Source: an uncultured Bacilli bacterium
Lineage (GTDB): Bacteria > Bacillota_I > Bacilli_A > RF39 > UBA660
DNA length: 64,000 bases
Assembly (NCBI GenBank): GCA_934089275.1
Contig: CAKOJJ010000001.1
Span: 49,918-113,917, forward strand
Direction of reading: 5' to 3'
Under the pieces are notes generated by a model that was not told where the DNA came from, ran no database searches, and saw only the letters and a list, made by a program, of their open reading frames with translations. The translations under genes and the position numbers were made by a program. How positions within the stretch are numbered: position 1 is the stretch's first letter; the number at the start of each line of letters is the position of its first letter. Of this stretch, positions 1 through 64,000 are shown one piece after another.

Positions 1-57
1 AAAAGAGAAGCAATTCTTGATAAACTAGTTGAAGAAATTAAAAAAAATTCAAATTAA
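1..57 (+). CDS. 3' end of upstream gene (partial, ...KREAILDKLVEEIKKNSN*)
   Basis: Open frame running from the window edge to a TAA at 55-57. No identifiable motif. Confidence 0.3.
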   Translation, partial: KREAILDKLVEEIKKNSN

Positions 58-78
58 TGATTTTAAGGAAGTGACTTT

Positions 79-870
79 ATGATAACTTATAATAATTTAA
101 AAATTGAAACAACAAGAAGATGTACTTTTAAATGCGCTCATTGTGAAAAAGGACCAGCAAGTGGTAAAGACCTTCAATCAAAATTTTTACCAAAAATATT
201 TACAGAAGATACCATTATTCGTAATTTAGAACTTGACGGAGGAGATGTTTTATTAGCTTACGATGTGTTAGAGACAATAGTTGATTTTATAATTCAATCT
301 AAATGTATCGTTCTTGGAGTTAACATATCTACTAACGGAACATATTTTGGACCAAGATCAGAAAGAGTGTTATCCAAATTAAAATCATACGTTACTAAGT
401 GTCAATCATATATCGGCAAGTATTCCCAAGAGGTTAGCCTAATATTATCTGCTGATGAATATCACAAAGCCGAATTAGAAAGTGTAAAAGAAGAAGATCC
501 ATGGCTTTACAAAATTTATCTAGAAAGTATTCAAGAATTAATCAATTCATCATATTTTTCAGGTAAAACTGAAACAGTTAAAGTTATTAATAAAGGAAGA
601 GCAGAGAATTTATCTGTCGAGAAATATTATCCGCCAACAATCGAAACTTATTATCTTCAAAACGGAGAAGAAATTCTTATATCAAATGCATCAGTTTTAG
701 TTGATGGAACCATAGAGAATACGAACGCTTCTTTATTCGACGATACTCTAAGTTCAATAATTTTAAGAAATAGTTTTGCTTGTACAACTACAGAAGATTT
801 TCAAAACGGATGTGAGAAAAACGAATACAATTCTAAAAATCTAGTTCTTATAAACGAAAAAAATAATTAA
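79..870 (+). CDS. radical SAM domain protein, function unknown
   Basis: N-terminal CTFKCAHC (CxxxCxxC) radical-SAM cluster motif, followed by an LELDGGDVLL (GGD/E SAM-binding) motif and ISTNGT. Preceded by the RBS AAGGAAGTG. No SPASM Cys cluster was seen. Confidence 0.6.
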   Translation: MITYNNLKIETTRRCTFKCAHCEKGPASGKDLQSKFLPKIFTEDTIIRNLELDGGDVLLAYDVLETIVDFIIQSKCIVLGVNISTNGTYFGPRSERVLSKLKSYVTKCQSYIGKYSQEVSLILSADEYHKAELESVKEEDPWLYKIYLESIQELINSSYFSGKTETVKVINKGRAENLSVEKYYPPTIETYYLQNGEEILISNASVLVDGTIENTNASLFDDTLSSIILRNSFACTTTEDFQNGCEKNEYNSKNLVLINEKNN

Positions 871-975
871 ATGATTAAAAATTACATTTTGCTTGCATTT
901 TATATGTGAGCTTATTTTTTTGTAACCTTTTATTAATTTAAACAGTTATTATATTGAAAGAGAGGAAATAATGGG

Positions 976-1440
976 ATGAATGATGAGTTTATAAAAATTT
1001 TTAATCTCTATAAAAATGACATTTATCGGCTTGCTTATAGTTATACTAAAAATAGTAATGATACAGATGACATAACCCAAAACGTATTTATTAAATTATA
1101 TAAACATAAAGAAATTTTAAAACTTGATGAAGAAAGCATTAAAAAATGGCTATTCAAAGTTACCATTAATGAATGTAAAAGTTTATTTTTATCTCATTGG
1201 AGAATAAAAGTTGCTTTGTTTGATGATAAAGATATAACAACAACTGATACCAATAATGATCTATTGGAAATTATAGCAAATTTAAATAAAAAAGAAAGAA
1301 TTATAGTTTTTCTACATTATTATGAAGGATATAAAATAAAAGAAATAGCTGAAATGATGAAACTATCTGAAGCGAATGTTAAAGTATTGTTGTCTAGAAC
1401 AAGAGGAAAATTAAAAAATATGATAGAAGGTGATAATTAA
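976..1440 (+). CDS. ECF-type sigma-70 family RNA polymerase sigma factor
   Basis: Region 2-like DITQNVFIKLYK and region 4-like IKEIAEMMKLSEANVKVLLSRTRGKLK. Size 154 aa is typical of ECF sigma factors. Its stop overlaps the next start (TAATGA). Confidence 0.7.
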   Translation: MNDEFIKIFNLYKNDIYRLAYSYTKNSNDTDDITQNVFIKLYKHKEILKLDEESIKKWLFKVTINECKSLFLSHWRIKVALFDDKDITTTDTNNDLLEIIANLNKKERIIVFLHYYEGYKIKEIAEMMKLSEANVKVLLSRTRGKLKNMIEGDN

Positions 1441-2075
1441 TGAATAAAAATATAAAAGAATCTTTTTTAAATATAAAAATGAGTGATGAATTAGAAAACA
1501 AAATTCTCAATAAAACTATTTATAGAAAAAATAGAAATTATTTAAAACCTATGCTTGTAAGTTTTCTTATTTTAATATCATTTTCATTTATAATATTCAA
1601 TAATCGAAAAATCACTTATTATTATACAATTAATCATAAATCTAATTATTCTTATACATCAAACAGTAGTGATTGGACATGGCCAACAGATCAACCATTC
1701 GTTATAATTGCAGGTTTTAAAAAAAGATGGGGTGTTGAACATAAGGGAGTAGATATCGGAGGATTAGAATTTGCATCAGCTGTGTATGCTTCTGCAGACG
1801 GAAAAATTATAGAACCTGAAAATCTATCTTCTTTAGAAGAAAAATATGGTAAAGTTATTGTTATTGAGCATTCAAATGGTTATTATACACTTTATGGTGG
1901 TTTAAACGATATCTTCGTGAAAAACAATGATGTTGTTAAATCAGGGACAAAAATCGGAACTATTGGAAAAAATAAAGAAATAGACTTTACGAGCTTACAT
2001 TTTTCCATATATAATGATCGTTCTTTATCTGAAGAAGCAGCAATTGATCCATTAAAAATATTTTCAATTAAATAG
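1440..2075 (+). CDS. membrane protein with degenerate M23/LytM peptidase-like domain; putative cognate anti-sigma factor
   Basis: Translationally coupled to the sigma gene. Short cytoplasmic N-terminus, one TM helix (LVSFLILISFSFIIF) and an extracytoplasmic M23 fold (HKGVDIGG HxxxD motif present). The second motif reads LHFS instead of HxH, so the second zinc-ligand His is absent. Confidence 0.5.
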   Translation: MNKNIKESFLNIKMSDELENKILNKTIYRKNRNYLKPMLVSFLILISFSFIIFNNRKITYYYTINHKSNYSYTSNSSDWTWPTDQPFVIIAGFKKRWGVEHKGVDIGGLEFASAVYASADGKIIEPENLSSLEEKYGKVIVIEHSNGYYTLYGGLNDIFVKNNDVVKSGTKIGTIGKNKEIDFTSLHFSIYNDRSLSEEAAIDPLKIFSIK

Positions 2076-2078
2076 AAA

Positions 2079-2106
2079 AGCGGGCTAAAACAGTCCGCTT
2101 ATTTTT
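2079..2106. terminator. bidirectional rho-independent terminator between convergent genes
   Basis: aagcgg..(loop)..ccgctt hairpin flanked by an A-run upstream and attttt downstream. Confidence 0.6.
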
Positions 2107-3710
2107 AAATTATCATCAATTTTCATATCAAGTGCATTTGGATGTTTAGGAAGGCCAGGCATATCAATGACACTTCCTAAAAAGCAAACAATAAAACCAG
2201 CACCACTTTTTAATTCTAATTTTTGTACTGTAACATCATAATCAGTTGGGTTTCCAAGTTTTTTAGGATCATCACTAAAAGAGTATTGAGTTTTAGCTAT
2301 GCATATTGGTAAGTTACTAAATCCCAAATTTTCTATATTTTTTAATTGAGTAAGTGCATTATCTGTATAAATTATATTTTTAGCGTGATAAATATCCTTA
2401 CAAATAATTTCAATTTTATTTTGAATAGAATCATTTAAATCATATAAAAATTTAAAAGAAGAAGGATTTTTAGCTAATTCAACTATTTTTTTAGCTACGG
2501 TTATCGCACCAATGCCACCTTCTTTATAAGCATCGCTTATTTCAAAAGAAACATCTTTTTGTAATACAAATTCTTTTACAATATTAATCTCTTCTAATGT
2601 ATCTGTATCAAATCGATTCAATACAACAAGAATATTATTTGTAAATTTTTTTAAATTATCTATATGAGCTTCAAGATTGGATAAACCAATATTTAAAAAT
2701 TTATGATCTTGAGTAAGAATATCTTTTTCTTCACAATATCCATTATGTTTTAAAGATCTTATTGTACAATTCAATATAACTAAGTCAGGTTTTAATCCTA
2801 AACGACATTTTATATCAAAAAACTTTTCAGCTCCTAAATCTGATCCAAAACCAGCTTCAGTAATTACGTAGTCACTTAATGAAAGAGCAGTTCGGGTAGC
2901 AATATAAGAATTACAACCATGAGCAATATTTGCAAAAGGACCTCCATGAATAATTACAGGATTGTTTTCAAGAGATTGAACAAGATTAGGTTTCATTGCA
3001 TCTTTTAAAAGAATCATCATACTATCAGTTGCTTTTAAATCTCTAGCATAAATAGGAGAGTTGTCATATGTGTAACCGATTAAAATAGAATCTAATCTTT
3101 TTCTTAAATCATTCATATCTTTGGTTAAGCATAATATTGCCATAATTTCACTTGCAGCCGTAATGCAAAAATGTTCTTGACGATTATCTAGCATTATTTT
3201 TCTTAAAGCACGATCATTCATATCAAGAGTTCTATGAAAGCAAATAGAGTTAGGGTTAATTTCGAGTTCATTACCATGATATATATGATTATCGATAATT
3301 GCACATAATAAATTGTTACAAGATGTTATTGCATGCATATCACCTGTAAAATGTAGGTTTATATCTTCCATAGGAACAACTTGAGATTTTCCTCCTCCAG
3401 TAGCACCACCTTTCATTCCGAATGTCGGACCTAAAGACGGTTCTCTTAAAACAGCAATACTATTTTTACCAATTTTTCTTAGGGCATCATTTATTCCAAT
3501 TGACAAAGTAGTTTTTCCTTCACCATATGGAGTGGGGTGTATAGATGTTACTAAAATCAGTTTACCATTTTTAGTTTTATTTATTTTATCGTAGTTTATT
3601 TTTGCTTTATAGTTTCCATAATTTTCAATTAAACTATCAATACCAATTTCATTTGCGACGTCTTTAATTAGTTTCATTTTACATGAGGAAGCTATTTCTA
3701 TATCTGTCAT
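2085..3710 (-). CDS. fhs: formate--tetrahydrofolate ligase
   Basis: PTPYGEGKTT P-loop and strong overall resemblance to Fhs over 541 aa. Confidence 0.9.
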   Translation of the reverse strand: MTDIEIASSCKMKLIKDVANEIGIDSLIENYGNYKAKINYDKINKTKNGKLILVTSIHPTPYGEGKTTLSIGINDALRKIGKNSIAVLREPSLGPTFGMKGGATGGGKSQVVPMEDINLHFTGDMHAITSCNNLLCAIIDNHIYHGNELEINPNSICFHRTLDMNDRALRKIMLDNRQEHFCITAASEIMAILCLTKDMNDLRKRLDSILIGYTYDNSPIYARDLKATDSMMILLKDAMKPNLVQSLENNPVIIHGGPFANIAHGCNSYIATRTALSLSDYVITEAGFGSDLGAEKFFDIKCRLGLKPDLVILNCTIRSLKHNGYCEEKDILTQDHKFLNIGLSNLEAHIDNLKKFTNNILVVLNRFDTDTLEEINIVKEFVLQKDVSFEISDAYKEGGIGAITVAKKIVELAKNPSSFKFLYDLNDSIQNKIEIICKDIYHAKNIIYTDNALTQLKNIENLGFSNLPICIAKTQYSFSDDPKKLGNPTDYDVTVQKLELKSGAGFIVCFLGSVIDMPGLPKHPNALDMKIDDNLKISGLF

Positions 3711-3944
3711 ATAATTTCACCTCTGAAGATGATTATAGCATAAAAAGAGATAATTATTATATAATCGACATAAATAGACAATAATTGCTAATTTAATAAA
3801 ATATGGTAAAATAAAGATTAAGGAGAATCAATGTGAAAGAAAGCGTTACTCTTTATTTAAAAATGATTTATTTGAAGGTAAATTTTTACTGAACGATAAG
3901 CGTAAAGTAGTTAGTTATGAAATAAGAAATATGTAGGTGATTAA

Positions 3945-4241
3945 ATGAAAATAACAGATTTACAAAATTTTATTAAGGAAAGAGATTATAAACCAGAATT
4001 AAAAGAAAAATATTTTATGAAACTAGTAGAGGAAGTTGGGGAATTAGCTGAGGTTATTAGAAAGGATAAAAGAATGATTCATAATGAAATCAAAGATTCA
4101 ATAGAGGAAGAACTTTATGATGTCTTTTACTATGTTTGTGCTTTGGCAAATTGTTATGATATCGATTTAGAAGAATGTCATAAATTAAAGTCAGAATTGA
4201 ATCAAAGAAAGTGGTATGCAAATGAAAACAATAATGGTTGA
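3945..4241 (+). CDS. MazG-like nucleotide pyrophosphohydrolase domain protein
   Basis: EEVGELAE...EELYDVFYY pattern of the MazG/HisE all-alpha NTP-PPase family; 98 aa. Confidence 0.6.
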   Translation: MKITDLQNFIKERDYKPELKEKYFMKLVEEVGELAEVIRKDKRMIHNEIKDSIEEELYDVFYYVCALANCYDIDLEECHKLKSELNQRKWYANENNNG

Positions 4242-4782
4242 TATGGACGACGTTTTAACAAACGGCAATTTTTCTAAAATACTAGAAAACTATCTTGGAT
4301 ATAAACCGGATTATAATAATATAAAAAATTATTATATACAAGATATTTTAGGGGATAAAAAAGATGACTTTTTTAATAAGTTTAAGGATATGAATTTGTA
4401 TGAAAATGCAACTTTATTTCCAGACTGCTATGATGTATTAAAACATCTTAGTGAAAAGTACAAGATTTATATATGCACAGATTATATATGGCGAGAAATC
4501 ATAGAATATGCTGGAAATAATTTAAAAAACAAGTATAACTTTTTATACAAAGCATTAGATTTCATACCACCCCAAAACTATATTTTTACTGCAGATAAAT
4601 CTATTATTAACTGCGATATTAAAATAGACGATAAAATAAAACATATAGAAGACGCCAAAATAAAATTATTATTTACAGCTTGGCACAATAAAGAATTAAC
4701 TGACGATGAATTAAAAAAGAAAAATATTATTAGAGTTAATAATTGGAAAGAAATAGAAGAAATACTACTAAAAGATTTATAA
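4216..4782 (+). CDS. HAD-superfamily 5'(3')-deoxyribonucleotidase-like protein
   Basis: N-terminal MVDMDDVL (DxDxV/T HAD motif I); 188 aa. Overlaps the upstream gene by 26 nt. Confidence 0.6.
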   Translation: MQMKTIMVDMDDVLTNGNFSKILENYLGYKPDYNNIKNYYIQDILGDKKDDFFNKFKDMNLYENATLFPDCYDVLKHLSEKYKIYICTDYIWREIIEYAGNNLKNKYNFLYKALDFIPPQNYIFTADKSIINCDIKIDDKIKHIEDAKIKLLFTAWHNKELTDDELKKKNIIRVNNWKEIEEILLKDL

Positions 4783-4815
4783 ATCAGTAATCCATAAAAG
4801 GTAAGGAGGCGCGTT

Positions 4816-5454
4816 ATGAAAGAAAGATATATGGTTGAATTTTATAACCATACAAAAAAAGACTTTGAAGAAGTTTCAAAAATAGAAAATGATTACTTTG
4901 AACCAGAGACAATAGCAAGCGTAGATCAAGTAATGTTATGGGATAATAAAAATAACGATATTCATATTTTTGTAAGAGATGTAATTTCAAACTGCATTGT
5001 TGGAGAGATAACGTTATTACCATTAAATGATGAACAGTTTATAAAATTCATTAAAAATGAGTTGTCTGACACTGAATTAAATCATAAGACTTTAGAATCC
5101 TATAAAGATAACACATGTTACAATCTCTTGTTATCTGCAATCGCGATTGATAAAAAGTATAGAGAAGAAAAAGCGGTTTTAAGTTATTTATTAAAAGGAT
5201 TGAATCAAAAAATAAATAGCCTATTAAGTAAAGAAATAAAATTTAAAAACATGTGTGCTGAAGGTCAAACAAAAGAGGGTCAAAAATTCCTTGAAAGTTT
5301 TTTGGATCTAAAAGAGAAAGGTTTAACTAAAGAAGGATACAAATTATATTCTTTTGATAATACAGATGAATTTTTAAAATGGTTTAAAAGATTCCCAAAA
5401 TATATAGAAGAATATGATAAAAAGTTTCAACTTGATAAAAAACATCTACAATAA
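4816..5454 (+). CDS. hypothetical protein (possible GNAT-like fold)
   Basis: 212-aa ORF with the RBS AAGGAGG. No firm motif. Confidence 0.4.
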   Translation: MKERYMVEFYNHTKKDFEEVSKIENDYFEPETIASVDQVMLWDNKNNDIHIFVRDVISNCIVGEITLLPLNDEQFIKFIKNELSDTELNHKTLESYKDNTCYNLLLSAIAIDKKYREEKAVLSYLLKGLNQKINSLLSKEIKFKNMCAEGQTKEGQKFLESFLDLKEKGLTKEGYKLYSFDNTDEFLKWFKRFPKYIEEYDKKFQLDKKHLQ

Positions 5455-5513
5455 AAACGTTGAACTAAATTATAAAAAAAGATCACTACAGAAGTGATTA
5501 ACTAAAACACAAA

Positions 5514-5753
5514 TTATTTAATATCATCAAATAGTTGTCTGATATCTATTTCTAGAGCATCAGCAAATTTTCCTATTGTTTCAAGTAAAGGAGTTTTATC
5601 AATTGACAAGCACTCTAAATCTCTTACATATCCATGAGTTAAACCTGTTAAATCAGCAAGTTCTTGAAGCGTATACTTTCTCATTAGACGATATTTTTTT
5701 ATATTTTTTCTAACAATTAAAGATAATTGTTCTTTGGAATATCTACTAGTCAA
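5514..5753 (-). CDS. XRE-family helix-turn-helix transcriptional regulator
   Basis: YTLQELADLTGLTHGYVRDLE is a typical Cro/C1 HTH; 79 aa. Confidence 0.7.
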   Translation of the reverse strand: MTSRYSKEQLSLIVRKNIKKYRLMRKYTLQELADLTGLTHGYVRDLECLSIDKTPLLETIGKFADALEIDIRQLFDDIK

Positions 5754-5883
5754 AGTACATCGCTTCCTTTCTAGTAAAATTATTTCATAAAATTTTTAAA
5801 AAATATGTCGCCTGTGTGAAGTTTTTATGCTATAATGAGTTTGAAAGGAAAAAAACTCGATTAAGTTTTAGTAGGAGGTTAAT

Positions 5884-6435
5884 ATGAAAAAGATTATACT
5901 TAGTTTTTTATTTACAATAGTTGCATTATTTGGAATGACAGGATGTGAAAGTGATAGTGTTCAAAGTGGCACTAACGGAAATGGTTATAATAATTCTAGC
6001 AATGATAATAAAGAATCGGACGTTAAAATAACTGAACCAGCAAACTCATCCAAAACTCATAAACTTGGTGAAGCTTTTACTTTTGATGATTTAGAGCTTA
6101 CATTTGATACAACATATACTTTTGTAACATTAAAAAACAGATATTCTGAACATAATGGAAAGTCAGTAATTAAACTTGGTGTAACAGTAAAAAATCTTGC
6201 ATCAGAAAAAAATCATTTGAACATGTATTACTATGATTTATTTGGTTCACAAGGAACTGAATTAGATGGTGTTGCAGCTTATTTTGATAACACAATTGAT
6301 TATGCTGGAGATTTAAAATCTGGAGCATCATATAAAGCATATTTTTACATATTATATGATGGTGATGGAAAATATAGCATTGATTTTGACAATTATTCAG
6401 AAGAAACTTCAGTGGAATTCGATATCAAAAAATAA
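5884..6435 (+). CDS. lipoprotein
   Basis: Signal peptide with an LFGMTGC lipobox, strong RBS GGAGG, and an upstream extended -10 TGCTATAAT. Confidence 0.7.
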   Translation: MKKIILSFLFTIVALFGMTGCESDSVQSGTNGNGYNNSSNDNKESDVKITEPANSSKTHKLGEAFTFDDLELTFDTTYTFVTLKNRYSEHNGKSVIKLGVTVKNLASEKNHLNMYYYDLFGSQGTELDGVAAYFDNTIDYAGDLKSGASYKAYFYILYDGDGKYSIDFDNYSEETSVEFDIKK

Positions 6436-6437
6436 AA

Positions 6438-6470
6438 AGATAGTTATCCTTTCAAACTATCTTTTTTTTA
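6438..6470 (+). terminator. rho-independent terminator
   Basis: 8-bp stem agatagtt/aactatct followed by a T8 run. Confidence 0.8.
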
Positions 6471-6655
6471 TTTAATAAATCAAACTTACAAAATATACAA
6501 AAATGTTTTAAATGCACAATCTTTATATTGGATTTTATATATGTTATAATTTTGATGTCTAGTAGTGGGCTAATATTACGAAACGACTTTAGTATAGAAA
6601 TTTTAAACAAAAATAACAAATGAAAAAATAATTTAAGTAGGGCAAGAGGTGTTTT

Positions 6656-7675
6656 ATGTATTCAATAGAAGAATTGGCAAATTATATATCATTTGAAAAT
6701 ATTCCATCTTCATGGACTAATTGTTATGAAGATATAAAAAAAGAATATAATCGTAATTGGTTAGATAAGTATGATTTTAGCTTGATACTTTCTTATTATG
6801 AATTTGATGATAATTTTACAAAAAGATTTTATGATGAGTTAAAAATTATAAAACAAGATGATAAGTTAAATATAATTTGTTTTATAATGTATTACATTTT
6901 ATTTTTAGCCGATATTAAAAACTATTACAACATATGGTCATGGAGATCAACTAATAAGGTTTTAAAAAACAATGGTAGTTATATGATTCCTGTTGTATCT
7001 TTGTTATGTGGGTATGAATTTCATCTTAAAGCTATTAAAATCCGAAACTTTGACCAAGAACAAATAGGATTACAGAAATATAATATTAGGTTAACTTGTA
7101 CAAATGATAGAATTAATTATGGACTTGATGGAATAAGATTCAGTCAAATGATTTGGGGATCATTCTTCATGAAAGGATTCTTAATTCAAATCGGAAGATT
7201 ACAATATGAAATAGGGGTTAATAATTTTAACAAACTTGATAAATACTTTAAAGAAAAACACCAATACATTTATATACATATACCTAAAGGTAATGATTTA
7301 AGCGAAAAAGATGTTGATGAATCCATTTGTTCAGCTCAAAAGTACATAAAGAAATATTATCCAGAATTAAAAAATGAGAAACTAGCTTATTACACACAAT
7401 CATGGTTATTAAGCCCAGAAGTTAGAGAAGTATTACCAGCAAGTAGCAATATATTAAAATTTCAAAATAGATTTAATATTATAGAATACGAAGAAAATGA
7501 TTATGATTTCTTAAATTTTGTATTCAATAGTGGCATCGAAAAAGTTGATTATATTGATTTACCAGAAACAACAACTTTACAAAGAAAATTGAAAGCAAAA
7601 CTACTAAACGGAGACAAATTACATCTAGGATTAGGTGTTTTAAAAACTTCAGAGATTTCTTCTAAAAAAAATTAA
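6656..7675 (+). CDS. hypothetical protein
   Basis: 339-aa ORF; no recognisable motif. Confidence 0.5.
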   Translation: MYSIEELANYISFENIPSSWTNCYEDIKKEYNRNWLDKYDFSLILSYYEFDDNFTKRFYDELKIIKQDDKLNIICFIMYYILFLADIKNYYNIWSWRSTNKVLKNNGSYMIPVVSLLCGYEFHLKAIKIRNFDQEQIGLQKYNIRLTCTNDRINYGLDGIRFSQMIWGSFFMKGFLIQIGRLQYEIGVNNFNKLDKYFKEKHQYIYIHIPKGNDLSEKDVDESICSAQKYIKKYYPELKNEKLAYYTQSWLLSPEVREVLPASSNILKFQNRFNIIEYEENDYDFLNFVFNSGIEKVDYIDLPETTTLQRKLKAKLLNGDKLHLGLGVLKTSEISSKKN

Positions 7676-7722
7676 GATTGGATTTTCTTGCAAAACAAAA
7701 ACATATGTAGTAATATGTATTT

Positions 7723-7831
7723 AGAGATGCAATATTGCATACAATAAAAAAGGGAACATTCAGTTTTTGCTAGTTGAATGTCTACCTGAAAATTTTGGAG
7801 ACACTTATCTTTGCAGATGAGTGTCGTTTTT
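7723..7831 (+). ncRNA. candidate antisense sRNA (putative type I antitoxin), convergent with the small toxin-like ORF
   Basis: Sigma-A-like promoter TTGCAA-N17-TAATAT at 7688-7716. Plus-strand terminator hairpin gacacttatct/agatgagtgtc followed by T5 at 7799-7831. Overlaps the 3' end of the minus-strand small-ORF transcript. Confidence 0.35.
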
Positions 7832-7845
7832 ATTTATAGGTGATA

Positions 7846-7929
7846 CTACTTCAAAGTAATGAAGAGTAAGGCTATTAACAAAATGATTATAATGATCAAG
7901 CTTAAGATTAAGAAATCTTTCTTTCCCAT
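7846..7929 (-). CDS. 27-aa hydrophobic peptide MGKKDFLILSLIIIIILLIALLFITLK (type I toxin-like)
   Basis: Not in the ORF track because it is too short. RBS GAGAGGAGG sits upstream. Minus-strand promoter TTGCAA-N18-TATAAT at 8026-7997. Minus-strand terminator hairpin 7756-7781 with a U-run at 7745-7753. Single TM helix with a charged N-terminus. Confidence 0.45.
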   Translation of the reverse strand: MGKKDFLILSLIIIIILLIALLFITLK

Positions 7930-8068
7930 ATATATCAAAAACCTCCTCTCAATAAAGAATGGAGGTAGACACTCAACAACTGATGTTCCTAGTGAAATTA
8001 TAATAAATGTTCGATATTGCTTGCAAGAAAAAAACTAAGAAAATTGATTCTTAGTTTTAATTTCACAA

Positions 8069-8145
8069 TGGGGCGAAATGTGGGAATCGAACCCACGCAT
8101 ACCGGAGCCACAATCCGGCGTGTTAACCACTTCACCAATTTCGCC
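8069..8145 (-). tRNA. tRNA-His (anticodon GTG)
   Basis: Folds by hand into a cloverleaf. The acceptor GCGAAAT/ATTTCGC, anticodon stem CCGGA/TCCGG with loop TTGTGGC, T-arm GTGGG-TTCGATT-CCCAC, discriminator C73, and an encoded G-1 and CCA. Confidence 0.9.
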
Positions 8146-8236
8146 ATCGACATATCTAATTCTATCAAATAATTTTATGTATTGCAAGTCCTTTATTATA
8201 TTAATTTTAAATGATATAATTTTAAAGGTGGATCAT

Positions 8237-9166
8237 ATGGAAAACAAATACATTATTAAATCAAATAGTTTTACATTTTTAAACGATAAAATAAAAGAAC
8301 TTAGTAAAGACTATAAAGAGATTGAAAATTTTTCTTTAGTTGAAGATTCAATAGATGATGTAATAGAAAGCATGCAACATTTTGGACTTTTTTCTGAAAG
8401 TAAATGTATAATCGTAAAAAATGTGAAATACTTTGCTGGTAATTTTTCATATGAAGAAGAATGTAATAAACTAAAAGATGCATTATCTAATTTAGATAAT
8501 GAAACAATGGTAATTCTTATTAATGATGAAGTTTTAAAGTCCAAAAAGATTGTAAAAGATTTGATTTCTTTAGGAGTAAAATTTATTGATTTAACTGGTA
8601 ACAATGAAGATGATGTTGTAACTTATATAACTGATTATTTTAAAAAAGAGAATATAAATATAAATAGAGATGCTTTATTGGAAATATATAATAATAGTTC
8701 AAACAATATAGATATAACTATCAATGAAATTGAAAGACTTTCCAATTTGAGCAATAACATAACTCATGATTTAGTTGTTTCAAATACTCAAAAAAATGAA
8801 GAAGATGTAACATTCGCTTTTTCAAATGCGATAATAGCTAAAGATTTTAATTTAGGATTTAAATATTTAGATGTATTATTAAAAAACGGAAGTGAACCAA
8901 TTAATATAGTCGCACTTCTTGCTAGTAGTTTTACCAATATTTATATGGTAAAAAGTGCTTCTGCTGATGGTTTAAGTGATGAAGAAATTGCTAAACTATT
9001 TGGATATTCTAATCCAAAAAGAGTAGGTGTTTTAAAAAGAAACGGAAAAATTTATACTCTTGATCAACTAAAAGATATAATTGTTTCTTTATCCAATCTA
9101 GATTTAAAATTAAAAAGTGGTTATGACCAAATTTATGCATTAAAAGAGTTCTTACTTGATTTGTAA
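8237..9166 (+). CDS. holA: DNA polymerase III subunit delta
   Basis: HolA-like pattern (FGLFSESKCIIVKN...). Start moved to the ATG at 8237, which has the RBS AAAGGTGG; the 8078 start in the ORF track would overlap tRNA-His. Confidence 0.75.
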   Translation: MENKYIIKSNSFTFLNDKIKELSKDYKEIENFSLVEDSIDDVIESMQHFGLFSESKCIIVKNVKYFAGNFSYEEECNKLKDALSNLDNETMVILINDEVLKSKKIVKDLISLGVKFIDLTGNNEDDVVTYITDYFKKENININRDALLEIYNNSSNNIDITINEIERLSNLSNNITHDLVVSNTQKNEEDVTFAFSNAIIAKDFNLGFKYLDVLLKNGSEPINIVALLASSFTNIYMVKSASADGLSDEEIAKLFGYSNPKRVGVLKRNGKIYTLDQLKDIIVSLSNLDLKLKSGYDQIYALKEFLLDL

Positions 9167-10108
9167 GAACTCTTTAATTTTATCAGTATTTTTAAAATTT
9201 AATTTTGCAATATCTTTTAATTTTTCTATTCCATAATTATTAACGATCTTCACACCTGTTTGATCTACGATATCGCCAGCGCCCTTTGGAACTTTCATTT
9301 TTAATTGATCTTCCATTTTTTCCATTTCTTTAATAAAAATATATCTTGAAATAATACTTGAAACAGCAACACTTAGACACTTGTCTTCGGCATGAGTAGT
9401 AAATGTAATATTTGTAACCTTGTTCGGTGTTTCCTTAATATGCTCGTAATATTTAGTAGGAAAGCAAAATTGATCAACTACAATTTTATCATAGTTATAG
9501 TTTTTGCTTTTTAATGCAAACAAAACTTTATTATGTAATATAGCTTTTACTTTATTCATATTAGTAATTCCTAAACGATTATAATCGCTTGGAGTTAAGA
9601 TATATGTAATGTGAGGAAATTCTTTTATCAAAGTAGGTGCGATAGACATAATTTTTTCATCAGTAATTTTTTTTGAATCTCTTACTCCTAAATCATAAAG
9701 GGAAGATTTTCTACTTATATCAACAAAAGATGCTGTTACAATTATAGGACCAAAATAATCTCCAGTTCCAACTTCATCAGAACCGATAGTAGAAATATTT
9801 TTAAAACGAGTATCATTTAGTTCTTCATCTTTTTTGTCTTTTTTATCTTGCTTATCCTTTAATTCTTTTTCTAAATCACGATTATTGTTGATTCTTTCTT
9901 CTTCCATCCAATAACTTGCTTCAATATCAGCACCTATACCTTGAAACATCAATTTTCCAGATTCATATAATGTGATAACACAGTCATAATCTTTAACTTG
10001 AAACACTGAATAGGGTGGATGATTTGGAAGGGCGCGATCTTTATAAAAGTCTATTACTTTATTCTTTAAATTATCTGATATCTTAAATACGATAGTTTGT
10101 TGTTTCAT
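9152..10108 (-). CDS. rnhC: ribonuclease HIII
   Basis: N-terminal DUF3378-like domain plus the RNase HII/HIII catalytic signature GSDEVGTGDYFGPI. Confidence 0.8.
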   Translation of the reverse strand: MKQQTIVFKISDNLKNKVIDFYKDRALPNHPPYSVFQVKDYDCVITLYESGKLMFQGIGADIEASYWMEEERINNNRDLEKELKDKQDKKDKKDEELNDTRFKNISTIGSDEVGTGDYFGPIIVTASFVDISRKSSLYDLGVRDSKKITDEKIMSIAPTLIKEFPHITYILTPSDYNRLGITNMNKVKAILHNKVLFALKSKNYNYDKIVVDQFCFPTKYYEHIKETPNKVTNITFTTHAEDKCLSVAVSSIISRYIFIKEMEKMEDQLKMKVPKGAGDIVDQTGVKIVNNYGIEKLKDIAKLNFKNTDKIKEFLQIK

Positions 10109-10227
10109 GAAATCACCTGATTAAATTTTACCATAAGTAATTGCTTTTTTAAACAAAATTATATTATAATTAAAGTACTTAGAATATTAAAGAATTTTCA
10201 AAGTATAATAGTAGTGAGGGATTAAAA

Positions 10228-10965
10228 ATGTCTATATTGGATATATTAATAATAATTATTCTTGTATTTGGAATTTATCGCGGTTTCAAATATGGATTTG
10301 TAAGAAGTGCGGTATCATTAGTTGGTTCTTTATTTGTTTTTGTTGGAGCATATTATTTAAAGAATCCATTAAGTGTACTTATGTATGAAAACTTACCATT
10401 TCATACGTTTGGTGGAATATTTTCAGGAATTGCAGCTTTAAATATTATTGTTTATGAAGCCATATCATATATAATATGTTTAATTGTTTTATCGGCAATT
10501 TTGAAGATTGTAATTAAGCTTACTGGTATTATTGATAAATTGATTTCTGCGACAATAATACTTGCTTTACCAAGCAAATTAATAGGTGCATTTTTAAAAG
10601 TGTTGGAGTATTATATTTATACATTCATTGTTTTATTTGTATTAGCTTCTATTCCATTCTTTACTCCATATTTTAAAGAATCTACAATTGCCCCAGCAAT
10701 TCTTTCTAAAACACCAATTATATCTAAGATGACCAACAATGTTTATAATTCTATTATGGATATATATGATGTATGTTTAAAATATGATGGAGTATCCGAT
10801 AAAACTAAAGGTAACGAAGAATCGATAAAAATACTTTTAAAATATGATGTTATAAGTACAGAAAGCGTAAGAAAACTTAACGAAAAAGGTAAATTAAAAA
10901 TTGATAATATTGATGAAATATTAAGCGAGAAAGAAAGGAATGATAAAAATGATAAAATATCTTAA
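10228..10965 (+). CDS. cvpA: CvpA family membrane protein
   Basis: N-terminal ILDILIIIILVFGIYRGFKYGF is typical of colicin V production protein CvpA. Confidence 0.7.
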   Translation: MSILDILIIIILVFGIYRGFKYGFVRSAVSLVGSLFVFVGAYYLKNPLSVLMYENLPFHTFGGIFSGIAALNIIVYEAISYIICLIVLSAILKIVIKLTGIIDKLISATIILALPSKLIGAFLKVLEYYIYTFIVLFVLASIPFFTPYFKESTIAPAILSKTPIISKMTNNVYNSIMDIYDVCLKYDGVSDKTKGNEESIKILLKYDVISTESVRKLNEKGKLKIDNIDEILSEKERNDKNDKIS

Positions 10966-11239
10966 AAATGAAGAAGATTTCTTAGATCTAACTGCTAAAG
11001 GATGTGTATTAGTAGACTTCTTTGCAGAATGGTGTGGTCCATGTAAAATTATGGGAGAAATACTTGAAACGGTAGATGCCGACATCTTAAAAGTTAATAC
11101 TGATGAATTTCCTAATTTAGCTCAAAAATTTGGAGTAATGAGTATTCCGACTTTAATTCTATTTAAAGATGGCAGTGAAACAAATAAGATGATTGGTTTA
11201 CAATCCAAAGAAGAAATCTTAAACTTCTTAAATAAGTAA
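10940..11239 (+). CDS. trxA: thioredoxin
   Basis: WCGPC active site; 99 aa. Confidence 0.9.
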   Translation: MIKMIKYLKNEEDFLDLTAKGCVLVDFFAEWCGPCKIMGEILETVDADILKVNTDEFPNLAQKFGVMSIPTLILFKDGSETNKMIGLQSKEEILNFLNK

Positions 11240-11273
11240 TGTCAAAAAAGTGTCAAAATTTGACATTTTTTTA
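11240..11273 (+). terminator. rho-independent terminator
   Basis: tgtcaaa...tttgaca hairpin followed by a T7 run. Confidence 0.65.
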
Positions 11274-11308
11274 TTTTCTTATGCTATAATTAGCAATAGG
11301 TGAATAGA

Positions 11309-13813
11309 ATGAAGAAAGTAGAAGAAGTTATAGGAAAAATTCACGAGTTTGCCCTTGAAGACATTATGGGACTACGTTTTAGTAGATACTCAAAGTATAT
11401 TATTCAAGATAGAGCAATACCAGATGTAAGAGATGGATTAAAACCTGTTCAAAGAAGAATAATCTTTGCAATGTATCGTGATAAAAATACTTATGACAAA
11501 CAATTCAAAAAATGTGCTAACGCAGTTGGTAATGTCATGGGTAAATATCATCCACATGGTGATTCATCGATATATGATGCACTTGTTCGTATGGGACAAG
11601 ACTGGAAGCAAAATCACATTTTAGTAGAAGTATCTGGAAATAGAGGTTCAATGGATGGAGATCCACCAGCAGCAATGCGTTATACTGAAGCTCGTCTTGC
11701 TAAAATTAGCGAAGAACTTTTAAAAGATATTGATAAAAATACCGTAAAAATGGCTCCAAACTATTCAGATACTTTGATGGAACCAACTGTACTTCCAGCT
11801 AAATTTCCAAATCTTTTAGTAAACGGAAGTAATGGTATATCGGCTGGTTATGCAACAAATATTCCACCACATAATTTATGTGAGGTAATAGATGCAGTTA
11901 TCAAAAGAATTGACTCTCCAAATTGTAAATTTGAAACGATTTTAGATATAGTTAAAGGACCAGATTTTCCAACTGGCGGAATAATTGAAGGAACAGACGG
12001 TATAAAACAAGCTTTTGAAACTGGTCGAGGTAAAATAGTTATCTCAAGTAAATATGAATTTGTTCAAGAAAAAGGTAAAGATAAAATCGTTATAAGTGAA
12101 ATTCCTTTTGAAGTAAATAAACAACAACTTGTTAAAAAGATTGATGATATTAGAATTGATAATAAAGTTCAAGGTATTGCTGAAGTAAGAGATGAATCTG
12201 ATAAAGATGCTAGTGTTAGAATTGTAATAGATTTAAAATCAGGTGCCAACAAAGACCTTGTAATGAATTATTTATTAAAAAATACTGATTGCCAATGCAA
12301 TTATACATATAACATGGTAACTATTGTTAACCGTCGTCCAAAACTTCTTGGTATTGTTGGTATAATTGATGCTTATATTGCTCATTTAAAAGAAATCATA
12401 AAATTAAGAAGTGAATTCGATTTAAACGTTGCTTTAAAAGAAGTACATTACACAGAAGGACTTGTTAAAGCAATATCCATTTTAGATGAAGTTATTGCAG
12501 TTATCAGAGCAAGTAAAAATAAAGGGGATGCTGAGGCAAATTTAGTAAAAGAATTTGGCTTTAGTGAAGCTCAAGCGGAAAAAATCGTAATGTTACAACT
12601 ATATAAGCTTACTAATACAGATATCTTAGAACTACAAAACAAACTAGAAAGTTTAAATAAAATAATTGCTGGTTTAAGAGAAATTCTTGCAAATGAAGAA
12701 AAATTATCTCTTGTAGCTAAAGAAGAACTTCGTAAGATTAAACGTGAATACGGAGTTCCAAGAAAAACAGAAATTAGAGAAACTGCTAAAGAGATCAATA
12801 TTTCTGCGGAGGATTTAATTATTAAAGAAAGTGTTATGATAGTTTTAACTCATGATGGTTATATTAAAAAAGTACCAATGAAATCATATACTTCAGCTAA
12901 TGGTGATGAAACTGGTTTAAAACCTGGAGATTATGCATTAAACATTTTTGAAACAAGCACAATAAACAAAATGGCTATACTAACTAAAAAAGGAAATTAC
13001 ATTTATGTTCCAGTCAACGATATTCCTTGGTGTAAGTGGAAAGATTTAGGAAAACATATATCTAATTTAGTAACTATTTCTCCAGACGATTCGGTATTAA
13101 ATTCATTTATTGTAAACGAAAATGTCAGTGATGATAACTTGTTAATCGTTACTAAGAGTGGAATGGTTAAACGCACAAATATATCTGATTTATTTGTAAG
13201 TAGATATACGAAGTTATATACATATATTAAACTTAAAGATGACGATGAAGTTAAATTTGTTGATTATGAAAAAGAAAACACGATGATTGTTACTAAAAGT
13301 GGTTACTATATTTCTTACAAAACTACTGAAATTCCTTTATCAAGTGCTAAATCAAGTGGAGTTAAAGGAATAAACTTAAAAGAAGATGAAGTTGTTGCTG
13401 GTTTGACATATGATGATACTGATGAATACTTAAATATTTTTACAAATCAAAAAACAGCTAAACGTGTTAAATTAAATGAACTTGATCAATTATCTCGTGC
13501 TAAAAGAGGAAGTATGGTAATTAAAAAGGTAAAAACAACAAACTATGAAATTGTTTCCGCTTTAATTACCCAAACAAAAGACCAAATCGGATTATCGATG
13601 TTGGAAGATGTTGGCGAACTTAAAAATACAGATATTCCAATAATGGATCTTGCATCAACTGGTTCATCTATTGCTAAAAAGAAATTTATTTCAGCCTTTG
13701 TTTTTGCTGATATCAAGAAAGTATATTTTGATGATACAAAGAAAAAAGTAGTAAAAACTGAAAAACAAGAGAAACAAGAAAAAATGGAATTTATTGAAGA
13801 TTTCAAAATATAG
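11309..13813 (+). CDS. parC: DNA topoisomerase IV subunit A
   Basis: N-terminus RFSRYSKYIIQDRAIPDVRDGLKPVQRRI is ParC-like and no GyrA box (QRRGGKG) is present. Start moved to the ATG at 11309, which has a GGTGA RBS. Confidence 0.8.
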   Translation: MKKVEEVIGKIHEFALEDIMGLRFSRYSKYIIQDRAIPDVRDGLKPVQRRIIFAMYRDKNTYDKQFKKCANAVGNVMGKYHPHGDSSIYDALVRMGQDWKQNHILVEVSGNRGSMDGDPPAAMRYTEARLAKISEELLKDIDKNTVKMAPNYSDTLMEPTVLPAKFPNLLVNGSNGISAGYATNIPPHNLCEVIDAVIKRIDSPNCKFETILDIVKGPDFPTGGIIEGTDGIKQAFETGRGKIVISSKYEFVQEKGKDKIVISEIPFEVNKQQLVKKIDDIRIDNKVQGIAEVRDESDKDASVRIVIDLKSGANKDLVMNYLLKNTDCQCNYTYNMVTIVNRRPKLLGIVGIIDAYIAHLKEIIKLRSEFDLNVALKEVHYTEGLVKAISILDEVIAVIRASKNKGDAEANLVKEFGFSEAQAEKIVMLQLYKLTNTDILELQNKLESLNKIIAGLREILANEEKLSLVAKEELRKIKREYGVPRKTEIRETAKEINISAEDLIIKESVMIVLTHDGYIKKVPMKSYTSANGDETGLKPGDYALNIFETSTINKMAILTKKGNYIYVPVNDIPWCKWKDLGKHISNLVTISPDDSVLNSFIVNENVSDDNLLIVTKSGMVKRTNISDLFVSRYTKLYTYIKLKDDDEVKFVDYEKENTMIVTKSGYYISYKTTEIPLSSAKSSGVKGINLKEDEVVAGLTYDDTDEYLNIFTNQKTAKRVKLNELDQLSRAKRGSMVIKKVKTTNYEIVSALITQTKDQIGLSMLEDVGELKNTDIPIMDLASTGSSIAKKKFISAFVFADIKKVYFDDTKKKVVKTEKQEKQEKMEFIEDFKI

Positions 13814-13860
13814 TAATTTAAACCACTTAGTATAAATATAATATATTAGGTGGTTTTTCT

Positions 13861-14208
13861 ATGGATAAAAAAAGTGAATTTAAAAATTTTTTAGGTAAAC
13901 ATCCAGAAATACTGAAATTTATTAAAAACAAAGAAATGACTTTTCAAGATTTTTATGAAATATATGATATATATGGTGAAGAAAATGATGTATGGAGCAA
14001 ATATTTTAAAGAAGACGTTGAATCATCTTCCACTAGAGATAAAATAAGTGAGTTAACATCGATTTTTAAAAATGTCAACATGGACAATATTGAACACCAT
14101 GTAAATAACGCCCAAAAAGCCATCAGTATTATTCAAGAATTAACTAAGAAAAGTCCAGAAGTATTAACTAAAGTTGAAAGACCAATTAGTAAATTCTTTG
14201 GAGATTAA
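13861..14208 (+). CDS. hypothetical protein
   Basis: 115-aa ORF. Confidence 0.4.
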   Translation: MDKKSEFKNFLGKHPEILKFIKNKEMTFQDFYEIYDIYGEENDVWSKYFKEDVESSSTRDKISELTSIFKNVNMDNIEHHVNNAQKAISIIQELTKKSPEVLTKVERPISKFFGD

Positions 14209-14210
14209 AT

Positions 14211-14429
14211 ATGAGTATAGATGTGGTGTTAAAGCTTGAAGCCGAACAAGCGATGCATGAATATTTAATGAATCATTCATATCTTTATAAAGAATTAAAT
14301 CGTGATCCCGATTATTTTGAAACGTTCTTAAAAGAATATAAAAAGTACAAAAGAGAAGAAATGGCTAAAAAAGTAAGCGATGCTGTAGAAAACATTGAAA
14401 CCATTTCAAACATTATGAGCGTCATGTAA
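14211..14429 (+). CDS. hypothetical protein
   Basis: 72-aa ORF tightly linked to the previous gene. Confidence 0.4.
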   Translation: MSIDVVLKLEAEQAMHEYLMNHSYLYKELNRDPDYFETFLKEYKKYKREEMAKKVSDAVENIETISNIMSVM

Positions 14430-14541
14430 AATTTGCATGATGCTTTATTTTGTGATAAAATAACACACCAAAAGAAGGGGAATGAATACTATCTAAAAAG
14501 CGATAGTTTATGCATACTTAAGAATTAAAAAGGGTGAAACA

Positions 14542-15822
14542 ATGATTAAGAAAGTTATTATATTAAACAAAAAAGGTAATATTGATAGAAGTTTAGTTGT
14601 TTTTGACAGTGATTCATGTTGTGAAAAAAATCCTGAAAACACAAAAAAAATTATAACTAAATTTATGGAAGAAAAAGGAAAAAGTTACGAAGCATTGTGT
14701 TCTGATAAGGACATTATAGTTTTTAATAAAAAACAAAATTATGAACTAGCAAAAGAAGGTATAAAAAAATACATCAAATATACAGATAAAAAATTCGCTT
14801 TTATAAGTTTAACTGTTTTATTCCAATTGATAATACAAATCACTACTAGACAATTTCATTACTTTGACACTTTTCTTTTAGATATTCAAACTTTTATATT
14901 ATTGGGAATGAATGTGGTTTCTAATGGTGTTTTATTAATTTTGAATACTTTTTTAAATAAGACCCATAAGAAATATAAATTAGGCAAAAACAAACTTGGA
15001 AATCGTTTATTAGCATTATCTATTGGTCTTTCTTTATATTCGTTTATTAATTATTGTGTTCCAGTAGAAACTCTTCCATATTATTTATCTATCAAATCTA
15101 CAAATATTGAAGATTCTTATGAAAGTCGTGAGGAACAAGTTGATAAAATATTTACTGATTTATCAAATTCTCCGTATTTAGAAGATGATGAAATTGAAAT
15201 AATTAATAATTTAAAAGAATATATAGAAGAAAATCCATACATATCATTAAACGACTTGTACAAGACTCTTATGACTTTGCAAGTTAACGATAAGACTTAT
15301 GTTGGTAAAGAAGCTATAGGTGCTGTCTATGACCCTGATTTTAATACAATTTCGTATTATGGATCTCCAAGAGTGAGTAAAGAATACATTTTGGAACACG
15401 AATTTGTTCATTCAACCGGAAATTTAGAAAATCTCATTTTAAACGAAGGATATACTTCTATATTAGTTTCAGGAATAGCAGATACAGATAGAAAATTAGA
15501 TTATTATGATGAATATAGATGGTGTACAGAACAAGTAATTAAATTGGTAGGAGATGACGTTGTTCTTAAAGCATATTCTGAAGATAATCAAGCATTTTTA
15601 GACCAACAACTTGCTAGATGCTTTAAAAGCCCAGAAAACGTTCAAGAATTATATGATTTATTTGAAAGATATTCTATGCCTAATAGTAAAGTTGAAAAAG
15701 ATGTTGTAGAAGCTTTTATTTATGATAACATAACAGACGATGAAAAAGACTATTTAATTTATGTTGAGTCAATGAGTCAAACGTGTGACTTTGAACAAGA
15801 AGAGTTGCTTTTAACAAAGTAA
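14542..15822 (+). CDS. membrane protein with C-terminal HExxH (putative zinc metallopeptidase-like) domain
   Basis: Central TM helices and a C-terminal EHEFVHSTGN (HExxH) motif. Confidence 0.45.
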   Translation: MIKKVIILNKKGNIDRSLVVFDSDSCCEKNPENTKKIITKFMEEKGKSYEALCSDKDIIVFNKKQNYELAKEGIKKYIKYTDKKFAFISLTVLFQLIIQITTRQFHYFDTFLLDIQTFILLGMNVVSNGVLLILNTFLNKTHKKYKLGKNKLGNRLLALSIGLSLYSFINYCVPVETLPYYLSIKSTNIEDSYESREEQVDKIFTDLSNSPYLEDDEIEIINNLKEYIEENPYISLNDLYKTLMTLQVNDKTYVGKEAIGAVYDPDFNTISYYGSPRVSKEYILEHEFVHSTGNLENLILNEGYTSILVSGIADTDRKLDYYDEYRWCTEQVIKLVGDDVVLKAYSEDNQAFLDQQLARCFKSPENVQELYDLFERYSMPNSKVEKDVVEAFIYDNITDDEKDYLIYVESMSQTCDFEQEELLLTK

Positions 15823-15885
15823 CTTTTTTCTTGAAAAAAAATAATATCTACTCTATAATTAATAATAGAATACGAGGGTGATAAA

Positions 15886-17580
15886 GTGAAAAAGAAAAAT
15901 GGTTTTACTTTGGTAGAATTACTTGCTGTTATCGTTGTTTTAGCACTTATTATGATAGTAGTCGTGCCAAGTGTTATGAAATCAATCGGAAGCGCAAGAA
16001 AGGAATCGTTTTACTTATATGCTCAAAGTTTACAAAGTAAAGCGACTGCAAAATATACTCAAGATTTAGATTTAAACAAAAACAATACTGAATGTGCTGT
16101 ATATGATATTTCTAAAGATTTGGATATTGGTAATACCGGAAAATATGAAGGCTGGGTTAAAATTAATCGTGTAGCTGTATCTTCTGGAAATCTAGTTGCT
16201 ACTGCTTCGATTAAAAACGATAGTTTGAGTGGAGTATACTATTGTGTTACCAGTTCAGGATCATGTACTCCAAACGAAACATATTATTATGAAGAAGGAA
16301 AAACTGAAGTAAATATCAATAAAACAATAGGTGCCAACGACAAGCTTTGCTATAACTATAAATATGCTGACGCTAGTAAAACACTTAGAACAAGCAATAC
16401 AACATGTATAAGTGGGAAAGATACTGGTATAAAAGACACATATCGATATGATGTATATATTACTTTAAAGGATTCTAATTATAAAGTTGAAAATGTATTA
16501 TTTAATAAAGACATGCCAATGGAAACTTTTTATGATGAAATGCAATCCAAAGGAGATTTAAGTATATCAAGTTTAAGTTGTTCATCTAGTGGAAGTGAAA
16601 TAAAAGGAACAACAACAGTTAAAACAACAAAAGTTACTAGTCAATCGACTACAACTGATGGAACAACGAAGGTAACTACAAGTCAACAAATCGATGATAA
16701 AACTAGTCAAGTTACAACAACTACAACAACTACAAAACAAACTATTGAAGCTGAAAAGACTACAACAACAACTCGTCAAACTTATGTTATACCTTCTACA
16801 ACAATAGAACCAGAAAAAACAGCTTTACTTTTAAATACTTTAAATGTATCTGGTTATGACATATCTTTCAGTCCAATGAAATTTAGTTATGAATTAACAG
16901 TTCCAAACGGAACAGCATCACTATCTATTTCAGCAACATCTACTGATCCAAATACTGTCGTTACAGTAATAGGTGCTGACGGATTAACGATTGGATCTAA
17001 TATAATAAGAATCAATTTATCAAATCCAAATGAAAGTAAAGAAGCTAACTATTATATTCAAGTAAGAAGGTTAGATGAACTTGGAAAAATTGTAGAAGTT
17101 ACAAGAACAAATGACGCTCCTATATATAATAGAGAAGAAGGACTTCCAGACCCAACGCTTCCATCAAGTGATGCATCTCTTTCAAGCTTAACTGTTTCAG
17201 GATATATGCTAGAATTTGATAAAAACAAATACGATTATGAACTTACAATAGTAGATGCAGATACACTACCAATAAGATACGAAACAACATCTTCTAAAGC
17301 TCGTGCTTATATGGAAGGCAACGAATCTTTAAAAGACGGCTCAAAAATTAGCATATATGTTACAAGCGAAAATGGATATTACAAAAAAGCTTACACTATA
17401 ACAGTTCACACTAAAAAAGAAACAAATATAATGAGTTCATTCTTAAAATTCCTAATTGCTGGTTTAGGAGTAGTACTTCTTGCTTTACTAGTAATAATAA
17501 GTGCTAATAAAAGAACAAGTAGAATAGTAAGAAACAAAAACGATATTGTTGATACCACTAATGATAATAAAAACATTTAA
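15886..17580 (+). CDS. prepilin-type N-terminal cleavage/methylation domain protein with Thr-rich linker, cadherin-like beta-sandwich repeats and C-terminal TM anchor
   Basis: GTG start with the RBS GAGGGTG. N-terminus MKKKNG|FTLVELLAVIVVLALIM has the class III signal with E5. Also carries TTTTTTKQT low-complexity stretches, LSxLxVSGY...Y.Y modules and a C-terminal hydrophobic helix plus basic tail. Confidence 0.7.
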   Translation: MKKKNGFTLVELLAVIVVLALIMIVVVPSVMKSIGSARKESFYLYAQSLQSKATAKYTQDLDLNKNNTECAVYDISKDLDIGNTGKYEGWVKINRVAVSSGNLVATASIKNDSLSGVYYCVTSSGSCTPNETYYYEEGKTEVNINKTIGANDKLCYNYKYADASKTLRTSNTTCISGKDTGIKDTYRYDVYITLKDSNYKVENVLFNKDMPMETFYDEMQSKGDLSISSLSCSSSGSEIKGTTTVKTTKVTSQSTTTDGTTKVTTSQQIDDKTSQVTTTTTTTKQTIEAEKTTTTTRQTYVIPSTTIEPEKTALLLNTLNVSGYDISFSPMKFSYELTVPNGTASLSISATSTDPNTVVTVIGADGLTIGSNIIRINLSNPNESKEANYYIQVRRLDELGKIVEVTRTNDAPIYNREEGLPDPTLPSSDASLSSLTVSGYMLEFDKNKYDYELTIVDADTLPIRYETTSSKARAYMEGNESLKDGSKISIYVTSENGYYKKAYTITVHTKKETNIMSSFLKFLIAGLGVVLLALLVIISANKRTSRIVRNKNDIVDTTNDNKNI

Positions 17581-17586
17581 AAGGTA

Positions 17587-17615
17587 TTGACTATAAAATA
17601 GATAAAATATATAAT
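17587..17615 (+). promoter_or_regulatory. sigma-A type promoter for second pilin gene
   Basis: Consensus TTGACT-N17-TATAAT. Confidence 0.6.
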
Positions 17616-17641
17616 TAACTTAAGATAGGAAGAGGATATTT

Positions 17642-18160
17642 ATGAAAAAGAAAAATGGTTTTACTTTAGTTGAGTTACTTGCTGTTATAGTAATTTTGGC
17701 TATTATAATGATAATTGCTATACCAACAGTGCTTGAAACAATGGCAAGTGCAAGAAGAAGTTCATTTGCTCTATATATTGAAAAAATTGTAAAAGATACA
17801 ACTACTCAATATGTTTATGATTCTAATGGAGGAGCAATTGCTGGTGCTGGAAGATATGTTTATAATATCGAAAAAGATTTAGGTTATACATCTACAGGTG
17901 ATTACAAAGGATATGTAGTTGTAAATGCTGAAGACGTTGATAATCCACATTATATCGTTTATCTTTGGGATGCTAACTATATGACTCTAAGTTGGGATGT
18001 AACAGATCAAAAAATGCCAAAAGCAGATAATAAAACAGCAATTCAATCTTTAGACAAAACTCAAGTAGCTGGATTAAACGAATACGTTGCTTGTAAAACT
18101 GGTTCTTCAGCAACTGTAACTAATTGCTATAATCGCCAAGGATACAAAATTGTTGAATAA
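17642..18160 (+). CDS. type IV pilin / competence pseudopilin-like protein
   Basis: N-terminus MKKKNG|FTLVELLAVIVILAIIMIIAIP. At 172 aa it is of typical major-pilin size. Confidence 0.75.
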   Translation: MKKKNGFTLVELLAVIVILAIIMIIAIPTVLETMASARRSSFALYIEKIVKDTTTQYVYDSNGGAIAGAGRYVYNIEKDLGYTSTGDYKGYVVVNAEDVDNPHYIVYLWDANYMTLSWDVTDQKMPKADNKTAIQSLDKTQVAGLNEYVACKTGSSATVTNCYNRQGYKIVE

Positions 18161-18163
18161 AAG

Positions 18164-18188
18164 AGATACTTAGTATCTTTTTTTTTGT
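18164..18188 (+). terminator. rho-independent terminator
   Basis: agatac/gtatct hairpin followed by a T9 run. Confidence 0.7.
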
Positions 18189-18218
18189 TCTCATGATATA
18201 ATTTTTATGGTGGTAAAA

Positions 18219-19121
18219 ATGTTAATAATCGGAAGTCATGTATCATATAAAAACTCAACTCAATTGCTTGGTTCAGTTGAAGATGCAGTGTCTTATGGAG
18301 CAAATGCTTTTATGTTTTATACAGGAGCTCCACAAAATACTCAAAGAGGAGAGATAAATGATTTAGTAACTTATGAAGCAATGAAAAAAATGAAAGAAAA
18401 TGGCATTATGCTTGAAAACGTTGTATGCCATGCTCCATATATTGTTAATCTTGCAAATAATATTGATCCAGAAAAGTATGAATTTGCTAAGAATTTCTTA
18501 AGACAAGAAATAGAAAGATGTATTAAATTAGGAGTTAAAAGAATGGTTCTTCACCCAGGAAGTGCAACTAAACTTGATAGAACCGAAGCTCTAAATAACA
18601 TAATAAGAGGATTAAATTCTATTCTTTGTCCTGATGATAATATTGTAATTTTACTAGAAACAATGGCTGGTAAAGGAACAGAATTAGGAGTAAATTTGGA
18701 AGAATTAAAATATATAATCGACAATATTAAATTACAAGATAAGATAGGTGTTTGCCTTGATACTTGTCATTTAAGTGATTCGGGTGTAGATATCAGCAAA
18801 TTCGATGAATATTTAGACGAATTCGATAAACAAATAGGTATTGATAAAATAGGATGTGTTCATTTAAATGATTCCAAGAATCCAATTGGTGCTAGAAAAG
18901 ACCGTCATGAAAATTTAGGATATGGAACTATTGGATTTGATACATTAATTGATGTAGCTTATAACAAACGTCTAGAGAACATACCAAAAATGCTAGAAAC
19001 TCCTTTTGTCGATCGTGAATATTCACCATACAAATTTGAAATAGAAGAAGTAAAAAACAAAAAATTTAATCATAACTTATACGCCGATATCGTTACGTAT
19101 TATAGAGGATCAAATGAATAG
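18219..19121 (+). CDS. nfo: deoxyribonuclease IV (endonuclease IV)
   Basis: TIM-barrel Nfo pattern (HAPYIVNLA...HPG...LETMAG...CLDTCH...HLNDS). Start moved to the ATG at 18219, which follows GGTGG. Confidence 0.85.
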   Translation: MLIIGSHVSYKNSTQLLGSVEDAVSYGANAFMFYTGAPQNTQRGEINDLVTYEAMKKMKENGIMLENVVCHAPYIVNLANNIDPEKYEFAKNFLRQEIERCIKLGVKRMVLHPGSATKLDRTEALNNIIRGLNSILCPDDNIVILLETMAGKGTELGVNLEELKYIIDNIKLQDKIGVCLDTCHLSDSGVDISKFDEYLDEFDKQIGIDKIGCVHLNDSKNPIGARKDRHENLGYGTIGFDTLIDVAYNKRLENIPKMLETPFVDREYSPYKFEIEEVKNKKFNHNLYADIVTYYRGSNE

Positions 19122-20268
19122 CTATAAAAGATGTAAACATCCTCAAATTAATTCCAAATTAGAAGAATATTTAAATCCAGATTATGTTTATATTCCGCTT
19201 CCAGACAATTTCAATATTCAATTAACTGATGAAAAAAAAGTTATGAAAAATGATATATTATTTGAAAAAAACGGAAAATCAACTTTTAGTCCAATAAGTG
19301 GAGTTATAAAAAGCATAAGTAATGATATAAAGATAAATAATCACGATGTAAAATGTTTGGTAATTGAAAACAACTTTAAAGAGGATATTAAACAAAATAA
19401 GTGGGCAACAAAATATATAAATAAATACTCTAAACAAGAGTTATTGGATTTATTAAAAAAATATATGCCGGAGTTGCGTAAATTCAATGATGAAAAAACA
19501 ATTTTAATAAATGGTATAGATAAAGAAGAAACCGAAAAGAATTATTCTTTTATAATCAATAATAAAAGTGATAAACTTTTAGAAACTGCTGATGCTTTAT
19601 CGAATATTCTTGAAATTGATAATGTAATATTTGCTATAAACAATAAAGATTCCAACAATGTTATTAATTTAACAAGCAATATTGGAACATACCCAAATAT
19701 TAGATTAAAACTTCTCCCAGATGTATATCCAATTGGCTTTAAGAATATTTTAACGAAAAATGTATTGTCAAAAAAAGAAATAGAAAATGGAGTTATTTAC
19801 TTAACCGTAGAAGATTTAATAAACATATATAATGTTTTAAAAAGAAGAAAACCAATAACAGAAAAATATGTAACTATTGGTGGAAATTGTATAAAAGAAT
19901 CCATAGTTGTAAATACCAAAATAGGTGTTAAAATAGCTGATTTAATAAAAAGTACTTGTGAAATAATTAATGAAGATTATTATGTTATTGTAAATGGTCT
20001 TATTTCTGGCATAACTTTAGAATCTTTAAATTCAATAATCACTTTAAGTACAAGAAGTATATTTTTAAATACCCTTGATAAGACCAGTGAAAAAGAATGC
20101 ATTAATTGTGGACTTTGTACATTAAAATGTCCAGTTGGTTTGAATCCTAAATATATAAGGGAACATAAAAAAGCAGATAAAAGTAAATGCATTAATTGTG
20201 GCTTATGTTCATATATTTGTCCAAGTAAAATCAATTTTAAGGAGTGTTTAAACAATCATGAAAAATAA
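19114..20268 (+). CDS. RnfC-like protein with two 4Fe-4S ferredoxin motifs
   Basis: N-terminal RnfC-type barrel-sandwich region, ILINGID matching the LIINGAECEP region, and C-terminal CINCGLCTLKCP and CINCGLCSYICP motifs. Confidence 0.5.
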   Translation: MNSYKRCKHPQINSKLEEYLNPDYVYIPLPDNFNIQLTDEKKVMKNDILFEKNGKSTFSPISGVIKSISNDIKINNHDVKCLVIENNFKEDIKQNKWATKYINKYSKQELLDLLKKYMPELRKFNDEKTILINGIDKEETEKNYSFIINNKSDKLLETADALSNILEIDNVIFAINNKDSNNVINLTSNIGTYPNIRLKLLPDVYPIGFKNILTKNVLSKKEIENGVIYLTVEDLINIYNVLKRRKPITEKYVTIGGNCIKESIVVNTKIGVKIADLIKSTCEIINEDYYVIVNGLISGITLESLNSIITLSTRSIFLNTLDKTSEKECINCGLCTLKCPVGLNPKYIREHKKADKSKCINCGLCSYICPSKINFKECLNNHEK

Positions 20269-21166
20269 TGTGTATGTGCGTAGCAATAAATCGATAAAAT
20301 CTATAACATTAACTAAATTGTTGTTTTTGCTTCCTCTAATAATTTATGGTTTCTATAAAAATGGTATTTATTTGTATCAAGAACACTATATCTCCTTTAT
20401 CGAAATATTTAGACCTCTTATTTATGTTTCGATAGGAGCATTAATAGGTATATTTGTAAATGTTTTTTACGAAAAAATTATTAAGAAAAATAACGATAAT
20501 TTAGATTCAATTATATTTTCTTCGTTTCATTTAGAATACGGAGTAATTATAGGATGCCTAGTATCTATCAACACAAGCGTTCTTATTTATACTTTAGTAT
20601 TGCTAACGATTTTTATGATATCAAAATTTTTAAATAATCGAGTAAATATTATGTGTTTTACTTTAATAATAATATATCTAATAAGTAAAGTAATGGGTAA
20701 CGCTTCTTTCATGAATTCCTATGAAATGAGCAAAACATTCTCTTATGAATTTATGGATTATTTAATCGGAAGATTTCCTGGTGGAGTAGCAAGTACACAT
20801 GTAATATTAATTTGTTTAGGATTATTTGGGTTGTATATGACGAATAATATAAAAATAGATATAAGTCTTTCAAGTTTAGTAACATTATTTTTACTATTCG
20901 GAATATATTCATTGATAACAAATAGTAATTTTACTAATTTTTTCTTCGCTAACAACATTGTAATGCTCATGAGTTACGTAGCAACAGACACTAAAACTAG
21001 TTGTTATACAAGGAAAGGTATGATTGTTTTTGGAGTTTTAATTGGCTTACTGACTTTCATAAACTATTTTATAGAACCAGTTCTAGCTCCTTTAGTTAGT
21101 ATATTATTTGTAAGTTTATTCAATAATTTCATAGACAGAAAAGCAAACTCATTGCAAAAACAATAA
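20258..21166 (+). CDS. polytopic membrane protein, possibly RnfD/NqrB-like
   Basis: About 8 predicted TM helices and coupled to the RnfC-like gene. The similarity to RnfD is weak. Confidence 0.3.
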   Translation: MKNNVYVRSNKSIKSITLTKLLFLLPLIIYGFYKNGIYLYQEHYISFIEIFRPLIYVSIGALIGIFVNVFYEKIIKKNNDNLDSIIFSSFHLEYGVIIGCLVSINTSVLIYTLVLLTIFMISKFLNNRVNIMCFTLIIIYLISKVMGNASFMNSYEMSKTFSYEFMDYLIGRFPGGVASTHVILICLGLFGLYMTNNIKIDISLSSLVTLFLLFGIYSLITNSNFTNFFFANNIVMLMSYVATDTKTSCYTRKGMIVFGVLIGLLTFINYFIEPVLAPLVSILFVSLFNNFIDRKANSLQKQ

Positions 21167-21202
21167 AAAATTTATATAATTAATAGAGATAGGTGGTTAA
21201 AA

Positions 21203-21616
21203 ATGGCAAATTTTTGTACTAATTGTGGAAATAAATTAAATTTAAATGATACAGTTTGTAGTAATTGTGGCAAAGCAATTAAAGATAGAGCTGTAAGGGA
21301 AGAAGTAAAAGCAGAAAAAGTTACTGAAGAAACTAACGAATCATCAACAAACCAAAATCAAACTCAAAACCAAAGTTATAATCCTCAAGCAAAAAACAAA
21401 ATTGTTGCTGGTCTTTTAGCAATATTCTTAGGAGGATTTGGAGTTCATAATTTCTATTTAGGATACAACGGCCGAGCAATTGCTCAACTTCTTATAACGG
21501 TATTAAGTTGTTGCACGCTTTCCTTTGTTTCTTCACTTTGGGGATTTGTTGAAGGAATCTTAATTCTTTCAGGAAATATCGACACAGATGCTTCAGGAAA
21601 TAAATTGGTTGATTAG
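21203..21616 (+). CDS. zinc-ribbon + TM2 domain-containing protein
   Basis: CTNCG...CSNCG zinc ribbon followed by a TM2-domain-like GLLAIFLGGFGVHNFYLGY segment. Confidence 0.6.
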   Translation: MANFCTNCGNKLNLNDTVCSNCGKAIKDRAVREEVKAEKVTEETNESSTNQNQTQNQSYNPQAKNKIVAGLLAIFLGGFGVHNFYLGYNGRAIAQLLITVLSCCTLSFVSSLWGFVEGILILSGNIDTDASGNKLVD

Positions 21617-21639
21617 TAGACACTTACTTAACAATACTT

Positions 21640-21670
21640 AGGAATATATCAAAAATGTATTCCTTTTTTT
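21640..21670 (+). terminator. rho-independent terminator
   Basis: aggaata/tattcct hairpin followed by a T7 run. Confidence 0.7.
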
Positions 21671-21698
21671 ATGTTATACTTAACATAGGGTGATTGTT

Positions 21699-22856
21699 GT
21701 GAAAAGAGCATTAAAATATATTAAAAACTCAATCAAAAACGTTGATATTCCATTGCTATTAGTAACAACAGCATTAATAATATTTGGACTTATAATGGTG
21801 TTCAGTTCATCAAGTGTTACAAGTGTTTTAAGTTATAAAAAAACACCTTATTATTTCTTTGAAAAACAATTATTGGTTGTCATAGCTGGTATATTTATAT
21901 CTCTAGTTGTTATCAATTTTCCAACCAAAAATTATGGCCCGATATCAAAATTAGGTATTCTACTAATGATTATTATGCTTATAGCATTAAAAACCTATGG
22001 AACAGTTACCAATTCAGCAAGAAGTTGGTTTAAAATATTAGGATTTTCTATACAACCTAGTGAGTTTGCTAAAACATTTATTATTTTATATCTTGCATGT
22101 ACTTATTCAAAAATTAAGAAATTTAAAAATGTAAGTGATGTTTTTTTGCCAATGATCCCATGTATAATCGTCTTTTTCCTAGTTGCCTTAGAACCGGATT
22201 TAGGAACTGCATGCTTAATTGCAATAATATGTATGTTTATCTTTTTTTCATTACCACTTTCAAATAACAAAAATATGAAAATGTTAAAAATCGCCACAGT
22301 AATAGCAGCTATTGGAGGAATATTTTTCCTTAACTTTAATTCAGATATATTAACATCAGCTCAAGCAAGCAGATTCAATTTTAAAAATCCTTGTTCTAGA
22401 TACCTAGAAGAAACAGGATACCAAGTATGTAATGGTTATATTGCAATTCATAACGGAGGAATATTTGGTGTTGGGCTTGGAGCATCAACTCAAAAATATT
22501 TGTATTTACCAGCAGCTCATACCGATTTTATTTTCCCAATTATTGTTGAGGAACTTGGTCTTATTGGAGGAACATGTGTATTAATAGCTTACATAGTTTT
22601 ATTATTTAGAATTTTAGTAATCGCTAGAAACGCGACTAATTTAAGAAATTCTATAATTGCCTTTGGAACATTTGCTTATATTTTAAGCCACATAGTTATT
22701 AATTTAGGAGGACTTCTTGCATTAATACCTCTTACTGGTGTTCCACTTCCATTCTTAAGTTATGGTGGATCATTCATGTTAAATATAATGATACTTACAG
22801 CTTTAACTCAAAGAGTAAATATAGAAACTAAAAGAAAAAGAGAAACAGAATATTAG
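21699..22856 (+). CDS. FtsW/RodA/SpoVE (SEDS) family peptidoglycan glycosyltransferase
   Basis: SEDS-family topology and motifs. GTG start at 21699 after GGGTG. Confidence 0.75.
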   Translation: MKRALKYIKNSIKNVDIPLLLVTTALIIFGLIMVFSSSSVTSVLSYKKTPYYFFEKQLLVVIAGIFISLVVINFPTKNYGPISKLGILLMIIMLIALKTYGTVTNSARSWFKILGFSIQPSEFAKTFIILYLACTYSKIKKFKNVSDVFLPMIPCIIVFFLVALEPDLGTACLIAIICMFIFFSLPLSNNKNMKMLKIATVIAAIGGIFFLNFNSDILTSAQASRFNFKNPCSRYLEETGYQVCNGYIAIHNGGIFGVGLGASTQKYLYLPAAHTDFIFPIIVEELGLIGGTCVLIAYIVLLFRILVIARNATNLRNSIIAFGTFAYILSHIVINLGGLLALIPLTGVPLPFLSYGGSFMLNIMILTALTQRVNIETKRKRETEY

Positions 22857-22870
22857 AAAGGATTAATATT

Positions 22871-23959
22871 ATGAGTGCATTTAATAATAGATTTCATATT
22901 AAAGAAGAAAATGGTGTAATCACTAATGTTGATGAAATAAGAAATTTATTAGAAGAATTTGATGGTAAATTCAGTGATGAAGAATATCGTTATGTTGAGT
23001 CTTTAATAACTTTTCTTTCTAACAGTGATATCAAAAACAAGTATCCATTAATAACTTTATTAAATAAATATAAATACAACGATAAATTAAACAATAACGG
23101 AGAAGCGAGCGAATATTTAAAAATGGTTTTAGGTATGGAAGTTGGAATTGTTTCTTTTAAAAACGATGGAGTAGATAACTATTACTTTTACTATTATAAA
23201 AATAAAAAAATACACGTATTAGAATGTATGCAAATATATGATTTAGCAAATTATGTTAATACTCATGTAACTCCTACAACCGATAAAGAAACCATAATTG
23301 ATGGGTATATAAATTATTTAACAATTACATTGAATTTTAATCCTGTTCCTAAAGAAATTGATATGGATGATTTAAATGAAGAAGCAAAATTAGCAATAGA
23401 AGAATATATGAAAAGAAAAAGAGTTGAAAGATATCACATTTATCAAGATTCTAAAGGACAATTATTCATTATTGCCGGCAGTGCAATTATAAGATATGAT
23501 TCAAAAATGAATAATCTTTATTATTTAAAAAGTGAAGATGTGTATCAAGACTTAAAAGATAAAACTTATGAATACGAAGATATACACGTGCTTTTACCAT
23601 TTGAAATAGATATCGATCGATTAAATGAAATATTAGATAATTTTCAAAATATAAATAGTTATGAGAGAAGATATTTGGAAGCAGCAATCAAAACAATTAT
23701 CGAAAAACCAGAACTTTTAGATGATTCTGCAAGTGGAATACTTACTCGATATATTAAAATGCTCAATCAAAGAGTTATGAATAATACATTTATATTAACA
23801 AAGATTGAAAAAGAATTTTTGGCAAGAACACATGATAAGGTAGAAGGTTGTTCTCTTGAAAAAACATTACCAAAATTTAATGGAGGATATATAGTTGTAG
23901 CAATGGAAATTTTAATTATCGCGATGTTTGTTGTAACTTATATATCTCTTGCTAAATAG
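22871..23959 (+). CDS. hypothetical tail-anchored protein
   Basis: 362-aa ORF with a single C-terminal TM helix. Confidence 0.4.
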   Translation: MSAFNNRFHIKEENGVITNVDEIRNLLEEFDGKFSDEEYRYVESLITFLSNSDIKNKYPLITLLNKYKYNDKLNNNGEASEYLKMVLGMEVGIVSFKNDGVDNYYFYYYKNKKIHVLECMQIYDLANYVNTHVTPTTDKETIIDGYINYLTITLNFNPVPKEIDMDDLNEEAKLAIEEYMKRKRVERYHIYQDSKGQLFIIAGSAIIRYDSKMNNLYYLKSEDVYQDLKDKTYEYEDIHVLLPFEIDIDRLNEILDNFQNINSYERRYLEAAIKTIIEKPELLDDSASGILTRYIKMLNQRVMNNTFILTKIEKEFLARTHDKVEGCSLEKTLPKFNGGYIVVAMEILIIAMFVVTYISLAK

Positions 23960-24001
23960 ATATAAATAAAGTATAATTTAATTAGTTTACAAGGAGGAAA
24001 T

Positions 24002-24544
24002 ATGGATTTTTTAGATGAATGTGAAATGAACATGATGAAGGCAATTGAAAACCTAGAAGCAAGACTTATAACAGTTCGTGCTGGACGTGCAAATGCATCA
24101 ATGCTTAATGGAATTATGGTTGAATATTATGGAGCACCGACTCCAATTAACCAAGTTGCAAATATAACTGTTCCAGAAGCAAGACAACTATTTATTAAAC
24201 CATTTGATAGAAGTATTATAAAAGATATTGAAAGAGCTATAAATGAAGCAAACATTGGAATAACTCCAACAAATAATGGTGAAATGGTTATCTTAACTGT
24301 TCCTCAACTTACTGAAGAAACAAGAAGAAATTATGTTAAACAAGTTGATGAAATGGGCGAACAAGCTAAAATTGCTTTAAGAAATGCAAGACAAGACGCT
24401 AATAACGATATCAAAAAAAATGAAGAATTAACTGAAGACGATAAAAAAAGATATCAAGAAGATGTTCAAGAAATCATAAATAAATATAATAAAATAGTTG
24501 ATGAAAAAATCAAAGAAAAGACAACTGAATTAATGAGCGTTTAA
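24002..24544 (+). CDS. frr: ribosome recycling factor
   Basis: Frr pattern (ITVRAGRA...MLNGIMVEYYGAPTPINQVANI). Confidence 0.85.
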   Translation: MDFLDECEMNMMKAIENLEARLITVRAGRANASMLNGIMVEYYGAPTPINQVANITVPEARQLFIKPFDRSIIKDIERAINEANIGITPTNNGEMVILTVPQLTEETRRNYVKQVDEMGEQAKIALRNARQDANNDIKKNEELTEDDKKRYQEDVQEIINKYNKIVDEKIKEKTTELMSV

Positions 24545-24557
24545 TGCTCATTTTTTT
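24533..24557 (+). terminator. rho-independent terminator of frr
   Basis: tgagc/gctca hairpin spanning the stop codon, followed by a T7 run. Confidence 0.6.
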
Positions 24558-24561
24558 ATGA

Positions 24562-25682
24562 GATAATTTGTCAAATCAAGTGCAACATTCATATAAATAC
24601 TCATTAAATAATTCTTGTGGTGTTTTATAATTAATGCATTTTCTTGGTCTATTATTTAGAAGTTTAAGTACATTTTGAACTTCTTTTTCATCTGTCTTAG
24701 ATAAATCCATTTGCTTTGGATAAAACTCTCTTAACAATCCATTTGAATTTTCATTTGTTCCCTTTTGCCATGCGCAATATGGATCCGCAAAATACATATT
24801 TGTTCCTAATTCTTCTTCGATTCGTTTCCAACCAGCGAATTCTTTTCCTCGATCACATGTTATTGTTTTAACTGCTTCTTTTGGCAAATCTTTTAATAAT
24901 TCTATTATTGCATTAGTAACAGTTTCTTCCTTTCTATTAGGTATCCATTTTACTAAATATAATCTTGTTTTTCTTTCTGCTAAAGAAACAAAACAGTATT
25001 TACTTTTCAAAGTACAATTATTTAACTTCCCTGAAACAACTGTGTCAGCTTCCCAATGTCCAAATGTATTCCTCTTGTATACTTCCTTAGGTCTCTTTTT
25101 GATTGTTTTACCTAAATTAAATCGTCCTCTTGTTTCGGCAGGCCTTTTAAATTTTCCTTTTCTTCTTAAATGTTCAATTTTTATTTTTGGAATGTACCCT
25201 AAGTGAATCCATCTATATATTGTGGATATGGAAGGAAAATTAGCTGGTTTATTATCATCACTTCTATTAGTTATTTGATCTGGAGACCAATGTAATTCTA
25301 TTTTAGTTTTTATATATTCTATTGATGCATTAGTTGCTATTATTGACCTATGACATTTAGTTCTTCTTTCTTTATACTTTCTATTAGCATGAGTAGGTAC
25401 ATATCTTGTTACTGAATTATTTATTCCTGTTTTATAAGAATTTCTTTTTAATTCTCTAGAAATTGTAGATACATTTCTATTTAAATGTTTAGCCATTTCT
25501 CTTAAACTCATATTCATTTCTTTAAATTTACTTATACAAGCTCGTTCTTCTATGGTAAGATGTATATAGTTCATATTTATTACTCCTTAATGTTTGATTA
25601 GACACCAACATTATATCATGAGTAATAATATGAACTTTTTTATTGAGATAATCATATGTTGCACTTGTTATTATAAATTATC
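24562..25682 (-). mobile_element. IS30-family insertion sequence (about 1.12 kb)
   Basis: Imperfect 27-bp terminal inverted repeats: gataatttgtcaaatcaagtgcaacat at 24562-24588, and its reverse complement at 25656-25682, with about 21 of 27 matching. Flanked by 'atga' on both sides (24558-24561 and 25683-25686). Encloses a single intact transposase ORF. Confidence 0.7.
24576..25574 (-). CDS. IS30 family transposase
   Basis: N-terminal HTH (LSLREMAKHLNRNVSTISRELKRN). DDE motifs: HWEADTV, TCDRGKEF and a distal glutamate. 332 aa. Confidence 0.85.
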   Translation of the reverse strand: MNYIHLTIEERACISKFKEMNMSLREMAKHLNRNVSTISRELKRNSYKTGINNSVTRYVPTHANRKYKERRTKCHRSIIATNASIEYIKTKIELHWSPDQITNRSDDNKPANFPSISTIYRWIHLGYIPKIKIEHLRRKGKFKRPAETRGRFNLGKTIKKRPKEVYKRNTFGHWEADTVVSGKLNNCTLKSKYCFVSLAERKTRLYLVKWIPNRKEETVTNAIIELLKDLPKEAVKTITCDRGKEFAGWKRIEEELGTNMYFADPYCAWQKGTNENSNGLLREFYPKQMDLSKTDEKEVQNVLKLLNNRPRKCINYKTPQELFNEYLYECCT

Positions 25683-25684
25683 AT

Positions 25685-25708
25685 GAAAAAAAACACTCGA
25701 ATGAGTGT
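25685..25708 (-). terminator. rho-independent terminator (minus strand)
   Basis: acactc/gagtgt hairpin with a U-run on the minus strand. Confidence 0.6.
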
Positions 25709-25915
25709 CTATTTGCTAGTAGCTGTTATAAAATAATAAATTAAAGGTGCAGCAATACTTGCAAGCATTGCAAAGAACATTACCCAAACAAATATTTTTA
25801 CACCAAGTGGAGTATCACTTGATTTTTTGTTCTTCTTCTTTTTCTTAGCTTCTTTAATTTTTATATTTCCAACAGTTTCATAGCTTTTTTCATCTTTCAT
25901 AAACTTCACCTGCAT
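25709..25915 (-). CDS. small membrane protein
   Basis: 68 aa with a Lys-rich segment followed by one TM helix. Confidence 0.4.
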   Translation of the reverse strand: MQVKFMKDEKSYETVGNIKIKEAKKKKKNKKSSDTPLGVKIFVWVMFFAMLASIAAPLIYYFITATSK

Positions 25916-25967
25916 AAATTATATAATATTTAGAATAAAATTTAAAGATTAAAATATAAATTAATAG

Positions 25968-26519
25968 GTGATAGTTTTGAAAAAGAATAAATATGCTCTA
26001 GTACTCGTATTATCCATTTTTGTAATTTCTAGTGTTGTTGGTTTTATATATGGAATTAATAATCCATATGATATAAGTGAATACGTCAAGAATATTGATA
26101 AAAATATGCTTTTATTTAATCATTTATTAGTTATCGCTTTATTTTTCTTTTCAACGATATCTTTAATTGGAATACTAATAAATGGATTCTATATTGGATT
26201 TGAAGGCGTTTCTATAGGTTTTGTAATTTCATCGTTCTTTAAGACTTATGGTATAAAAGGAGTCTTATATTCGTTAATTAATTTACTTTTTAATAAAGGA
26301 CTTTTTATTGTAATTCTAGTTTATCTATTTATTGTTGGAATAAAATATGTTAAGAAAAGTCTATCAAACGTTGTGGGACTAAGCACTGATTACTTAATAG
26401 TTTTAATGAAACCAATGGTAAAAAAATATTTATTGATAATTGGTTTTATTGTTATATATGATTTATTAAATTATTTTCTTCTTTATAAACTAGTCAAATA
26501 TTTTACTTTTATGTTATAG
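25968..26519 (+). CDS. polytopic membrane protein (possibly SpoIIM/DUF95-like)
   Basis: 183 aa with about 5 TM helices. Family assignment is tentative. Confidence 0.35.
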   Translation: MIVLKKNKYALVLVLSIFVISSVVGFIYGINNPYDISEYVKNIDKNMLLFNHLLVIALFFFSTISLIGILINGFYIGFEGVSIGFVISSFFKTYGIKGVLYSLINLLFNKGLFIVILVYLFIVGIKYVKKSLSNVVGLSTDYLIVLMKPMVKKYLLIIGFIVIYDLLNYFLLYKLVKYFTFML

Positions 26520-26578
26520 TTTTTTCATTTGCTAAATGATGTAACTTATACTATAATTAATGCAGTAGAGGTGGAATT

Positions 26579-27688
26579 ATGGCTAAAAAAGTGGTTGTTG
26601 GCATGAGCGGTGGTGTTGATTCATCAGTGGCTGCATATTTGTTACAAAAGCAAGGATACGAAGTAATTGGATTATTTATGAGAAATTGGGATTCTTTAGT
26701 TAATAATGATACAGAAGGGAATCCTAATTTAGGAAATAATATATGCCCTCAAGAGCAAGATTATAATGACGCATTAGAAGTCTGTAACGCTTTAGGTATT
26801 CCTTTGCATCGAGTTGATTTCATTAAAGAATATTGGGATAACGTATTCACATATTTCTTGGATGAATTAAAAAAAGGAAGAACTCCAAACCCTGATTTAA
26901 TGTGTAACAAATACATCAAATTTGATTTATTTAAAAAAGAAGCTAAAAAACTTGGAGCTGATTATATTGCAACAGGTCATTATGCAAGAATTGTTGGCAA
27001 CAAACTATTAAGAGGAGTTGACTCTAATAAAGATCAAACATATTTTTTAGCTCAAGTATCTGCCGATCAACTTAAAGATGTTTTGTTTCCAGTAGGTGAT
27101 TTAGATAAGAGCGAAGTTAGAGAAATTGCAAGCAAGATAAATCTTCCAACAGCTAAGAAGAAGGATTCCACAGGAATTTGTTTTATTGGAGAAAGAAACT
27201 ATCAAAAGTTTTTACATAATTATTTAAAACCTAATCCAGGTAACATAGTTGATATAGATTCTGGAGAAATAATTGGAACTCATAACGGATTAATGAATTA
27301 TACAATCGGTCAAAGAAGAAATGTTGGAGTTTCTGGTTTTAAGGATAAACATTTTGTTGTTGGAAAAGATGTAGAAAAGAATATTTTGTTTGTTGCTTTT
27401 GGTGATAATCCTGAAACCCTTTACAGTGATGAATGTATTATTGAAGATGTTAACTTAATTAGTCCGAACCACCCAACTTTTGCAACGGCAAAATTTAGAT
27501 ATCGTGGACCAGACTACGAAGTAATGCTAGAATATTTGGACAACAACGAAATAAGAGTTAGTTATCCAGAAAAAGTTCCTGCAGTTACTCCAGGTCAAGC
27601 ATGTGTTATTTATTTAGGAGAACAATGTATTGGATCAGGAATAATTAAAACAGTTGGAAAAAACGGAGAAAAGCTTTGGTATTTATAA
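26579..27688 (+). CDS. mnmA: tRNA-specific 2-thiouridylase
   Basis: VVGMSGGVDSSVAA PP-loop and MnmA-like length of 369 aa. Confidence 0.9.
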   Translation: MAKKVVVGMSGGVDSSVAAYLLQKQGYEVIGLFMRNWDSLVNNDTEGNPNLGNNICPQEQDYNDALEVCNALGIPLHRVDFIKEYWDNVFTYFLDELKKGRTPNPDLMCNKYIKFDLFKKEAKKLGADYIATGHYARIVGNKLLRGVDSNKDQTYFLAQVSADQLKDVLFPVGDLDKSEVREIASKINLPTAKKKDSTGICFIGERNYQKFLHNYLKPNPGNIVDIDSGEIIGTHNGLMNYTIGQRRNVGVSGFKDKHFVVGKDVEKNILFVAFGDNPETLYSDECIIEDVNLISPNHPTFATAKFRYRGPDYEVMLEYLDNNEIRVSYPEKVPAVTPGQACVIYLGEQCIGSGIIKTVGKNGEKLWYL

Positions 27689-28014
27689 AAAGCTTTTTTT
27701 ATTTCAATAAAAAAGGTAGCTGAGCAGCTACCATAAGTGGTGTCTATGAGTATTCTCATAAACAGGTGATTTCCTCACCAAATAAATGATATCATATTCT
27801 TGATAAAAACATCAACTAAAAAGTGATGTTTTTTGTTATTTTGTAAATTTTTTATAATACCTAAAAAAAACATTTTAGAAAATATTTTAAAGACACTAAA
27901 ATTGCTCGATCATAAGAAATTTATACATATTTTTTAGCTTTTTTTGAAAAAATGTCAAAAAAAAGAAGAAATTTAAGACTTTTAGGGTAAAATATATATT
28001 TAGAAGGTGAAATT

Positions 28015-29739
28015 ATGGCTGCAATTAGTAATGAAGAAATTAATTCAATTCAAAAACAAGCTAATATTGTAGACATAATTAGTTCCTATATTAATCTTGA
28101 AAAAAAAGGTAGTAATTATTTTGGAATATGTCCATTTCATGACGACCATAATCCATCAATGTCCGTAAGTGAAGAAAAAGGAATATTTACTTGCTTTGTT
28201 TGTCATAAAACTGGTAATGTATTTAATTTTGTTCAAGACTTTGAAAACATAAGTTTCATTGAAGCCGTTAAAATTGTTGCTGACAAAATAGGAGCATCAT
28301 TAAGTGAAGGAATTCACGTTGTAAGTAAATATGATAAACATTATGAAGCCATGAATTTAGCTATCAAGTTTTATCAAAACAATTTGAGAAGTAAAGATGG
28401 AATAGAAGCTAAGAAGTATTTGCAAAATCGTGCATTAAGTGATGAAGTGATAGACGAATTTGAAATTGGTTTAGCACCCAATAATGATGCTTTATCAAAC
28501 CTACTTTTAAATAAAGGTTTTGATGAAAATGTTTTACTTGATGTTGGATTAATAAACCATGGTAATAAAATATATGATATTTTTAAGAATCGTATAACAT
28601 TTCCAATACATAATGCCAATGGAAAGCCAGTTGGAATAAGTGCTCGTATATATAAACAAAGCGAAGACGCTAAATATGTAAACACTAAAGAAACCGTTAT
28701 ATTTAAAAAAAGTGAAGTATTATTTAATTATCATCGAGCCGTAAGTGAAGCAAGGTTAAAGAAAACAATGATAATTGTTGAAGGTCAAATGGATGCAATA
28801 AGAGTTTATTCTTGTGGAGTAAAAAATGTTGTTGCAACTATGGGTACAGCACTTACAAAAGAACATATTAAACTTTTAAGCAAATTAAATGTTAAAGTTA
28901 TTTTATGTATGGATAATGACTCAGCTGGAGAAATGGCCACAATAAAAAACGGAGAAAAATTAACCGAAGCAGGAATTGAAACCTTAGTTTTAAGAATCAG
29001 TGGAGCCAAAGACCCGGATGAATATTTAACTAGTCATGATGTCAGTGAGTTTATCGATGCTGTTGATCATGCTGTAACATTCTTTGATTTCAAATTAAAT
29101 CAATTGAAGAAAAATAAGAATTTTGATAAGGTTGATGATGTTTCAGCATATGTTAATTCAATACTTGCAGAGTTAAGCAAATGTAAAGATGATATTTTAA
29201 TAGACTTAACAATCAATAAATTGGCAAACGATTATGGAATCGATAGGAATACTTTGATGAACAAAGTCATTAAAGTTGAAAGTAAGCCCGAAAATATAAC
29301 TAAAGTAGAAGTAAAAAAGAAACTACAAAAAGATGAAAAATTATATGGTTTAATATGTTACTACATGATGAATGATACTAAATACATTAGACTATATGAA
29401 CAAGAACTTGCATATTTACCAAATGATGAGTATAATACACTTGCAAATGATTTATTAGCTTTCTATATAAAATATAATTATATAAGTATTGCTGATTTTA
29501 TATCATATGAGGTTGAAAGTGATGCTTATGAACTTGCAATTCAAGTAATAGACGAATTTATTCAAAATACGTTAAGTGATGAAGAAATTATCGATGTTGT
29601 AAATAAAGTAAAAGATCTAGCTAACGAAAGAAAGATAAAAGAATTGAAAGAAAAATTAAAAACAACAACGGATATAAATGAAAAGCTTCGTATTAATGAT
29701 GAAATAGTGAATTTAAAAAAGAGGATGTGTGTTAAATGA
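28015..29739 (+). CDS. dnaG: DNA primase
   Basis: [13 protein letters not shown] zinc finger, Toprim motif EGQMDAI, and synteny with sigA. Confidence 0.9.
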
Positions 29740-30839
29740 AAAAAGTAGAAGAAATCAAAACTTTTGATGAAAGAAAAAAAGAACTAATTGAAGAAGGACA
29801 AAAGAAAGGGTTTATTACATTTGAAGAACTAGCTAAAGCTTTACAAGGTCTTGATATGGATGCTGATTCGCTAGACCAATTATATAATAGTTTTGTAGAA
29901 GCTGGAATAAGCGTTATAACAGAAGATGAAGCATCAAGTTCAGAAAACGGATTAAAAAAAGAAGAAGAAGTAATCGTACTTGATGATGAAGATTTAACAA
30001 AAGATGTTAATATAAACGACCCAGTTCGTATGTACTTAAAAGAAATTGGACGTATATCTCTTTTAAGTCCTGAAGAAGAAATGGATTTATCAGTACGTGT
30101 AGCTAATGGAGATGAAGAAGCCAGAAATATTCTTGCCGAATCAAATCTACGTTTAGTTGTTTCAATTGCAAAAAGATATGTTGGACGTGGACTTTTATTC
30201 CTTGATTTAATTCAAGAAGGAAACATTGGTCTTATGAAAGCCGTAGAAAAATTCGACTTTGGTAAAGGGTATAAGTTCTCAACTTATGCTACTTGGTGGA
30301 TTAGACAAGCAATAACTCGTGCACTTGCAGATCAAGCAAGAACAATTCGTGTACCAGTACATATGGTAGAAACTATTAATAAAATGGCACGTATCCAAAG
30401 ACAAATGACACTTGAATTAAATCGTGAGCCAAGTGATGAAGAACTTGCTAAGAAAATGGGTATCAGCGTTGATAAAGTAAGAGAAGTTATAAAAATAAGT
30501 CAAGATCCAGTTTCTCTTGAAACTCCAATTGGTGAAGAAGATGATTCACACTTAGGTGATTTCATTAAAGATGAATCAAGTTTAAGTCCTGAAGAATATG
30601 CAACAAACGAAATCTTAAAAGAAGAAATTAAATCAGTATTATCCACACTTCAACCAAGAGAACAACAAGTACTAGAACTTCGATTTGGTTTAATTGACGG
30701 AACAAGTTATACTCTTGAAGAAGTTGGTAAAAGATTTAATGTTACAAGAGAAAGAATTCGTCAAATAGAAGCAAAAGCTTTAAGAAAATTGAGACATCCT
30801 TCTCGTGCAAAAAAACTAAAAGACTTTATGACAGACTAG
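29736..30839 (+). CDS. rpoD: RNA polymerase sigma factor SigA/RpoD
   Basis: Regions 2 to 4 are fully recognisable ([46 protein letters not shown]). Confidence 0.95.
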
Positions 30840-30858
30840 AAAAGAAGGAGGTGTATTT

Positions 30859-31509
30859 ATGTTAAGTTTAAGACTTTCGTCCCTTACAAAATTTGTAAAT
30901 TATAATGATAAAATAATCGATATTGGATGTGATCATGCATTGCTTGATATTTTTCTAGTGAAAAATGATTTAGTTAAAAGTATCATTGCATCTGACATTA
31001 ACTCTCAAGCCCTAGATTCAGGTATTAAAAACATCGAAAATGAAGGCTTAAGCGACAAAATAGATGCTCGTTTGGGTGACGGATTAAACGTTTTAACTGA
31101 AAAAGATAACATAGACACTGTAATAATTTCTGGTATGGGAACAAATACCATTATGGGAATCTTAAATAATGATTATTTAAAGAATATTAATAAATTAATA
31201 ATTCAATCCAATAATGATCATACAATGTTAAGAAAATATGTAACTAAATTAGGATTTTTCATTAAAAGTGAAGAATATTTCCAAGACAATAAGAAAAATT
31301 ATATCAATATAGTATTTGTTCGTGGTAATAAAAAATACTCAAAAATAGATTTAACATACGGACCAATACTTAAACATAATAAACCTTATTTAGAGTTTGA
31401 AATAAATAATATTGAAAAAATTGAAGGATTAATTCCTAAAAATAAAATATTATTACATCTTCGATTAAAAAAAGAGAAAAGAGTGCTTAATAAATTGCTT
31501 AGAAAGTAG
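30859..31509 (+). CDS. trmK: tRNA (adenine22-N1)-methyltransferase
   Basis: SAM-binding IIDIGCDHALL and conserved position after sigA (matches YqfN/TrmK). Confidence 0.7.
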   Translation: MLSLRLSSLTKFVNYNDKIIDIGCDHALLDIFLVKNDLVKSIIASDINSQALDSGIKNIENEGLSDKIDARLGDGLNVLTEKDNIDTVIISGMGTNTIMGILNNDYLKNINKLIIQSNNDHTMLRKYVTKLGFFIKSEEYFQDNKKNYINIVFVRGNKKYSKIDLTYGPILKHNKPYLEFEINNIEKIEGLIPKNKILLHLRLKKEKRVLNKLLRK

Positions 31510-31576
31510 ATAACTACTTTCTTTTTTATGGAGAAATTTGATCTTTTTTGATATAATTTTTCATAGGTGAAGAAAA

Positions 31577-33373
31577 ATGGATATAAATCACATTAGAAAC
31601 TTTAGTATTATTGCTCATATCGATCATGGTAAAAGTACACTCGCTGATAGAATTTTAGAGTTAACAGGTGCTGTATCAAGTCATGATATGAAAGATCAAC
31701 TTCTAGATAGCATGGATCTTGAGCGTGAAAGAGGTATTACAATCAAGCTTAACGCGGTTGAACTTAAATATAATTATGAAGGTGAAGAATATATATTACA
31801 TTTAATTGATACTCCAGGACATGTCGATTTTTCATATGAAGTCTCACGTAGTTTAGCAGCATGTGAAGGTGCGATTCTTATAGTTGATGCTGCTCAAGGA
31901 ATTGAAGCTCAAACTCTTGCCAATCTTTATCTTGCGATGAATAATGATTTAACCATTATTCCTGTAATAAATAAGATTGATTTACCTAATGCTGATGTTG
32001 AGAAGGTAACAAATGAACTTGTTAATGTTTTAGGTTTTAATCGTGATGAAATTCTTTTATGTAGTGGTAAGACAGGTGTTGGAGTTAAAGAATTGCTTGA
32101 TGCTATAGTTAAACGTATTCCTGCTCCAAAAGAACCGGTTGATCACGAAACTAAAGCCATGATTTTTGATTCTTACTTTGATCCATATCGAGGCGTTATT
32201 GCATCTGTTCGTGTATTTGATGGAAAAATAAAGAAAAGCGATACTATAAAAATGATGTCAACAGGAGCGACTTATGAAGTAGTTGAACTTGGTGTATCAA
32301 CTCCTAAAACCAAAGAACTTTCTGAACTAGTAAGTGGTCAAGTAGGTTGGATTAATGCGAGTATTAAAACAATCGATACTGTTAAAGTTGGTGATACAAT
32401 TACAACTTTGTCTCACGAAGCAAAAACACCACTTCCAGGATACCAACCAATGAAACCAATGGTTTATTCAGGACTTTTCCCAATCGAACCAAATAAGTTT
32501 GAACCATTAAAAGAAGCTTTAGAAAAGCTAAAACTAAATGATGCATCCTTAGAATTTGAACCAGAGACATCTGAAGCTTTAGGATTTGGTTTCCGTTGTG
32601 GCTTTTTAGGACTTCTTCATATGGAAATAATTGAAGAACGTATCGAAAGAGAATTTGGAATAGATATTATTACAACCTCGCCATCAGTTATTTATGAAGT
32701 AAAATTAACTAATGGTGAAGTTATTTCTGTTGATTCTCCTTCAAAAATGCCAGAACGAGTTAAAATAGCTGAAATTAGAGAACCATATATAGAAACTAAT
32801 ATTTTTGTTCCAAGCGAATATATCGGAGCTATTATGGAATTATGTCAAGATAAAAGAGGAATCTATAAATCAATGGATTATATAAATGATACTCGTGTAA
32901 ACATCCATTATGAAATACCTTTATCAGAAATCGTATATGATTTCTATGACAGATTAAAATCTACTACTAAAGGTTATGCTTCTTTTGATTATGAAATTGT
33001 TGGATATAAAGCAAGTGATTTAGTAAAAATGGATATTTTAATCAACGGAGAAATAGTTGACGCTTTATCATTAATTGTTCATAAAGACTTTGCTTATACA
33101 AGAGGTAGAAAGATCGTTGAGAATCTAAAAGAAATCATACCTCGCCAATTATTTCAAGTTCCAATTCAAGCAAGTGTAGGATCAAAAGTAATTGCTCGTG
33201 AAAATATCAGTCAAATGAAGAAAAACGTTTTAGCAAAATGTTATGGTGGAGATATTTCCCGTAAAAGAAAACTTCTTGAGAAACAAAAAGAAGGGAAAAA
33301 GAGAATGAAGATGGTCGGAAATGTTGAAATACCACCAGAAGCCTTCTTAAGTGTTTTAAAAACTGAAAAATAA
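31577..33373 (+). CDS. lepA: elongation factor 4
   Basis: [17 protein letters not shown] GTPase motif and a LepA C-terminal domain. Confidence 0.95.
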
Positions 33374-33377
33374 TACA

Positions 33378-33409
33378 CAAGAATAAATAAAACAATATTC
33401 TTGTTTTTT
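33378..33409 (+). terminator. rho-independent terminator
   Basis: 8-bp stem caagaata/tattcttg followed by a T6 run. Confidence 0.75.
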
Positions 33410-33447
33410 GTTGTATTTTAGTATAAAATTTTATTGTAGGTGATGAT

Positions 33448-34530
33448 ATGGAAGCAGTATATGTACATATTCCTTTTTGCAATCATATATGTTCTTATTG
33501 TGATTTTCCAAAAGTATTAAAAATTGATTCCTTTGTAAGTGATTATTTGGAAGCCTTAAGAAAAGAAATAGAAAGCAGTTATGATGGAGAACGAATTAAA
33601 ACTTTGTATATTGGAGGAGGAACTCCTTCATGTTTGTCAAGAAAAGAAAGAATTCGCTTACTTCGCACTTTAGAGATATTTAATCGAGATCCTGATTGCG
33701 AATACACAATTGAAGTTAATCCTAGAGATATCGACGATGAATTTTTAGATGATATTATTGAATATGGAGTTAACCGTATAAGTATTGGTATTGAGTCTTT
33801 TGACCCTAATAATTTAAACATACTTGAAAGAGAATGTGAATATAGTGATATTGAAGAAAAGTTAAAGAAAATGAGACTTAGAGGTCTTACAAATATTAAT
33901 CTTGATTTAATGTATGCAATACCTGGTGAAAAACTAAGTGTATTAAAAAAAGACATAAATAAATTACTAAAACTTAATCCAACTCATATTTCAACTTATT
34001 CTTTGATATTAGAAGACCATACTAAAATGAAGATTAATGGTGAAGAATACATAAGTGAGGATTTAGATTTTAAGATGTATAACACCATATGTAAACACTT
34101 AAAAAATGCAGGATACGAACATTATGAAGTAAGTAATTTTGCCAAGCCAGGATATAAATCTATCCACAATTTAAATTATTGGAACAATGGGGAATACTAT
34201 GGCTTTGGTCTTGGTGCAAGTGGTTATAAAGACGGATTTAGATATACTAACACAAGAAGTATTCACGAATATATAAATGGAAATTATCGTCAAGAAGAAA
34301 ATCTTCTTACCCATAAAGATCAAATGGATAACGAAATCATGTTGGGTCTTAGAAAACTAGAAGGTATAAATGTAGATGAATTTTTTAATAAGTATAACGT
34401 TAATATTCAAGACGAATATCCAGTACAAGAACTGATAAATAAAGGTGAATTAATATATAAAAACGGATATTTATTTGTTAATCCAAATATGATATACGTT
34501 ATGAATGAGATCTTAGTTAAACTTATTTGA
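33448..34530 (+). CDS. hemW: radical SAM heme chaperone HemW (HemN-like)
   Basis: HIPFCNHICSYCDF radical-SAM motif and synteny after lepA. Confidence 0.85.
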   Translation: MEAVYVHIPFCNHICSYCDFPKVLKIDSFVSDYLEALRKEIESSYDGERIKTLYIGGGTPSCLSRKERIRLLRTLEIFNRDPDCEYTIEVNPRDIDDEFLDDIIEYGVNRISIGIESFDPNNLNILERECEYSDIEEKLKKMRLRGLTNINLDLMYAIPGEKLSVLKKDINKLLKLNPTHISTYSLILEDHTKMKINGEEYISEDLDFKMYNTICKHLKNAGYEHYEVSNFAKPGYKSIHNLNYWNNGEYYGFGLGASGYKDGFRYTNTRSIHEYINGNYRQEENLLTHKDQMDNEIMLGLRKLEGINVDEFFNKYNVNIQDEYPVQELINKGELIYKNGYLFVNPNMIYVMNEILVKLI

Positions 34531-34600
34531 TATTGATAAAATAATATATATTTGCTATAATCAAAATACAATAATTAAGAATAGAAAAGTAGGGAAAATT

Positions 34601-36175
34601 ATGAATAAATTTTTTAAAAGAGTAATCTGTGGAGGATTAATTATCGGAAGTACGCTCCCAATGATTACTCATGCTGCATCCTTAGAATTTGGCACATTTA
34701 CAACAGACGTAGGTGAAACTCGCATACCAATAAGCATTAAACTTTCAGACGATGAAACAGTTAATAATGTCACTTTAGTTAGTTGTGAAACAAATGTAGC
34801 AGCTGTTAGTTGTGACTTTAAAGTGTCTGGTACAGGAATTATTTCCAACAATAGTGCCAGCGGGACAGTTATAACTTATCCAAATGAAGCTAATGAGTCA
34901 TCTTTTCCAGCCAATGCAGCAACTGCTTTAGGAAATGTAATACTTACTAATTCTAGTGAGGAAAAATATACCGATGTAATAGCTAAAATAACTTATAAAG
35001 TTAATGGCAATCTATTCAGTGTTGATACTAAAAAATACATTGTAAATGGCAAGAAACCTAAAAGCGACGATGCCACTTTAAAAAGTGTTACAATTTCACA
35101 AGGAAGTATGAATCCAACATTTAATAAAGATGTATTTGAATATACAATATTTGATATAGCCGACACAATAAACTCTATTAAATTCTCAGTAGAATGTAAT
35201 GATGGAGCTTGTGAGATTTCTTATGAAGGTGGTAAAAGTAGAAGCTCTTCCACGGGTAAAACATCAACAATCACTTTGAATCAAGGTGATAATGATATTA
35301 GAATAACGGTAAGAAGCGAAAGCGGCAAAACAACCAACGTTTATACTTTTAAAACGATACGTGGTGAAAGTGCTTATAACAGTCCAAACCTTTCAAGATT
35401 AAGTGTAGGTATTTATACAATGGAACCAGCTTTCGTAGCTAATAATTACGAATATAGAATAACAGTTCCAAATAAAATATCTTCAACTGCTGGTTTAATT
35501 GAATTTACTCCAGTTGACTCAAATGCTAAAGTAATTGTTGACGATGTAACTGAATTAAAAGTTGGAGAAAATATTATAAACATTGTTGTTACTAATGTAT
35601 TAGGTGATGATGCTAAAACTTATAAACTTATAATTACTAGATTAAGTGATGATGACATTGATGTAACCGCATATTTAAATAATAAAGTAACATTCACTAA
35701 TGGGAATGGTGCTGAAGTAACATTATCATTCACTGATTTTAAATTACAATATCCAGAGGAAGCCCAAAAAATTGAAGATGGAACTTATAAATTTGACGAT
35801 AATGGAAAAAGAATTCATGATGAGATAGTAGAAGATGATAAGAAAGACAAATCTAAAAACAATAAAATTGTTTTAATAGTAGTCCTTGTCTTTATAGTTC
35901 TTGCAATTATTGCTATTTCTGGAATCTTGCTATTTAGAAAGAAAAAACCAGAACTTCCAAAAAACAAAGAAAAAAGCGAAGAAGAAAATAAGGAAGACGA
36001 AAATATAGAAGAAATCAATCAAACAGAAGAAATTGATGAAACTGGCCTTGAAGAAGAAGTAATTGGTGAAAACTTCTCAAAAGATAAAGATGCAACAATC
36101 GATATCGACGAAGCATTAAATGACCTTATGAATACTAAACAATACGAATTAAATAAAGATGAGGATGATAAATAA
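34601..36175 (+). CDS. secreted, membrane-anchored surface protein with cadherin-like beta-sandwich repeats
   Basis: Sec signal peptide. LSRLSVGIYTMEPAFVANNYEYRITV-type modules. C-terminal TM helix plus an acidic, Lys-rich tail. Confidence 0.6.
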   Translation: MNKFFKRVICGGLIIGSTLPMITHAASLEFGTFTTDVGETRIPISIKLSDDETVNNVTLVSCETNVAAVSCDFKVSGTGIISNNSASGTVITYPNEANESSFPANAATALGNVILTNSSEEKYTDVIAKITYKVNGNLFSVDTKKYIVNGKKPKSDDATLKSVTISQGSMNPTFNKDVFEYTIFDIADTINSIKFSVECNDGACEISYEGGKSRSSSTGKTSTITLNQGDNDIRITVRSESGKTTNVYTFKTIRGESAYNSPNLSRLSVGIYTMEPAFVANNYEYRITVPNKISSTAGLIEFTPVDSNAKVIVDDVTELKVGENIINIVVTNVLGDDAKTYKLIITRLSDDDIDVTAYLNNKVTFTNGNGAEVTLSFTDFKLQYPEEAQKIEDGTYKFDDNGKRIHDEIVEDDKKDKSKNNKIVLIVVLVFIVLAIIAISGILLFRKKKPELPKNKEKSEEENKEDENIEEINQTEEIDETGLEEEVIGENFSKDKDATIDIDEALNDLMNTKQYELNKDEDDK

Positions 36176-36193
36176 GCAACTCATCTTTTTTTT
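36157..36193 (+). terminator. rho-independent terminator
   Basis: agatgag/ctcatct stem followed by a T8 run. Confidence 0.65.
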
Positions 36194-36225
36194 ACTTTAA
36201 TTCGCGATATTTTTTAGAAAATTTC

Positions 36226-36254
36226 TTGCACTAATCTAAAAAGTGTATTATAAT
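36226..36254 (+). promoter_or_regulatory. sigma-A promoter of rpsU
   Basis: TTGCAC-N17-TATAAT. Confidence 0.6.
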
Positions 36255-36283
36255 ACTATTGAAATTGAGAGGAGGGAAGCAAA

Positions 36284-36472
36284 ATGACAAAGGTTGATGT
36301 TAAAAATGGTGATATTAATTCAGCATTAAGAAGATTCAAACTTAAAGTGGCAAAGAGTGGTGTCCCTTCTGAACTTAAAAAACATAAACATTATGACAAA
36401 CCAGGAGTTAGAAAACGTGAAGCCAAAAAAGAAATGATTAAAAATTCACGTAAAAGAAATAGAAGAGGATAA
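36284..36472 (+). CDS. rpsU: 30S ribosomal protein S21
   Basis: ALRRFKLKVAKSG...HYDKPGVRKREAKKE matches the S21 pattern; 62 aa. Confidence 0.85.
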   Translation: MTKVDVKNGDINSALRRFKLKVAKSGVPSELKKHKHYDKPGVRKREAKKEMIKNSRKRNRRG

Positions 36473-36485
36473 TTCCTCTTTTTAA
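36463..36485 (+). terminator. terminator/attenuator after rpsU
   Basis: aagagga/tcctctt hairpin followed by a T5 run. Confidence 0.55.
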
Positions 36486-36503
36486 TTTAAAGGAGAATAA
36501 AAT

Positions 36504-36941
36504 ATGTTTGATAAAATTAAAGCTGACCTACTTACTTCTATGAAAGAACAAGATAAATTTAAACTAGGAGTTCTTAGAATGTTAAAAAGTGCCCTTCAAA
36601 TGGAACAAATAAATGTTGGACATGATTTAACTGACGAAGAAACTTTAAATGTTATTAGAAGAGAAGTAAAGAAAAGAAATTCATCGATTCTAGAATATGA
36701 AAAATTCGGAAAAACAGAAACGATTAATGATTTAAAACATGAGATTGAAATACTAGAATCTTATCTACCTGCTATGTTAAGCGATGAAGAAGTTGAAAAG
36801 ATAATAGATGAAGTTATAGGAACTTTTGAAAATCCTGATATCAAATCAATGGGAAAAATAATTTCTTTAGTTAAAGAAAAAACAAACGGCAATGCCGATA
36901 TGAGTAAAGTATCTGCAATGGTTAAAGGAAGACTTTCATAA
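36504..36941 (+). CDS. GatB/YqeY domain protein
   Basis: YqeY-family pattern and rpsU-yqeY synteny. Confidence 0.75.
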   Translation: MFDKIKADLLTSMKEQDKFKLGVLRMLKSALQMEQINVGHDLTDEETLNVIRREVKKRNSSILEYEKFGKTETINDLKHEIEILESYLPAMLSDEEVEKIIDEVIGTFENPDIKSMGKIISLVKEKTNGNADMSKVSAMVKGRLS

Positions 36942-36951
36942 GTCTTTTTTA
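36930..36951 (+). terminator. rho-independent terminator
   Basis: agactt/aagtct hairpin followed by a T6 run. Confidence 0.6.
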
Positions 36952-37022
36952 TTTTAAAAAACATATTCTTTATTGTGCGGAAAAAGTGTATAATAATATT
37001 AATTTAGAAATTTGGTGAAGCT

Positions 37023-40000
37023 ATGTTAGAAATAAAAAATATTACAAAAATTTATAAGACATATGGTCTTGAACAAAAAGCTTTGGATAAAGTAAGTATA
37101 AATTTTAGAAAATCAGAATTTGTATCTATTTTAGGCCCAAGTGGAAGTGGTAAAACAACTCTTCTTAATATAATAGGAGGACTTGATAAATATACATCAG
37201 GAGATTTAGTTATAAATGGTGTGAGTACTAAAAAGTATAATGATCGTGACTGGGATACATATCGTAATCATAAGGTTGGTTTTGTTTTTCAAAGCTATAA
37301 TTTGATTACTCATCAAACAGTTTTAAAAAACGTTGAGCTTGCACTTACTTTATCCGGTGTATCTAAAAAAGTTATAAGAGAAAAAGCTATTAAGGTTCTT
37401 GATGCTGTTGGTTTATCTAAACACATCAATAAAAAACCTAATCAATTATCCGGTGGTCAAATGCAAAGAGTTGCTATAGCACGTGCACTTGTTAATGATC
37501 CCGATATTATTTTAGCTGATGAACCAACAGGCGCATTGGATTCTGATACTTCTGTTCAAATAATGGAATTATTAAAAAATATCTCCAAAAATAAACTTGT
37601 TATTATGGTTACTCATAATCCAGAATTAGCCCAAAACTATTCTAGTAGAATTATTAATATTAAAGACGGTAAACTTTTAAGTGATACAAATCCATATGAT
37701 TATAAAAAAGAGGAAAAAGATAACCGAGTATTAAAGAAAACTAAAATGTCATTTTTTACAGCTTTAACGCTTTCATTTAATAACTTAATGACTAAAAAAG
37801 GAAGAACTATACTTGTGTCCATTGCTGGCTCAATTGGTATAATCGGTATTGCTTTAATATTAGCTGTATCTACCGGATTTCAAAATTATGTTGATTCTAT
37901 ACAAGAAGATACTTTAACTTCATATCCACTTACTATTATGCAAGAATCTTCTGATATTACAAGCATTCTTTTGTCGATGAGAAGTGGTGAAAAAAGTAGT
38001 GAGTCAACTGACGAAGTAACTGAAGAACAATATATAACAAATATGTTATCAAGTGTAAGCACAAATGATTTAAAAAGTTTTAAATCATATTTAGAAAAAA
38101 ATATGAATGAAATAAAAGACGATGTAGCTAATATTCAATATTCTTACAGTGTTGATCCTAATATTTATACAATTGATGCAACTAAAAAACTTTCTAAAGT
38201 GAATCCAAGCAATCTATTTACATCGATGATGGGAGGTAATGCATTAATCTCGTCATATTCATCTATGGCAAGTGTTTATTCTAGTATGGTGGATGACATA
38301 AGTGAGGTAACTAAAGATTATGATGTTCTTGCTGGACATTGGCCAACAGCATATGATGAGATGGTAATCGTTTTATCAGAGAAGAATACTATATCTGATT
38401 TGTTAGTGTATTCTTTAGGTTTAAGAGATACAAGCGAATTATCTAAGATGGTTAATTCTATCATGAGTGGAGAAGAAGTTGATATTAACCATGATCCATT
38501 AAAGTTTTCTTATGAAGATTTAATGGGAGTTGATTTAAGATTAGTTCTTCCAACTGATACATATAAATACAATAAAAAATATGATGTGTATGAAGATATG
38601 TCTGAAGATGAAACGTTCATGAAAAAAGTATATGAAAAAGCAACAAAATTAAAAATAGTTGGTGTTGTAAGTGCAAAAGAAGGAGTAACATCTACTTCTC
38701 TTAACCCAGGAGTTGTTTATACCAACGCTTTAATAGATTACATTATCAATCAAACAAAGAACACTGAAATTGTAAAAAAGCAATTAAAAAATTCAGAAAT
38801 TGATGTTTTTTCTGGAAATCGTTTTGATAAAGAAAACAACAAATATGATTTCTCATTTGAAGATTTAGTTAAAGTAGATGAAGAAAAGCTAAAAAATGCT
38901 TTTGGTGGTAAAATCGATTCCTCAGCAATTGAAAATAAAACTAAAAAAGCGATAAGTGAAATAGAAAGTTCTATAAGTGTTGATACAACTCCAGCAAAAA
39001 CTTTATTTGAAAGTAATTTAAAAACATTTATGAATGATGTTTTAAGTGTAGATTTCCAAGAGGATAAGATAGATGAACTTGTAAATAGTTACTTTAATAA
39101 AGAAGATGTTACATCCAAACTAAAGAATATGGAAAAAACATATTTAATACCAGTAGATACTTTAAAAAGTTCTTATAGTGCTTTAATAAAAGGTTTATTG
39201 AATGCATATTCTAGTGCATATAAAGTATATTTAAGCGGAGTAGGAAAAAACTTCGATGGAGAAGTATTAATAATAAATGATTTAAAAAATACGGTTATAT
39301 CTTCTTATCTTGAAAGTGCATTAATCAATGAAACTGAAGAAAAATTTGCGAATCTAATGACTGAAGCTAAAGTTAAAAGTGAAGTCCTAACTAAAGTTGG
39401 AAATCTAACAACTGAGTTAGCTAACAGTTTTGCGTCCTCATTTAATATTGATGCAAGCAAAATCGCATCCGCTTTTACACTTAATTTCAGTGAAGACGAA
39501 CTTACTCGTGTTGTAAGTGCCATGATGAGTAAAACTGAAACAACTCAAAAAACAAATCTCATAAAGTTGGGCTATCAAGATAAAGAAGAACCAACATACA
39601 TATCTTTTTATTTCAACAGTTTTGATGGAAAAGAACATTTCTTATCATTTATAGATGAATATAACAAAAAGAGTGATGAAGATAAAAAAATAAATTATTC
39701 AGATACAACAGGTATTCTTATGTCTTCAGTAAAAACTATTGTAAATGCAGTAAGTTATGTATTGATAGCATTCGTTTCTATTTCTCTTGTTGTATCAAGC
39801 ATCATGATAGGAGTAATAACTTACATTTCTGTTTATGAAAGAACAAAAGAAATTGGTATATTAAGAGCTATTGGAGCATCTAAAGGAAATATATCTTCAA
39901 TATTCAATGCTGAAACATTTATTATTGGACTTTTATCGGGTCTTTTTGGAATAGGTATATCTTACGCATTTATTCCAATAATAAACTCGGTTATTCATCA

Positions 40001-40154
40001 TTTTACAGGTAATATTCCACTTTCAGCAACATTAAATATAAATCATGCTCTTATATTAGTTGCTTTATCGATTATATTAACTTTAATCGGAGGACTTATA
40101 CCAGCAAAATCAGCATCTAAAAAAGATCCAGTAGAAGCTTTAAGAAGTGAATAG
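37023..40154 (+). CDS. fused ABC transporter ATP-binding/permease protein (MacB/FtsX type)
   Basis: N-terminal ABC ATPase (GPSGSGKTTLLNIIGG, LSGGQMQRVAIARAL, ILADEPTGALD), a large extracytoplasmic middle region, and a C-terminal FtsX-like 4-TM domain. Confidence 0.85.
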   Translation: MLEIKNITKIYKTYGLEQKALDKVSINFRKSEFVSILGPSGSGKTTLLNIIGGLDKYTSGDLVINGVSTKKYNDRDWDTYRNHKVGFVFQSYNLITHQTVLKNVELALTLSGVSKKVIREKAIKVLDAVGLSKHINKKPNQLSGGQMQRVAIARALVNDPDIILADEPTGALDSDTSVQIMELLKNISKNKLVIMVTHNPELAQNYSSRIINIKDGKLLSDTNPYDYKKEEKDNRVLKKTKMSFFTALTLSFNNLMTKKGRTILVSIAGSIGIIGIALILAVSTGFQNYVDSIQEDTLTSYPLTIMQESSDITSILLSMRSGEKSSESTDEVTEEQYITNMLSSVSTNDLKSFKSYLEKNMNEIKDDVANIQYSYSVDPNIYTIDATKKLSKVNPSNLFTSMMGGNALISSYSSMASVYSSMVDDISEVTKDYDVLAGHWPTAYDEMVIVLSEKNTISDLLVYSLGLRDTSELSKMVNSIMSGEEVDINHDPLKFSYEDLMGVDLRLVLPTDTYKYNKKYDVYEDMSEDETFMKKVYEKATKLKIVGVVSAKEGVTSTSLNPGVVYTNALIDYIINQTKNTEIVKKQLKNSEIDVFSGNRFDKENNKYDFSFEDLVKVDEEKLKNAFGGKIDSSAIENKTKKAISEIESSISVDTTPAKTLFESNLKTFMNDVLSVDFQEDKIDELVNSYFNKEDVTSKLKNMEKTYLIPVDTLKSSYSALIKGLLNAYSSAYKVYLSGVGKNFDGEVLIINDLKNTVISSYLESALINETEEKFANLMTEAKVKSEVLTKVGNLTTELANSFASSFNIDASKIASAFTLNFSEDELTRVVSAMMSKTETTQKTNLIKLGYQDKEEPTYISFYFNSFDGKEHFLSFIDEYNKKSDEDKKINYSDTTGILMSSVKTIVNAVSYVLIAFVSISLVVSSIMIGVITYISVYERTKEIGILRAIGASKGNISSIFNAETFIIGLLSGLFGIGISYAFIPIINSVIHHFTGNIPLSATLNINHALILVALSIILTLIGGLIPAKSASKKDPVEALRSE

Positions 40155-40207
40155 GAGGTAAATATGCTAATATATAAAAAAAACCAATCAAAAAACATCT
40201 TTTTCAA

Positions 40208-40231
40208 ATAACACAAAAGTGTTATTTTTTC
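40208..40231 (+). terminator. rho-independent terminator
   Basis: ataacac/gtgttat hairpin followed by a T6 run. Confidence 0.65.
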
Positions 40232-40263
40232 ATGCATTTTCATATTATTTATTGGTGATATTT

Positions 40264-40497
40264 ATGTTTGATATAATACGTTCGTATTTTAAAGATGAAA
40301 AATATTATGTAGTTTTGTTCAATGATGGTATTTATATTAAAAACTATAATAACATTTTATCTTTAACCGAAAATGAGATACTCGTTAATATAAACGAATC
40401 TATTTACAAAATAAAAGGGAAACATTTTGTATTATCTAAAACTGTTGGTCATGAACTTGTTGTGAATGGGTGTATAGAAAGCATAGATAAAATATGA
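40264..40497 (+). CDS. YabP/YqfC family protein
   Basis: The beta-rich pattern LVNINESIYKIKGKHFVLSKTVGHELVVNGCIESI resembles B. subtilis YqfC/YabP. Start set at the ATG at 40264, which follows GGTGA. Confidence 0.55.
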   Translation: MFDIIRSYFKDEKYYVVLFNDGIYIKNYNNILSLTENEILVNINESIYKIKGKHFVLSKTVGHELVVNGCIESIDKI

Positions 40498-41609
40498 TAT
40501 TAATAAAAGTTAAAAACAATATTAAGTTATTTATTAAAAAATGTTTAAAAATGCAACTTAATTTATATAATATTAAATATTATAAAGATTATATCACTTG
40601 TAAAATTGAAACAAATGATTTAAATGAAATAGTTAAAAAATGTTATTTTTCCGAAGTTGAGGTTCTTAAACATTACGGCAAGAACGGACTAAAAAAACAT
40701 TTTGTAAAATATAAGTTTGATTATTTTATTTTGATTTTTATTATTGTTTCTCTATATCTAATAAGTAATGTCATAGTTTCTGTGGATATTAAGCATGAAA
40801 ACAAAAATTTAAGAAATGAAATTCAAAAAATACTTGAGGAGAAAAATATAAAACCATATACCATAGCTTTAAGTGTTGGAAAATTAAATAAAATCAGTGA
40901 TTCAATCGTCAGAGAAAACAATGATACTTTAGAATGGTTAAGTATATATCGAAGCGGAATGAAGTACATTGTTTCTTTTGAAGAAAGAATCATCAAAAAT
41001 GAAGAAAAAGAAGATGGATTTTGTAATATAGTTGCATCTAAATCAGGGGTTATTAAAAAAGTAATAACATTCAATGGAGAAAACATTGTAGAAAGAGATA
41101 AAGTTGTAAATAAAGGGGATATTTTAATAAGTGGAACTATCAAAAAAGATGAAGAAGTTAAGAAAAACGTCTGTGCAAGTGGAGATGTTCTTGCTGAAGT
41201 TTGGTATAAAGTAAATGTAAGTTATCCACTTAAGTATAAAACTGTTACTAAAACTAAGAAAAAACGTATTAATTTTAAATATAATGATAACTATTTTTAT
41301 AAAAAACATTATAAAAGTTATCAAGAAAAAATATTATTAAAACTTGGTTCATTTAAAATTATAAGAGAATATGAAACTAAGGAAGAAACTAAAAAATATA
41401 CACATGATGAAGCGTTAAATAATGCCAAAGAAGCAATAAAATCAGAAATTTTAAAAAAAACTTCCCTCAATAGTCAAATTATTGATCAAAAAGTTTTGAA
41501 AGAAAGTGAATTTGATAGTAAAATAGAATTAGAGGTATTTGTAAGTGTTTTAGAAAATATTTCTAAACGTGAATACTTTGAGGAAAGTGATATAAATGAT
41601 ACCAACTAA
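40494..41609 (+). CDS. YqfD-like (stage IV sporulation protein family) membrane protein
   Basis: Single N-terminal TM after a basic N-terminal domain; GDVLAEVWYKVNVSYPL segment resembles YqfD; lies directly after the YqfC-like gene. Confidence 0.55.
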   Translation: MILIKVKNNIKLFIKKCLKMQLNLYNIKYYKDYITCKIETNDLNEIVKKCYFSEVEVLKHYGKNGLKKHFVKYKFDYFILIFIIVSLYLISNVIVSVDIKHENKNLRNEIQKILEEKNIKPYTIALSVGKLNKISDSIVRENNDTLEWLSIYRSGMKYIVSFEERIIKNEEKEDGFCNIVASKSGVIKKVITFNGENIVERDKVVNKGDILISGTIKKDEEVKKNVCASGDVLAEVWYKVNVSYPLKYKTVTKTKKKRINFKYNDNYFYKKHYKSYQEKILLKLGSFKIIREYETKEETKKYTHDEALNNAKEAIKSEILKKTSLNSQIIDQKVLKESEFDSKIELEVFVSVLENISKREYFEESDINDTN

Positions 41610-42213
41610 ACTTTATAGAATAATTGGCAGTACATTACCTATGATAATTCTTTTTTCTTTGGTTATGATTCTTTATCGAATTGTTTGCATTATAATGACA
41701 AAAGAAAAAATAAACGTCTTAAAAGAGTTAAAAATGCTTATCTATATTATTTATTGCTTTTTACTTTTTAGACTGGTTACTACAACTGATTTTGAAAGTT
41801 ATTCTAATAATTTTATTCCGTTTAAAGAGATTATGCGTTATAAATTAACAAGTGTTCTTTTTTATAGAAATGTTGTTGGTAACATTTTATTATTTTTACC
41901 CTTTGGGTTCTTAATTACTGATATGATTCATGATAAAACAAACAAACTCAATATTTTTATATCAACGTTTATTGTATTTATAACATCTCTTTCAATAGAA
42001 GTGATACAAATGCATATTGGAAGAAGTTTTGATATTGATGATATCATTTTAAATGTAATTGGTGGTATAATTGGATTTGTTATATTTTGGATATACAACG
42101 GAATAAAGAAAAGATGCAATAATGATTCTTTAAATTTATTAGTTGCTTTTCTTTCATTTATTCTTTTCGTATTAGTAATGTTTTTAATAGTTTTAGTGGT
42201 GGTGAATTTTTAA
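41596..42213 (+). CDS. VanZ-like family membrane protein
   Basis: NILLFLPFGFL...SIEVIQMHIGRSFDIDDIILNVIGG matches the VanZ-family pattern. Confidence 0.6.
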   Translation: MIPTKLYRIIGSTLPMIILFSLVMILYRIVCIIMTKEKINVLKELKMLIYIIYCFLLFRLVTTTDFESYSNNFIPFKEIMRYKLTSVLFYRNVVGNILLFLPFGFLITDMIHDKTNKLNIFISTFIVFITSLSIEVIQMHIGRSFDIDDIILNVIGGIIGFVIFWIYNGIKKRCNNDSLNLLVAFLSFILFVLVMFLIVLVVVNF

Positions 42214-42656
42214 TGAATAGTTTTGATATAATTGATGAATTTGGATATAAAGGTGATTATAGTTATTTAAATGAAGTGCTAAATCATACTTTAGAAAAAT
42301 CAAATATTAATAATGCTTGTTTTTCTATTATTTTTATAGATGATGAAAAAATGCATGAGATGAATTTAGAATATCGTGGAATAGATAGAACAACTGATGT
42401 TTTAAGTTTTGCTTTAGAGGATAATGATTTTATAGAATGTGAAATACGTAACTTAGGAGATGTTTTTATTTCTATTCCTAAAATGCAAAGTCAAGCTGTT
42501 GAATATGGTCATTCAGAAAAAAGAGAACTTTCTTTTTTAAGTGTTCATGGACTTTTACATTTGCTTGGTTATGATCACACAAGAAGCAAAGAGGAAGAAA
42601 AAATTCAATTTGGACTTCAAGATGAAATATTAAATGATTTAAATATAGTTAAGTAG
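42213..42656 (+). CDS. ybeY: rRNA maturation RNase YbeY
   Basis: HGLLHLLGYDH zinc-binding motif. Confidence 0.9.
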   Translation: MNSFDIIDEFGYKGDYSYLNEVLNHTLEKSNINNACFSIIFIDDEKMHEMNLEYRGIDRTTDVLSFALEDNDFIECEIRNLGDVFISIPKMQSQAVEYGHSEKRELSFLSVHGLLHLLGYDHTRSKEEEKIQFGLQDEILNDLNIVK

Positions 42657-42666
42657 GTGGTAGTAG

Positions 42667-43548
42667 GTGAAAAGTGGTTTTGTAAGTATTATAGGAAGAC
42701 CAAATACAGGTAAAAGTACTTTAATAAATACAATTATAGATGAACATATAGCAATAGTTTCTAATGTTGCTGGAACAACTAGAAATACAATTCAAGGGGT
42801 ATATCATGATGATGATACTCAAATTGTTTTTGTTGATACTCCAGGTATTCATAAAGCTCAAGATAAGTTAGGAAAACACTTAAATAAGCAATCTTATGAA
42901 TCTATGGATGATATTGACGCTATTTATTTTGTGGTAGATGCATCAAGTGGACTTGGTACGGGAGATAAATTTATAATAGAAGCTTTAAAACACACGAACG
43001 TACCTGTAATATTAGTCCTTAACAAAATCGATAGACTTACTAAAGAAGGTATAATAAATGCCATAAATGATTATAAAGATCTATTTGATTTTGCTGATAT
43101 AATACCGATAAGTGCTAAGAATAATGATAATGTTGATAGACTAATTAAATTAACTAAAAAATATTTAAAAGATGATATCAAATACTATGAGGATGATGTT
43201 ATTACTAATAATGATAAATATTTTATGATATCTGAGCTTGTTCGTGAAAAAATTCTTAATTTAACTAATGAAGAAGTTCCTCATTCAGTTACATGTGTTT
43301 TAACTAATTACAATGAAAAAGCCGATTCAGTTTATATCAACGTGGATATCATTGTTTCTAGAGATTCTTTAAAGAAAATAATTATTGGTAAACAAGGAAG
43401 CATGCTTAAAACAATCGGAAGTGAAGCTCGTGCTGATATTGAAAAAATGTTAGGTAAAAGTGTTTATCTAGAATTATTTGTAAAAACAGTTAAAAACTGG
43501 AGAAATAAAGAAAAATATTTAGTAGAATTAGGTTTTGATGAACTCTAG
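42667..43548 (+). CDS. era: GTPase Era
   Basis: GRPNTGKSTL, DTPG and NKID GTPase motifs plus a C-terminal KH domain. GTG start. Confidence 0.9.
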   Translation: MKSGFVSIIGRPNTGKSTLINTIIDEHIAIVSNVAGTTRNTIQGVYHDDDTQIVFVDTPGIHKAQDKLGKHLNKQSYESMDDIDAIYFVVDASSGLGTGDKFIIEALKHTNVPVILVLNKIDRLTKEGIINAINDYKDLFDFADIIPISAKNNDNVDRLIKLTKKYLKDDIKYYEDDVITNNDKYFMISELVREKILNLTNEEVPHSVTCVLTNYNEKADSVYINVDIIVSRDSLKKIIIGKQGSMLKTIGSEARADIEKMLGKSVYLELFVKTVKNWRNKEKYLVELGFDEL

Positions 43549-43599
43549 TGAATAAAAAGCCAAAATTTACCTCAATATATAAGTAGAGAGGTGAATATA

Positions 43600-43680
43600 A
43601 TGGCTTACGATAAAAATTGGGAAAAATTTAAAAAAACTGGTAAGATTGAAGATTATTTAAAATTTAAGAAAGTGATGTAG
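43600..43680 (+). CDS. YqzL-like small protein (26 aa, MAYDKNWEKFKKTGKIEDYLKFKKVM)
   Basis: Not in the ORF track. RBS GAGAGGTG sits upstream. The W..F..TG.I..YL.FK motif and its position between era and recO match B. subtilis yqzL. Confidence 0.6.
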   Translation: MAYDKNWEKFKKTGKIEDYLKFKKVM

Positions 43681-43681
43681 T

Positions 43682-44410
43682 ATGTTAAAAAAAATAAGAG
43701 GAATAGTTGTAAGTGAAGTTCCTTATAAAGATTCCTCTAAAGTACTAAATATTTTATGTGAAGAAGGAGTTATAGGAGTTGTTTCCAAAGGATGTAAACG
43801 TATCAACAGCCCTTTAAGAATTATTTCTAATAAACTAACTTTAGGTGAATATGTTATCTATTATAACGAATCCAAACTATCCACTTTAAAAGAAGGAAGT
43901 GTTATTGATAATTTTAATAATATCAAAAATGATTTAAATAAAATTTCTCATGCAACATATATTACTGATTTAGTAAATCAAGTGATGAAACAAAATGCTG
44001 ATCCTACTGTTTTTTCTTTATATGTAAGTGCTTTGAAAAAGATTGATGAAGGAATAAACGAAACCGTTGTCATGAATATTTTAGAGATAAAACTTCTTGA
44101 CTACCTGGGAGTTGGTATAAATCTAAATGGATGTGCTAAATGTGGAAGTACAAGAGAAATTGTAACAATTGATCCGGATGTTGGTGGCTATATTTGTAAA
44201 AATTGTTATACCAATGAAATCATTTATGACGAGCGTGTTAGAAAGATGCTTAGAATGTATTATTTAGTAGAAATAGATTCTATAAAGGAACTAAAGATTA
44301 AAGATTATGTAATAGACTCTATAAACAAGTTTTTATCTGTTTACTATGACAGGTATACCGGTCTTTACATTAAAAGCAAAGAATTTTTAGATAGAAATAT
44401 TAAAATATAA
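43682..44410 (+). CDS. recO: DNA repair protein RecO
   Basis: C-terminal CAKCG...CKNC zinc motif and era-recO synteny. Confidence 0.8.
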   Translation: MLKKIRGIVVSEVPYKDSSKVLNILCEEGVIGVVSKGCKRINSPLRIISNKLTLGEYVIYYNESKLSTLKEGSVIDNFNNIKNDLNKISHATYITDLVNQVMKQNADPTVFSLYVSALKKIDEGINETVVMNILEIKLLDYLGVGINLNGCAKCGSTREIVTIDPDVGGYICKNCYTNEIIYDERVRKMLRMYYLVEIDSIKELKIKDYVIDSINKFLSVYYDRYTGLYIKSKEFLDRNIKI

Positions 44411-44430
44411 GACTTATAAGTCTTTTTTTT
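44410..44430 (+). terminator. rho-independent terminator
   Basis: agactta/taagtct palindrome followed by a T8 run. Confidence 0.6.
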
Positions 44431-44468
44431 AATTTATAAATATAGTAAAATTATTGTAGGTGATTGTT

Positions 44469-45122
44469 ATGCATAAAGTTATCGCGATAGACGGTTACTC
44501 AGCAAGTGGAAAAGGAACTGTAGCTGATTTGCTTGTCGAAAAACTTGGATATTTAAGAGTTGATTCTGGAAAGTTTTATAGAAGTATCGCGTATATCGGT
44601 TTAAAAGAAAACATTGATTTTACTTCTGATGAAGCAATTATTAAACTAGCCGATAGCATTAATTTTGAGTATAAAGGCAATAGAATGTACGCTAACGGCG
44701 AAGATGTAACTGATAAACTTAAAACTAAAGAAATAGATACTTTAGTTATACGTGTATGCGAGGTTTATGAAGTACGACATATCGTCAATAAAAAAATTCG
44801 TGGTATTCGTGAATTTTATGATATAATAATCGACGGAAGAGACACAACTTCAGCGGTTTTTCCTGATGCAGATGTAAAAGTATATCTAACCGCTTCTTTT
44901 GAAACAAGAGTAAAAAGAAGATATGATGAATACATTAAAGCTGGTAAAAACATTACCATTGAGGAAGTCAGAGAAAACATTAAATTTAGAGATCATTCTG
45001 ATGATACTAGAGAAGAAGGAAGACTTATAATTGTTCCTGATGCTCTTGTAATTGATTCTACAAATTTAACAGCTTCAGAAGTTGTTGATATGATTATAAA
45101 TAGAAAAGAGTGCGAGAAGTAA
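44469..45122 (+). CDS. cmk: cytidylate kinase
   Basis: IAIDGYSASGKGT P-loop and Cmk-like length. Confidence 0.75.
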   Translation: MHKVIAIDGYSASGKGTVADLLVEKLGYLRVDSGKFYRSIAYIGLKENIDFTSDEAIIKLADSINFEYKGNRMYANGEDVTDKLKTKEIDTLVIRVCEVYEVRHIVNKKIRGIREFYDIIIDGRDTTSAVFPDADVKVYLTASFETRVKRRYDEYIKAGKNITIEEVRENIKFRDHSDDTREEGRLIIVPDALVIDSTNLTASEVVDMIINRKECEK

Positions 45123-46879
45123 TGAATTTAAAAGATTTATATATTAATTTTTTTGTAAGCAAAGGACACAAACAAATTCCAAGTGCTCCAGTTGTACCTG
45201 AAAACGATCCATCTGTTTTATTTAATACAGCTGGAATGCAACCACTTATTCCATACTTATTAGGAGAACCTCATCCTTATGGAACACGTCTATGTGATTA
45301 TCAAAAATGTATAAGAACAAACGACCTTGAAAACATTGGTGATACTTATCATCATACATTTTTTGAAATGTTAGGAAACTGGAGTTTAGGAGATTATTTC
45401 AAAGATGAATCTATTTCTTGGAGTTTTGAATTCTTAACAAAAGTTTTAAATATTCCAGTAGAAAGACTAGCAGTAACCGTATTTGCTGGTTCTGAAACAA
45501 TTCCTTTTGATGAAGTAAGCTATAATAAATGGTGCAGTCTTGGAATAAAACCAGAAAGAATTGCTAAAACCGTAGACGATAATTTCTGGATCGCTGGAGA
45601 AACAGGACCATGTGGTGGAGATACTGAAATTTTCTACTTCAGAAGTGAAGATGAAATTCCTGAAGTTTTTGACCCAGAGGACGAACGTTGGGTAGAAATT
45701 TGGAACAACGTTTTCATGCAATATGAAAAACATGAAGACGGTTCAATTACTGAACTTCCTAAAAAGAACGTAGATACTGGAATGGGAGTAGAAAGAGTTA
45801 CATCCATTCTTGAAGGAAAACTTGATAACTATGAATCTTCTATTTGGAGTGATATTATCGAGCTTATTGAAAACATTTCTAATCTTTCTTATAAAGGAAA
45901 TGAAAAATCAATGCGTATAATTGCTGATCACATTCGTTCTTCAGTATTTATTGCTGCTGATCCTGCAGGAATTAAACCAAGTAACACAGATCAAGGTTAC
46001 ATTTTAAGAAGATTAATAAGAAGAGCAATTAGACATGCAAGAAATCTAAATATTGATATCAATTCTAATTGGGAAGAACAAATTGCTTTAAAGATTATTG
46101 ATAAATATGCTAAATATTATGAGGAATTAGCAACAAACAAAGATATTGTATTAGATGTTTTAAAAAACGAAAAACAAAAATTTGCCAAAACATTAGAAAA
46201 AGGTTTAAGAGAATTCGATAAAAAAGTAAGCAATGGATCTAAATCTATCGACGGAGAAACTGCATTCCATTTATTTGATACTTATGGATTTCCACTTGAA
46301 TTAACAATTGAACTTGCAAGTGAACGTGGAATTGAAGTAGATGTTGTTGGATACAATGAATGCTTTAAAGCACACCAAGAGTTATCAAGAGCAGGTTCCA
46401 CAGCTAAATTTAAAGGTGGCCTTGCTGGAAATTCTGAAATTGAAACACGTTATCATACTGCAACACACTTACTTAACGCTGCTTTAAAATTAGTTTTAGG
46501 AAGTGACACTCATCAAAGAGGTTCCAACATAACTGTTGAGAGAATGCGTTTTGACTTTAACTGCGATCACAAGTTAACAGATGAAGAAAAAAAACGTGCT
46601 GAAGATATCGTAAACGAATGGATTAAAGAAGATTTACCAGTAACTGTAGAAAGCATGAGTAAAGATGATGCCATCGCTTCAGGTGCTGAATGTATGTTTA
46701 TCGAAAAATATCCAGATATCGTAACTGTTTATTCAATAGGTGATGTATCAAAAGAATTATGTGGAGGTCCACATGTAAAACATACTGGAGAACTTGGACA
46801 TTTTGTAATCAAAAAAGAAGAAGCATCAAGTCAAGGTATTAGAAGAATTAAAGCCGTTCTTGAAAGTGAGGAAAACTAA
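45122..46879 (+). CDS. alaS: alanine--tRNA ligase, compact form (catalytic + tRNA-recognition + editing domains; no C-Ala domain)
   Basis: FNTAGMQP and HHTFFEMLGNWSLGDYFK class II AlaRS motifs, FHLFDTYGFP, and the editing domain HTATHLL...CGGPHV. Total 585-589 aa. Start overlaps the cmk stop (TAATG). Confidence 0.75.
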   Translation: MNLKDLYINFFVSKGHKQIPSAPVVPENDPSVLFNTAGMQPLIPYLLGEPHPYGTRLCDYQKCIRTNDLENIGDTYHHTFFEMLGNWSLGDYFKDESISWSFEFLTKVLNIPVERLAVTVFAGSETIPFDEVSYNKWCSLGIKPERIAKTVDDNFWIAGETGPCGGDTEIFYFRSEDEIPEVFDPEDERWVEIWNNVFMQYEKHEDGSITELPKKNVDTGMGVERVTSILEGKLDNYESSIWSDIIELIENISNLSYKGNEKSMRIIADHIRSSVFIAADPAGIKPSNTDQGYILRRLIRRAIRHARNLNIDINSNWEEQIALKIIDKYAKYYEELATNKDIVLDVLKNEKQKFAKTLEKGLREFDKKVSNGSKSIDGETAFHLFDTYGFPLELTIELASERGIEVDVVGYNECFKAHQELSRAGSTAKFKGGLAGNSEIETRYHTATHLLNAALKLVLGSDTHQRGSNITVERMRFDFNCDHKLTDEEKKRAEDIVNEWIKEDLPVTVESMSKDDAIASGAECMFIEKYPDIVTVYSIGDVSKELCGGPHVKHTGELGHFVIKKEEASSQGIRRIKAVLESEEN

Positions 46880-47340
46880 TGAAAGAAGAAACTCGTGAAG
46901 CTGCAAAAAAGAATATAAAAAAATTAACTGAAAAAGAAAGCAAATTTGTAAATGAATTCAAAGCTTTCATATTAAAAGGAAGTGTTCTTGATTTAGCAGT
47001 TGGTGTATTAATTGGTTCCGCTTTTCAAGGTCTTGTAACAAGTTTAACTGATAATATCATATCTCCAATATTAGGATGCTTTTCCGAAGTTAATTTCAAC
47101 CAATTCACTTTAGATATATGGAATCTTCATTTAAGATATGGAGCTTTCCTAACAGATGTTATCAATTTTATCATTATGGCATTTGTAATCTTCTTAATAG
47201 TCAAATTCTTCAATAAGTTAAGAGATTTTGGTAAAAAAGAAGAAGTAAAAGAAGTTAAAAAAACTGAAAGTGATGAAGTAAAATTACTAAAAGAAATAAG
47301 AGATTTATTAAAAGAAGATAAGAAAGGTAGCAAAAAATAA
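46879..47340 (+). CDS. mscL: large-conductance mechanosensitive channel
   Basis: FKAFILKGSVLDLAVGVLIGSAF pattern. Confidence 0.85.
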   Translation: MKEETREAAKKNIKKLTEKESKFVNEFKAFILKGSVLDLAVGVLIGSAFQGLVTSLTDNIISPILGCFSEVNFNQFTLDIWNLHLRYGAFLTDVINFIIMAFVIFLIVKFFNKLRDFGKKEEVKEVKKTESDEVKLLKEIRDLLKEDKKGSKK

Positions 47341-47423
47341 GCTATCTTTTCTTTTTATACTGGACATATAAGCATTATTTTCATATAATAACTTCACATT
47401 AAATTAATCAAAGGAGGAAAAAT

Positions 47424-48443
47424 ATGAAAAAAATTGATGAATGTAGCTATGAAGAACTATTAAAGCATAAAAAAACTAATCAAATTGCAGCAACAACTCT
47501 TACGAGCATTCTATCATTTTTAGTAATCGCATTAAAAAATCCTTTTATTATGCCATCCATTTGGTTTGTTTTAAATTCCTATGATTCTACAAAAAAGAGA
47601 ATTGAAAAAACTATGGCGGAAACTGATGAAGATGTAAAATTGTTATATGACATTTATAAAGAAATTCTAGAAAACACATCCAAAACAATAAGTTCGTTAG
47701 ATGCATCAAATCCACTAGATATATATTCATATTTCTGCTCAATGTTTAATTATGGATGCTTTTCTTATGACTTAAACACTAATCATCCATTGGATATGTC
47801 AGTTCTAAAATCAAGTACCTTTGGTGAAACTCTTATGCTTAATGGTCATGGTGTTTGTCGACATTTAGCTGTATTTTTGCAAAGGTTATACACAAAATTG
47901 GGATACGAAAGTGACACAGCAGTTGGTCACTCAAATAAAATAGACTTAAATGAATTATCTGATTATGTTGAATTTTGTAAAAAGCAAACATCTTTAACTA
48001 GCGAAGAAATCAAGAAAATTCTCATCACCGAACATCTTAATCCAGGAAGATTTGCCAGTAAGAATTATAAAAGACAGCAAAAATTTTCTAATCATGTAAT
48101 CACTAGAGTTAACTGTGATGGAACAACTTTGATTACAGATCCAATGAACAGTTGTATTATGTGCTCAGTAATAGAAGATATTTTTTATTGCCCTGCATCA
48201 GAAGAAGGTTTAGTTTTCGTGCTAGATCGTGACTTTTCAAGTAAATATAATGAGTTTTGGGGTATACAAACGATTAGAGAATATGAATGTCCTGATCCAG
48301 TTCAAATGCTTTTCTCTTATTTTGCCTCAAGTATTAAAGCAAAACAAGCTAATGACGTTTTTGAAAAATTCCACAAAGATAACCTTCCAGCATTAGAAGA
48401 AGCTGAAAATTTAACTCAAAAAGTATTACAAAAGAAATATTAA
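47424..48443 (+). CDS. transglutaminase-like cysteine peptidase superfamily protein, membrane-anchored
   Basis: N-terminal TM and a NGHGVCRHLAVFL segment typical of the transglutaminase-like catalytic Cys. Confidence 0.45.
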   Translation: MKKIDECSYEELLKHKKTNQIAATTLTSILSFLVIALKNPFIMPSIWFVLNSYDSTKKRIEKTMAETDEDVKLLYDIYKEILENTSKTISSLDASNPLDIYSYFCSMFNYGCFSYDLNTNHPLDMSVLKSSTFGETLMLNGHGVCRHLAVFLQRLYTKLGYESDTAVGHSNKIDLNELSDYVEFCKKQTSLTSEEIKKILITEHLNPGRFASKNYKRQQKFSNHVITRVNCDGTTLITDPMNSCIMCSVIEDIFYCPASEEGLVFVLDRDFSSKYNEFWGIQTIREYECPDPVQMLFSYFASSIKAKQANDVFEKFHKDNLPALEEAENLTQKVLQKKY

Positions 48444-48514
48444 AATTTTTAGAATATTTCTTTTATTATGCAAAATATTTTTGTATAATTGTTTTAATAG
48501 GTGAGTTGTATTAT

Positions 48515-49648
48515 ATGAAAAAAAGAATAATTATAGTTCTAATTGCTATATGTTTAATTTTAAATGCCGTTTTACTTCTGTCGATCAGCAAGAAAAAAGA
48601 TGTTACTGTTGATGTAACACTAACAAGTAAAAAAGTAAAGAAAATACAAGGAACATTTTCATCATCTCTTGATAAGCTAGAAGTATATTATTTAGCGTTA
48701 AATGGAAAAAAGACAATTGATTTTATTTTTGATTATCCTGATAGTTTTAATAAATCTGTTAATTTAACGAGTGATGACGAAAATATTGTCAAAGTAGAAG
48801 ATGGAACTTTATATGGAGTTGGTGTTGGAAAAACCGGCGTTACTGCAACACTTGCTGATGGGAATTCCAAAAAATATGAAATACTAGTAACTGATTTAAT
48901 AGTTCCACCAACTTTAAATAAAAACAAACCTTACTTACCATGTGAAAGATATACAGAAGAAGAAGCAGAATTATTAGATAAAATATTAGAATCACGTGTA
49001 AAAGAAATGGGAGAAGGATCCCGTGGAGGAGTTTTAGCAGCTGCTAGGTTTTTAACTTTAGAGTTTCCTTATACAATAGGTTATTTCAATGAAAATGGTC
49101 GCCTTAATGGTCATGGATATCGTCCGTATATTGATGGAGAAGGAAGATATTACCACAAGGGATTATATTTAAGTAAAAGTAAGTACAAAGATATTGTAAA
49201 AAGTACTAAAACAGGTCCGAAAATGTGGGGTTGTAAACTATATGATAAATTTGTAAGTAGATATAAATCAAACGGTTTTACTTGTTCAGGATTTGTTACT
49301 TGGGCAATGTATAACGGAGGATTTGAAACTGGTGATGTTGGTGCTGGTGATTATAAACAATTTAACGATGATCTTTCTGATTTAGGACCACATCAACAAA
49401 TTACTGAAGAATATATGAAAAACGGCAACTACAAAGTTGGTGATTTCATTGCAAGAAACGGACACGCCGCTTTAATTATTGGAATTTCTGATACTACCAT
49501 TTATACAGCTGAATCTTTACCTCCAAAATTAAAAGTTTACACTTATGAAAGATATAAAGGAATAGTAAAAGACACAAATTTAACATATGTTATTGAAATG
49601 AGTAGTATTTATCCAAACGGAGATGGAATAACTACCGATATGTGGTAA
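48515..49648 (+). CDS. secreted protein with Big_2 Ig-like domain and NlpC/P60-CHAP-like cysteine peptidase domain
   Basis: Signal/TM. SDDENIVKVEDGTLYGVGVGKTGVTATLADG matches Big_2. C-terminal FTCSGFV...GHAALI Cys/His pair. Confidence 0.5.
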   Translation: MKKRIIIVLIAICLILNAVLLLSISKKKDVTVDVTLTSKKVKKIQGTFSSSLDKLEVYYLALNGKKTIDFIFDYPDSFNKSVNLTSDDENIVKVEDGTLYGVGVGKTGVTATLADGNSKKYEILVTDLIVPPTLNKNKPYLPCERYTEEEAELLDKILESRVKEMGEGSRGGVLAAARFLTLEFPYTIGYFNENGRLNGHGYRPYIDGEGRYYHKGLYLSKSKYKDIVKSTKTGPKMWGCKLYDKFVSRYKSNGFTCSGFVTWAMYNGGFETGDVGAGDYKQFNDDLSDLGPHQQITEEYMKNGNYKVGDFIARNGHAALIIGISDTTIYTAESLPPKLKVYTYERYKGIVKDTNLTYVIEMSSIYPNGDGITTDMW

Positions 49649-49704
49649 AAAGCACTTTTAATAAAGTGTTTTTTTGTGCTATACTTTTTATAGTAGGTGA
49701 TACG

Positions 49705-50946
49705 ATGAACATTTTAGATATTATAACAAGAAAGAAAAACGGTTTAAGTTTAAGCTACGACGAGCTTTTCTTTGCATTTAACGGATATTTAAATAAAGAG
49801 ATACCAGATTATCAAATGAGTGCACTTTTAATGGCAATTGTAATAAATGGTATGAACCTAACAGAAACACTTGCTCTTACAGATATATTTTTAAAAAGTG
49901 GAGATGAACTTCATTTAGGTGAGAAGATTGAAAACTTGGTAGACAAACACTCAACGGGTGGTATAGGGGACACAACTACTATAATCATCGGTCCAATGTG
50001 TGCCGCAATAGGCATGAAAATGGCTAAAATGAGTGGAAGAGGTCTTGGAATTACAGGTGGAACAATCGACAAACTTGAAAGTATTCCAGGATTCAATGTT
50101 TCATTAACAGAAGAAGAATTCATTAAACAAGTAGAAGAAACTGGTTTTGCTGTTGTTTCTCAAACAAGAAATTTAACACCTCTTGATAAAGTTATATATG
50201 CTTTAAGAGATGTTACTGGAACAACTGAATCAATTCCTTTAATTGCATCAAGTATTATGTCTAAAAAACTTGCTTTAGGTGCAAAAAACATTTTAATAGA
50301 TGTTAAAGTCGGAAGTGGAGCTTTGATGAAAACTCGTGAAGACGCCGAAAAATTAAGTAAATACTTAGTAGAAATTGGCGAAGCATATAATAGAAATGTT
50401 CGAACAATCATCGGAGATATGAGTGCACCCCTTTCCTATGCAATTGGAAACTCTTTGGAGATATGTGAAGCAATGAATGTTTTAAATGGTAAAAAATGTC
50501 CTTTATATGATGCATGTATTGAAATTGTTGCTAACCTATATGACATGACTTTTTCTTCAGGATTAGAGGAAGGATACAAACAAGCTAAATATGCAATTGA
50601 ATCTAAAAGAGCACTAAACAAATTTTACGAATTTGTTCATGCACAAGGTGGAAGTCTAAGAAATGTTCATGTTGCCGACAACAAAATAAAAGTTCGTTCT
50701 AAAAAAAGCGGAATTGTTACTAAAATAGATGCTTATGGAGCTGGTGAACTAGCTGCTAAACTTGGTGCATCAAAGAAAACTTTAGAAGATACGATTGATT
50801 ACACTGTTGGTATTATGTTAAACAAGTACATTGGAGATCATGTTGACAAAGATGAGGTGCTATTTACAATCTATACAAATGATCCTGATATCGAATTTAA
50901 TGAATCAGATTTTGCATTTATTGAAGTAAATGATGGAATTGAATAA
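49705..50946 (+). CDS. pdp: pyrimidine-nucleoside (thymidine) phosphorylase
   Basis: DKHSTGGIGDTTT and MSGRGLGITGGTIDKLESIPG motifs. Start moved to the ATG at 49705, which follows GGTGA. Confidence 0.85.
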   Translation: MNILDIITRKKNGLSLSYDELFFAFNGYLNKEIPDYQMSALLMAIVINGMNLTETLALTDIFLKSGDELHLGEKIENLVDKHSTGGIGDTTTIIIGPMCAAIGMKMAKMSGRGLGITGGTIDKLESIPGFNVSLTEEEFIKQVEETGFAVVSQTRNLTPLDKVIYALRDVTGTTESIPLIASSIMSKKLALGAKNILIDVKVGSGALMKTREDAEKLSKYLVEIGEAYNRNVRTIIGDMSAPLSYAIGNSLEICEAMNVLNGKKCPLYDACIEIVANLYDMTFSSGLEEGYKQAKYAIESKRALNKFYEFVHAQGGSLRNVHVADNKIKVRSKKSGIVTKIDAYGAGELAAKLGASKKTLEDTIDYTVGIMLNKYIGDHVDKDEVLFTIYTNDPDIEFNESDFAFIEVNDGIE

Positions 50947-50988
50947 ATTATATGATATAATTAATAATAGAATAAGAGGTTGGTTATA

Positions 50989-52755
50989 ATGTTTGGAAAA
51001 ATACGTTATATAGATGATATTACAGCAGTCGTTGATATTAATAAAGATAACATGGTAGTTCCTAATTTAATGAATTTGCATGTTGTCTTTGAAAACGATA
51101 CAGATAAACTACTTGGAGAAGTTAAAAAAGTTGACACAGAAACAGTTCATATTGATTTATTAGGTCAATTTGTAGAAAATCGTTTTATTGCTGGTACAAT
51201 AAAAAAGCCAACATTGGATAGTAAAGTTCGTGTTATAAACGATGATGAATTAAATATTATTCTTGGAAAAGACGACGAAAAGAGTTTATATTTAGGCCAT
51301 TCAGCAATTTATCCTGAGAAAAATGTTTATATTGATATCAACCAATTCTTTTCAAACCATGCTGCTATATTTGGTAACACTGGTTCTGGTAAAAGTTGCT
51401 CTGTTGCAAGAATCGTTCAAAATATATTTTTAAATAAGCAATTTTTATCATATAATGCTAATTTATTTATATTTGACGCATATGGTGAGTATAAAAACGC
51501 TTTTAAGGTATTAAATCAAATAAATCCAAATTATCAATACAAATTCATAACTTCAAACCCAACAGATCCAGATGATGTTCAGTTAAACATTCCTGTATTT
51601 TTATTAACAATTGATGATATATGTTTACTTTTACAAGCAGATAATCATCATCAATACACGATAGTGGAAAGAATGTTAAAACTAGCAAAATTATTTTCAA
51701 AAGATGATGAAGAAACTAAAAAATTAAAAAATCATTTAATTGCTAAAGCTATTATGTCTGTTTTATTTTCAAATCAAAATGCAGCTGGTAAGAAAAACGA
51801 TATATTTACAATTATAAATGATTGTTCTACACCTGAATTTAACGTTAACACCGATATTCAAGGTATTGGCTATACTCGTAAATTCAGTGAATGTTTTGGA
51901 ATAGATCGTAATGGTGAATTTGGAGAGTCCGTTCTTATAAATGAGTACTTGCTTAAATTTATTGATGATGAATTAGAAAGTAGAATAGAGGTGCCAGCCG
52001 ATGCTTTCTATACATTAGATGATCTTGAAAGAGCTTTGTCATTTACTTTAATTGGTGATGGTTTCTTAGGTAATAGAATTATGCAAGATAATGCAGTTAT
52101 AATGCAAGTAAGATTGCATTCTCTAAACAATTCATCAAATCGAAAGTTTTTCTCTTTTAAAGAATATATAACAATTGATAACTATATTTCATCATTAATA
52201 GTTCATAATAATAGACGTAGTCAAATCATCAATATTAATCTAGAAGATGTTGATGATAATTTAGCAAAAACGATTGTTAAAATTTTTTCTAAAATGATTT
52301 TTGATTTTGCAAAAAAGAGAAGAGTTCGTGCTGCTATTCCATTCCATTTGTTTATAGAAGAGGCACATAGATATGTTGTAAATGACAATGACCATTTTCT
52401 TTTAGGTTATAACATCTTTGAACGTATCGCTAAAGAAGGAAGAAAATATGGAGTAATGCTTGATTTAGTAAGTCAACGTCCCGTAGAAATATCAGAAACA
52501 GTTATAGCTCAAACAAGCAATTTCTGTATATTAAAAATGACTCATCCTAGAGATCTTGAATACATTAATAAAATGCTTCCAAATATAAGTGGTGATATTA
52601 TCGAAAAACTTACAAGTCTACAAAGTGGAACAATGGTAGCATTTGGTTCAGCATTTAAAATTCCTGTAATTGTAAAAATGGATATGCCAAATCCAGCACC
52701 ATATTCTTCCAACTGTGATGTTTTATTCCGTTGGAAACCAATTCAAAAGCAATAA
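50989..52755 (+). CDS. HerA-like (DUF87) P-loop ATPase
   Basis: N-terminal HAS-barrel-like region, Walker A GNTGSGKS, Walker B LFIEEAHRY, and a conserved VSQRP segment. Confidence 0.6.
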   Translation: MFGKIRYIDDITAVVDINKDNMVVPNLMNLHVVFENDTDKLLGEVKKVDTETVHIDLLGQFVENRFIAGTIKKPTLDSKVRVINDDELNIILGKDDEKSLYLGHSAIYPEKNVYIDINQFFSNHAAIFGNTGSGKSCSVARIVQNIFLNKQFLSYNANLFIFDAYGEYKNAFKVLNQINPNYQYKFITSNPTDPDDVQLNIPVFLLTIDDICLLLQADNHHQYTIVERMLKLAKLFSKDDEETKKLKNHLIAKAIMSVLFSNQNAAGKKNDIFTIINDCSTPEFNVNTDIQGIGYTRKFSECFGIDRNGEFGESVLINEYLLKFIDDELESRIEVPADAFYTLDDLERALSFTLIGDGFLGNRIMQDNAVIMQVRLHSLNNSSNRKFFSFKEYITIDNYISSLIVHNNRRSQIININLEDVDDNLAKTIVKIFSKMIFDFAKKRRVRAAIPFHLFIEEAHRYVVNDNDHFLLGYNIFERIAKEGRKYGVMLDLVSQRPVEISETVIAQTSNFCILKMTHPRDLEYINKMLPNISGDIIEKLTSLQSGTMVAFGSAFKIPVIVKMDMPNPAPYSSNCDVLFRWKPIQKQ

Positions 52756-52770
52756 AATATTGCTTTTTTC
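52747..52770 (+). terminator. rho-independent terminator
   Basis: aagcaata/tattgctt hairpin followed by a T6 run. Confidence 0.65.
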
Positions 52771-52809
52771 TTTTTGTTTTAATATAATACAGCAAAGGTG
52801 GGAATATTT

Positions 52810-53190
52810 ATGCAAAAAGAAGCAATAGTAGAAAAGTTTGCTCTAGCATGTCAAAATAATATGGGTGGTATATTTGATATCATTAGAGATGAAGGTTTTG
52901 TCTTTTTAAGAAGCGATAACAAGACGATACCTAAAATGGCTGTGTTTTATCAAAACGGTATTCGTAATAAAATAATAAACGTTTCTGCATATTTACCATA
53001 CGAAATAAGCATTTTATTGTTAGAATATATGATTACATATTACTTAAGACACCAAGAGGATGATATTTATATAACGATAGACGACTTTTATACATTTGAT
53101 CCAGAAATAACAGAAATTGTTGATGCAATAAATGAAAAATTAGAAAACAAACTTGGTAAATTATTAACCGAAACATGTAAATATATGTAA
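52810..53190 (+). CDS. hypothetical protein
   Basis: 126-aa ORF preceded by the RBS AAAGGTGGG and a -10 TATAAT. Confidence 0.45.
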   Translation: MQKEAIVEKFALACQNNMGGIFDIIRDEGFVFLRSDNKTIPKMAVFYQNGIRNKIINVSAYLPYEISILLLEYMITYYLRHQEDDIYITIDDFYTFDPEITEIVDAINEKLENKLGKLLTETCKYM

Positions 53191-53224
53191 ACAATATTTA
53201 CTAAGTTATGGTTATATGATATAG

Positions 53225-53398
53225 TTAAATTACCTAAGAGAGGCTATTAACATAAAACCGACTAATTGTGATTATTGGGAATCTAATTGGCTTGTTGTGT
53301 TGAAGACCTAGTCATTGGCTAGGGATCCTAATTCAGGTCATGTGATGCCCACCTCGTGAGAGCGGGCTTTTATCACACTGGCTTTTCTTAGGCTTTTT
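53225..53398 (+). ncRNA. candidate structured non-coding RNA upstream of tcdA (possible 6S/SsrS-like RNA or leader)
   Basis: About 175 nt with no ORF. The 5' and 3' ends are complementary: CCUAAGAGAGGCU pairs with GGCUUUUCUUAGG, and UGUGAU with AUCACA. Contains internal palindromes and ends in a U-run. Confidence 0.3.
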
Positions 53399-53419
53399 AT
53401 TTGCAAGAAAGGTGATATT

Positions 53420-54094
53420 ATGTTTGAAAGATTAATTGGTCTTATAGGTGAAGAAAAATTAAGTGAAATTGAAACTAAAAAAATTCTCCTTATTGGAGTA
53501 GGTGGAGTAGGTAGTTATACTCTAGAGGCTCTTATAAGAAACGGATTTTCTAATTTAACCTTAGTTGACTTCGATACTATAGATTTATCCAATTTAAATA
53601 GACAATTGATTACAGATACAACTAACATTGGGAAATACAAAGTTGATGAAGCAAAAAAGCGTGCCCTTTCAATAAACCCAAATGTCAAAATTCAAACTGT
53701 TAAAGAAAAATTAAACAAAGAAAATTTGAAAGTATTATTAGATCAAGATTTTGATTACATAATAGACGCCTGTGATACATTAGAAGTAAAATTTGCCTTG
53801 ATGGAAGAAAGTTTACATTATTCATATAAACTTATATCTTGTATGGGAACCGCTAAAAAAACTGACCCAACAAAATTAGAAATAACAACACTAGACAAAA
53901 CCAACAACGACCCAATAGCAAGAATACTAAGAAGCAAAGTAAAAAAAGCACACATAAACAAAAAATTATATGTAGTTTCATCTACAGAAGTGCCAAAACA
54001 AATTAATATGTTAGGTACAGCTAATTTAGTTCCAAGTGTTGCCGGCCTTTTATGTGCTTCATATGTTTTTAACGACATAATAAAAGATAGATAA
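53420..54094 (+). CDS. tcdA: tRNA threonylcarbamoyladenosine dehydratase (ThiF/MoeB family)
   Basis: ILLIGVGGVGSY Rossmann motif and ThiF family pattern; 224 aa. Confidence 0.75.
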   Translation: MFERLIGLIGEEKLSEIETKKILLIGVGGVGSYTLEALIRNGFSNLTLVDFDTIDLSNLNRQLITDTTNIGKYKVDEAKKRALSINPNVKIQTVKEKLNKENLKVLLDQDFDYIIDACDTLEVKFALMEESLHYSYKLISCMGTAKKTDPTKLEITTLDKTNNDPIARILRSKVKKAHINKKLYVVSSTEVPKQINMLGTANLVPSVAGLLCASYVFNDIIKDR

Positions 54095-54117
54095 CTAATT
54101 ACTTAGTTATCTTTTTT
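54089..54117 (+). terminator. rho-independent terminator
   Basis: 9-bp stem agataacta/tagttatct followed by a T6 run. Confidence 0.75.
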
Positions 54118-54183
54118 ATAAAAGTCTTTTCAAGAACCTTATTCAATAGTATAATAAATTAAATAGATATTATGAGGTATTTT

Positions 54184-56460
54184 ATGGAAAAAGCGTGGAT
54201 AGACTATAAAACAGATGAAGAAACTTTTAAAACAATAATGCAATATGAAGAAGAGTTTGTCAGGACTTATATGAAAAAGAAGTATGGCAGAAATTATGAT
54301 GCCACTGCAAATAAAACACCGATGTTAAAAAAAGATGAAGAAAGATTTGCACTAGCATCTCTTTTAGTTCAACTAGATATATTATGTGTAGACAAATTAA
54401 AATTAAAAAATATGGATTTACAAGCATTCTTTAGTAAACCTGAGAATCTAATGATTAGAAAATTATGTTTAGCCACTGGCTTAGAAGTTAGTAGTATAGA
54501 AAATATAATCAATAAATTTCCAAAAGAAACTCGTACTGTACTAATTTATTTATTTGGAATAAACCGAAAACAAATAAAATTTGAAGACGCTGAAAGTATA
54601 TTTAATCTATCAGAAGACGAAATATACAAAATTTTACTAACAGGAGTTAGAAGATTAAAATATGATATTAAATTAGTTCAAGGAAGTAAAAATGCTGGAA
54701 AAATACCGAGTATGATCATAATAGATCTTGAGAAAAAAGGATATTCTAGATCAGAATTAATAAAAGCATTAAACTTATATGACGATAGAACTAAATGCAC
54801 ACTACAAAAGTATTACGGATATAATTATTCCTCTGCAAAGTCTCCTATAACGCCTGTTATGCCTGGAGACGAAGAAATCATCAATAATGTTTTAACAGGA
54901 GAAAATAATATTGACGTACAAGTACAAAAACTAAGAGAAAAACAAGCAAAAGTTATTGAACGAGCAAAAATAAAAAAAGCTGAAGAAATTATTCCAGAAA
55001 GACCTTTCAATATAATAAGGTTTTATAAAAAACAAGGTTATAGTACTTTAGAAATTACAACAGCCTATCATTCATTAAGTAATGAAGAACGCACTCTAAT
55101 AGAAAAACAATTTGATAAAAATTATAACGAAATAAAAGATGCTAAACTAACCGAAGAGGAAAAAGAAACAATTTTTAATCTTACAAGAAGCGAAACTCAA
55201 GGAATAGGAAAAGCTTTAAAGAATAAATATAAAAAATCAGGTTCTCAAAAAACTACGGTTGATGAAAAACCTATAGAGAATAAACCAGCAAAGGCCCCAG
55301 CAAAACCAAAAACCGAAACTAAGAAAATAGCAAAGAAACCAAAAGAGGATAAGGCAAATAAACCAGAAAAAGTGCTTCCATCAAAACTTGATGAGGTTAA
55401 AAATAAGAAGGCACAAGCCAAGAAATATAAATCCATTAACGAATGTAAAACTTTGAATGAATTCTACAAACAATTTGGCTTTGACGATGAAGATCTAGAA
55501 AGCGTTTATAAAGTCTTACCACGTGGTGCACTAAGACACTTTGAGAATTACATAGACGTTCAATATGTAGATGGTAATAATCATGTGTTCAAAATCAAAA
55601 AATTCGTTCCTACAAGTGATGTAACTGCAAGACAATATTTAAAATACACTATATTAATACCTTTAACTAAGCATAGAGTTGCCAAAGGAAAGAATTTAGA
55701 TATGGAAAAAATTCCAACGTATGTTTTGAATAAACTTAAGAACTGTAAACATCAACAAAAAATTATATTTAGTGAGTATAAGACCTTAAATGAGTATTAT
55801 GAAGCCCGTGGATTAGACAGCGCAACATTAAAATATGTGTATTCAAAAACAAGAACAGGAAAAGATTATTTTGATGAATTTATCGATATAGTTAAAACCG
55901 ATAATGGCAGATGTATATTTAAAATCAAAAAACCGATAGACCGAAATAACACATCAGTTTTTAAATATTTTACTCAAATATTACCACAACAAATAACTAG
56001 GAATCACGTCAAATTTTTATCAAGCGAAACTCAAATTGTTGAAGAAAGAGAAACTTTACCTATAAATGACCGTGATACTTCTTTAAATACAACTGTTGAT
56101 AGTCAAACGACCAATATAGAATCATCAATTGACTTAAAAATTTATATGGGTGAATACATAACTTCAGTAAAAGAAACTAATATTATTACACGAGAATTAA
56201 TAATGAGTCTTGGATTGCCTAAACGTTATGAGTATTTTCTTTTAAATGAATTTGTTGCAAATAAAAACAATAATATAAGTTTGGATGAAGAGGCAGAGAT
56301 TTTAAATCTAGATGCAATTGAATTATGCAAAATATTAATAGAAGCAATTGAACTATTAAAAGCAAAAATAAATAGCATACTAATGATTAATAATTTCGAA
56401 ACCCATCAAACTCCAAAAACCGATGATGGAGAAACAAACCTAAAAAAAGCGTTGAATTAA
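54184..56460 (+). CDS. large Lys-rich multi-HTH protein, paralog A (sigma-70-like N-terminal module + repeats)
   Basis: Start at MEKAWIDYK, with the RBS GAGGT. N-terminus homologous to the proteins at 59636 and 61949. The C-terminal 60 aa is nearly identical to that of 61949. Contains internal ...TLNEYY...FKIKK repeats. Confidence 0.6.
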   Translation: MEKAWIDYKTDEETFKTIMQYEEEFVRTYMKKKYGRNYDATANKTPMLKKDEERFALASLLVQLDILCVDKLKLKNMDLQAFFSKPENLMIRKLCLATGLEVSSIENIINKFPKETRTVLIYLFGINRKQIKFEDAESIFNLSEDEIYKILLTGVRRLKYDIKLVQGSKNAGKIPSMIIIDLEKKGYSRSELIKALNLYDDRTKCTLQKYYGYNYSSAKSPITPVMPGDEEIINNVLTGENNIDVQVQKLREKQAKVIERAKIKKAEEIIPERPFNIIRFYKKQGYSTLEITTAYHSLSNEERTLIEKQFDKNYNEIKDAKLTEEEKETIFNLTRSETQGIGKALKNKYKKSGSQKTTVDEKPIENKPAKAPAKPKTETKKIAKKPKEDKANKPEKVLPSKLDEVKNKKAQAKKYKSINECKTLNEFYKQFGFDDEDLESVYKVLPRGALRHFENYIDVQYVDGNNHVFKIKKFVPTSDVTARQYLKYTILIPLTKHRVAKGKNLDMEKIPTYVLNKLKNCKHQQKIIFSEYKTLNEYYEARGLDSATLKYVYSKTRTGKDYFDEFIDIVKTDNGRCIFKIKKPIDRNNTSVFKYFTQILPQQITRNHVKFLSSETQIVEERETLPINDRDTSLNTTVDSQTTNIESSIDLKIYMGEYITSVKETNIITRELIMSLGLPKRYEYFLLNEFVANKNNNISLDEEAEILNLDAIELCKILIEAIELLKAKINSILMINNFETHQTPKTDDGETNLKKALN

Positions 56461-56475
56461 ATTTCAACGTTTTTA
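56450..56475. terminator. bidirectional terminator embedded in last codons of paralog A
   Basis: cgttgaa/ttcaacg hairpin over the final codons (KKALN*), followed by a T5 run. Also lies at the 3' end of gpsA on the minus strand. Confidence 0.6.
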
Positions 56476-57447
56476 TTTGCTCATAAGGAAGTTTACTAAA
56501 ATATTTGGATCAGCTCCATTTATTACTATGTCATAAATTATATCAATTACAGGCATTTCCACCTTTTTCTTACGAAGTAGGGCATATATACTATTAAGTG
56601 TGTAATAACCTTCCACAGTGGTTGTATTTATGTATTCTAAAGCTTTTTTAGTATCTTTCTTACCAAGTAATACTCCATATGTATAATTACGGGACTTTTC
56701 ACTTGTAGCTGTTAGTAATAAATCTCCAACACCAGCAAAAGAAAGAATAGTCTTTTTATTACCATCAAGATTATCGATAAGCTCTTTTATATCATGTAGA
56801 GATTCTGTTATCAGAAAACTTCTTGTTGATTCTTTATAACCTAAGCCATCTAAAATACCAGCAGCAATTGCAATGACATTTTTTATAGAACCACAAATTT
56901 CTATACCAACAACATCATTTGTATCTCTTAATTTTATATTCGTGTTTTTATATGCTTCATGAACTAATTTAGCTGTGCCTTTATTTTTAGTAGCTAAAGC
57001 TAAACCAACAGGTTCTAAGTAGGCTATGTCTATCGCGAAAGATGGACCAGATATAACCCCAAGTTTGTTTGTTGGAATAATGTTTTGAAATATTTCATCA
57101 ATAAATAAACATGTCTTTTGTTCGATACCTTTAGAACCAATAACAAAATGCATATTTCTAGTTATATATTCTTTCATATTTTCACATACACTCGAAACAT
57201 ATTTAGCAGCTACCATTATAAATACTAAATCAGTGTTCTTTAAGACTTCTTCATAAGAAGTGGAAAACGAAATCTTATCAGGTATTGTTATACCACCTAA
57301 ATCTTTAAAACTCTTTCGTGACTTTTCAATTCTATTTAAAGATTCGTCACTTTCAGACCACATTTTTATATTATTTCCTTCATTTTGAGCAAGAGCAACA
57401 GCCATGGCAATACCATAAACTCCTGTTCCAATTATTGCTATATTCAT
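56473..57447 (-). CDS. gpsA: NAD(P)H-dependent glycerol-3-phosphate dehydrogenase
   Basis: MNIAIIGTGVYG Rossmann motif and GpsA-like length. Confidence 0.8.
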   Translation of the reverse strand: MNIAIIGTGVYGIAMAVALAQNEGNNIKMWSESDESLNRIEKSRKSFKDLGGITIPDKISFSTSYEEVLKNTDLVFIMVAAKYVSSVCENMKEYITRNMHFVIGSKGIEQKTCLFIDEIFQNIIPTNKLGVISGPSFAIDIAYLEPVGLALATKNKGTAKLVHEAYKNTNIKLRDTNDVVGIEICGSIKNVIAIAAGILDGLGYKESTRSFLITESLHDIKELIDNLDGNKKTILSFAGVGDLLLTATSEKSRNYTYGVLLGKKDTKKALEYINTTTVEGYYTLNSIYALLRKKKVEMPVIDIIYDIVINGADPNILVNFLMSK

Positions 57448-58637
57448 TTTTTCATCTCCTCATGTATATTTACTAAATTCTTTTCATATTTATTATTTCT
57501 AGGTTTAAAATATTTTCTATTCTTAATTTCAGTTGGAAGATATTGTTGATCAACCCACGAATTTTTATAATCGTGTGGATATTTATAATCCTTAGAATTG
57601 GTTTTTAACCAAGACGGAACACGTCCATTAACACCATTGGAAATATCATTAATTGCCTCATCTAAAGCTAGATGAGCCGAATTAGATTTTGGTGATAAAG
57701 CCATTTCTGTAACTATTGTACCTAAAGGAATACGTGCTTCAGGCAAACCAACAAGATTAGCTGCTTCAATCGCAGCCATAACTTTGGGACCAATACCAGG
57801 GTTAGCAAGACCAATATCTTCATAAGCTATAACACTCAATCTTCTAAATATTATGTCCAAATCCCCGATAACTATTAATCTTCCTAAATAGTAAAGAGCA
57901 GCATCCACATCACTTCCACGAATACTTTTTTGTAAAGCGCTTATTAAGTCATAGTGTGCATCTCCATCTTGATCTCCGTCTAAGATAACTTTAGGATTAA
58001 TATTTTGAATTAAATCAGTTGTAATAATTCCGTCTTTAGTAGAGTAGTAAGCAACCTCTAATAAACTTAGAGATGCACGAACATCTCCATTTACTAGTGA
58101 AGCAATATATTCAAGTGTTTCATCGCTTACATTTATTTTATCCAATTTTGTACAAGCTCTTTTTAAACAAACTACAATATCTTCTTTACTAACTGGTTTA
58201 AGTTCAAATATTTGAACACGGCTACGTATGGCTGGATTTATTTTAAAATAAGGATTTGATGTTGTAAGACCAATCAAGGTAATAAGTCCATTTTCTAAGT
58301 AGGGAAGAAGTATATCTTGTTTATCTTTATTCATACGGTGTATTTCATCAACAATTAAAACAAGGGAACCATACATTTTAGCTTCTTCAATAGCTACATC
58401 AAAATCGCTTTTATTATTAATTACTGCATTAAGCATACGATATTTAATTCCAAGCTCATTCACTATGGCATAAGCAAGCGTAGTTTTGCCTGTTCCTGGA
58501 GGACCATATAGTATCATCGAAAATATATGTTTATTATTAACTAAATTTCTTATAATTTTATCTTCACCAACCAAATGTCTTTGCCCGACAACATCATCTA
58601 AGCATTTTGGTCTTAAAGCATTAGCAAGAAGTTCCAT
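57444..58637 (-). CDS. rarA: replication-associated recombination protein A
   Basis: LYGPPGTGKTTLA Walker A and MgsA/RarA C-terminal domains. Start at MELLANALRPK, which follows GGTGA. Confidence 0.85.
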   Translation of the reverse strand: MELLANALRPKCLDDVVGQRHLVGEDKIIRNLVNNKHIFSMILYGPPGTGKTTLAYAIVNELGIKYRMLNAVINNKSDFDVAIEEAKMYGSLVLIVDEIHRMNKDKQDILLPYLENGLITLIGLTTSNPYFKINPAIRSRVQIFELKPVSKEDIVVCLKRACTKLDKINVSDETLEYIASLVNGDVRASLSLLEVAYYSTKDGIITTDLIQNINPKVILDGDQDGDAHYDLISALQKSIRGSDVDAALYYLGRLIVIGDLDIIFRRLSVIAYEDIGLANPGIGPKVMAAIEAANLVGLPEARIPLGTIVTEMALSPKSNSAHLALDEAINDISNGVNGRVPSWLKTNSKDYKYPHDYKNSWVDQQYLPTEIKNRKYFKPRNNKYEKNLVNIHEEMKK

Positions 58638-58712
58638 ATATATCACCATAAATAATTATATCATAAGGCCTTATCTATTTTGTAAATTTTTCAAAAATTT
58701 GTTATTATTAAT

Positions 58713-59597
58713 ATGGTGAAACGTATGAATGATATCTATATAAGTGACTTTTTATCATATTTAGAAGTAGAAGCAAATTATTCAGAAAATACAATTAGGT
58801 CATATGAAAATGATTTAAATAAATTTGAAGAATATTATAAAAAGAAAGATTTACTAAAAATAACATCTAAAGATATAGATAAATTCATTCAAACTTTAAA
58901 CGATTTAGCACCTTCAACTGTAAGTCATAATATTTCTAGTTTAAAAACTTTTTATTCATACTTTTTAAAACTTGGACGTATAAGTGCCAATCCAACTGAT
59001 GGAATAAAATCACCTAAATTAGGAATTCATTTGCCAACATATTTAACTATTGATGAAATAAATAAACTTTTGGACATTGAAGTAACTGATGCTTTTTCCT
59101 CAAGAAACAAAGCTATACTTGAGCTTATGTATGCAACAGGCTTAAGAATAAGCGAGGTTATAACTCTAGAATTCAAAAACATTGATTATGAGGAATGCAT
59201 TGTAAGAGTTATGGGGAAAGGTTCCAAAGAGCGAATCGTCCCTATAAACAATTATGCAATAAAATATTTAAAAGATTATATCGACAACTATAGACCTGAA
59301 CTTGTAAAAAACGAAATAAATAATTACATATTTTTAAATAACCACGGACGTATGTTAACAAGACAAGGAATATTTAAGATGATTAAAAATTATGCTTCTA
59401 TAAAAGGTATAAAAAAAACAATCGGACCCCATACTCTTAGACATACTTTTGCAACTCATTTATTAGAAAACGGAGCAGATCTAAGAGTAATACAAGAACT
59501 TCTTGGCCATTCTGATATCTCGACAACTCAAATATATACTCATTTAACTAACGAAGCCTTGCACAACGAGTATAAAAAATACTTTCCAAGGGATTAA
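58713..59597 (+). CDS. site-specific tyrosine recombinase, XerC/XerD family
   Basis: Catalytic R...HTLRHTFATHLLENGADLRVIQELLGHSDISTTQIYTHL with tyrosine; 294 aa. Confidence 0.8.
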   Translation: MVKRMNDIYISDFLSYLEVEANYSENTIRSYENDLNKFEEYYKKKDLLKITSKDIDKFIQTLNDLAPSTVSHNISSLKTFYSYFLKLGRISANPTDGIKSPKLGIHLPTYLTIDEINKLLDIEVTDAFSSRNKAILELMYATGLRISEVITLEFKNIDYEECIVRVMGKGSKERIVPINNYAIKYLKDYIDNYRPELVKNEINNYIFLNNHGRMLTRQGIFKMIKNYASIKGIKKTIGPHTLRHTFATHLLENGADLRVIQELLGHSDISTTQIYTHLTNEALHNEYKKYFPRD

Positions 59598-59635
59598 AGT
59601 TATGTTATAATAGCGAACCAAAGGCGATGTGAATT

Positions 59636-61933
59636 ATGGAAAGAATAAAAAGAATAAATCGAATGTTTAATGGAACAGATCAAGAATTAAGGACAATATA
59701 TAAATATGAAACTGAATTAGTAAGAGATCAATTGGAAAATCAATTTTCTGATTTTTTTACTAGAAAGAAAAGAATTCATTTATGTGAATATGAAAAACTT
59801 ATGTTTCCTATCGTTCAAGAAATCATGAATATAGACCTTATTTGTATCCGCAAATTAGAAGACGAATCTAACATTGAATCATTTTTACGTGGAACAAACA
59901 TTATAGAACGTATTAAATTTGCATATGACATAGATAATGAAACAATGGAAAAGAATTTTAATAGGATTCCCAATAAAGCTAAAAAAGCTATTGAGTTGCT
60001 ATTTAATTTAACTGATGAAAACTTAACTGTTGAAGAAATTCTTGAAGTATTAGATACAGATTATGATGGTCTTAATAGAATAGTTAAAAATAACTTACGT
60101 TTCTTATTTTTTAATTCCCCAAAGGAAGCACAAACAAATAAATCTCAAAAAAGTGTTTTTGTTATACCAAGATATTTTTTCAAATATTTTGAAAAAATGG
60201 GATATTTTTATGACGATATCTATTTTGCAGTTGAATCTTGTACAGATAGTATAAAAAATACATTAAAGAAAATATATGGTGAATTTTATAACGATGTAAA
60301 AAATATCAAAGCAACTTTAACAAATGAAGATATTCAAAATTTAAAAAATGTATTTATTAGTCCAGATAAATGCCTTATACATTCTATCAAAGAAATAAAC
60401 AAATCAATAAAAATACCAAGCTATACAGGATCAATAAGACATTTTGACTTAATGAATTATTATATTAGTATAGGTTATTCAAAAGAAATAGTAGTTGAAG
60501 TTTTTAAAGAATTATCTCCATTAAATAAACAAATACTAGATTTATATTTTCAATCAAATCACACATTAAAACCTCATCAAGTTTTGAAATTTGGACAAAT
60601 GCTTAGAGCAGGTGAAGCAAGTAAAGTATATAATTTGCTATTCAATCCAAATGAAGGTATTCAACAAGCTTTAAAAGACAAATCAAATATCCACAGTTCT
60701 ACATGTTGTAGTGACACTGGAATGATAATAGATGTTTATCAATTCTATGAAAATCTTGGTTATGAAAGAGAAACTGTAAAAAAGGCATTAAAACAAATCG
60801 ATGTTGACACATTAAAAGCAATCTTGAAATTTTACGATGAAAACCTTCTATTGAGAGAATCTTATTCACAAAACGCTCAATTTCAAAAAATTATTTCATC
60901 AACATTAATAAATCCAACTTCCTATATCGCAAAAAATATCTTAGATGATAAAATTTTACCTAACTACAATGATAATATAAATGAAAAAGTTTATACAAAT
61001 GGATATATTCATTTAGGTATACGAGGAATACCAGCAAACTATGTAAATCACGCAATTTCTTTATTAGATCCTTGCGATAGAGCCGTATTAAATAAATATT
61101 ACACTAGCAAATTTCACTTACGTGACGAGATTGCCATTAACGAACAAGAACTAGATGCATTATTTGATAAACTAATATATTTAGCTATTAACTACAATGA
61201 AATAATAAAAAAGAGTAGAGAAGAAAAATGTCAAAAGGCACAAGATGTACTTATTAACATAGGTTGTTCTAAAGACGCCGTTATGTATGTAATCAATGAT
61301 TTGGATACTTCAACAATTGAAAAAATAATATCTTCAGTAAAACCTAAAAAGAATACATCTAGTGGAACAGGGTTATTGTTAACACAATTCATTATTAAAA
61401 GCGAATATGTTGCTAAAATTTGCAATTTAAAAGATTTTATAATATCTCTAGGATACACAGACAAAGAATTTACTGAATTTTTAGATGTTATTAATAAGTA
61501 TTCAAGAAGATTTGAATTATCTGCTTATTTTGATTTAGATACATTTGAACTAAAAAGTGAATATCGTTTTGATAAAGAAACTCTAGAGGATTTACGCCAT
61601 CATTTAGATTACTTCTTATCAATATTCATTCACCATAAAGAAAATCAATCAAATATCGCTAATATTGATAATGTATATTATTCAATATTAAACGATGTTA
61701 GTGTCAAAACTAAAAACTGCATAATAGACAATAAAGGATTTAAAGCAAGTGTTTATCAAAAATTTCCTAGTAGAAATATAAACTATTATGTGTTATTATC
61801 AAATCGTATATCATCTAATTCGTTTGATGGACTTACTGAACTATTAATCTATAGAGCATTATTTAATAATGCATATAAAGAGTACATAGGAATCGAAACA
61901 GAACTAAAGAAAACCTTAGTTGATAACAAATAA
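59636..61933 (+). CDS. large multi-HTH protein, paralog B
   Basis: N-terminal about 160 aa homologous to A and C (IDLICIRKLE...LLFNLTDENLTVEEILEVL). At least six roughly 45-aa GY(S/T)..E repeats. Confidence 0.55.
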   Translation: MERIKRINRMFNGTDQELRTIYKYETELVRDQLENQFSDFFTRKKRIHLCEYEKLMFPIVQEIMNIDLICIRKLEDESNIESFLRGTNIIERIKFAYDIDNETMEKNFNRIPNKAKKAIELLFNLTDENLTVEEILEVLDTDYDGLNRIVKNNLRFLFFNSPKEAQTNKSQKSVFVIPRYFFKYFEKMGYFYDDIYFAVESCTDSIKNTLKKIYGEFYNDVKNIKATLTNEDIQNLKNVFISPDKCLIHSIKEINKSIKIPSYTGSIRHFDLMNYYISIGYSKEIVVEVFKELSPLNKQILDLYFQSNHTLKPHQVLKFGQMLRAGEASKVYNLLFNPNEGIQQALKDKSNIHSSTCCSDTGMIIDVYQFYENLGYERETVKKALKQIDVDTLKAILKFYDENLLLRESYSQNAQFQKIISSTLINPTSYIAKNILDDKILPNYNDNINEKVYTNGYIHLGIRGIPANYVNHAISLLDPCDRAVLNKYYTSKFHLRDEIAINEQELDALFDKLIYLAINYNEIIKKSREEKCQKAQDVLINIGCSKDAVMYVINDLDTSTIEKIISSVKPKKNTSSGTGLLLTQFIIKSEYVAKICNLKDFIISLGYTDKEFTEFLDVINKYSRRFELSAYFDLDTFELKSEYRFDKETLEDLRHHLDYFLSIFIHHKENQSNIANIDNVYYSILNDVSVKTKNCIIDNKGFKASVYQKFPSRNINYYVLLSNRISSNSFDGLTELLIYRALFNNAYKEYIGIETELKKTLVDNK

Positions 61934-61948
61934 ATATAGAGGTGAATT

Positions 61949-63403
61949 ATGGAGAAAGCTTGGATTGATTATAAAACAGATGAAGAAACATTTAAAACAA
62001 TAGTAAATTATGAAGAAGACTTTGTTTATGACATGATGAGAAAGAAATATGGAAAAGATTTTGATGGAATAAACGTAAAAAGTTCGATTAAAAGAAGCGA
62101 GATTTATAAATATAATCTTGCTGATGATTTAATAAAACTAGATGTATTATGTGCTGAAAAACTTAAAGCAAAAGGTAAAAATATAGCTGGTTTTTTTAGA
62201 AACAGTACTGACTTAATGTTGAGAAAATTATGCACAGCTTATGATCTAAACTCAACAGAATTGGACGGGGTCATTACCTGTATTTCTTCAGAATATCGTG
62301 ATATTTTTGTATACGCTTCTGGAATTAATAGAAAAAAAGTCAAAATGCCAGTAATTGTATCAATGTTTAATACTACCACTGATGATGCTTACATGAAAAT
62401 AGCATTTGCGTTGCGTGAAATAGAAAAAATTGTAAAAGACAGAAAAAACAGACTAACAGAGAGTTCTCAAAAGAAAACAACTATTCCAAATTTATCACAA
62501 AAACACTACGGTCAAAATCTCGATAAGATTAAATCTCCAATAAGTCCAGCACCAAAAGAAGCCGAAAAAGCAATCTTAAATGTTCAACACGGATCCAACA
62601 GTGGCATTGAAAAAATAAAACAAACTGAAACTTCTGAAATTCAAGAAAAACAAGAAAATCCACAAATTGAAGTGTCTAAAACTAATCCAAAAGAAAATCC
62701 AAGTAGCAATGGAGATGGTAAAATGCATAAAAGAAAAAACGTGCCAATAGATAAACACCAAACATTAAATGAATATTATCAAGCACGTGGTTTTAGTAAA
62801 GAAGCCTTAGAAAATTTATATAGTAAATTAACAGCTCGTGGAAAAGCATATTTTGATAAATATATTGAAGTTATTGAAAACGATGACAATACTCACACTT
62901 TTAAAATCAAAAAGGCAATTCCTAAATATGATAAAGACTCACGTGATTATTTTACAAAAAGCGCCTGTGCAGTCTTAAGCAAATTTTCAAATACTGAAGC
63001 AGTATCTACAGAAATAGAAACCATAAAACCAACAAAAGAAAATGATAATAAACCATCTATAGATTTAAAGAATAATGTAACTGCTTACCTAAGCGCATTA
63101 AAACTTTCAAAGATTATAACTAGAGAATTAATTATAAACCTTCAATTACCTAAAAAATATGAGTATTTTCTTTTAACTGAATTTGATACAAATGGTAATA
63201 ATGAATTCAGTTTGGAAGAAGAAGCAGAATTTTTAAATATGAGTGTTGAAGAGTTATGTAAACATTTAATTGAATCAATTGAATATTTAAAAACTCAATT
63301 AAATGATAAGTTATCAATGGATAAAAGTAGAGTAGGAAAGTTATTAAACAGCAATACTCAACCAGATGACGGAGAAGTAGACATGAAAAAAACGTTGAAT
63401 TAA
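61949..63403 (+). CDS. large multi-HTH protein, paralog C
   Basis: MEKAWIDYKTDEETFKTI N-terminus and ITRELI...EYFLL...EELCKHLIESIEYLK C-terminus, both shared with A. RBS GAGGTG. Confidence 0.6.
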   Translation: MEKAWIDYKTDEETFKTIVNYEEDFVYDMMRKKYGKDFDGINVKSSIKRSEIYKYNLADDLIKLDVLCAEKLKAKGKNIAGFFRNSTDLMLRKLCTAYDLNSTELDGVITCISSEYRDIFVYASGINRKKVKMPVIVSMFNTTTDDAYMKIAFALREIEKIVKDRKNRLTESSQKKTTIPNLSQKHYGQNLDKIKSPISPAPKEAEKAILNVQHGSNSGIEKIKQTETSEIQEKQENPQIEVSKTNPKENPSSNGDGKMHKRKNVPIDKHQTLNEYYQARGFSKEALENLYSKLTARGKAYFDKYIEVIENDDNTHTFKIKKAIPKYDKDSRDYFTKSACAVLSKFSNTEAVSTEIETIKPTKENDNKPSIDLKNNVTAYLSALKLSKIITRELIINLQLPKKYEYFLLTEFDTNGNNEFSLEEEAEFLNMSVEELCKHLIESIEYLKTQLNDKLSMDKSRVGKLLNSNTQPDDGEVDMKKTLN

Positions 63404-63419
63404 TCATCAACGTTTTTTT
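63391..63419. terminator. bidirectional terminator embedded in last codons of paralog C
   Basis: 8-bp perfect stem aacgttga/tcaacgtt flanked by an A7 run and a T7 run. Confidence 0.75.
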
Positions 63420-63420
63420 A

Positions 63421-63504
63421 TTATTCTTCTGTAGTTTCAGAATCTCTATGACATTTATTAGATCTTTTACATTTAGAAGTTCTATTTGTCTTTTTAGTTT
63501 TCAT
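63421..63504 (-). CDS. 27-aa basic Cys/His-containing peptide MKTKKTNRTSKCKRSNKCHRDSETTEE
   Basis: Not in the ORF track. Near-perfect RBS GGAGGT sits 8 nt upstream. Ends at the bidirectional terminator. Divergent from zupT. Confidence 0.4.
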   Translation of the reverse strand: MKTKKTNRTSKCKRSNKCHRDSETTEE

Positions 63505-63607
63505 AAAATCTTACCTCCTACAATTATTATGTACAAGATGTTTTTAATTATAATAAAAAAATACGAATTTAAGAATAATATTTTTGCTTTTCTAATAAAT
63601 ATATAAT

Positions 63608-64000
63608 ATGAAAATATTAATACCTATTTTATTATCTTTTTTAGCTTCATTTGGAACTATTTTAGGTTCTTTACTAGTATTTATACCTAATATTGGTAAA
63701 AAGTCTAATATAAGCCTTATTTTAGCGTTTTCAGGGACTGTAATGATTTTAATATCTGTAATAGATCTTTTACCAAACTCAATCATTACAATTTTAAATA
63801 GTTTTTCTACCATTAAAGCTTTAATTATAATTATTTCTTCATTCTTAGCAGGATATTTAATAATAAATATTTTAGACAAAAAGATGGAAGGGGAGAAGAG
63901 TCTTTTAAAATTAGGAATATTATCTTTAATAGCTTTAATGGTTCATAATTTTCCAGAAGGTATTGTTACCTTTCTATCAGGTGTAACCAACTTAAAAATT
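63608..64000 (+). CDS. zupT: ZIP family zinc transporter (5' partial, runs off window)
   Basis: HNFPEG signature and TM-rich sequence. The ORF is open to the window edge. The minus-strand ORF 63592..63879 in the track is its antisense shadow. Confidence 0.7.
   Translation, partial: MKILIPILLSFLASFGTILGSLLVFIPNIGKKSNISLILAFSGTVMILISVIDLLPNSIITILNSFSTIKALIIIISSFLAGYLIINILDKKMEGEKSLLKLGILSLIALMVHNFPEGIVTFLSGVTNLKI

Follow-up and report, generated by a model that had tools for sequence, protein, structure and literature searches.

Bases 921–2100 of the DNA analysed here, a 64-kb stretch that we call the window, probably form a self-contained two-gene regulatory unit in which an ECF sigma factor is paired with a single-pass membrane protein, a putative anti-sigma factor as judged by sequence comparison. 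Outside the membrane this protein would carry an M23/LytM domain that keeps its zinc ligands and has lost its catalytic histidines. The unit is a rare form of a known regulatory kind, and the mechanism proposed for it is in line with the established paradigm.

The sigma/M23 operon and its boundaries

Three open reading frames were found on the plus strand at 79–870, 976–1440 and 1440–2075, as in an initial annotation of this DNA; all features for which coordinates are given below lie on the same strand. The DNA comes from a gut bacterium of the class Bacilli that is uncultured and has a low GC content (about 27%). The second frame (976–1440) encodes a protein of 154 aa that matched Pfam Sigma70_r2 (1e-11) and r4_2 (1.5e-15) and scored above the cutoff of the NCBIfam sigma70-ECF model TIGR02937 (86.8 vs 42.9 bits), which bears out its original identification as an ECF sigma factor. 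It consists of regions sigma-2 and sigma-4 only and belongs to ECF group 4. The NCBIfam SigV model gave 75 bits (cutoff 190), and 324 relatives of the sigma factor were found at E ≤ 1e-10.

The stop codon of the sigma gene and the start codon of the M23 gene overlap as TAATG, in agreement with the translational coupling proposed earlier. The overlap, of 1 nt in the window, is kept among related loci, where it measures 4 nt (L004, L010) or 8 nt (L044), and the two genes co-occur wherever a locus of the lineage is complete; the flanking genes vary. A scan for intrinsic terminators returned three sites against 0.7 expected, all three at gene ends, and the sigma/M23 operon is bracketed by conserved terminators on both sides. 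The upstream one (891–921) is a terminator-like hairpin (891–911) with a T-run, and it ends the preceding transcription unit; the hairpin is kept in L004, L009, L010 and L043 through base changes that preserve pairing. The downstream one (2078–2100) is a strong terminator with a 9-bp stem containing five GC pairs, followed by a T-run, and is common to the operon and the convergent fhs gene.

Between the upstream terminator and the sigma gene lies the ECF-type promoter motif TGTAAC-N16-AGTTAT (921–949), which is specific to this family. Among the 20 distinct loci with a sigma factor scoring at least 147 bits, a threshold that takes in relatives down to the L044 sigma factor (45% identical), every one had the consensus TGTRAY-N16-WGTTAT ahead of its sigma gene. 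We infer that this motif is recognised by the sigma factor of the window, and the promoter at 921–949 is probably autoregulatory. Only one credible site of this kind occurs in the 64-kb window. A search with the motif, which covered about 74 kb of this genome and the fetched loci, found no regulon members beyond the operon itself, and the other sites in the fetched loci were intragenic or antisense chance sites.

The radical-SAM gene lies outside the sigma unit

The first frame (79–870) encodes a divergent radical-SAM-like protein of 263 aa. It had been described as a radical-SAM enzyme, and the motifs on which this was based are present and conserved in the lineage (C15-x3-C19-x2-C22, GGD at 54–56 and TNG at 85–87). 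The protein has no C-terminal Cys cluster. The support from profiles was weaker than the description implied. The best support came from PHROG 1802 'radical SAM domain' (E 3.5e-8 over aa 6–175), and the scores were below the Pfam cutoffs for both Radical_SAM (E 0.064; 13.9 vs 29.5 bits) and Fer4_12 (E 0.003; 18.3 vs 22 bits). Among the NCBIfam housekeeping families, NrdG (15.9 bits vs a cutoff of 131) and QueE (no match), which the initial annotation had named as identities that would refute its reading, did not account for the protein, nor did MoaA (22.2 vs 231 bits). Homologues retrieved by word index belonged to its own lineage only, and searches of PDB sequences returned only YydG (E 0.035–0.053) and a spurious Rab match. 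An AlphaFold2 model from a 5-sequence alignment was unusable (pLDDT 46), and Foldseek with this model gave noise only (best E 0.0096, TM 0.24, unrelated folds). A 360-aa 'fusion' (P0011), in which the N-terminus of the radical-SAM protein is joined to an unrelated sequence, was found on a single 3.1-kb contig and judged a probable assembly chimera.

The gene follows a P-loop kinase-like gene at a distance of 21 nt, and the two are probably transcribed together. Identification of this pair as pVip plus a kinase was considered and dropped; the PADLOC defence-system models matched neither the radical-SAM protein nor the sigma factor nor the M23 protein, and gave only weak matches to the P-loop region of the P-loop protein.

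The initial annotation had linked the radical-SAM protein to the sigma factor, so that the three proteins would be one system in which a peptide or cofactor is modified under sigma control. In most members of the lineage the genes are neighbours in the same orientation, and purifying selection acts on the radical-SAM gene (dN/dS 0.13–0.17). However, the terminator and the promoter described above separate it from the sigma gene and place it upstream of the sigma promoter, and the P-loop/radical-SAM unit is preceded by a TTAATA-16-TATAAT site and not by a sigma-type promoter. In the close relative L010, the P-loop, sigma and M23 genes are present without the radical-SAM gene, and the 891–911 hairpin persists; the gene is also missing from the vicinity of a second sigma-M23 lineage (L044/L045). 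L009 lacks the P-loop gene, and in L043 it is split. None of the 15 ORFs (≥30 aa) listed in the 2.5 kb upstream was a conspicuous candidate for the precursor peptide that had been suggested as a check. A single three-protein system is therefore highly improbable, and the P-loop and radical-SAM genes are a separate, variably present unit outside the sigma system.

The membrane protein shares its N-terminal module with other sigma partners

The third frame encodes a protein that begins with a predicted cytoplasmic module, a putative sigma-binding segment (aa 1–37; 1440–1550), followed by a single transmembrane helix (aa 38–54, MLVSFLILISFSFIIF; 1551–1601). This hydrophobic segment, with basic residues before it, agrees with the earlier view of a single-pass protein. 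Since the basic residues (YRKNRNYLKP) are on the N side of the helix, we infer an N-in, C-out topology.

Residues 1–58, which cover the short cytoplasmic segment and the helix, share homology with the N-terminal regions of the proteins paired with related sigma factors. Where the sigma factor is 55–60% identical to that of the window, the next gene encodes a single-pass protein of 249–255 aa with a different outer domain. The N-termini of these non-M23 partners matched the module with phmmer E-values of 1e-6 to 1e-4, supported by alignment, and read MNKKIKxxFxxIxxSxxLExxILNxT followed by basic residues and the transmembrane helix; the homology holds for partners of sigma factors at 45–60% identity. 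Since the non-M23 partners bear another outer domain, the M23 domain occupies the place of that domain in the window protein. By this comparison, the sigma family joins a conserved N-terminal scaffold to differing putative sensor domains, and the module common to the window protein and the non-M23 partners lends comparative support to an anti-sigma role. Position, topology and N-terminal module fit a cognate membrane anti-sigma factor, as the original pairing of the two proteins had suggested, and the membrane protein is most likely the anti-sigma factor of the sigma factor to which it is coupled.

No Pfam or NCBIfam model, the curated anti-sigma domains zf-HC2, RskA and DUF4179 included, matched aa 1–81 even at E ≤ 10, and a profile search of PDB sequences with the module found nothing. 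In the family partners, Pfam and NCBIfam gave only sub-threshold matches, to DUF3379, DUF4179 and DUF4367; the Pfam DUF4179 model matched one of 15 partners (E 0.021) and did not match the window protein. The non-M23 partners have a signal-peptidase-like 'VYA' motif after the helix. The window protein does not, and its release mechanism may therefore differ from theirs.

The M23/LytM domain keeps its zinc ligands and lacks both catalytic histidines

The predicted extracytoplasmic domain (aa 75–211; 1662–2072) matched PF01551 Peptidase_M23 at 9.9e-21 (74.2 bits vs a cutoff of 28.7), so that its recognition as M23/LytM was correct. Active-site residues were assigned from HMMER alignments to solved M23 domains and from an alignment of the 45 nearest M23 domains. 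In LytM, the zinc ligands are H210, D214 and H293, and the catalytic histidines are H260 and H291 (PMC4594094). All three zinc ligands are kept in the window protein: H101 and D105 of the HxxxD motif, as had been noticed before, and H187, the second His of HxH. Both catalytic histidines are replaced, H260 by G154 at the His position of the Y-x-H-L strand and H291 by S185 at the first His of HxH. The domain had been called degenerate because of a lost zinc-ligand His. It is indeed catalytically degenerate, but the zinc triad is intact; S185 had been misread as a zinc-ligand position, and the second loss, at G154, had gone unnoticed.

G154 and S185 are found in all lineage members, giving the pattern H-D-G-S-H. 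Of the 45 nearest domains, 43 were scored outside the lineage; 42 of these read H-D-H-H-H, with the catalytic histidines kept, and one (P0212) reads V-N-H-Q-H. Purifying selection acts on the domain (dN/dS 0.11–0.31). The best matches among solved structures were DipM (1.9e-9) and EnvC (1e-6). Homologues of the M23 protein in the word index were its own lineage and one phage lysin-like protein only, and an AlphaFold2 model from six sequences was unusable (pLDDT 34).

An alternative is that the domain has remained active as a peptidoglycan endopeptidase, in which case the pair would be a gene of the autolysin or bacteriocin type together with its own sigma factor. The intact zinc triad is compatible with this, as are the nearest non-lineage relative by word index, which is a phage endolysin-like protein (P0005) in a lysis cassette (L008), and the full catalytic set of a sister architecture (P0190) described below. 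However, no lineage member retains either catalytic histidine, and a single Ala at either position abolishes the activity of LytM, lysostaphin, LasA and Ale-1 (PMC4594094). We thus consider retained endopeptidase activity very unlikely, and the residue pattern indicates that the domain is catalytically disabled. Since the zinc triad is kept and both catalytic histidines are lost, the domain should bind its ligand without cleaving it.

A domain of this kind could also belong to a cell-wall effector, that is, a membrane-anchored LytM-type hydrolase activator or scaffold, or a SpoIIQ-like adaptor, which is expressed by a sigma factor controlled elsewhere. Degenerate LytM domains are classic activators, and EnvC, NlpD and ActS activate amidases. 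The best NCBIfam matches of the window protein were the amidase activator ActS (5e-17) and NlpD (1.8e-13), and SpoIIQ was matched as well (9.5e-10); SpoIIQ has the same layout of short N-terminus, transmembrane helix and LytM domain. The LytM domain of SpoIIQ is described as working by protein binding, in C. difficile with its zinc motif intact (PMC4982068). On the other hand, the scores were far under the family cutoffs (62 vs 375 bits for ActS, 50.6 vs 311 for NlpD and 38.5 vs 250 for SpoIIQ), and the overlap with the sigma gene is conserved. Moreover, the N-terminal module is common to non-M23 partners of orthologous sigma factors, which fits a sigma-linked role of the N-terminus and not that of a mere membrane anchor. 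A role as effector alone is therefore unlikely. The two functions are compatible, since an anti-sigma factor could sense by docking to a hydrolase.

A second lineage with the same architecture

The initial annotation had regarded the architecture as uncommon. When 1.84 billion representatives were searched exhaustively, the combination of N-terminal module, transmembrane helix and M23 domain was found in only one other lineage, P0190, which is represented by the metagenomic loci L044, L045 and L063. No description of an anti-sigma factor with an M23 or LytM domain was found in the literature searched, and the main text of the ECF reclassification paper does not mention M23.

In P0190, the protein likewise follows directly after an ECF sigma factor of the same family (45% identical), and the promoter motif is found upstream of the sigma gene as in the window. 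In contrast to the window protein, in which both catalytic histidines are lost, its M23 site is intact (HTGID, YSHI, HLHFE). Its M23 domain and sigma factor are not the closest to those of the window in NJ trees, and there are no radical-SAM or P-loop neighbours. Given the intact active site of P0190, passive sensing is not necessarily the role of the M23 part in this sigma family.

Discussion

In bacteria, ECF sigma/anti-sigma pairs provide one of the main routes for signals across the membrane. In SigV–RsiV of Bacillus subtilis, Enterococcus and C. difficile, an ECF sigma factor is paired with a single-pass anti-sigma factor, a lysozyme receptor; the pair is co-transcribed and autoregulated in a Firmicute host, and the anti-sigma factor has a very short cytoplasmic segment and an outer domain facing cell-wall attack. 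By analogy, the unit of the window resembles this system in its ECF sigma factor with a single-pass partner, short cytoplasmic segment, cell-wall-related outer domain, probable autoregulation and Firmicute host. The sensors are different: that of RsiV is of the DUF4179 type, whereas that of the window protein is M23/LytM, with DUF4179 undetected by Pfam. In SigI–RsgI of Clostridium thermocellum, the anti-sigma factors have carbohydrate-binding or glycoside-hydrolase-like outer modules. The likeness here would be a conserved anti-sigma N-terminal module and transmembrane helix with interchangeable, enzyme-derived sensing domains, although SigI is not a group 4 ECF factor, the N-terminal module differs, and the putative sensor of the window derives from a peptidoglycan peptidase and not from a glycan-binding module.

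EnvC, NlpD, ActS, DipM and B. subtilis SpoIIQ have the M23 fold, an inactivated active site and a function in binding instead of cleavage, as is proposed for the window protein. SpoIIQ also shares the order of short N-terminus, transmembrane helix and LytM domain, but none of them is known to be sigma-coupled. In the alignment, DipM has N and N in place of the H and D of HxxxD, and EnvC and NlpD are likewise without zinc ligands. The window protein differs from these three in retaining all three ligands and lacking the catalytic histidines only.

We propose that the cytoplasmic N-terminus of roughly 37 residues would keep the sigma factor at the membrane, and that the M23/LytM ectodomain would bind its ligand uncut; this could be a peptidoglycan peptide, a cross-bridge, or a protein docking in the M23 groove. 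Upon a shift in ligand occupancy, for example through cell-wall damage or remodelling, the ectodomain might be removed and the protein cleaved within the membrane, and the freed sigma factor would transcribe its own operon from TGTRAY-N16-WGTTAT together with a further regulon.

The presence of two lineages allows a more tentative reading, which we regard as possible but rather doubtful: a minimal anti-sigma scaffold of about 35 aa plus a transmembrane helix received an M23 graft at least twice. P0190 would still be catalytic, and the window lineage would be a zinc-retaining pseudo-enzyme that serves as a direct receptor of the cross-link state of peptidoglycan, or else intercepts or recognises incoming M23-type lysins as their decoy or receptor.

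The scope of the finding is narrow, as the architecture is confined to two lineages of uncultured gut Bacilli, both of them small. To our knowledge, very few anti-sigma sensor domains have a known ligand, and a zinc-binding, non-cutting M23 anti-sigma factor would point to a concrete ligand class, namely peptidoglycan peptides or molecules that bind the M23 groove. P0190, with its intact active site, is a natural comparison for the window lineage. If the two grafts took place as suggested, this would be a mode of cell-wall sensing new for anti-sigma factors, and the active and dead forms would be a natural before-and-after series of the conversion of an enzyme into a sensor.

Organization of the sigma factor locus

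Three ORFs lie on the same strand in the AT-rich window (GC 26-30%), exactly where the initial annotation had placed them: a radical-SAM-like ORF (79-870, 263 aa), an ECF sigma ORF (976-1440, 154 aa), and an M23 membrane protein ORF (1440-2075, 211 aa). The second is unambiguously an ECF sigma factor (Pfam Sigma70_r2, 1e-11; r4_2, 1.5e-15; NCBIfam sigma70-ECF, 86.8 bits, cutoff 42.9). The M23 gene, which has a good Shine-Dalgarno sequence (AAGGTGA), begins at the final base of the stop codon of the sigma gene (TAATG). Its product begins with a charged segment (aa 1-37) terminating in YRKNRNYLKP, followed by a hydrophobic helix (aa 38-54) and a short Asn/Tyr/Ser-rich linker, and the remainder is a Peptidase_M23 domain (Pfam 9.9e-21, above the cutoff).

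A terminator scan detected three sites against 0.7 expected, every one at a gene end. The first follows the upstream ABC permease gene, the second (891-911 plus a T-run) the radical-SAM gene, and the third (2078-2100) the M23 gene. The 891-911 hairpin is kept in relatives, where base changes preserve the pairing, and is also present in L010, a locus that lacks the radical-SAM gene. Directly 3' of this hairpin lies TGTAAC-N16-AGTTATTATATTGAAAG. The corresponding motif, TGTRAY-N16-WGTTAT, precedes the sigma gene in 20 of 20 distinct loci whose sigma factor scored at least 147 bits, a range that extends to the 45%-identical sigma factor of L044, the locus of a second sigma-M23 lineage. It occurs once within the 64-kb window, and no further credible sites were found across all fetched loci. 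Bacillus ECF promoters have AAC-containing -35 elements, which the -35 half of the motif resembles. We read TGTAAC-N16-AGTTATTATATTGAAAG as the autoregulatory promoter of the sigma operon, presumably recognized by this sigma factor. At L037, the locus of a related sigma factor with a non-M23 partner, a tRNA 3'-end-like fragment (GGTTCGAATCC...CCA; 3750-3800) precedes the sigma promoter by ~200 nt and may be an integration-site remnant.

The radical-SAM gene and other neighboring features

The radical-SAM-like protein carries CxxxCxxC (C15, C19, C22), GGD, and TNG motifs, which are conserved among its few relatives. Curated profiles matched it below threshold (Pfam Radical_SAM, E 0.064; Fer4_12, 0.003), and the strongest support came from PHROG 1802 'radical SAM domain-containing protein' (E 3.5e-8, residues 6-175). 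NCBIfam models ruled out a MoaA identity (22 bits versus 231) as well as QueE and NrdG, the two housekeeping families whose membership the initial annotation had raised. The gene is under purifying selection (dN/dS 0.13-0.17).

The window's contig is also present in public assemblies (L001). A P-loop kinase-like gene (L001:9419-9979, 186 aa, GNKRAGKTT motif), whose 3' end forms the first 57 bases of the window, lies 21 nt upstream of the radical-SAM gene and is preceded by a TTAATA-16-TATAAT site; its product gave a marginal AAA_14 match and weak similarity to thymidylate or dNMP kinases. A 146-aa coiled-coil protein is also encoded further upstream. This upstream block is strain-variable: L009, whose M23 protein is 96% identical to that of the window, lacks the P-loop gene, and in L043 this gene is split. 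L010, from an 'uncultured Bacilli' MAG with a 77%-identical M23 protein, lacks the radical-SAM gene and retains the P-loop, sigma, and M23 genes together with the terminator and promoter. The P-loop and radical-SAM genes are accessory genes that can be lost independently. Because the block varies between strains, L010 included, the radical-SAM gene is best regarded as a separate accessory gene outside the sigma system. The initial annotation had joined all three genes into one system, for which their order on one strand would speak. This link did not hold, as a conserved terminator separates the radical-SAM gene from the sigma gene, L010 lacks the former, and none is found near the gene for P0190, the M23 protein of L044; we consider a three-gene system very improbable.

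The P-loop/radical-SAM block is adjoined in all relatives by a gene upstream of the P-loop gene (L001:8447-9304) for a 285-aa protein with an HEQFH (HExxH-like) motif, for which no family match was found in Pfam, PADLOC, or PHROGs. Just upstream of these genes, a diversity-generating retroelement encoding bAvd and a reverse transcriptase was observed at L005:2530-5002, L004:891-2627, and L010:31-1776; it is absent from L001. In L005, a 469-aa gene carries the 150-nt variable repeat (2530-2679) at its 3' end, and the template repeat (2877-3026) is 91% identical to this repeat, with 12 of the 13 mismatches at template adenines.

Elsewhere in the window, four large ORFs had no Pfam match at E<=1e-5 (54172-56460, 59636-61933, 61949-63403, and 14542-15822; 762, 765, 484, and 426 aa, respectively). 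The 564-aa protein encoded at 15886-17580 is a large pilin-like protein, as it combines an N-terminal prepilin-type methylation motif with a cadherin-like beta-sandwich domain. The start listed for a 362-aa ORF (8078-9166, plus strand) overlaps with a tRNA-His gene on the other strand (8069-8144, minus). Public gene calls make the equivalent of this ORF 309 aa long (L001 18159-19088, matching DNA polymerase III delta), and its translation thus probably begins downstream of the tRNA.

The M23 protein as a putative anti-sigma factor

The sigma factor has 324 relatives at E<=1e-10. In relatives of 55-60% identity, the next gene (overlap or 3-nt gap) encodes a 249-255-aa single-pass protein with no Pfam domain. 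The N-termini of these partners (MNKKIKNAFSDVxVSExLERxILNMT, basic residues, and a TM helix) can be aligned with the window M23 protein; among the fetched ORFs, a 58-residue query from the latter retrieved them (E 1e-6 to 1e-4). Their outer domains are unrelated to M23, with sub-threshold matches to DUF4367 or DUF4179 in single members and to DUF3379 in three. The N-terminal homology combined with unrelated outer domains suggests that the conserved part of the sigma partner is the short cytoplasmic segment (N-module) with the TM helix, and that the extracytoplasmic domain varies within the family. Together with the TAATG overlap, this homology bears out the coupling of sigma factor and membrane protein that had been proposed. 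A membrane anti-sigma factor would be expected to look like this, and on comparative evidence the M23 protein is a putative one that would bind the sigma factor; its N-module matched neither a curated anti-sigma family nor a solved structure in Pfam, NCBIfam, and PDB profile searches. Directly after the TM helix, the non-M23 partners share a conserved 'VYA' followed by xEIK (e.g., L037:4475-5224 and L040:4473-5234, both loci of related sigma factors). The 'VYA' motif resembles a signal-peptidase site and calls to mind the site-1 cleavage of RsiV.

The M23 active site

Residue equivalences were derived from HMMER alignments to solved M23 domains and by aligning the 45 M23 domains that came nearest in an exhaustive search, 2 from the window lineage and 43 from outside it. 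The window domain keeps H101 and D105 (HxxxD) and H187 (the second His of HxH), which correspond to the LytM zinc ligands H210, D214, and H293 (PMC4594094). The catalytic histidines are replaced, LytM H260 by G154 and LytM H291 by S185. Their equivalents activate the water nucleophile, and changing either to alanine abolished activity in LytM, lysostaphin, LasA, and Ale-1 (PMC4594094). The initial annotation had a zinc-ligand His lost, whereas all three ligands are present and the residues lost are catalytic.

The five active-site positions read H-D-H-H-H in 42 of the 43 non-lineage domains; the single exception, P0212, has lost the zinc ligands and kept the H260 equivalent. H-D-G-S-H was found in all five window-lineage sequences (the window protein and four cluster representatives 76-96% identical to it). 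The domain is under constraint and not decaying (dN/dS 0.11-0.31, pairs with dS 0.06 to 1.09). Since the zinc triad is kept and both catalytic histidines are replaced, the domain retains its zinc site and is predicted to be catalytically disabled. The intact metal ligands would also suit a still-active lysin, which is quite unlikely with both catalytic histidines replaced.

Rarity and a second M23-bearing lineage

When 1.84 billion cluster representatives were searched exhaustively with HMMER, 17,482 M23 matches were obtained. Among the best 150 of these, only two spanned essentially the whole query: the cluster of the window lineage itself (3e-105) and P0190. The latter (219 aa, match covering query residues 2-192) shares the N-module and TM helix with the window protein, and the catalytic set of its M23 domain is intact. 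Its gene overlaps the preceding ECF sigma gene, which has the same promoter motif, by 8 nt. In a one-genome-per-species collection (185,579 species), the window-type pair occurs in one genome only (L010); the next-nearest M23 proteins there, from related Bacilli, Erysipelotrichaceae, and 'Tenericutes' MAGs, are roughly 500 aa and have no adjoining sigma gene. In neighbor-joining trees, the two M23-bearing lineages group as sisters neither by sigma factor nor by M23 domain, which hints at two separate M23 acquisitions; the trees carry no support values, and the branch of the window lineage is long. By word index, the nearest M23 relative is P0005 (L008:3347-4557, 35% identity, active site intact), whose gene belongs to a phage lysis cassette and follows tail-fiber genes and an XhlA-like gene.

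Proposed mechanism and relation to known systems

On balance we favor, with moderate confidence, an ECF sigma/anti-sigma unit whose sensor is an M23 pseudo-peptidase held near the membrane on a ~20-residue linker. With the zinc triad conserved and the catalytic histidines lost, the groove may still bind a ligand without turnover; candidates are the stem peptide or cross-bridge of peptidoglycan, or a partner protein. Altered occupancy would lead to regulated proteolysis and release of the sigma factor, as in other single-pass anti-sigma factors. The 'VYA' motif is missing from both M23-bearing versions, and the first cleavage step in the window protein may therefore differ from that of the non-M23 partners.

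Non-catalytic LytM proteins are the closest to the window protein at the domain level, and it could instead work like EnvC, NlpD, ActS, or SpoIIQ, as a LytM-type activator or adaptor merely co-expressed with the sigma factor. We regard this as unlikely, given the N-module shared with partners of related sigma factors; curated models for RsiV, SpoIIQ, ActS, and NlpD did not place the protein in any of these families. For the anti-sigma reading, the closest functional analogue is SigV-RsiV, in which the cytoplasmic anti-sigma segment of RsiV is short and its ectodomain serves as a receptor in cell-wall attack. SigI-RsgI, with its swappable enzyme-derived sensor modules, is the closest in concept. 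The literature searched, the coverage of which was incomplete, yielded no description of an M23 or LytM domain as the sensor of an anti-sigma factor. The sigma/M23 pair fits an established paradigm, and it is a rare and clean case that offers a natural active/dead pair in P0190 and the window lineage.

Follow-up and report, generated by a model that had tools for sequence, protein, structure and literature searches.

A stretch of about 385 bp adjoining the tRNA-His gene in an uncultured, small-genome lineage of gut Bacilli is likely to be a chromosomal type I toxin–antitoxin module of a sequence family not described before; on one strand it encodes a putative membrane peptide of 27 residues and on the other, converging on it, a putative antisense small RNA (sRNA). 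In its build the module resembles bsrG/SR4 of Bacillus subtilis, and its regulation is probably similar as well. Positions refer to the window, the whole 64,000-nt stretch of DNA that was analysed, while related loci carry L numbers, with a or b marking copies within a locus. [quoted passage not shown] The reading is supported because the open reading frame (ORF) is under purifying selection, the promoters and all stems are kept even as the loops and the spacers of the promoters drift, several copies of the module exist, and decayed copies keep the sRNA and lose the toxin. That the region might instead be a leader or trailer of tRNA-His, the refuting case named beforehand, is ruled out, since the module is multi-copy, stands in tandem and is also found away from tRNA-His. 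[quoted passage not shown]

Table 1. Elements of the putative toxin–antitoxin module and their coordinates in the window (transcript ends and start sites are predicted).
Feature	Position	Strand	Details
sRNA promoter	7688..7716	+	-35 TTGCAA 7688-7693, 17-nt spacer, -10 TAATAT 7711-7716; predicted +1 A7723
Antisense sRNA, putative antitoxin	7723..7835	+	about 110 nt; three hairpins
sRNA hairpin 1	7727-7740	+	
sRNA hairpin 2	~7751-7787	+	
sRNA single-stranded spacer	7788-7799	+	
sRNA terminator	7800-7825	+	followed by GUUUUUAUUU
Toxin mRNA	7745..7990	-	about 246 nt, predicted ends
3' arm and intrinsic terminator of toxin mRNA	7745..7787	-	hairpin ACAUUCA...UGAAUGU within 7752-7787, then U6 at 7751-7745
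Toxin ORF	7846..7929	-	27 codons + TAG; product MGKKDFLILSLIIIIILLIALLFITLK
Shine-Dalgarno (SD)	7942..7946	-	GGAGG, 12 nt from ATG
Anti-SD	7961..7966	-	ACCUCC; common to long-range helix (ACCU) and SD hairpin
5' arm of long-range helix	7962..7989	-	GGAACAUCAGUUGUUGAGUGUCUACCU; pairs with 7752-7787
Toxin promoter	7997..8026	-	-35 TTGCAA 8026-8021, 18-nt spacer, -10 TATAAT 8002-7997; predicted +1 A7990
A/T-rich hairpin and T-run upstream of toxin promoter	8027..8058	-	AAAACTAAGAA-TCAATT-TTCTTAGTTTT-TTTC; inverted repeat I5, 100% complementarity

Copies, conservation and decay

Counting the one in the window, 21 copies of the module and one relic were found in metagenome-assembled genomes and metagenomes of related gut Bacilli. 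Two copies stand on either side of one gene in L003, head-to-tail tandems lie beside rpoC in L057 and L065, and L061 carries two copies and a relic; copies also occur in a variable islet, which bears defence-type genes in the relatives. Within the window no paralogue of the module was detected (tblastn, blastn), plasmid and phage collections returned no match (distant-mode blastn), and a pattern match on the viral contig L055 was rejected as a chance 16-mer inside unrelated sequence. Searches with nhmmer and an sRNA covariance model found no copy in loci L008-L054, where rnhC is 51-78% identical to that of the window, so that the family looks genus-level and formal covariation tests are underpowered. 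At internal copies, an att-like duplicated 3' end of tRNA-His was not found; the recurrence is limited to some 5-6 nt (CCCCA), too little to convince.

The copies differ strongly in which parts of the module are conserved. With synonymous divergence in rnhC as the baseline (0.56; range 0.23-0.56), the 5' arm, both terminator hairpins and hairpin 1 of the sRNA showed 0-1 differences when the window was compared with L007, L057a and L005. The 5' arm showed none over 29 nt against L007 or L057a, despite the rnhC synonymous divergence of 0.56, and in L061b the 7774-7787 arm differs at two of 14 positions. By contrast, 50-70% of the positions in the hairpin loops, the inter-hairpin spacer and the promoter spacers differ from L007 and L057a, as exemplified by the toxin terminator, in which the arms are invariant and the loop (7764-7773) differs at 7/10 positions from both. 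Diversifying selection on the loops was considered and rejected, as the loop and spacer divergence of 0.3-0.7 is close to the synonymous baseline of 0.23-0.56 and neutral drift therefore suffices. In the consensus fold of 12 homologues, the long-range helix contained three broken and eight wobble-compatible cells, and covariation was without statistical support (113-163 of 500 shuffles reached the covariation measures), owing to the shallowness of the family.

Decay of the module is one-sided. The toxin has been lost through deletions in L004 and L006 and through a frameshift in L058a, with the sRNA gene and its promoter kept in all three, and the sRNA side is present beside all 17 intact toxin ORFs; the reverse loss was never seen. 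This asymmetry is the single indirect hint that the peptide would be toxic when overexpressed and that the RNA would prevent its synthesis. The positions of the copies, at junctions of different cargo genes and flanking single genes, would also suit a non-expressed repeat of about 385 bp that joins islet cassettes by tRNA-His, be it as a site of recombination or as a structural element, the ORF and the RNAs being incidental. For a repeat acting at the DNA level, however, the codon-position variation, the intact ORF, the conserved hexamers and SD and the strand-specific wobble described below would be unexpected, and we consider this explanation very unlikely. A junction role could coexist with toxin–antitoxin function.

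The peptide gene and its transcript

As predicted, the minus-strand ORF encodes 27 residues, with a charged N-terminus followed by a hydrophobic helix of approximately 21 residues (a single transmembrane segment) and Lys as the last residue. Its Kyte-Doolittle hydropathy reaches a maximum of 3.68 (17-residue window), and it contains no Pro and a sole Gly, at position 2. In peptide length and predicted mRNA length (about 246 nt) the gene agrees with type I toxins, which are hydrophobic membrane-type peptides of about 20-60 aa on mRNAs of 150-400 nt (PMC8594479). When the window and approximately 640 kb of related loci were scanned for small ORFs that are intergenic, strongly hydrophobic and preceded by an SD, those of the module family and one unrelated 44-aa ORF were the only ones, a rarity which argues against a chance feature.

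The toxin ORF is under purifying selection. It is intact in 17 of the 20 assessable copies, in at least 12 distinct sequences (nine analysed site by site and three further ones from L064-L066), and among the nine the variable sites fall on codon positions 1, 2 and 3 in the numbers 5, 2 and 12. Summed over the 15 pairs of six representative ORFs, pN/pS was 0.11 (Sd = 91, Nd = 40), with values of 0.04-0.13 for diverged pairs, and the toxin frame had the lowest pN/pS of all six frames. The ORF escapes gene callers altogether: in L001 no gene is placed in the gap where it lies and the exact 30-aa product is absent from the records, while phmmer with the 30-aa ORF gave no matches among 1.84 billion representative proteins. 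The search against type I toxin families suggested in the original prediction failed to match any known toxin family, the peptide being without a match at E <= 0.1 in Pfam and NCBIfam (the rows listed, at E ~0.9-1.7, are noise).

On the opposite strand, a 59-aa ORF (7859-8038, MKSKAINKMII...) runs antisense to the toxin and could in principle be the real gene, with the hydrophobic ORF as its shadow. In most copies this frame is uninterrupted, and its pN/pS is again low (0.15), the latter because it shares third codon positions with the toxin frame. Against it, the toxin frame has both a lower pN/pS and a conserved SD, start and stop, whereas the 59-aa frame is broken by a 2-nt indel in L057a/b, varies in its C-terminal half wherever the toxin promoter does, starts downstream of a strong plus-strand terminator without a promoter of its own, and is represented, in a set of 5.8 billion proteins, by gene calls from just 4 contigs. 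The chance that it is the real gene appears negligible.

The promoter proposed for the toxin gene (TTGCAA-N18-TATAAT) was confirmed, with 10/12 consensus matches, and was the top promoter-like site of a 1-kb scan; such sites were no commoner there than in shuffles (6 versus 6.3), and taken by itself the consensus match is therefore no proof. L007 retains the hexamers with a diverged spacer, and L057a/b, L061b and L065 have an unrelated promoter, TTGATT-N17-TACAAT, with +1 on the same A of TAGGAAC; for both promoter types, conservation starts exactly at the predicted +1 base. The A/T-rich hairpin that lies upstream is, as read from its occurrence across the loci, part of the module, and it probably serves both as an insulating terminator and as the terminator of tRNA-His. 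Hairpins of this type accompany internal copies far from any tRNA (L003b, L056, L058a, L061a and L062), and in L006 and L007 separate hairpins lie between the tRNA and the hairpin of the module.

The 246-nt mRNA gave a minimum-free-energy fold of -75.2 kcal/mol, compared to -43.2 +/- 4.6 for shuffles (z = -6.96; 0/200 shuffles as stable), and the consensus fold of 12 distinct homologues showed the same architecture. The inverted repeat described in the original prediction is present but longer than the 12 nt claimed, comprising 15 nt with 93% complementarity (7773-7787 with 7963-7977), and it forms the core of a 5'-3' helix of approximately 26-29 bp in the mRNA fold. Folding of seven homologous mRNAs predicted this panhandle in each, 22-27 of the 29 arm nucleotides being paired. 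The intrinsic terminator on the minus strand, with its T6, was seen in the sequence, as was the strong SD (GAGAGGAGGT at 7950-7941). The spacing between SD and AUG is long and variable (12-15 nt, with 14-15 nt in L057a/b and L007), which counts against the toxin reading.

The SD is predicted to be sequestered in the toxin mRNA: its probability of being unpaired is 0.02-0.32 when the full-length mRNA is free, and 0.00 in nascent transcripts as well as with the 3' region blocked. The anti-SD of the relatives reads ACCUCC or ACCUCU, the latter pairing by U·G wobble, and the SD was closed in every sRNA-bound model of the seven homologous mRNAs. In L007 and L064 it was predicted to be closed already in the free mRNA, so the predicted switch is not uniform. 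A fold that restrains translation, as is typical of type I mRNAs, is thus predicted here, and its structure is kept in the homologues.

Coding selection and RNA conservation indicate function rather than toxicity, the peptide has no toxin family match, and many small single-helix bacterial proteins are benign. The peptide could accordingly be a conserved non-toxic small membrane protein, e.g. a regulatory or accessory subunit, with a structured mRNA tuned by a cis-antisense RNA and no addiction module involved. A housekeeping subunit would, however, not be expected in tandem, in multiple copies and at different sites in a variable islet, nor would its repeated loss with the antisense partner kept, and the insulating hairpin upstream, the double lock on the SD and the closed panhandle are hallmarks of mRNAs that are not to be translated. 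We therefore judge a benign role to be quite unlikely, and retain the interpretation of the peptide as a putative toxin.

The antisense RNA

The promoter originally assigned to the sRNA is present, though its match to the consensus is weak (8/12) and below the threshold of the scanner, and the support for it comes from conservation instead of the consensus match. Variants with the same geometry occur in L007 and L058a (TTGATT-N17-TAGTAT) and in L064 (TTGAAA-N17-TATGAT, with TG before), L005 has TTGAAA, and 9/17 spacer positions differ from L007; conservation ends just upstream of the -35 hexamer. At the other end, the predicted plus-strand terminator was confirmed as a hairpin at 7800-7825 followed by GTTTTTATTT, the sole terminator-like site found (1 versus 0.2 expected). 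At the level of sequence there is therefore an antisense gene with a promoter and a terminator of its own, giving a predicted transcript. The convergent overlap at the 3' ends was likewise borne out, at about 90 nt (7745-7835), and ends approximately 10 nt short of the stop codon, such that the sRNA, with its predicted 3' end at ~7835 and the stop codon at 7846-7848, overlaps the mRNA only within its 3' UTR.

The plus-strand RNA of about 110-115 nt folds into three hairpins (z = -3.5). Across the copies, 363/363 stem cells pair on the sRNA strand, 48 of them as G·U, compared to 315/363, and not a single G·U, on the opposite strand; each of the 48 stem cells that depart from Watson-Crick pairing is G·U when read from the sRNA and hence A·C on the other strand. 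Hairpin 1 presents a series from A-U through G·U to G-C across copies and is replaced by a different 5-bp hairpin in L064. As a counter-example, one change, in L066, is tolerated on the mRNA strand only.

These observations bear on whether there is a separate sRNA at all. The neighbouring gene on the sRNA side is co-directional with the sRNA in each locus whose neighbours were listed, so the sRNA terminator could also serve that gene, and the plus-strand hairpins might be nothing but this upstream gene's terminator together with the reverse complement of the mRNA 3' structures. In 28% G+C DNA, TTGCAA-N17-TAATAT could have arisen by chance, in keeping with the 8/12 match and the lack of enrichment of promoter-like sites. 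Yet conservation runs for about 110 nt past the mRNA terminator through the -35 hexamer and ends there whichever gene adjoins, and the hexamers and their 17-nt spacing persist as the spacer changes, L064 even gaining TGnTATGAT. Moreover, hairpin 1 lies outside the toxin mRNA and is conserved with compensatory change, the G·U pairs occur on the plus strand only, and in the L057 tandem no gene separates the sRNA side of copy a from the toxin promoter of copy b, which follows it directly. We see little chance that the sRNA is spurious and treat it as a putative antitoxin.

Duplex prediction found no trans-acting sRNA domain directed against the toxin translation initiation region, in the style of SprA1as or RNA II. 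The duplex between the sRNA and mRNA nt 1-150 reached -32.6 kcal/mol, compared to -35.2 +/- 4.7 for shuffles, and 207/300 shuffled sRNAs bound at least as well. Since the repeat is inverted, the sRNA runs in the same sense as the 5' arm, the arm corresponding in sequence approximately to sRNA hairpin 2 minus its loop. Instead of being complementary to the 5' UTR, the sRNA thus mimics the 5' arm of the mRNA and would compete with it.

Proposed regulation and relation to known systems

A mechanism can be proposed in which both RNAs, as we infer, are transcribed. The minus strand would give the mRNA of about 246 nt for the 27-residue single-transmembrane-helix peptide, and during its transcription a local ACCUCC/GGAGGU hairpin would mask the ribosome-binding site. 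After termination, the first ~28 nt would invade the terminator region of the same molecule to form a panhandle of about 26 bp, which would shut both RNA ends and should stabilise the mRNA, and which would take four anti-SD bases and leave the SD partly open. From its own promoter on the plus strand, the sRNA of about 110 nt would be made as a perfect complement of the last ~90 nt of the mRNA, part of it resembling the 5' arm. Pairing would probably start at the complementary single-stranded spacers and loops and would displace the 5' arm, whereupon the full 6-bp anti-SD/SD helix could re-form and block translation; the long sRNA–mRNA duplex would be cleavable by RNase III, leading to mRNA decay. 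If the sRNA were lost, and provided that the relative stabilities of the two RNAs are as assumed here, the stable mRNA would be translated and the peptide, presumably toxic, would damage the membrane.

The resemblance to fst/txpA/bsrG-type systems claimed originally held in detail only for bsrG/SR4, a member of the BsrE-G-H/as-Bsr group from the B. subtilis prophage SPbeta, and failed for the features of fst/par, as direct repeats and the APxxxG motif are lacking. Both the present module and bsrG/SR4 are convergent pairs with an antisense RNA over the 3' end of the toxin mRNA, the first ~30 nt of which lie in a long helix with a near-3' region while the SD lies in a short helix. Probing of bsrG mRNA has shown that nt 1-35 pair with nt 232-262 (helix P1), and that binding of SR4 frees nt 1-33 and extends the SD pairing from 4 to 8 bp (PMC3834814), and SR4 promotes RNase III-dependent decay of bsrG mRNA (PMC3834814; PMC8309996). 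Here, too, an antitoxin on the 3' strand of the long 5'-3' helix is predicted to free the 5' arm and tighten SD pairing, from 2 to 6 bp, compared to the 4 to 8 bp probed in bsrG (PMC3834814), and the resulting long duplex would suit RNase III. The fit thus covers the helix, the placement of the antitoxin and the SD switch, by prediction here and by probing there.

The two systems nonetheless share no sequence similarity, and searches of Pfam, NCBIfam and Rfam found no homology to BsrG, BsrE or BsrH, or to SR4 or SR5. The peptide has 27 aa instead of 38 aa, the sRNA about 110 nt instead of 183 nt in SR4, and the terminator hairpin itself supplies the 3' strand of the long helix, a role played in bsrG by a segment that precedes the terminator. 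While as-Bsr RNAs overlap the toxin ORF (PMC8594479), the overlap here ends before the stop codon. The setting also differs, being a tRNA-His islet in an uncultured gut Bacilli lineage and not a prophage.

Other families are more distant. An Rfam cmscan of 7000-8700 (E up to 10) gave tRNA as the sole significant match, with no toxin–antitoxin RNA and no par RNA II, and there was no sequence or covariance-model match to TxpA/RatA, SprA1/SprA1as, SprG/SprF, YonT/SR6 or other Rfam or Pfam type I families. The par system (fst/RNA II of Enterococcus faecalis pAD1 and chromosomal Fst-like loci) similarly has small convergent RNAs ending at adjacent or shared terminators, an sRNA that lies off the ORF, and a single-helix toxin peptide of about 30 aa. 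The fst toxin RNA is reportedly stabilised by an intramolecular 5'-3' 'upstream helix', a further likeness to the mRNA of the module. Unlike par, the module has no direct repeats that would give the sRNA complementarity to the toxin 5' region, and such 5' pairing was not found. In contrast to Fst, its peptide has no Fst_toxin Pfam match and lacks both the Pro and the Gly of the APxxxG motif (motif: PMC8309996).

To hok/sok and aapA/IsoA the module bears no sequence relationship. Activation of these systems requires 3' trimming. They are alike in that a long-distance 5'-3' interaction locks the full-length mRNA and local metastable hairpins hide the nascent SD (compare PMC6733600). In those systems, however, it is the 5' region or the ORF that the antisense RNA covers (PMC8594479), whereas here it overlaps the 3' partner of the long-range helix.

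Beyond selfish addiction, the modules might be functional parts of the variable, defence-type tRNA-His islet, although we think this unlikely. If so, they could act as abortive-infection triggers, in which the shut-off of host transcription by a phage would deplete the short sRNA, after which translation of the closed, stable panhandle mRNA would set in and the peptide would collapse the membrane. As junctions, the ~385-bp repeats could stabilise and shuffle cargo such as Mrr-nSTAND3 NTPase, reverse transcriptase and UDG-like genes. On the same tentative footing, strand displacement by an sRNA that resembles the 5' arm would be a general design at which 3'-overlapping antitoxins arrived by convergent evolution.

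A full-text literature search returned no paper joining 'type I toxin-antitoxin' with 'RF39', and the present results add a well-delimited putative type I toxin–antitoxin family for this uncultured small-genome lineage of gut Bacilli. The ~385-bp module would represent a compact natural RNA switch with clear boundaries, and is also a marker of the variable tRNA-His islet. The design of bsrG/SR4 would here be reproduced independently, as the predicted folds have it, which suggests that the dual-action mechanism is recurrent and not the peculiarity of one Bacillus prophage.

Layout of the module and its copies in relatives

The elements described in the original prediction were present in the window, which has a G+C content of 27.8%: the 27-aa minus-strand ORF with its Shine-Dalgarno (SD) sequence, the toxin promoter, a terminator belonging to the toxin mRNA, a convergent plus-strand unit with promoter and terminator hairpin, and an inverted repeat that forms the core of the mRNA 5'-3' helix. 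The plus-strand hairpin was the sole terminator-like site in the scan (1 found vs 0.2 expected). Promoter-like matches in the local scan were no commoner than in shuffled sequence, and outside support was thus needed for the promoters.

Features of the module and equivalents of its islet (window positions unless a related locus is named)
Feature	Position	Strand	Remarks
tRNA-His	8069-8144	minus	
A/T-rich hairpin and T-run upstream of toxin promoter	8058-8027 (hairpin 8031-8058)	minus	
Toxin promoter TTGCAA-N18-TATAAT	8026-7997	minus	10/12 matches; top promoter-like site in local scan
Toxin mRNA leader	between promoter and ORF	minus	61 nt
SD GAGAGGAGGT	7950-7941	minus	
Toxin ORF MGKKDFLILSLIIIIILLIALLFITLK	ATG at 7929, stop at 7848-7846	minus	27 codons
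Toxin mRNA 3' UTR	terminal hairpin 7787-7752, then T6 7751-7745	minus	~100 nt
sRNA promoter TTGCAA-N17-TAATAT	7688-7716	plus	three hairpins downstream
sRNA terminator	7800-7825	plus	last hairpin, then GTTTTTATTT; terminator scan
Islet equivalents	L003 8040-11100; L061 3650-9210; L056 2314-4750; L058 1360-5304		

Relatives were gathered by a synteny scan anchored on the neighbouring RNase HIII gene (rnhC), which yielded 52 loci belonging to uncultured gut Bacilli and to 'Firmicutes bacterium CAG:582'. The module was confined to the closest of these, with two copies in L003 (one on either side of one gene), one apiece in L005 and L007, and partial copies in L004 and L006. L056-L063 came from one metagenome scan, for which a 20-mer of the 3' UTR served as probe, and L064-L066 from a protein search queried with a spurious antisense ORF. 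The sRNA-side copies numbered 21 including that of the window, 17 of them with an intact toxin ORF, and were joined by one strongly degenerate sRNA-side relic just upstream of L061b (L061 9057-9208; nhmmer E = 1e-7, covariance-model E = 0.04). No copy was found in plasmid and phage collections. In L003a (L003 8179-8274) the toxin stop has changed from TAG to CAG, adding QYHL and giving a 31-aa peptide. On a low-coverage 1.3-kb contig (L060 51-383), the toxin ORF has lost its promoter and 5' UTR and instead continues in frame from the N-terminal part of a MATE-like transporter gene, which may reflect either an assembly chimera or a genuine recombination event.

The alternative that the region is merely a leader or trailer of tRNA-His was ruled out by head-to-tail tandem modules adjoining rpoC in L057 (395-1143) and L065 (whole contig). 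The toxin promoter of these tandems (TTGATT-N17-TACAAT) and the sequence upstream of it are unlike those of the tRNA-His-side copies.

Between tRNA-His and the formate-tetrahydrofolate ligase gene (fhs) lies a variable islet (window ~3711-8068), whose cargo in close relatives includes PNP_UDP-like, UDG-like, YunG-UDG, Mrr_cat-nSTAND3 NTPase, reverse transcriptase and alpha/beta-hydrolase genes, with module copies at the junctions between them. The hairpin between tRNA-His and the toxin promoter (8027-8058) is symmetric, flanked by A- and T-runs, and has been duplicated jointly with the module at places distant from any tRNA; since it travels with the module, it looks like an insulating terminator belonging to it, possibly a bidirectional one. 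The gene on the sRNA side is co-directional with the sRNA in each locus with neighbours listed, so that read-through from this neighbour would add antisense and never toxin message. Two annotation details were also seen around tRNA-His: the predicted gene in L009 (7885-7972) is 88 nt long vs 76 nt in other relatives, a difference that may reflect either an insertion or an artefact of the prediction, and a mechanical 362-aa ORF (window 8078-9166, plus strand) spans the tRNA-His gene, the true DNA polymerase III delta gene (holA; 309 aa, DNA_pol3_delta domains) having its ATG at 8237.

Coding sequence, RNA conservation and decay

Site-by-site analysis of nine distinct toxin ORF sequences gave 5, 2 and 12 variable sites at codon positions 1, 2 and 3, respectively; three further distinct ORFs came from L064-L066. 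Diverged pairs had pN/pS values of 0.04-0.13, with 10 synonymous and 3 non-synonymous changes between the window and L057a, and the residue changes were conservative or terminal (G2E/R, I8V, L9S, I16N, I24V, T25S/A/V/I). Judged by this pattern of substitution, the toxin ORF is a real coding sequence.

A plus-strand 59-aa ORF (7859-8038), which gene finders predicted on no more than 4 contigs, was rejected as a real gene: its frame is broken by 2-nt indels in L057a/b, it lacks a promoter, and it begins directly past a strong terminator. Its low pN/pS (0.15 vs 0.11 for the toxin frame) arises because its wobble positions are common to the toxin frame, and by mimicking purifying selection it can mislead automated annotation. 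About 700 kb of loci yielded just one further hydrophobic small ORF that is intergenic and preceded by an SD (L038 2935-3069); its 44-aa product, unrelated to this family, combines an N-terminus rich in Tyr and Gly with a single hydrophobic helix.

Synonymous divergence of rnhC between the window and L007 (0.56) served as the baseline for the RNAs. The 29-nt 5' arm of the mRNA, the arms of the two terminator hairpins and sRNA hairpin 1 showed 0-1 differences between the window and L007, L057a and L005 (in L061b the arm 7774-7787 differs at 2/14 positions), while 50-70% of positions differed from L007 and L057a in the loop of hairpin 2, the spacer between hairpins and the spacers of both promoters. 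In L057a/b, L061b and L065, the unrelated TTGATT-N17-TACAAT stands in place of TTGCAA-N18-TATAAT, and with either toxin promoter +1 falls at the A in TAGGAAC, which is the first base to be conserved. The sRNA promoter has kept its hexamers and 17-nt spacing with an altered spacer sequence (TTGAAA-N17-TATGAT with an upstream TG in L064), and conservation ends just upstream of its -35 regardless of the neighbouring gene.

On the sRNA strand, 363/363 stem cells were paired, of which 48 were G·U; read from the other strand, these 48 become A·C mismatches, and the G·U count there is 0. Hairpin 1, which lies outside the toxin mRNA, displays the pair series A-U, G·U, G-C, and is swapped for a different 5-bp hairpin in L064; one change in L066 is compatible with the mRNA strand only. 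In the long-range mRNA helix, 8 varying cells remain paired via wobble and 3 are broken, and in L007 and L057a/b a silent TTA-to-TTG change in a Leu codon goes together with a change of its partner base in the 3' UTR (pair 128-150). Since there is so little variation in the stems, formal covariation was not significant: 113-163 of 500 shuffles reached the measures. As read from these comparisons, both RNAs are under selection.

The decayed copies retained the sRNA gene and its promoter in 3/3 cases: in L004 all but the final portion of the ORF is gone, and what is left has itself lost 15 nt internally; in L006 the stretch from the upstream hairpin to the last three ORF codons has been cleanly deleted; and L058a is frameshifted. 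A toxin without an sRNA side was found in none of the module copies. Such one-sided loss, although the numbers are small, is the asymmetry that a toxin-antitoxin pair would predict.

Predicted RNA switch

The predicted toxin mRNA (7990-7745) folded at -75.2 kcal/mol vs -43.2 +/- 4.6 for shuffles (z = -6.96), its first ~29 nt pairing with the terminator region, and the plus-strand RNA (7722-7836) formed three hairpins (z = -3.5). Nascent, free and sRNA-bound mRNA states were modelled with ViennaRNA. Nascent transcripts of 70-200 nt had their SD fully paired with ACCUCC (7966-7961; P(unpaired) about 0), which would hide the SD while the transcript is being made. In the free full-length mRNA, the long-range helix, or panhandle, would borrow ACCU and partly open the SD (P(unpaired) 0.02-0.32). 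Occupation of the mRNA 3' region by the sRNA would displace the 5' arm, and the 6-bp anti-SD/SD helix was restored in the model (P(unpaired) 0.00). The duplex prediction proposed for the overlap paired it in its entirety in the dimer fold (-191.5 kcal/mol); between the sRNA and the 5' portion of the mRNA outside the overlap, no significant complementarity was predicted. The sequence of sRNA hairpin 2 resembles the mRNA 5' arm, so the sRNA would act by strand displacement. The panhandle was retained in 7 homologous mRNAs, and the models closed the SD in every sRNA-bound state, in L007 and L064 already in the free mRNA.

Relation to described type I systems

In bsrG, helix P1 pairs nt 1-35 with nt 232-262, and binding of SR4 liberates nt 1-33, lengthens the SD helix (4 to 8 bp) and also promotes mRNA decay (PMC3834814), with RNase III involvement (PMC8309996). 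The 5'-arm displacement and SD closing predicted here are experimentally established in bsrG/SR4, and by this modelled analogy the locus is predicted to work likewise; for the locus itself we infer that both RNAs are transcribed and that the peptide is toxic, and likewise the cleavage by RNase III and the half-lives of the RNAs. Unlike in the as-Bsr group, the sRNA does not overlap the ORF. Of the proposed fst/txpA/bsrG-type layout, the bsrG-like 5'-3' pairing and 3' overlap held, whereas the sRNA-5' complementarity and Fst motif of par are lacking.

Membership in a known type I toxin family was not borne out, HMM searches of Pfam and NCBIfam giving no meaningful match to the peptide. In an Rfam cmscan of 7000-8700 (E up to 10), tRNA was the only significant match, with no toxin-antitoxin RNA. 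A 30-aa version of the ORF had 0 hits among 1.84 billion representative proteins, the exact product is absent from protein records, and the intergenic gap of the identical metagenomic contig L001 carries no called gene. By sequence, the module is outside the bsrG/SR4 family and every other described family.

Coding selection, RNA conservation and decay asymmetry support the type I toxin-antitoxin reading, and the module is probably a genuine pair of this type. It represents a well-supported, cleanly delimited case in a lineage for which a full-text literature search returned no described type I systems.

Follow-up and report, generated by a model that had tools for sequence, protein, structure and literature searches.

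[quoted passage not shown] Dataset S1 of Raynaud et al. (2021) contains architectures in which N_methyl (IPR012902/PF07963) occurs with Cadherin-like (IPR025883) and with InlB B-repeat (IPR013378) domains, four proteins carrying one Cadherin-like domain and two carrying two (PMC8179133). The modular pilins described end in the grafted module, which is modelled at the filament tip, and the word 'transmembrane' is absent from that paper (PMC8179133). TadG has been placed among the components of the cytoplasmic-membrane sub-complex (PMC10191384) and hypothesised to anchor the pilus (PMC4858521), and it has been reported that reduced Erysipelotrichales keep comG and tad loci (PMC12786226). It is poorly understood, above all in bacteria with a single membrane, what keeps type IV filaments at the membrane and what limits the length of short pseudopili such as those of competence and secretion, and a conserved pilin covalently tied to the membrane would be a simple and testable answer. 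What appears to be new at the locus described here is a predicted C-terminal anchor on a pilin.

The locus lies in the window, i.e. the whole 64-kb stretch of DNA that was analysed, in which ORF calling confirmed a pair of neighbouring pilin-type ORFs, here called A and B, with the following features:

15831..15859, plus strand: promoter-like site of gene A, TTGAAA-N17-TATAAT, in the ylbE/U426-A intergenic region (an 11/12 consensus match only)
15886..17580, plus strand: gene A, modular prepilin with a predicted C-terminal membrane anchor (ORF with GTG start, 564 aa)
15886..16074, plus strand: class III signal of A (MKKKNG/FTLVE, aa 1-11) and alpha1 helix (aa 9-63), from conservation, AF2 and TIGR02532
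16075..16590, plus strand: beta-rich pilin head of A (aa 64-235) with six conserved Cys (AF2 strands 70-206, pLDDT ~80-88)
16591..16815, plus strand: Thr/Ser-rich disordered linker of A (aa 236-310; AF2 pLDDT <50 at aa 243-304)
16816..17079, plus strand: Cadherin-like beta-sandwich 1 of A (aa 311-398; best PF12733 stretch at aa 318-395, AF2 strands 316-395)
17080..17169, plus strand: fixed-length spacer of A with a conserved GLPDPTL motif (aa 399-428), from an alignment of 50 members
17170..17418, plus strand: Cadherin-like beta-sandwich 2 of A (aa 429-511; second PF12733 stretch, AF2 strands 432-510)
17449..17505, plus strand: predicted core of the C-terminal TM helix of A (aa 522-540, FLIAGLGVVLLALLVIISA; hydropathy 2.9, AF2 helix 515-549)
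17506..17577, plus strand: basic juxtamembrane patch and cytoplasmic tail of A (aa 541-564, NKRTSRIVRNK...), from predicted topology
17587..17615, plus strand: promoter-like site of gene B, TTGACT-N17-TATAAT (11/12 consensus match)
17642..18160, plus strand: gene B, canonical type IV pilin and candidate major subunit (ORF with ATG start, 172 aa)
18155..18190, plus strand: terminator-like hairpin and U-run after B (MFE -10.4 kcal/mol, z -2.84 against shuffles)

Both proteins start with MKKKNGFTLVELLAVIV, and an earlier sequence-only reading had taken them for tandem prepilin-type genes with class III signals, which is borne out by the ORFs, by the canonical KKKNG/FTLVE signal in A and B and by domain models: Pfam N_methyl (PF07963) is found in A at 27.2 bits over aa 1-26 (curated cutoff 21.2) and in B at 34.5 bits, where it is the only Pfam domain above cutoff, and both proteins exceed the cutoff of TIGR02532 (21.5 bits in the alpha1 region of A, cutoff 16.3). 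None of the 50 A-type and 50 B-type sequences departs from Gly(-1), Phe(+1), Thr(+2) and Glu(+5), corresponding to G6, F7, T8 and E11, in alignments that reach ~33% and ~45% identity to the respective window proteins. The AF2 model of A has a helix at residues 9-63 followed by strands, and in its pilin head C120 and C127 occur without exception across 50 family members and C70, C155, C174 and C232 in at least 90% of them, three disulfides being probable. The model of B (pLDDT 90.2) consists of a helix at residues 9-63, four strands within 71-119 and a C-terminal loop between Cys151 and Cys162, both invariant in the alignment of 50 B-type sequences, so that its description as an ordinary pilin holds; the best match of the B profile in the PDB is alpha1 of S. 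sanguinis PilE1 (8pfb, E 1.6e-8), and B is likely to be the main filament subunit. Neither protein reaches the cutoff of a competence or T2SS pilin model: among the ComGC-GG and GspG-K NCBIfam equivalogs the best scores were 31.9 for ComGC (cutoff 75) and 28.5 for GspG (cutoff 88.85), in matches that span just the N-terminal ~50 residues. The TadE/Tad Pfam models (PF07811, PF13400) match neither A nor B, while they do match small genes of a related locus (L082), and no match of the A or B heads to solved pilins was detected by sequence or Foldseek. With a basic leader up to the Gly, Phe(+1) and Glu(+5), a long alpha1 and a beta-rich head in the models, A and B are thus predicted to be type IV prepilins.

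A is, in addition, a modular pilin, and the mosaic that had been proposed was borne out: the pilin module is followed by a Thr-rich linker, two Cadherin-like domains, a predicted C-terminal TM and a basic tail, and the scores exceed both the PF07963 and the PF12733 cutoffs. The linker (29 Thr in aa 231-305) varies from 33 to 240 aa across the family, with ~45% T/S/P, and evolves under a dN/dS of 0.49. Cadherin-like PF12733 is matched in two stretches (33.2 bits, cutoff 24.2), and the Foldseek matches of this part are cadherin/Ig tandems. The two sandwiches are separated by 34-38 residues in 47 of 50 members and by 49 at most; within the GLPDPTL spacer P421 and D422 are invariant and G419 and P423 at least 90% conserved (dN/dS of aa 399-428, 0.08). 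In longer homologues Pfam finds Flg_new added to N_methyl and the two Cadherin-like domains. The pTM of the A model is low (0.33), and the arrangement of the domains is therefore not predicted. About 10 residues separate the second sandwich from the TM, and the variable disordered linker connects the head to the first sandwich.

The C-terminal hydrophobic helix had been proposed as a second membrane segment, and it is predicted to be one by hydropathy, by the AF2 helix and by its conservation. A purpose-written script (Kyte-Doolittle, 19-residue window) gave a mean of up to 2.9 for aa ~513-543, compared with 3.4 for the N-terminal pilin helix. The TM is found in all 50 aligned A-type members (L527 and L531 at least 90% conserved; dN/dS 0.16), each of which has 3-7 K/R within the 12 residues that follow it, and TM and basic patch also occur in all new 50%-identity representatives of the family; the tails beyond are unconserved and 5-102 aa long. 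On sequence grounds the chain of A is predicted to return to the membrane, as opposed to the polypeptide of modular pilins, which ends outside the cell. The topology inferred has the leader in the cytoplasm, the head, linker and Cadherin-like domains outside, and the basic tail following the C-terminal TM in the cytoplasm again. That such an anchor is unusual was upheld, since among the ~133 pilin-like ORFs of related loci it is limited to A-orthologues.

A was also considered as a substrate of sortase or of another sorting system, and this was rejected: no LPXTG-like motif lies near the TM in any of the 50 A-type sequences, no sorting-signal NCBIfam model matches A, and tails that reach 102 aa do not resemble cleaved sorting signals.

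One explanation is that A is an adhesin displayed at the tip or along the shaft in the manner of S. sanguinis PilB/PilC, its C-terminal segment being pulled out of the membrane or clipped. Modular pilins are widespread, large ones abound in related MAGs, and the N_methyl-Cadherin-like combination is among those in Dataset S1; against this, a C-terminal TM is absent from all the other ~125 pilin-like ORFs of related loci, the TM and basic patch of A are conserved and under selection, and A has no cleavage or sorting motif. Furthermore, the domain order sets the putative adhesive domains beside the membrane, with the linker between them and the head, which is opposite to the layout of an adhesin displayed distally. 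The earlier description of A as adhesin-like is accordingly doubtful, and display of this kind is considered improbable.

Regarding the origin of the pair, the claimed ~80% nucleotide identity over the first 90 nt is close to the measured value (70/90, i.e. 77.8%, ungapped), although the recent duplication or gene conversion of a signal module that had been read from it did not survive. Of the 28 codons counted from Gly(-1), 19 encode the same amino acid in A and B, and 10 of these 19 are identical codons compared with 9.3 expected from genome codon usage; in six genomes, moreover, A-B identity is the same within (0.734) and across (0.733) genomes, and synonymous sites between A and B are saturated. 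These tests indicate that the likeness of A and B reflects amino-acid constraint and AT-biased codon usage in an old paralogue pair. Neither is the similarity restricted to the signal peptide, as had been supposed, since homology extends to ~aa 94 (48% identity, E 2e-17).

Purifying selection acts on every module of A, with a dN/dS against one orthologue (L001) of 0.14 overall, 0.04 for alpha1 and 0.09 for the pilin head. Gene B, with a dN/dS of 0.05, equals the level of ParC (0.06), and compared with one and the same MAG B is 67% identical and A 41%. The ORF of A is intact, with the same architecture, in dozens of independent assemblies, and both membrane anchors are kept in ~84 clusters at 90% identity, or ~30 clusters at 50% identity among 1.84 billion representatives. 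An exhaustive profile search was topped by giant multi-Cadherin proteins and was used only to count full-length A members. An assembly artefact, a pseudogene or a recent duplication or conversion product, for which the identity of the first 90 nt might speak, is refuted by these intact ORFs, by the selection on each module and by the saturated synonymous sites without within-genome excess similarity, and retains practically no probability. A-type pilins are a small, undescribed family with a second membrane anchor at the tail; in the literature searched no description of a pilin with a C-terminal TM anchor was found, which does not prove that none exists.

A and B occupy a fixed slot in the core genome, parC–ylbD/E–A–B–nfo, in MAGs of uncultured Erysipelotrichales-like Bacilli from the gut that have small genomes and ~28% GC, and all A-bearing loci (L001, L003-L005, L007-L009 and L094) have the two genes side by side; in wider relatives 1-4 small pilins occupy the parC–nfo slot. 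A and B are conserved paralogous type IV pilin genes, and the pair is old. Many large modular pilins also occur in related MAGs.

The sequence-only reading had found no assembly ATPase, platform or prepilin peptidase adjacent to the pair, and this extends to ~84 kb in total: Pfam searches of all ORFs of at least 100 aa in the window gave no T2SSE, T2SSF, Peptidase_A24 or PilM/N/O, tblastn with E. coli HofB, HofC, GspE, GspF and GspO gave no match in the window, and the called genes within 10 kb beyond each of its ends include no pilus machinery. In eight other loci the 10 kb on either side of A were equally free of pilus ATPase, platform and prepilin peptidase genes. In relatives machinery genes are often scattered around the genome. 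A PilB-type ATPase abuts the nfo-linked pilin slot in one locus (L063), its homologues forming a flat plateau at 63-66% identity, and Tad-like operons adjoin N_methyl pilins in three others (L082, L044, L038). A contig with a PilB-type ATPase was considered as belonging to the same lineage as the A-bearing contig and rejected, their MutS being only 55-56% identical.

It could be argued from this absence that the machinery has been lost and that A and B are relics, i.e. ordinary membrane proteins that have acquired a function unconnected with pili, and one relative (L093) indeed has a PilB-type ATPase beside holA while holA in the window has no neighbouring ATPase. However, the residues for processing and assembly are invariant in both families, B is as constrained as ParC, and machinery genes lie scattered in relatives, so that such a relic appears very improbable.

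As to expression, the claim that B has a consensus promoter of its own stands only in so far as the promoter-like site exists, since that of gene A is equally good and such matches are not enriched overall in this 28% GC DNA (29 seen compared with 24.5 expected). RNA folding found no stable structure in the A–B gap, which suggests that B is probably transcribed both from the promoter of A and from its own. The terminator-like hairpin was missed by a consensus scan because its stem is AT-rich, and in an Rfam scan of the window tRNA was the sole match. The stronger conservation of B, its own promoter-like site and the terminator fit the ratio of a major (B) to a minor (A) pilin.

The reading that we favour, with a probability of roughly 0.4, is that A, as a minor pilin, docks below B while tethered to the membrane and anchors a short filament at its base or limits its length. 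A would be cut after Gly6 by a prepilin peptidase whose gene lies elsewhere, and its pilin module, with the invariant Glu(+5), would dock under B subunits already assembled in a type IV filament. Were the C-terminus to stay in the bilayer, A would become a covalent tether between filament and membrane, and the linker of 33-240 residues would fix the remaining extension of the filament, which would be of the order of the thickness of a Gram-positive wall. There is little reason other than pilin processing and assembly for a charged residue such as the invariant Glu(+5) to lie within a membrane helix. Glu5 has been described as linking a subunit to the N-terminus of the one above it, and as missing from the capping tip subunit (reviewed in PMC10191384). 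The retention of Glu(+5) suggests that A is not built like a cap. Many minor pilins of tip complexes retain Glu5 as well, however, which makes this argument for docking below a weak one. Furthermore, we know of no precedent for the extraction of a subunit whose other end sits in the membrane. That A defines a new functional class, the 'tethered pilin', polymerised through its N-terminal module with its C-terminus in the membrane and its extension set by the Thr-rich linker, is correspondingly more tentative.

A could also never polymerise, its prepilin N-terminus being a peptidase-cleaved signal-anchor and A either a bitopic scaffold at the base of a pilus machine, like TadG or PilN/O, or a membrane-proximal wall- or ligand-binding protein, comparable to the archaeal binding proteins with class III signals that form part of the bindosome. 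Both ends of A are predicted to lie in the membrane with the Cadherin-like domains close to it, no machinery adjoins the pair, and TadG offers the membrane-bound, anchoring counterpart cited above; in the same window, moreover, 34601..36175 encodes a Sec-signal protein with two Cadherin-like domains, a TM and a tail, which indicates that this module works without a pilus. On the other hand, the pilin head of A is complete and conserved, and thus more than a signal-anchor, with three disulfides probable, homology to B as far as aa 94 and a dN/dS of 0.09; Glu(+5) is invariant, and a TadG-like protein would be at odds with the lack of a TadE/Tad Pfam match. A protein that does not polymerise is therefore regarded as rather unlikely; it would mean a bacterial prepilin signal on a non-filament membrane protein, as is mainly known from archaea.

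If, instead, A is the membrane-tethered pilin favoured here, a monoderm would gain a built-in covalent anchor and a molecular ruler for a short, wall-spanning filament, and A at the filament base would widen the concept of modular pilins from tip display to anchoring. The family is found in abundant, uncultured, genome-reduced gut Bacilli with few surface systems, and it probably matters for their life in the gut.

In comparison with known systems, the basal, or terminator, pilin of sortase-assembled Gram-positive pili is the last to be incorporated, ends elongation and fixes the fibre to the envelope, yet its likeness to A is a functional analogy only, as chemistry and machinery (sortase, LPXTG) are unrelated and A has no LPXTG. 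The Sec-dependent Cadherin-like membrane proteins (34601..36175 and P0098-type, 483 aa) share two sandwiches, TM and tail with A, whereas a classical signal peptide replaces the pilin module; the C-terminal half of A has no tblastn match to them at E < 1e-5, and they are not close paralogues. TadG resembles A in its pilin-like N-terminus, large extracytoplasmic part and hypothesised holding of the filament at the membrane, but no TadE/Tad or vWA Pfam model matches A, which does have a full pilin head and a canonical cleavage site; we know of no C-terminal TM in TadG. Monoderm major pilins such as S. sanguinis PilE1 (8pfb) share leader, Phe1/Glu5 and alpha1 with B and with the first ~60 residues of A, the likeness of B being confined to alpha1, with no detectable match between heads. 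The modular type IV pilins such as S. sanguinis PilB/PilC share with A an N-terminal pilin module, a linker and grafted non-pilus domains, to which A adds a conserved, predicted C-terminal TM and cytoplasmic tail that place the grafted domains next to the membrane.

The two tandem prepilin-type genes lie exactly where the sequence-only reading had placed them:

15886..17580, forward strand: gene A, an ORF with a GTG start encoding a modular prepilin of 564 aa
17642..18160, forward strand: gene B, an ORF encoding a pilin of 172 aa

Both proteins begin with MKKKNGFTLVELLAVIV, and their first 90 nt are 77.8% identical, close to the 80% that had been estimated. In a Pfam scan A exceeds the curated cutoffs for N_methyl (PF07963; aa 1-26) and, over two stretches, for the Cadherin-like family PF12733, and N_methyl is the sole family over cutoff in B. 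The only NCBIfam match is the generic prepilin domain TIGR02532; the ComG and Gsp equivalogs all score far under their cutoffs, with matches confined to the N-terminal ~50 residues. A hydropathy scan of A revealed two strongly hydrophobic segments (aa 4-37 and 513-543). NKRTSRIVRNK follows the latter, and no LPXTG-like or other sorting motif is found ahead of this transmembrane (TM) segment. With 50 aligned family sequences as input, AlphaFold2 predicted the following elements for A (mean pLDDT 72.7):

aa 9-63: alpha1 helix of 55 residues
aa 70-230: beta-rich head
aa 243-304: disordered stretch
aa 316-395 and 432-510: two beta-sandwiches
aa 515-549: terminal helix

Residues 231-305 contain 29 Thr, and the sandwiches have Foldseek hits to cadherin/Ig tandems. 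The mosaic that had been proposed, namely a pilin N-terminus, a Thr-rich linker, Cadherin-like domains and a C-terminal anchor, is supported. The description of B as an ordinary pilin also holds: in its model (pLDDT 90.2) alpha1 (aa 9-63) is followed by four strands, all antiparallel, and by a loop at the C-terminus that the invariant Cys151/Cys162 close. In profile comparison B resembles solved pilins over alpha1, S. sanguinis PilE1 being the best match (E 1.6e-8). By this predicted layout B is a textbook pilin, and the head of A is homologous to it as far as aa 94 (48% identity, E 2e-17).

It had been suggested that the similar 5' ends of A and B result from recent duplication or gene conversion, a suggestion that is ruled out by two comparisons. 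Over the 28 codons from Gly(-1), the same residue occurs in A and B at 19 positions and the same codon at 10 of these, against 9.3 expected from genome codon usage alone; across six genomes, A-B nucleotide identity is 0.734 within genomes versus 0.733 between them, and B orthologues are 0.814 identical among themselves. The resemblance is that of an old paralogue pair in an AT-biased genome, whose class III signal and alpha1N are kept alike by purifying selection. That A is an artefact or a conversion product is accordingly given almost no weight, and the architecture recurs: a search of 5.8 billion proteins yielded ~84 clusters (90% identity) combining N_methyl and Cadherin-like domains, some with an additional InlB B-repeat; the few that are named belong to MAGs labelled 'Bacilli bacterium' or 'Erysipelotrichales bacterium'. 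When 1.84 billion 50%-identity representatives were searched exhaustively with a profile, only a handful of full-length members were added, giving ~30 clusters in total at 50% identity, with both anchors in every one.

In the 50-sequence alignment G6, F7, T8 and E11 are invariant, the six head Cys are conserved and the inter-sandwich spacer is ~36 aa long in nearly all members, with GLPDPTL. The C-terminal hydrophobic helix is followed by a basic patch in essentially all full-length members, the 12 residues past it holding 3-7 K/R in each aligned sequence. The linker between the head and Cad1, the first sandwich, ranges from 33 to 240 aa (~45% Thr/Ser/Pro), and the predicted cytoplasmic tail is unconserved (5 to 102 aa).

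In every A-bearing locus read among related gut MAGs (L001, L003, L004/L009, L005, L007, L008, L094) the order is parC-(ylbD-ylbE)-A-B-nfo-rnfC-like-rnfD-like-TM2-ftsW-...-frr, a core-genome position amid genes for replication, the cell wall and translation. The window has a GC content of 27.8%, and complete chromosomes of relatives measure ~1.5 Mb. In the wider clade (ParC 52-64% identical; ~20 loci) the slot between parC/ylbDE and nfo holds 1-4 small pilins of 145-217 aa, and A is limited to loci in which ParC is at least 74% identical; therefore, A arose within the inner clade as an extension of a slot pilin. The kind of module that was fused is illustrated by a 524-aa protein elsewhere in the window (34601..36175, forward strand). 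Behind a classical Sec-type signal peptide it carries two Cadherin-like domains (PF12733, 53.7 bits), and its C-terminal TM helix leads into a cytoplasmic tail that is acidic; the C-terminal design is that of A without the pilin module, and the protein is no close paralogue of A.

Several other features of the window were recorded. Between ylbE and A, only in the window and its closest relative, sits a 426-aa protein without family match (14542..15822, forward strand), which has an HExxH-like motif, HEFVH, as well as three hydrophobic segments; the relative carries it as three tandem paralogues (L001 5887..9936), and the slot lacks it in the other A-bearing loci. The rnfC-like and rnfD-like genes after nfo (19114..21166, forward strand) have no other rnf subunits adjacent and are followed by TM2 and ftsW, an arrangement kept in all A-bearing loci. 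An IS30-like transposase (HTH_38 + rve; 24576..25574, reverse strand) lies between frr and the downstream genes. The longest holA ORF (8078..9166) overlaps at its start with a tRNA gene (Rfam, 66 bits; 8072..8144, reverse strand); the true holA start probably lies downstream, the gene being called at 309 aa in the closely related contig L091 from the same sample. Three large ORFs have no Pfam family at E <= 1e-5:

54172..56460, forward strand: 762 aa
59636..61933, forward strand: 765 aa
61949..63403, forward strand: 484 aa

As had been noted, no pilus machinery adjoins the pair: T2SSE ATPase, T2SSF platform, A24 peptidase and PilM/N/O are absent from window ORFs of at least 100 aa and from 10 kb past each window end. 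In an Erysipelotrichia MAG (L063 1654..6206) a divergent 397-aa PilB-like ATPase adjoins a gene row that terminates at nfo and so occupies the slot of A-B; the row comprises five N_methyl/GFTLVE pilin genes and a 171-aa ORF without Pfam match. Tad-like operons in related gut Bacilli MAGs (L082 11080..16081; L044 5666..9969; L038 14187..18759) comprise two TadE-like genes, a TadZ-like ParA/MinD ATPase, a T2SSE ATPase of 440 aa and two T2SSF proteins; the modular pilins that they adjoin are of the N_methyl type (GFTLVE), not of the Flp type. Orphan PilB-type T2SSE ATPases occur amid housekeeping genes (L093 10001..11566, beside holA; L096-L105, with mutS, fmt and priA nearby), none with a platform or pilin gene beside it, and in assembly JAQVKM01 the pilin genes (L069) and the orphan ATPase are on separate contigs. 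It has been reported that reduced Erysipelotrichales inherit comG vertically and that TadA is widespread among them (PMC12786226); together with the scattered machinery of relatives, this means that non-adjacency is normal for the group. That A-B is a relic whose machinery has been lost is quite improbable, and both genes show constraint: measured against the 82%-identical orthologue in L001, dN/dS is 0.05 for B, 0.06 for the housekeeping baseline ParC and 0.14 for A overall (alpha1 0.04, head 0.09, linker 0.49, Cad1 0.17, Cad2 0.10, TM 0.16, tail 0.20).

The sequences establish the features of A and B, how these are conserved, the A-B pairing and the gene order; the mechanism below is proposed. 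From established pilin biology, the leader of A would be in the cytoplasm on insertion and be cleaved after Gly6, and the positive-inside patch would orient the last helix C-in, leaving A stapled to the membrane by both ends prior to assembly. The same topology would hold if A were a bitopic scaffold or binding protein that does not polymerise, an unlikely but serious alternative. Glu5 is known to pair with the amine at the N-terminus of the subunit lying above it, capping subunits lack it and filaments grow from tip to base (PMC10191384); the invariant Glu(+5) of A therefore fits a subunit that would dock beneath others. The pilin module would then enter the filament while the C-terminal anchor stays in the bilayer and the flexible linker alone pays out. 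At ~0.35 nm per residue, linkers of 33-240 residues reach roughly 12-84 nm (83 residues, ~29 nm, in the window), which is the scale of the Gram-positive wall. B possesses a promoter-like site of its own and a terminator-like element, and the interval between the two genes lacks a terminator, which may result in more B than A. An anchor that would stay in the bilayer and a wall-scale linker favour the tentative reading, held at a probability of about 0.4, that A may tether a short, mainly-B filament to the membrane, anchor its base or limit its length. The adhesin role proposed earlier is doubtful, and a classical displayed adhesin with its anchor removed is improbable; of the sequence-only interpretation, the architecture and its unusualness stand and the recent duplication or conversion does not.

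Modular pilins are established, for example S. sanguinis PilB/PilC, and a survey lists N_methyl plus Cadherin-like architectures (IPR012902-IPR025883; four proteins with one domain, two with two) as well as N_methyl plus InlB-repeat ones (PMC8179133). The pilin/Cadherin fusion as such is therefore already catalogued; the survey makes no mention of a transmembrane segment, and full-text searches for C-terminally anchored pilins turned up nothing beyond the TadG-anchor hypothesis and, in archaeal loci, separate proteins that are not pilins. The 86 related loci contain ~133 pilin-like ORFs, including many large modular pilins (300-1909 aa), and only the A orthologues have a TM helix at the C-terminal end, which bears out the claim that this anchor is unusual. 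The giants, with canonical GFTLVE N-termini, measure 1909, 1701, 1419 and 1030 aa (L061 2915..8644 and 9962..15067; L055 9980..14239; L065 12138..15230), and other homologues (P0085-P0119) bear DUF285/BspA-type LRR domains. A is neither an equivalog of ComG, Gsp or Tad components nor a sortase substrate. By sequence definition it is a type IV pilin and a modular pilin, but its predicted topology departs from an implicit feature of the latter, a polypeptide whose end lies outside the cell. In conclusion, what is new is that modular pilins with a membrane anchor at the C-terminus form a conserved family, each paired with a canonical pilin.

Follow-up and report, generated by a model that had tools for sequence, protein, structure and literature searches.

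Sigma factors are known to carry one copy of region 4 (sigma-4), the module that recognizes the -35 element and attaches to the flap of RNA polymerase. Some ECF sigma factors carry C-terminal extensions, as in the ECF41/42 and SigJ type. In PhyR, one sigma-2/sigma-4-like module is fused to a receiver domain, an arrangement known for sigma mimicry. Three large hypothetical proteins, A, B and C, are encoded in a 64,000-nucleotide stretch of DNA from an uncultured Bacilli bacterium (the window), and their domain structure is now defined. As in the ECF41/42 and SigJ type, a compact N-terminal module with sigma-4 is followed by a long C-terminal extension. ECF sigmas, however, have a bona fide sigma-2 by sequence, whereas none was detected in A, B or C, whose extension consists of sigma-4 copies. 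PhyR is the favored analogy, in function only, as a case where a sigma-derived domain serves protein binding and not promoter recognition; unlike PhyR, A, B and C have no receiver domain and have many repeats. Compared with Sigma70_r4 (PF04545) itself, the family falls below the Pfam threshold, has acidic residues at the -35 contacts, lacks a preceding sigma-2 or sigma-3 and repeats the module up to 14 times.

A metagenomic set of poly-sigma-4 proteins was used for comparison, namely P0148 (1457 aa), P0152 (925 aa), P0156 (1027 aa) and P0163 (1145 aa). They are long, soluble, encoded in AT-rich DNA and sometimes clustered as paralogues, and consist of tandem ~80-aa units starting F..F.GY(S/T).EQI that are homologous to the GYS units described below. 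Unlike A, B and C, their repeats keep a recognizable Sigma70_r4 helix-turn-helix (HTH), P0152 and P0148 have a real sigma-2, and the 95-aa N-domain and the xerD context are missing. They are themselves uncharacterized, and a literature search for poly-sigma-4 proteins found no description. The comparison flags a wider unannotated protein group in metagenomes.

The open reading frames and coordinates that a first-pass annotation had given for the three genes were borne out (Table 1). The start of A was placed at 54184 rather than 54172, as GAGGT lies 6 nt upstream and homologues start MEKAW. C begins 15 nt past the stop codon of B. The flanking genes are housekeeping genes, and the window also encodes RpoD and one ECF sigma.

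Table 1. Features of the A, B and C locus, in window positions.
Feature	Positions	Strand	Remarks
Gene A	54184..56460	+	758 aa; A/C-type sigma-4-repeat protein
A head N-domain, aa 1-95	54184..54468	+	helical, family-specific, no detectable relative
A head sigma-70 region-4-like domain, aa 96-170	54469..54693	+	
A GYS unit 1, aa 173-262	54700..54969	+	degenerate extended sigma-4 repeat; hhalign 96.7%
A GYS unit 2, aa 272-360	54997..55263	+	degenerate extended sigma-4 repeat; hhalign 96.7%
A K/A/P-rich basic linker, aa 361-420	55264..55443	+	33% Lys, net +11
A TLNEYY unit 1, aa 421-510	55444..55713	+	
A TLNEYY unit 2, aa 532-618	55777..56037	+	
A acidic tail, aa 651-735	56134..56388	+	probably sigma-4-like; pI 4.8
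Bidirectional intrinsic terminator, predicted	56445..56474	.	between convergent A and gpsA; -13 kcal/mol, z -4.8
gpsA, glycerol-3-phosphate dehydrogenase	56473..57447	-	neighbor, convergent with A
rarA/mgsA, AAA+ recombination factor	57444..58649	-	neighbor
xerD, housekeeping tyrosine recombinase	58713..59597	+	TIGR02225 match; first in conserved xerD-B-C order
Gene B	59636..61933	+	765 aa; B-type sigma-4-repeat protein; GYS units (4 clear, 1-2 degenerate) after the head
B head, aa 1-170	59636..60145	+	N-domain and acidic sigma-4-like domain
B GYS units 1-3, aa 177-264, 268-355, 363-449	60164..60985	+	E about 1e-19 to 1e-20 each
B partial GYS unit, aa 470-531	61043..61231	+	E 4e-4, HMM positions 20-81 only
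B GYS unit, aa 594-681	61415..61681	+	E 6e-13
Gene C	61949..63403	+	484 aa; head, GYS-unit remnant, one TLNEYY unit, tail
C head, aa 1-170	61949..62458	+	
C TLNEYY unit, aa 268-351	62750..63001	+	
C acidic tail, aa 371-456	63059..63316	+	
Intrinsic terminator, predicted	63386..63419	+	-13 kcal/mol, z -4.6

A, B and C had been proposed to be paralogues, and BLASTP agreed. A matches C in the head (E 6e-45) and in the C-terminal part (2e-43), A and B are 21% identical over 349 aa (E 1e-14), and B matches C at E 1e-6. The head common to all three measures ~170 aa, slightly more than the ~160 aa noted before. The proteins had also been called lineage-specific and uncharacterized. None matched Pfam, NCBIfam, PHROGs or PADLOC; across curated families and homologues there was no family assignment and every homologue is unnamed. 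Searches of the PDB by single-sequence phmmer left B unmatched and returned nothing but noise with A. The three form part of a family not described before, which appears confined to one clade of uncultured gut Bacilli of low GC content. A scan of the genome contigs with a single protein returned one locus only, and searching for homologues with the short A4 alignment yielded no matches. The longest member has 1,899 aa, and a protein may carry up to 14 repeats. A, B and C have no hydrophobic segments and are therefore cytoplasmic; they are soluble proteins with no detectable enzymatic domain.

The first-pass annotation had likened the N-terminal module to sigma-70 regions 2 and 4. The region 4 half of this comparison is real homology at the profile level, with regions 4.1 and 4.2 both present in the head; the region 2 half was not supported, as aa 1-95 are unmatched in sequence and in fold. 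Individual sequences conceal the relationship. A, B and C did not match Sigma70_r4 (PF04545) or Sigma70_r4_2 (PF08281) at E up to 1, and 0/26 heads and 0/32 GYS units matched Pfam Sigma70_r4 at E up to 0.01. Profile comparisons indicate that homology to sigma-4 is detectable only with family profiles, no single member reaching the gathering threshold. The basic -35-contacting residues of the E. coli recognition helix, R584, R586 and R588, fall on positions where the family has E, D, E and Y; in the corresponding columns of the 26 heads, E/T, E/D and Y/N predominate and Arg occurs at most once.

The extensions are built from two kinds of unit, GYS and TLNEYY. TLNEYY units had been reported in A and C, and two were recovered in A and one in C (E 1e-24 to 1e-30). 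B had been credited with at least six units of about 45 aa. It does contain GYS units (four clear, one partial and one doubtful), and their conserved core is ~40-45 aa, but the true period is ~88 aa and the count of six was not upheld. GYS units align with the poly-sigma-4 repeats (hhalign 96.7%, E 3.6e-10, 65 columns), which in turn match SigA region 4 at E 1e-7; whole poly-sigma-4 proteins match Pfam Sigma70_r4 at up to E 1.7e-63. The first 36 columns are common to TLNEYY and GYS units (hhalign 93.9%, E 1.6e-7). As judged from these alignments, the two are one repeat family, both derived from region 4, a relationship that the earlier reading had overlooked. The HTH half is the least conserved part of the repeats. 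An AF2 model of the TLNEYY unit (pLDDT 91) has three helices, a beta-hairpin and a long helix. Orthologues that share >90% identity in the head carry between 2 and 5 TLNEYY copies, a difference that may partly be an assembly artefact. That a family reaching 1,899 aa is made almost wholly of decayed sigma-4 copies suggests that this module lends itself to reuse in a scaffold of repeats.

Other small helical domains were considered for the repeats. UBA models scored 16-17 bits against cutoffs of 20-23.5, with 2/32 units at E ~0.006-0.01, and are sub-threshold. UBA-like three-helix domains and YlxM/UPF0122 likewise fell below curated thresholds, and profile-profile comparison ties the repeats much more strongly to sigma-4.

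A and C had been said to end in a nearly identical tail. A common tail was confirmed, at 48% identity over 104 aa. It aligns with the head sigma-4 domain at E 5.8e-4 (hhalign probability 29%), the tail HMM matches the A head sigma-4 at E 0.0012, and the tail profile found no match in the PDB. On these weak hhalign and HMM scores the tail is probably sigma-4-like. The description of the family as Lys-rich applies to A (13.6% K) and C (13.2% K) and not to B (9.5% K), against a window background of 9.7%. The pI values are 9.1 for A, 8.2 for C and 6.4 for B, and ~4.7-4.8 for the tails.

With moderate confidence, we favor the view that these are sigma-4-derived repeat proteins that probably serve as multivalent scaffolds associated with RNA polymerase or the nucleoid. 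In the AF2 model of the A head, which is confident (pLDDT 89), the unique 95-aa helical domain is predicted to pack against the sigma-4-homologous domain. An extended sigma-4 domain would have been duplicated serially to give the units of ~88-110 aa; in GYS units the HTH half has decayed, and a beta-hairpin and a long helix take its place in the TLNEYY units that A and C carry. The sigma-4-derived modules could contact the RNA polymerase beta-flap or sigma-4-binding regulators, and the Lys-rich linker of A may add non-specific nucleic-acid contact. A, B and C would thus assist the transcription machinery or the nucleoid as accessory factors. Binding to RNA polymerase or to sigma-4 partners would make them global regulators or decoys of a new type, and binding to DNA would make them nucleoid proteins of a new type.

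The gene neighborhood bears on the choice of partner. The order xerD, B-type gene, C-type gene is kept in four other divergent contigs, and even between lineages that share only ~40% protein identity. The B-C pair stays beside xerD throughout a whole clade of uncultured gut bacteria. No hairpin or terminator lies between B and C. The xerD, B and C arrangement is conserved and probably co-transcribed. A role at the chromosome would explain this link to xerD, and the basic linker of A, no less well than a role on RNA polymerase.

One could read A, B and C as nucleoid-associated or chromosome-segregation accessory proteins that use weak HTH-like modules and basic linkers on DNA, together with XerD and perhaps RarA, and that may replace scpA-scpB, the pair that follows xerD in lactobacilli and streptococci. 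The tight gene order across divergent lineages, the many HTH-derived modules, the basic A and C proteins and the Lys/Ala/Pro-rich linker of A are all consistent with it. We nevertheless consider it unlikely. The recognition-helix positions are acidic, the HTH half is where the repeats are least conserved, B is neutral to acidic and the tails are acidic, and gene neighborhood by itself is weak evidence. Replacement of scpA-scpB found no sequence support in Pfam scans, in which B and C matched neither SMC_ScpA nor SMC_ScpB at E up to 1. DNA binding is also hard to square with the acidity of the B head and of the A and C tails, which points to no particular partner.

An extension of the scaffold reading, which strikes us as quite improbable, would make the family a new class of mimic. 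Sigma-4 arrays without promoter recognition, encoded in the XerD operon, would bind the beta-flap, activators or phage anti-sigma factors multivalently, and in this way cluster them, or keep them sequestered, on the chromosome. If true, transcription or the nucleoid would here be controlled globally in a manner unseen in model bacteria.

We wondered whether the proteins might instead be genuine but divergent alternative sigma factors, ECF-like, with a head made of minimal sigma-2 and sigma-4 and long regulatory C-terminal extensions. The sigma-4 domain is rightly placed, after a helical domain of ~95 aa, and the related P0152 has real Sigma70_r2, r3 and r4 followed by 8 repeats. In a weak, non-significant hhalign register, EEFVRTYMKKKYG also aligns with region 2.1, and the 'FD' of region 2.2 falls at the invariant D65. 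Sigma-2 in the head was tested four ways, with PDB profile searches, Foldseek and hhalign among them, and was unsupported. Profile HMM comparison of aa 1-95 with all PDB sigma chains gave no sequence match, Foldseek of the head model against the PDB gave nothing significant (best E 1.2), and hhalign of the head with sigma-2 of the window RpoD, the ECF sigma, P0152 and P0148 gave a probability of 2%. 0/26 heads matched Sigma70_r2 or any other sigma Pfam model, and the aromatic-rich region 2.3/2.4 has no equivalent. Such a reading is thus very unlikely. A, B and C are not sigma factors: sigma-2 is undetectable in them, acidic residues stand in place of the -35-contact arginines, and the genome encodes RpoD and an ECF sigma besides.

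Only a slim chance is left to the view that the arrays are decoys or sponges, sigma-4 look-alikes that titrate either regulators of the host or anti-sigma factors of phages, such as those of AsiA or G1 ORF67 type; this would be sigma mimicry, for which PhyR is a precedent. Such a function would suit a sigma-4 fold kept without its DNA-contact residues, the fast divergence of the repeats and their variable copy number, and the clusters of poly-sigma-4 paralogues on some contigs from other metagenomes. The genes lie, however, in a stable housekeeping operon and not in a defense island, PADLOC had no match, and the variation in repeat number may be partly artefactual, as noted above.

The first-pass annotation had also connected the recombinase with rearrangement. 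A mobile or rearranging cassette, in which it would shuffle or invert gene parts through the 5' and 3' segments shared by A and C, is suggested by a tyrosine recombinase flanked by A and C and by identical stretches of 20 and 19 nt, but is hardly credible, because the recombinase is an XerD equivalog (TIGR02225, 346.4 bits, cutoff 329.6), the gene order conserved in four other contigs marks a chromosomal operon, and the A and C copies are direct, not inverted, with 70-85% nucleotide identity at conserved ends only. An integrase-borne mobile element or shufflon was rejected on the same XerD identity and synteny, on the housekeeping flanks and on the lack of PHROG or viral relatives; a pattern-based scan of IMG/VR, of limited sensitivity, found no phage relatives.

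The two identical stretches themselves were verified, each occurring exactly twice where 0 are expected by chance. They are embedded in longer similar segments, of 87 nt (85% identity) and 254 nt (70% identity), and encode the invariant motifs YKTDEET and YEYFLL, which also argues against the cassette. The first 32 residues are 78% identical between A and C and 69% between A and its orthologue P0004, a hint of gene conversion. Terminators had been placed in the last codons of these genes. This is correct for A and C, and B has none there. The 5' arm is formed by the last codons of A (A-L-N-stop) and of C (K-K-T-L-N-stop), and in both hairpins the stop codon sits in the loop. Each is a stable GC-containing hairpin at a gene end, followed by a T5 and a T7 tract, respectively, as in Rho-independent terminators. 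In the more distant locus L005 no gene lies between ThiF and gpsA. A is a later duplicate of a C-type gene, copied with its terminator. Joint duplication of gene end and terminator had been proposed before, and it is upheld by a 40%-identical orthologue in locus L004 that keeps the same last-codon hairpin.

The products of A, B and C, three genes near xerD, were compared with one another by BLASTP. The three ORFs match their description in the first-pass annotation, and their paralogy was confirmed. A and C are related over the head, the N-terminal ~170 aa (E = 6e-45), and over the C-terminal 240 aa (E = 2e-43). A and B are 21% identical across 349 aa (E = 1e-14), and B matches C at E = 1e-6. 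The 20-nt and 19-nt stretches reported as identical in A and C each have exactly two copies in the window, where 0 are expected. They encode the invariant motifs YKTDEET and YEYFLL and sit in longer A/C-similar segments, one of 87 nt at 85% that takes in a GAGGT ribosome-binding site and one of 254 nt at 70%. A third such segment, 58 nt at 79%, takes in the terminator. Lysine richness, claimed for all three proteins, holds for A (13.6%) and C (13.2%) but not for B (9.5%; pI 6.4), the figure for window ORFs being 9.7%. The repeats described in B are present, but not as at least six units of ~45 aa; besides four clear units there are a partial and a doubtful one, and they recur every ~88 aa.

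A and C each end in a genuine terminator hairpin (−13 kcal/mol each, z = −4.8 and −4.6), with the final sense codons as its 5' arm and the stop codon in its loop. No hairpin was found at the B-C junction. Because the ACGTTGA/TCAACGT hairpin over the last codons is kept in the A orthologue of a Hadza gut MAG (NCBI label 'uncultured Bacilli bacterium'), whose protein is 40% identical, the proposal that the gene end was duplicated with its terminator is reasonable. Over residues 1-32, A is 78% identical to C and only 69% identical to its own orthologue P0004. WIDYKTDEETFKTI occurs in A, C and close orthologues, and WIDF occurs in both gene types of other species. Gene conversion may have acted at the extreme 5' end of A and C.

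Diverse heads, 14 and later 26, were aligned to examine the reported resemblance to sigma regions 2 and 4. Searched against all PDB sequences, the head profiles matched almost exclusively sigma factors (E = 1.8e-5 and 4.5e-6), at head positions ~95-160 and always through region 4. Comparison by hhalign with the window RpoD, the ECF sigma and the homologue P0152 gave 94% probability (E = 1e-7), and here too only region 4 matched. The region-4 resemblance is borne out. The region-2 resemblance falls in the register read by eye but lacks statistical support: residues 1-95 gave no second matched stretch in any PDB sigma chain, no significant Foldseek match, and 2% probability (E = 0.025) in hhalign against a small sigma-2 alignment. 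Pfam sigma models matched 0/26 single heads.

The head profile was run with HMMER exhaustively against 1.84 billion cluster representatives and found only 73 clusters. The whole head is present in ~25/73; the others are long proteins in which the region-4 part alone matches 5-12 times. By Pfam, these long proteins are strings of Sigma70_r4 domains (E = 1.7e-63 for P0148), here called poly-sigma-4 proteins, and in P0152 eight further region-4-like copies come after a complete sigma factor (r2, r3, r4). The poly-sigma-4 unit is ~80 aa long, opens with F..F.GY(S/T)KEQI and matches SigA region 4 at E = 1.1e-7. GYS units, one of two repeat types that follow the head, were taken from A, B and relatives (n = 32, diverse) and aligned with this unit by hhalign at 96.7% probability (E = 3.6e-10) over 65 columns, the whole length of region 4. 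TLNEYY units, the second type, from A and C (n = 26) aligned with the GYS units over their own first 36 columns (93.9%, E = 1.6e-7). Both repeat types are thus one family descended from an extended sigma-4 domain, whose HTH half has decayed in GYS units and been replaced in TLNEYY units. The tail shared by A and C is probably another sigma-4 copy, on weak matches to head region 4 (hhalign E = 5.8e-4, 29% probability; tail HMM against head region 4 of A, E = 0.0012). We consider this structural and evolutionary description of the family very likely to be right.

Among characterised entities, sigma region 4 itself comes closest to the family; the family's nearest relatives, the poly-sigma-4 proteins, are uncharacterised, and PhyR-type sigma mimicry offers an analogy of function only. 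The earlier statement that no characterised family has this architecture stood, as no family in Pfam, NCBIfam, PHROG or PADLOC covers A, B or C, no homologue has a name in the sources searched, and a full-text literature search found no description of such proteins. The domain superfamily is known; what is new is its repeat architecture, together with the N-terminal domain and the conserved operon that links the genes to xerD. The poly-sigma-4 proteins form a wider, unannotated group on other metagenome contigs. Three of the consecutive genes on L013 have weak or faint Sigma70_r4 matches. P0148, 1457 aa long with as many as ~13 repeats, adjoins ylbD, ylbE and ylbF.

Word-indexed searches yielded 86 proteins related to A and 47 related to B, all from metagenomes and none with a name. 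Proteins that carry the head are of two types. The B type keeps a stable length (706-819 aa, 3-5 GYS units). In the close clade the variable type combines 2 GYS units with 1-7 TLNEYY units and the tail; in more distant lineages it has 8-14 GYS units and reaches 1,899 aa. The order rarA(-), xerD, B type, variable type recurs in four other contigs, the last three genes lying 5-40 nt apart. A ZIP gene directly follows the variable-type gene in 3/4, and EF-P lies a few genes further on in contigs that reach far enough. Contig L005 has no gene between ThiF and gpsA, so A arose later, by duplication of the C-type gene. On the same contig, a reverse-transcriptase gene just downstream of the xerD/B-type/C-type block replaces the ZIP gene. 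The B orthologue of the Hadza MAG was called as two ORFs, either a frameshift/pseudogene or an assembly error. Among 62 orthologues with heads >90% identical, most have 5 TLNEYY copies and about a dozen have 2-4. The unit is ~111 aa, and orthologues P0005-P0071 are 671, 864, ~975 or ~1085 aa long, which suggests in-frame gain and loss of units within a species, or collapse of repeats in these metagenome assemblies.

The residues of E. coli sigma-70 that contact the −35 element in sigma-4/−35 structures, R584, E585, R586 and R588, correspond to E/T, D/E, E/D and Y/N in the heads of the family. Sigma-4 not only reads DNA but also docks on proteins, namely the beta-flap, activators and anti-sigmas. 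Because it docks proteins and the DNA-reading residues are lost here, protein binding is favoured. A, B and C lack hydrophobic segments and so are cytoplasmic. Several of their modules are acidic (pI 4.9 for B head region 4, 4.7 for the tails), and the 60-aa linker of A is 33% lysine. The evidence fits best with a scaffold that is non-enzymatic and multivalent and consists of sigma-4-derived modules. Its modules would bind proteins of the transcription machinery, and its basic linkers would add non-specific nucleic-acid contact; this specific function is a tentative proposal. The main rival is a chromosome-associated role with XerD. That the proteins are themselves sigma factors was rejected, as sigma-2 is undetected, the −35 contacts are replaced and the genome has its own RpoD, in a normal dnaG-rpoD operon, and ECF sigma. 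A mobile or shuffling cassette was ruled out because the recombinase scores 346 bits, above the XerD equivalog cutoff of 330, and no relatives came from PHROG, PADLOC or a pattern-based scan of IMG/VR, which is of limited sensitivity.

Coordinates of features, in the window unless another contig is named
Feature	Coordinates	Content
A	54184-56460	
B	59636-61933	
C	61949-63403	
Residues 1-32, A and C	54184-54280, 61949-62045	
TLNEYY units of A	55444-56037	
ECF-type sigma with M23-peptidase-domain ORF	976-2075 (M23 1440-2075)	sigma 154 aa
tRNA	8072-8144 (-)	only Rfam match in window
holA-like ORF	8078-9166 (+)	
Three consecutive ORFs	14542-18160	426, 564, 172 aa
HTH_38 ORF	24576-25574 (-)	332 aa
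AlaRS gene	45110-46879	589 aa (585 aa as called on the source contig)
HerA block	47424-53190	
HerA-like ATPase	50980-52755	contains DUF87
Split B orthologue (Hadza MAG)	L004:16953-19225	408 and 351 aa
Reverse transcriptase	L005:16362-17423	RVT_1, 353 aa
Poly-sigma-4 genes	L013:133-11303	four or five consecutive, 355-1145 aa
Poly-sigma-4	L011:915-3692	
Poly-sigma-4	L007:425-4798	

The window has a GC content of 26-30% throughout, and its long ORFs read through uninterrupted in the standard bacterial code. Its genes are housekeeping and Firmicute-like (FTHFS, holA, RNase HII-family, a gyrA/parC-type topoisomerase subunit, ftsW, rnf genes, frr, mnmA, dnaG-rpoD-trmK, lepA, yqeY, yqfD, ybeY, era, recO, cmk, alaS and mscL). 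Metagenome contigs as long as 249 kb also encode proteins identical to those of the window. The window AlaRS falls short of the ~870 aa or so usual in bacteria and appears to lack the C-terminal region that normally follows the second additional domain. The start codon of the M23 ORF coincides with the last base of the ECF sigma's stop codon, and the two could be a sigma and partner pair. HTH_38, which occurs in IS30-family transposases, is found in an ORF amid plus-strand housekeeping genes. The three consecutive ORFs gave no Pfam match at E = 1e-8 and no match to the sigma-4-repeat HMMs. Because the tRNA overlaps the listed start of the holA-like ORF, the true start is probably further downstream. 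The HerA-like ATPase matches the PADLOC HerA model over its full length (359 bits). Upstream of its gene are two proteins without a family match (339 and 380 aa), with a pyrimidine-nucleoside phosphorylase gene between this pair and the ATPase gene, and a gene for a 130-aa unknown protein comes after the latter. Related contigs show synteny over this block, so it may be part of the core and not a defence island.
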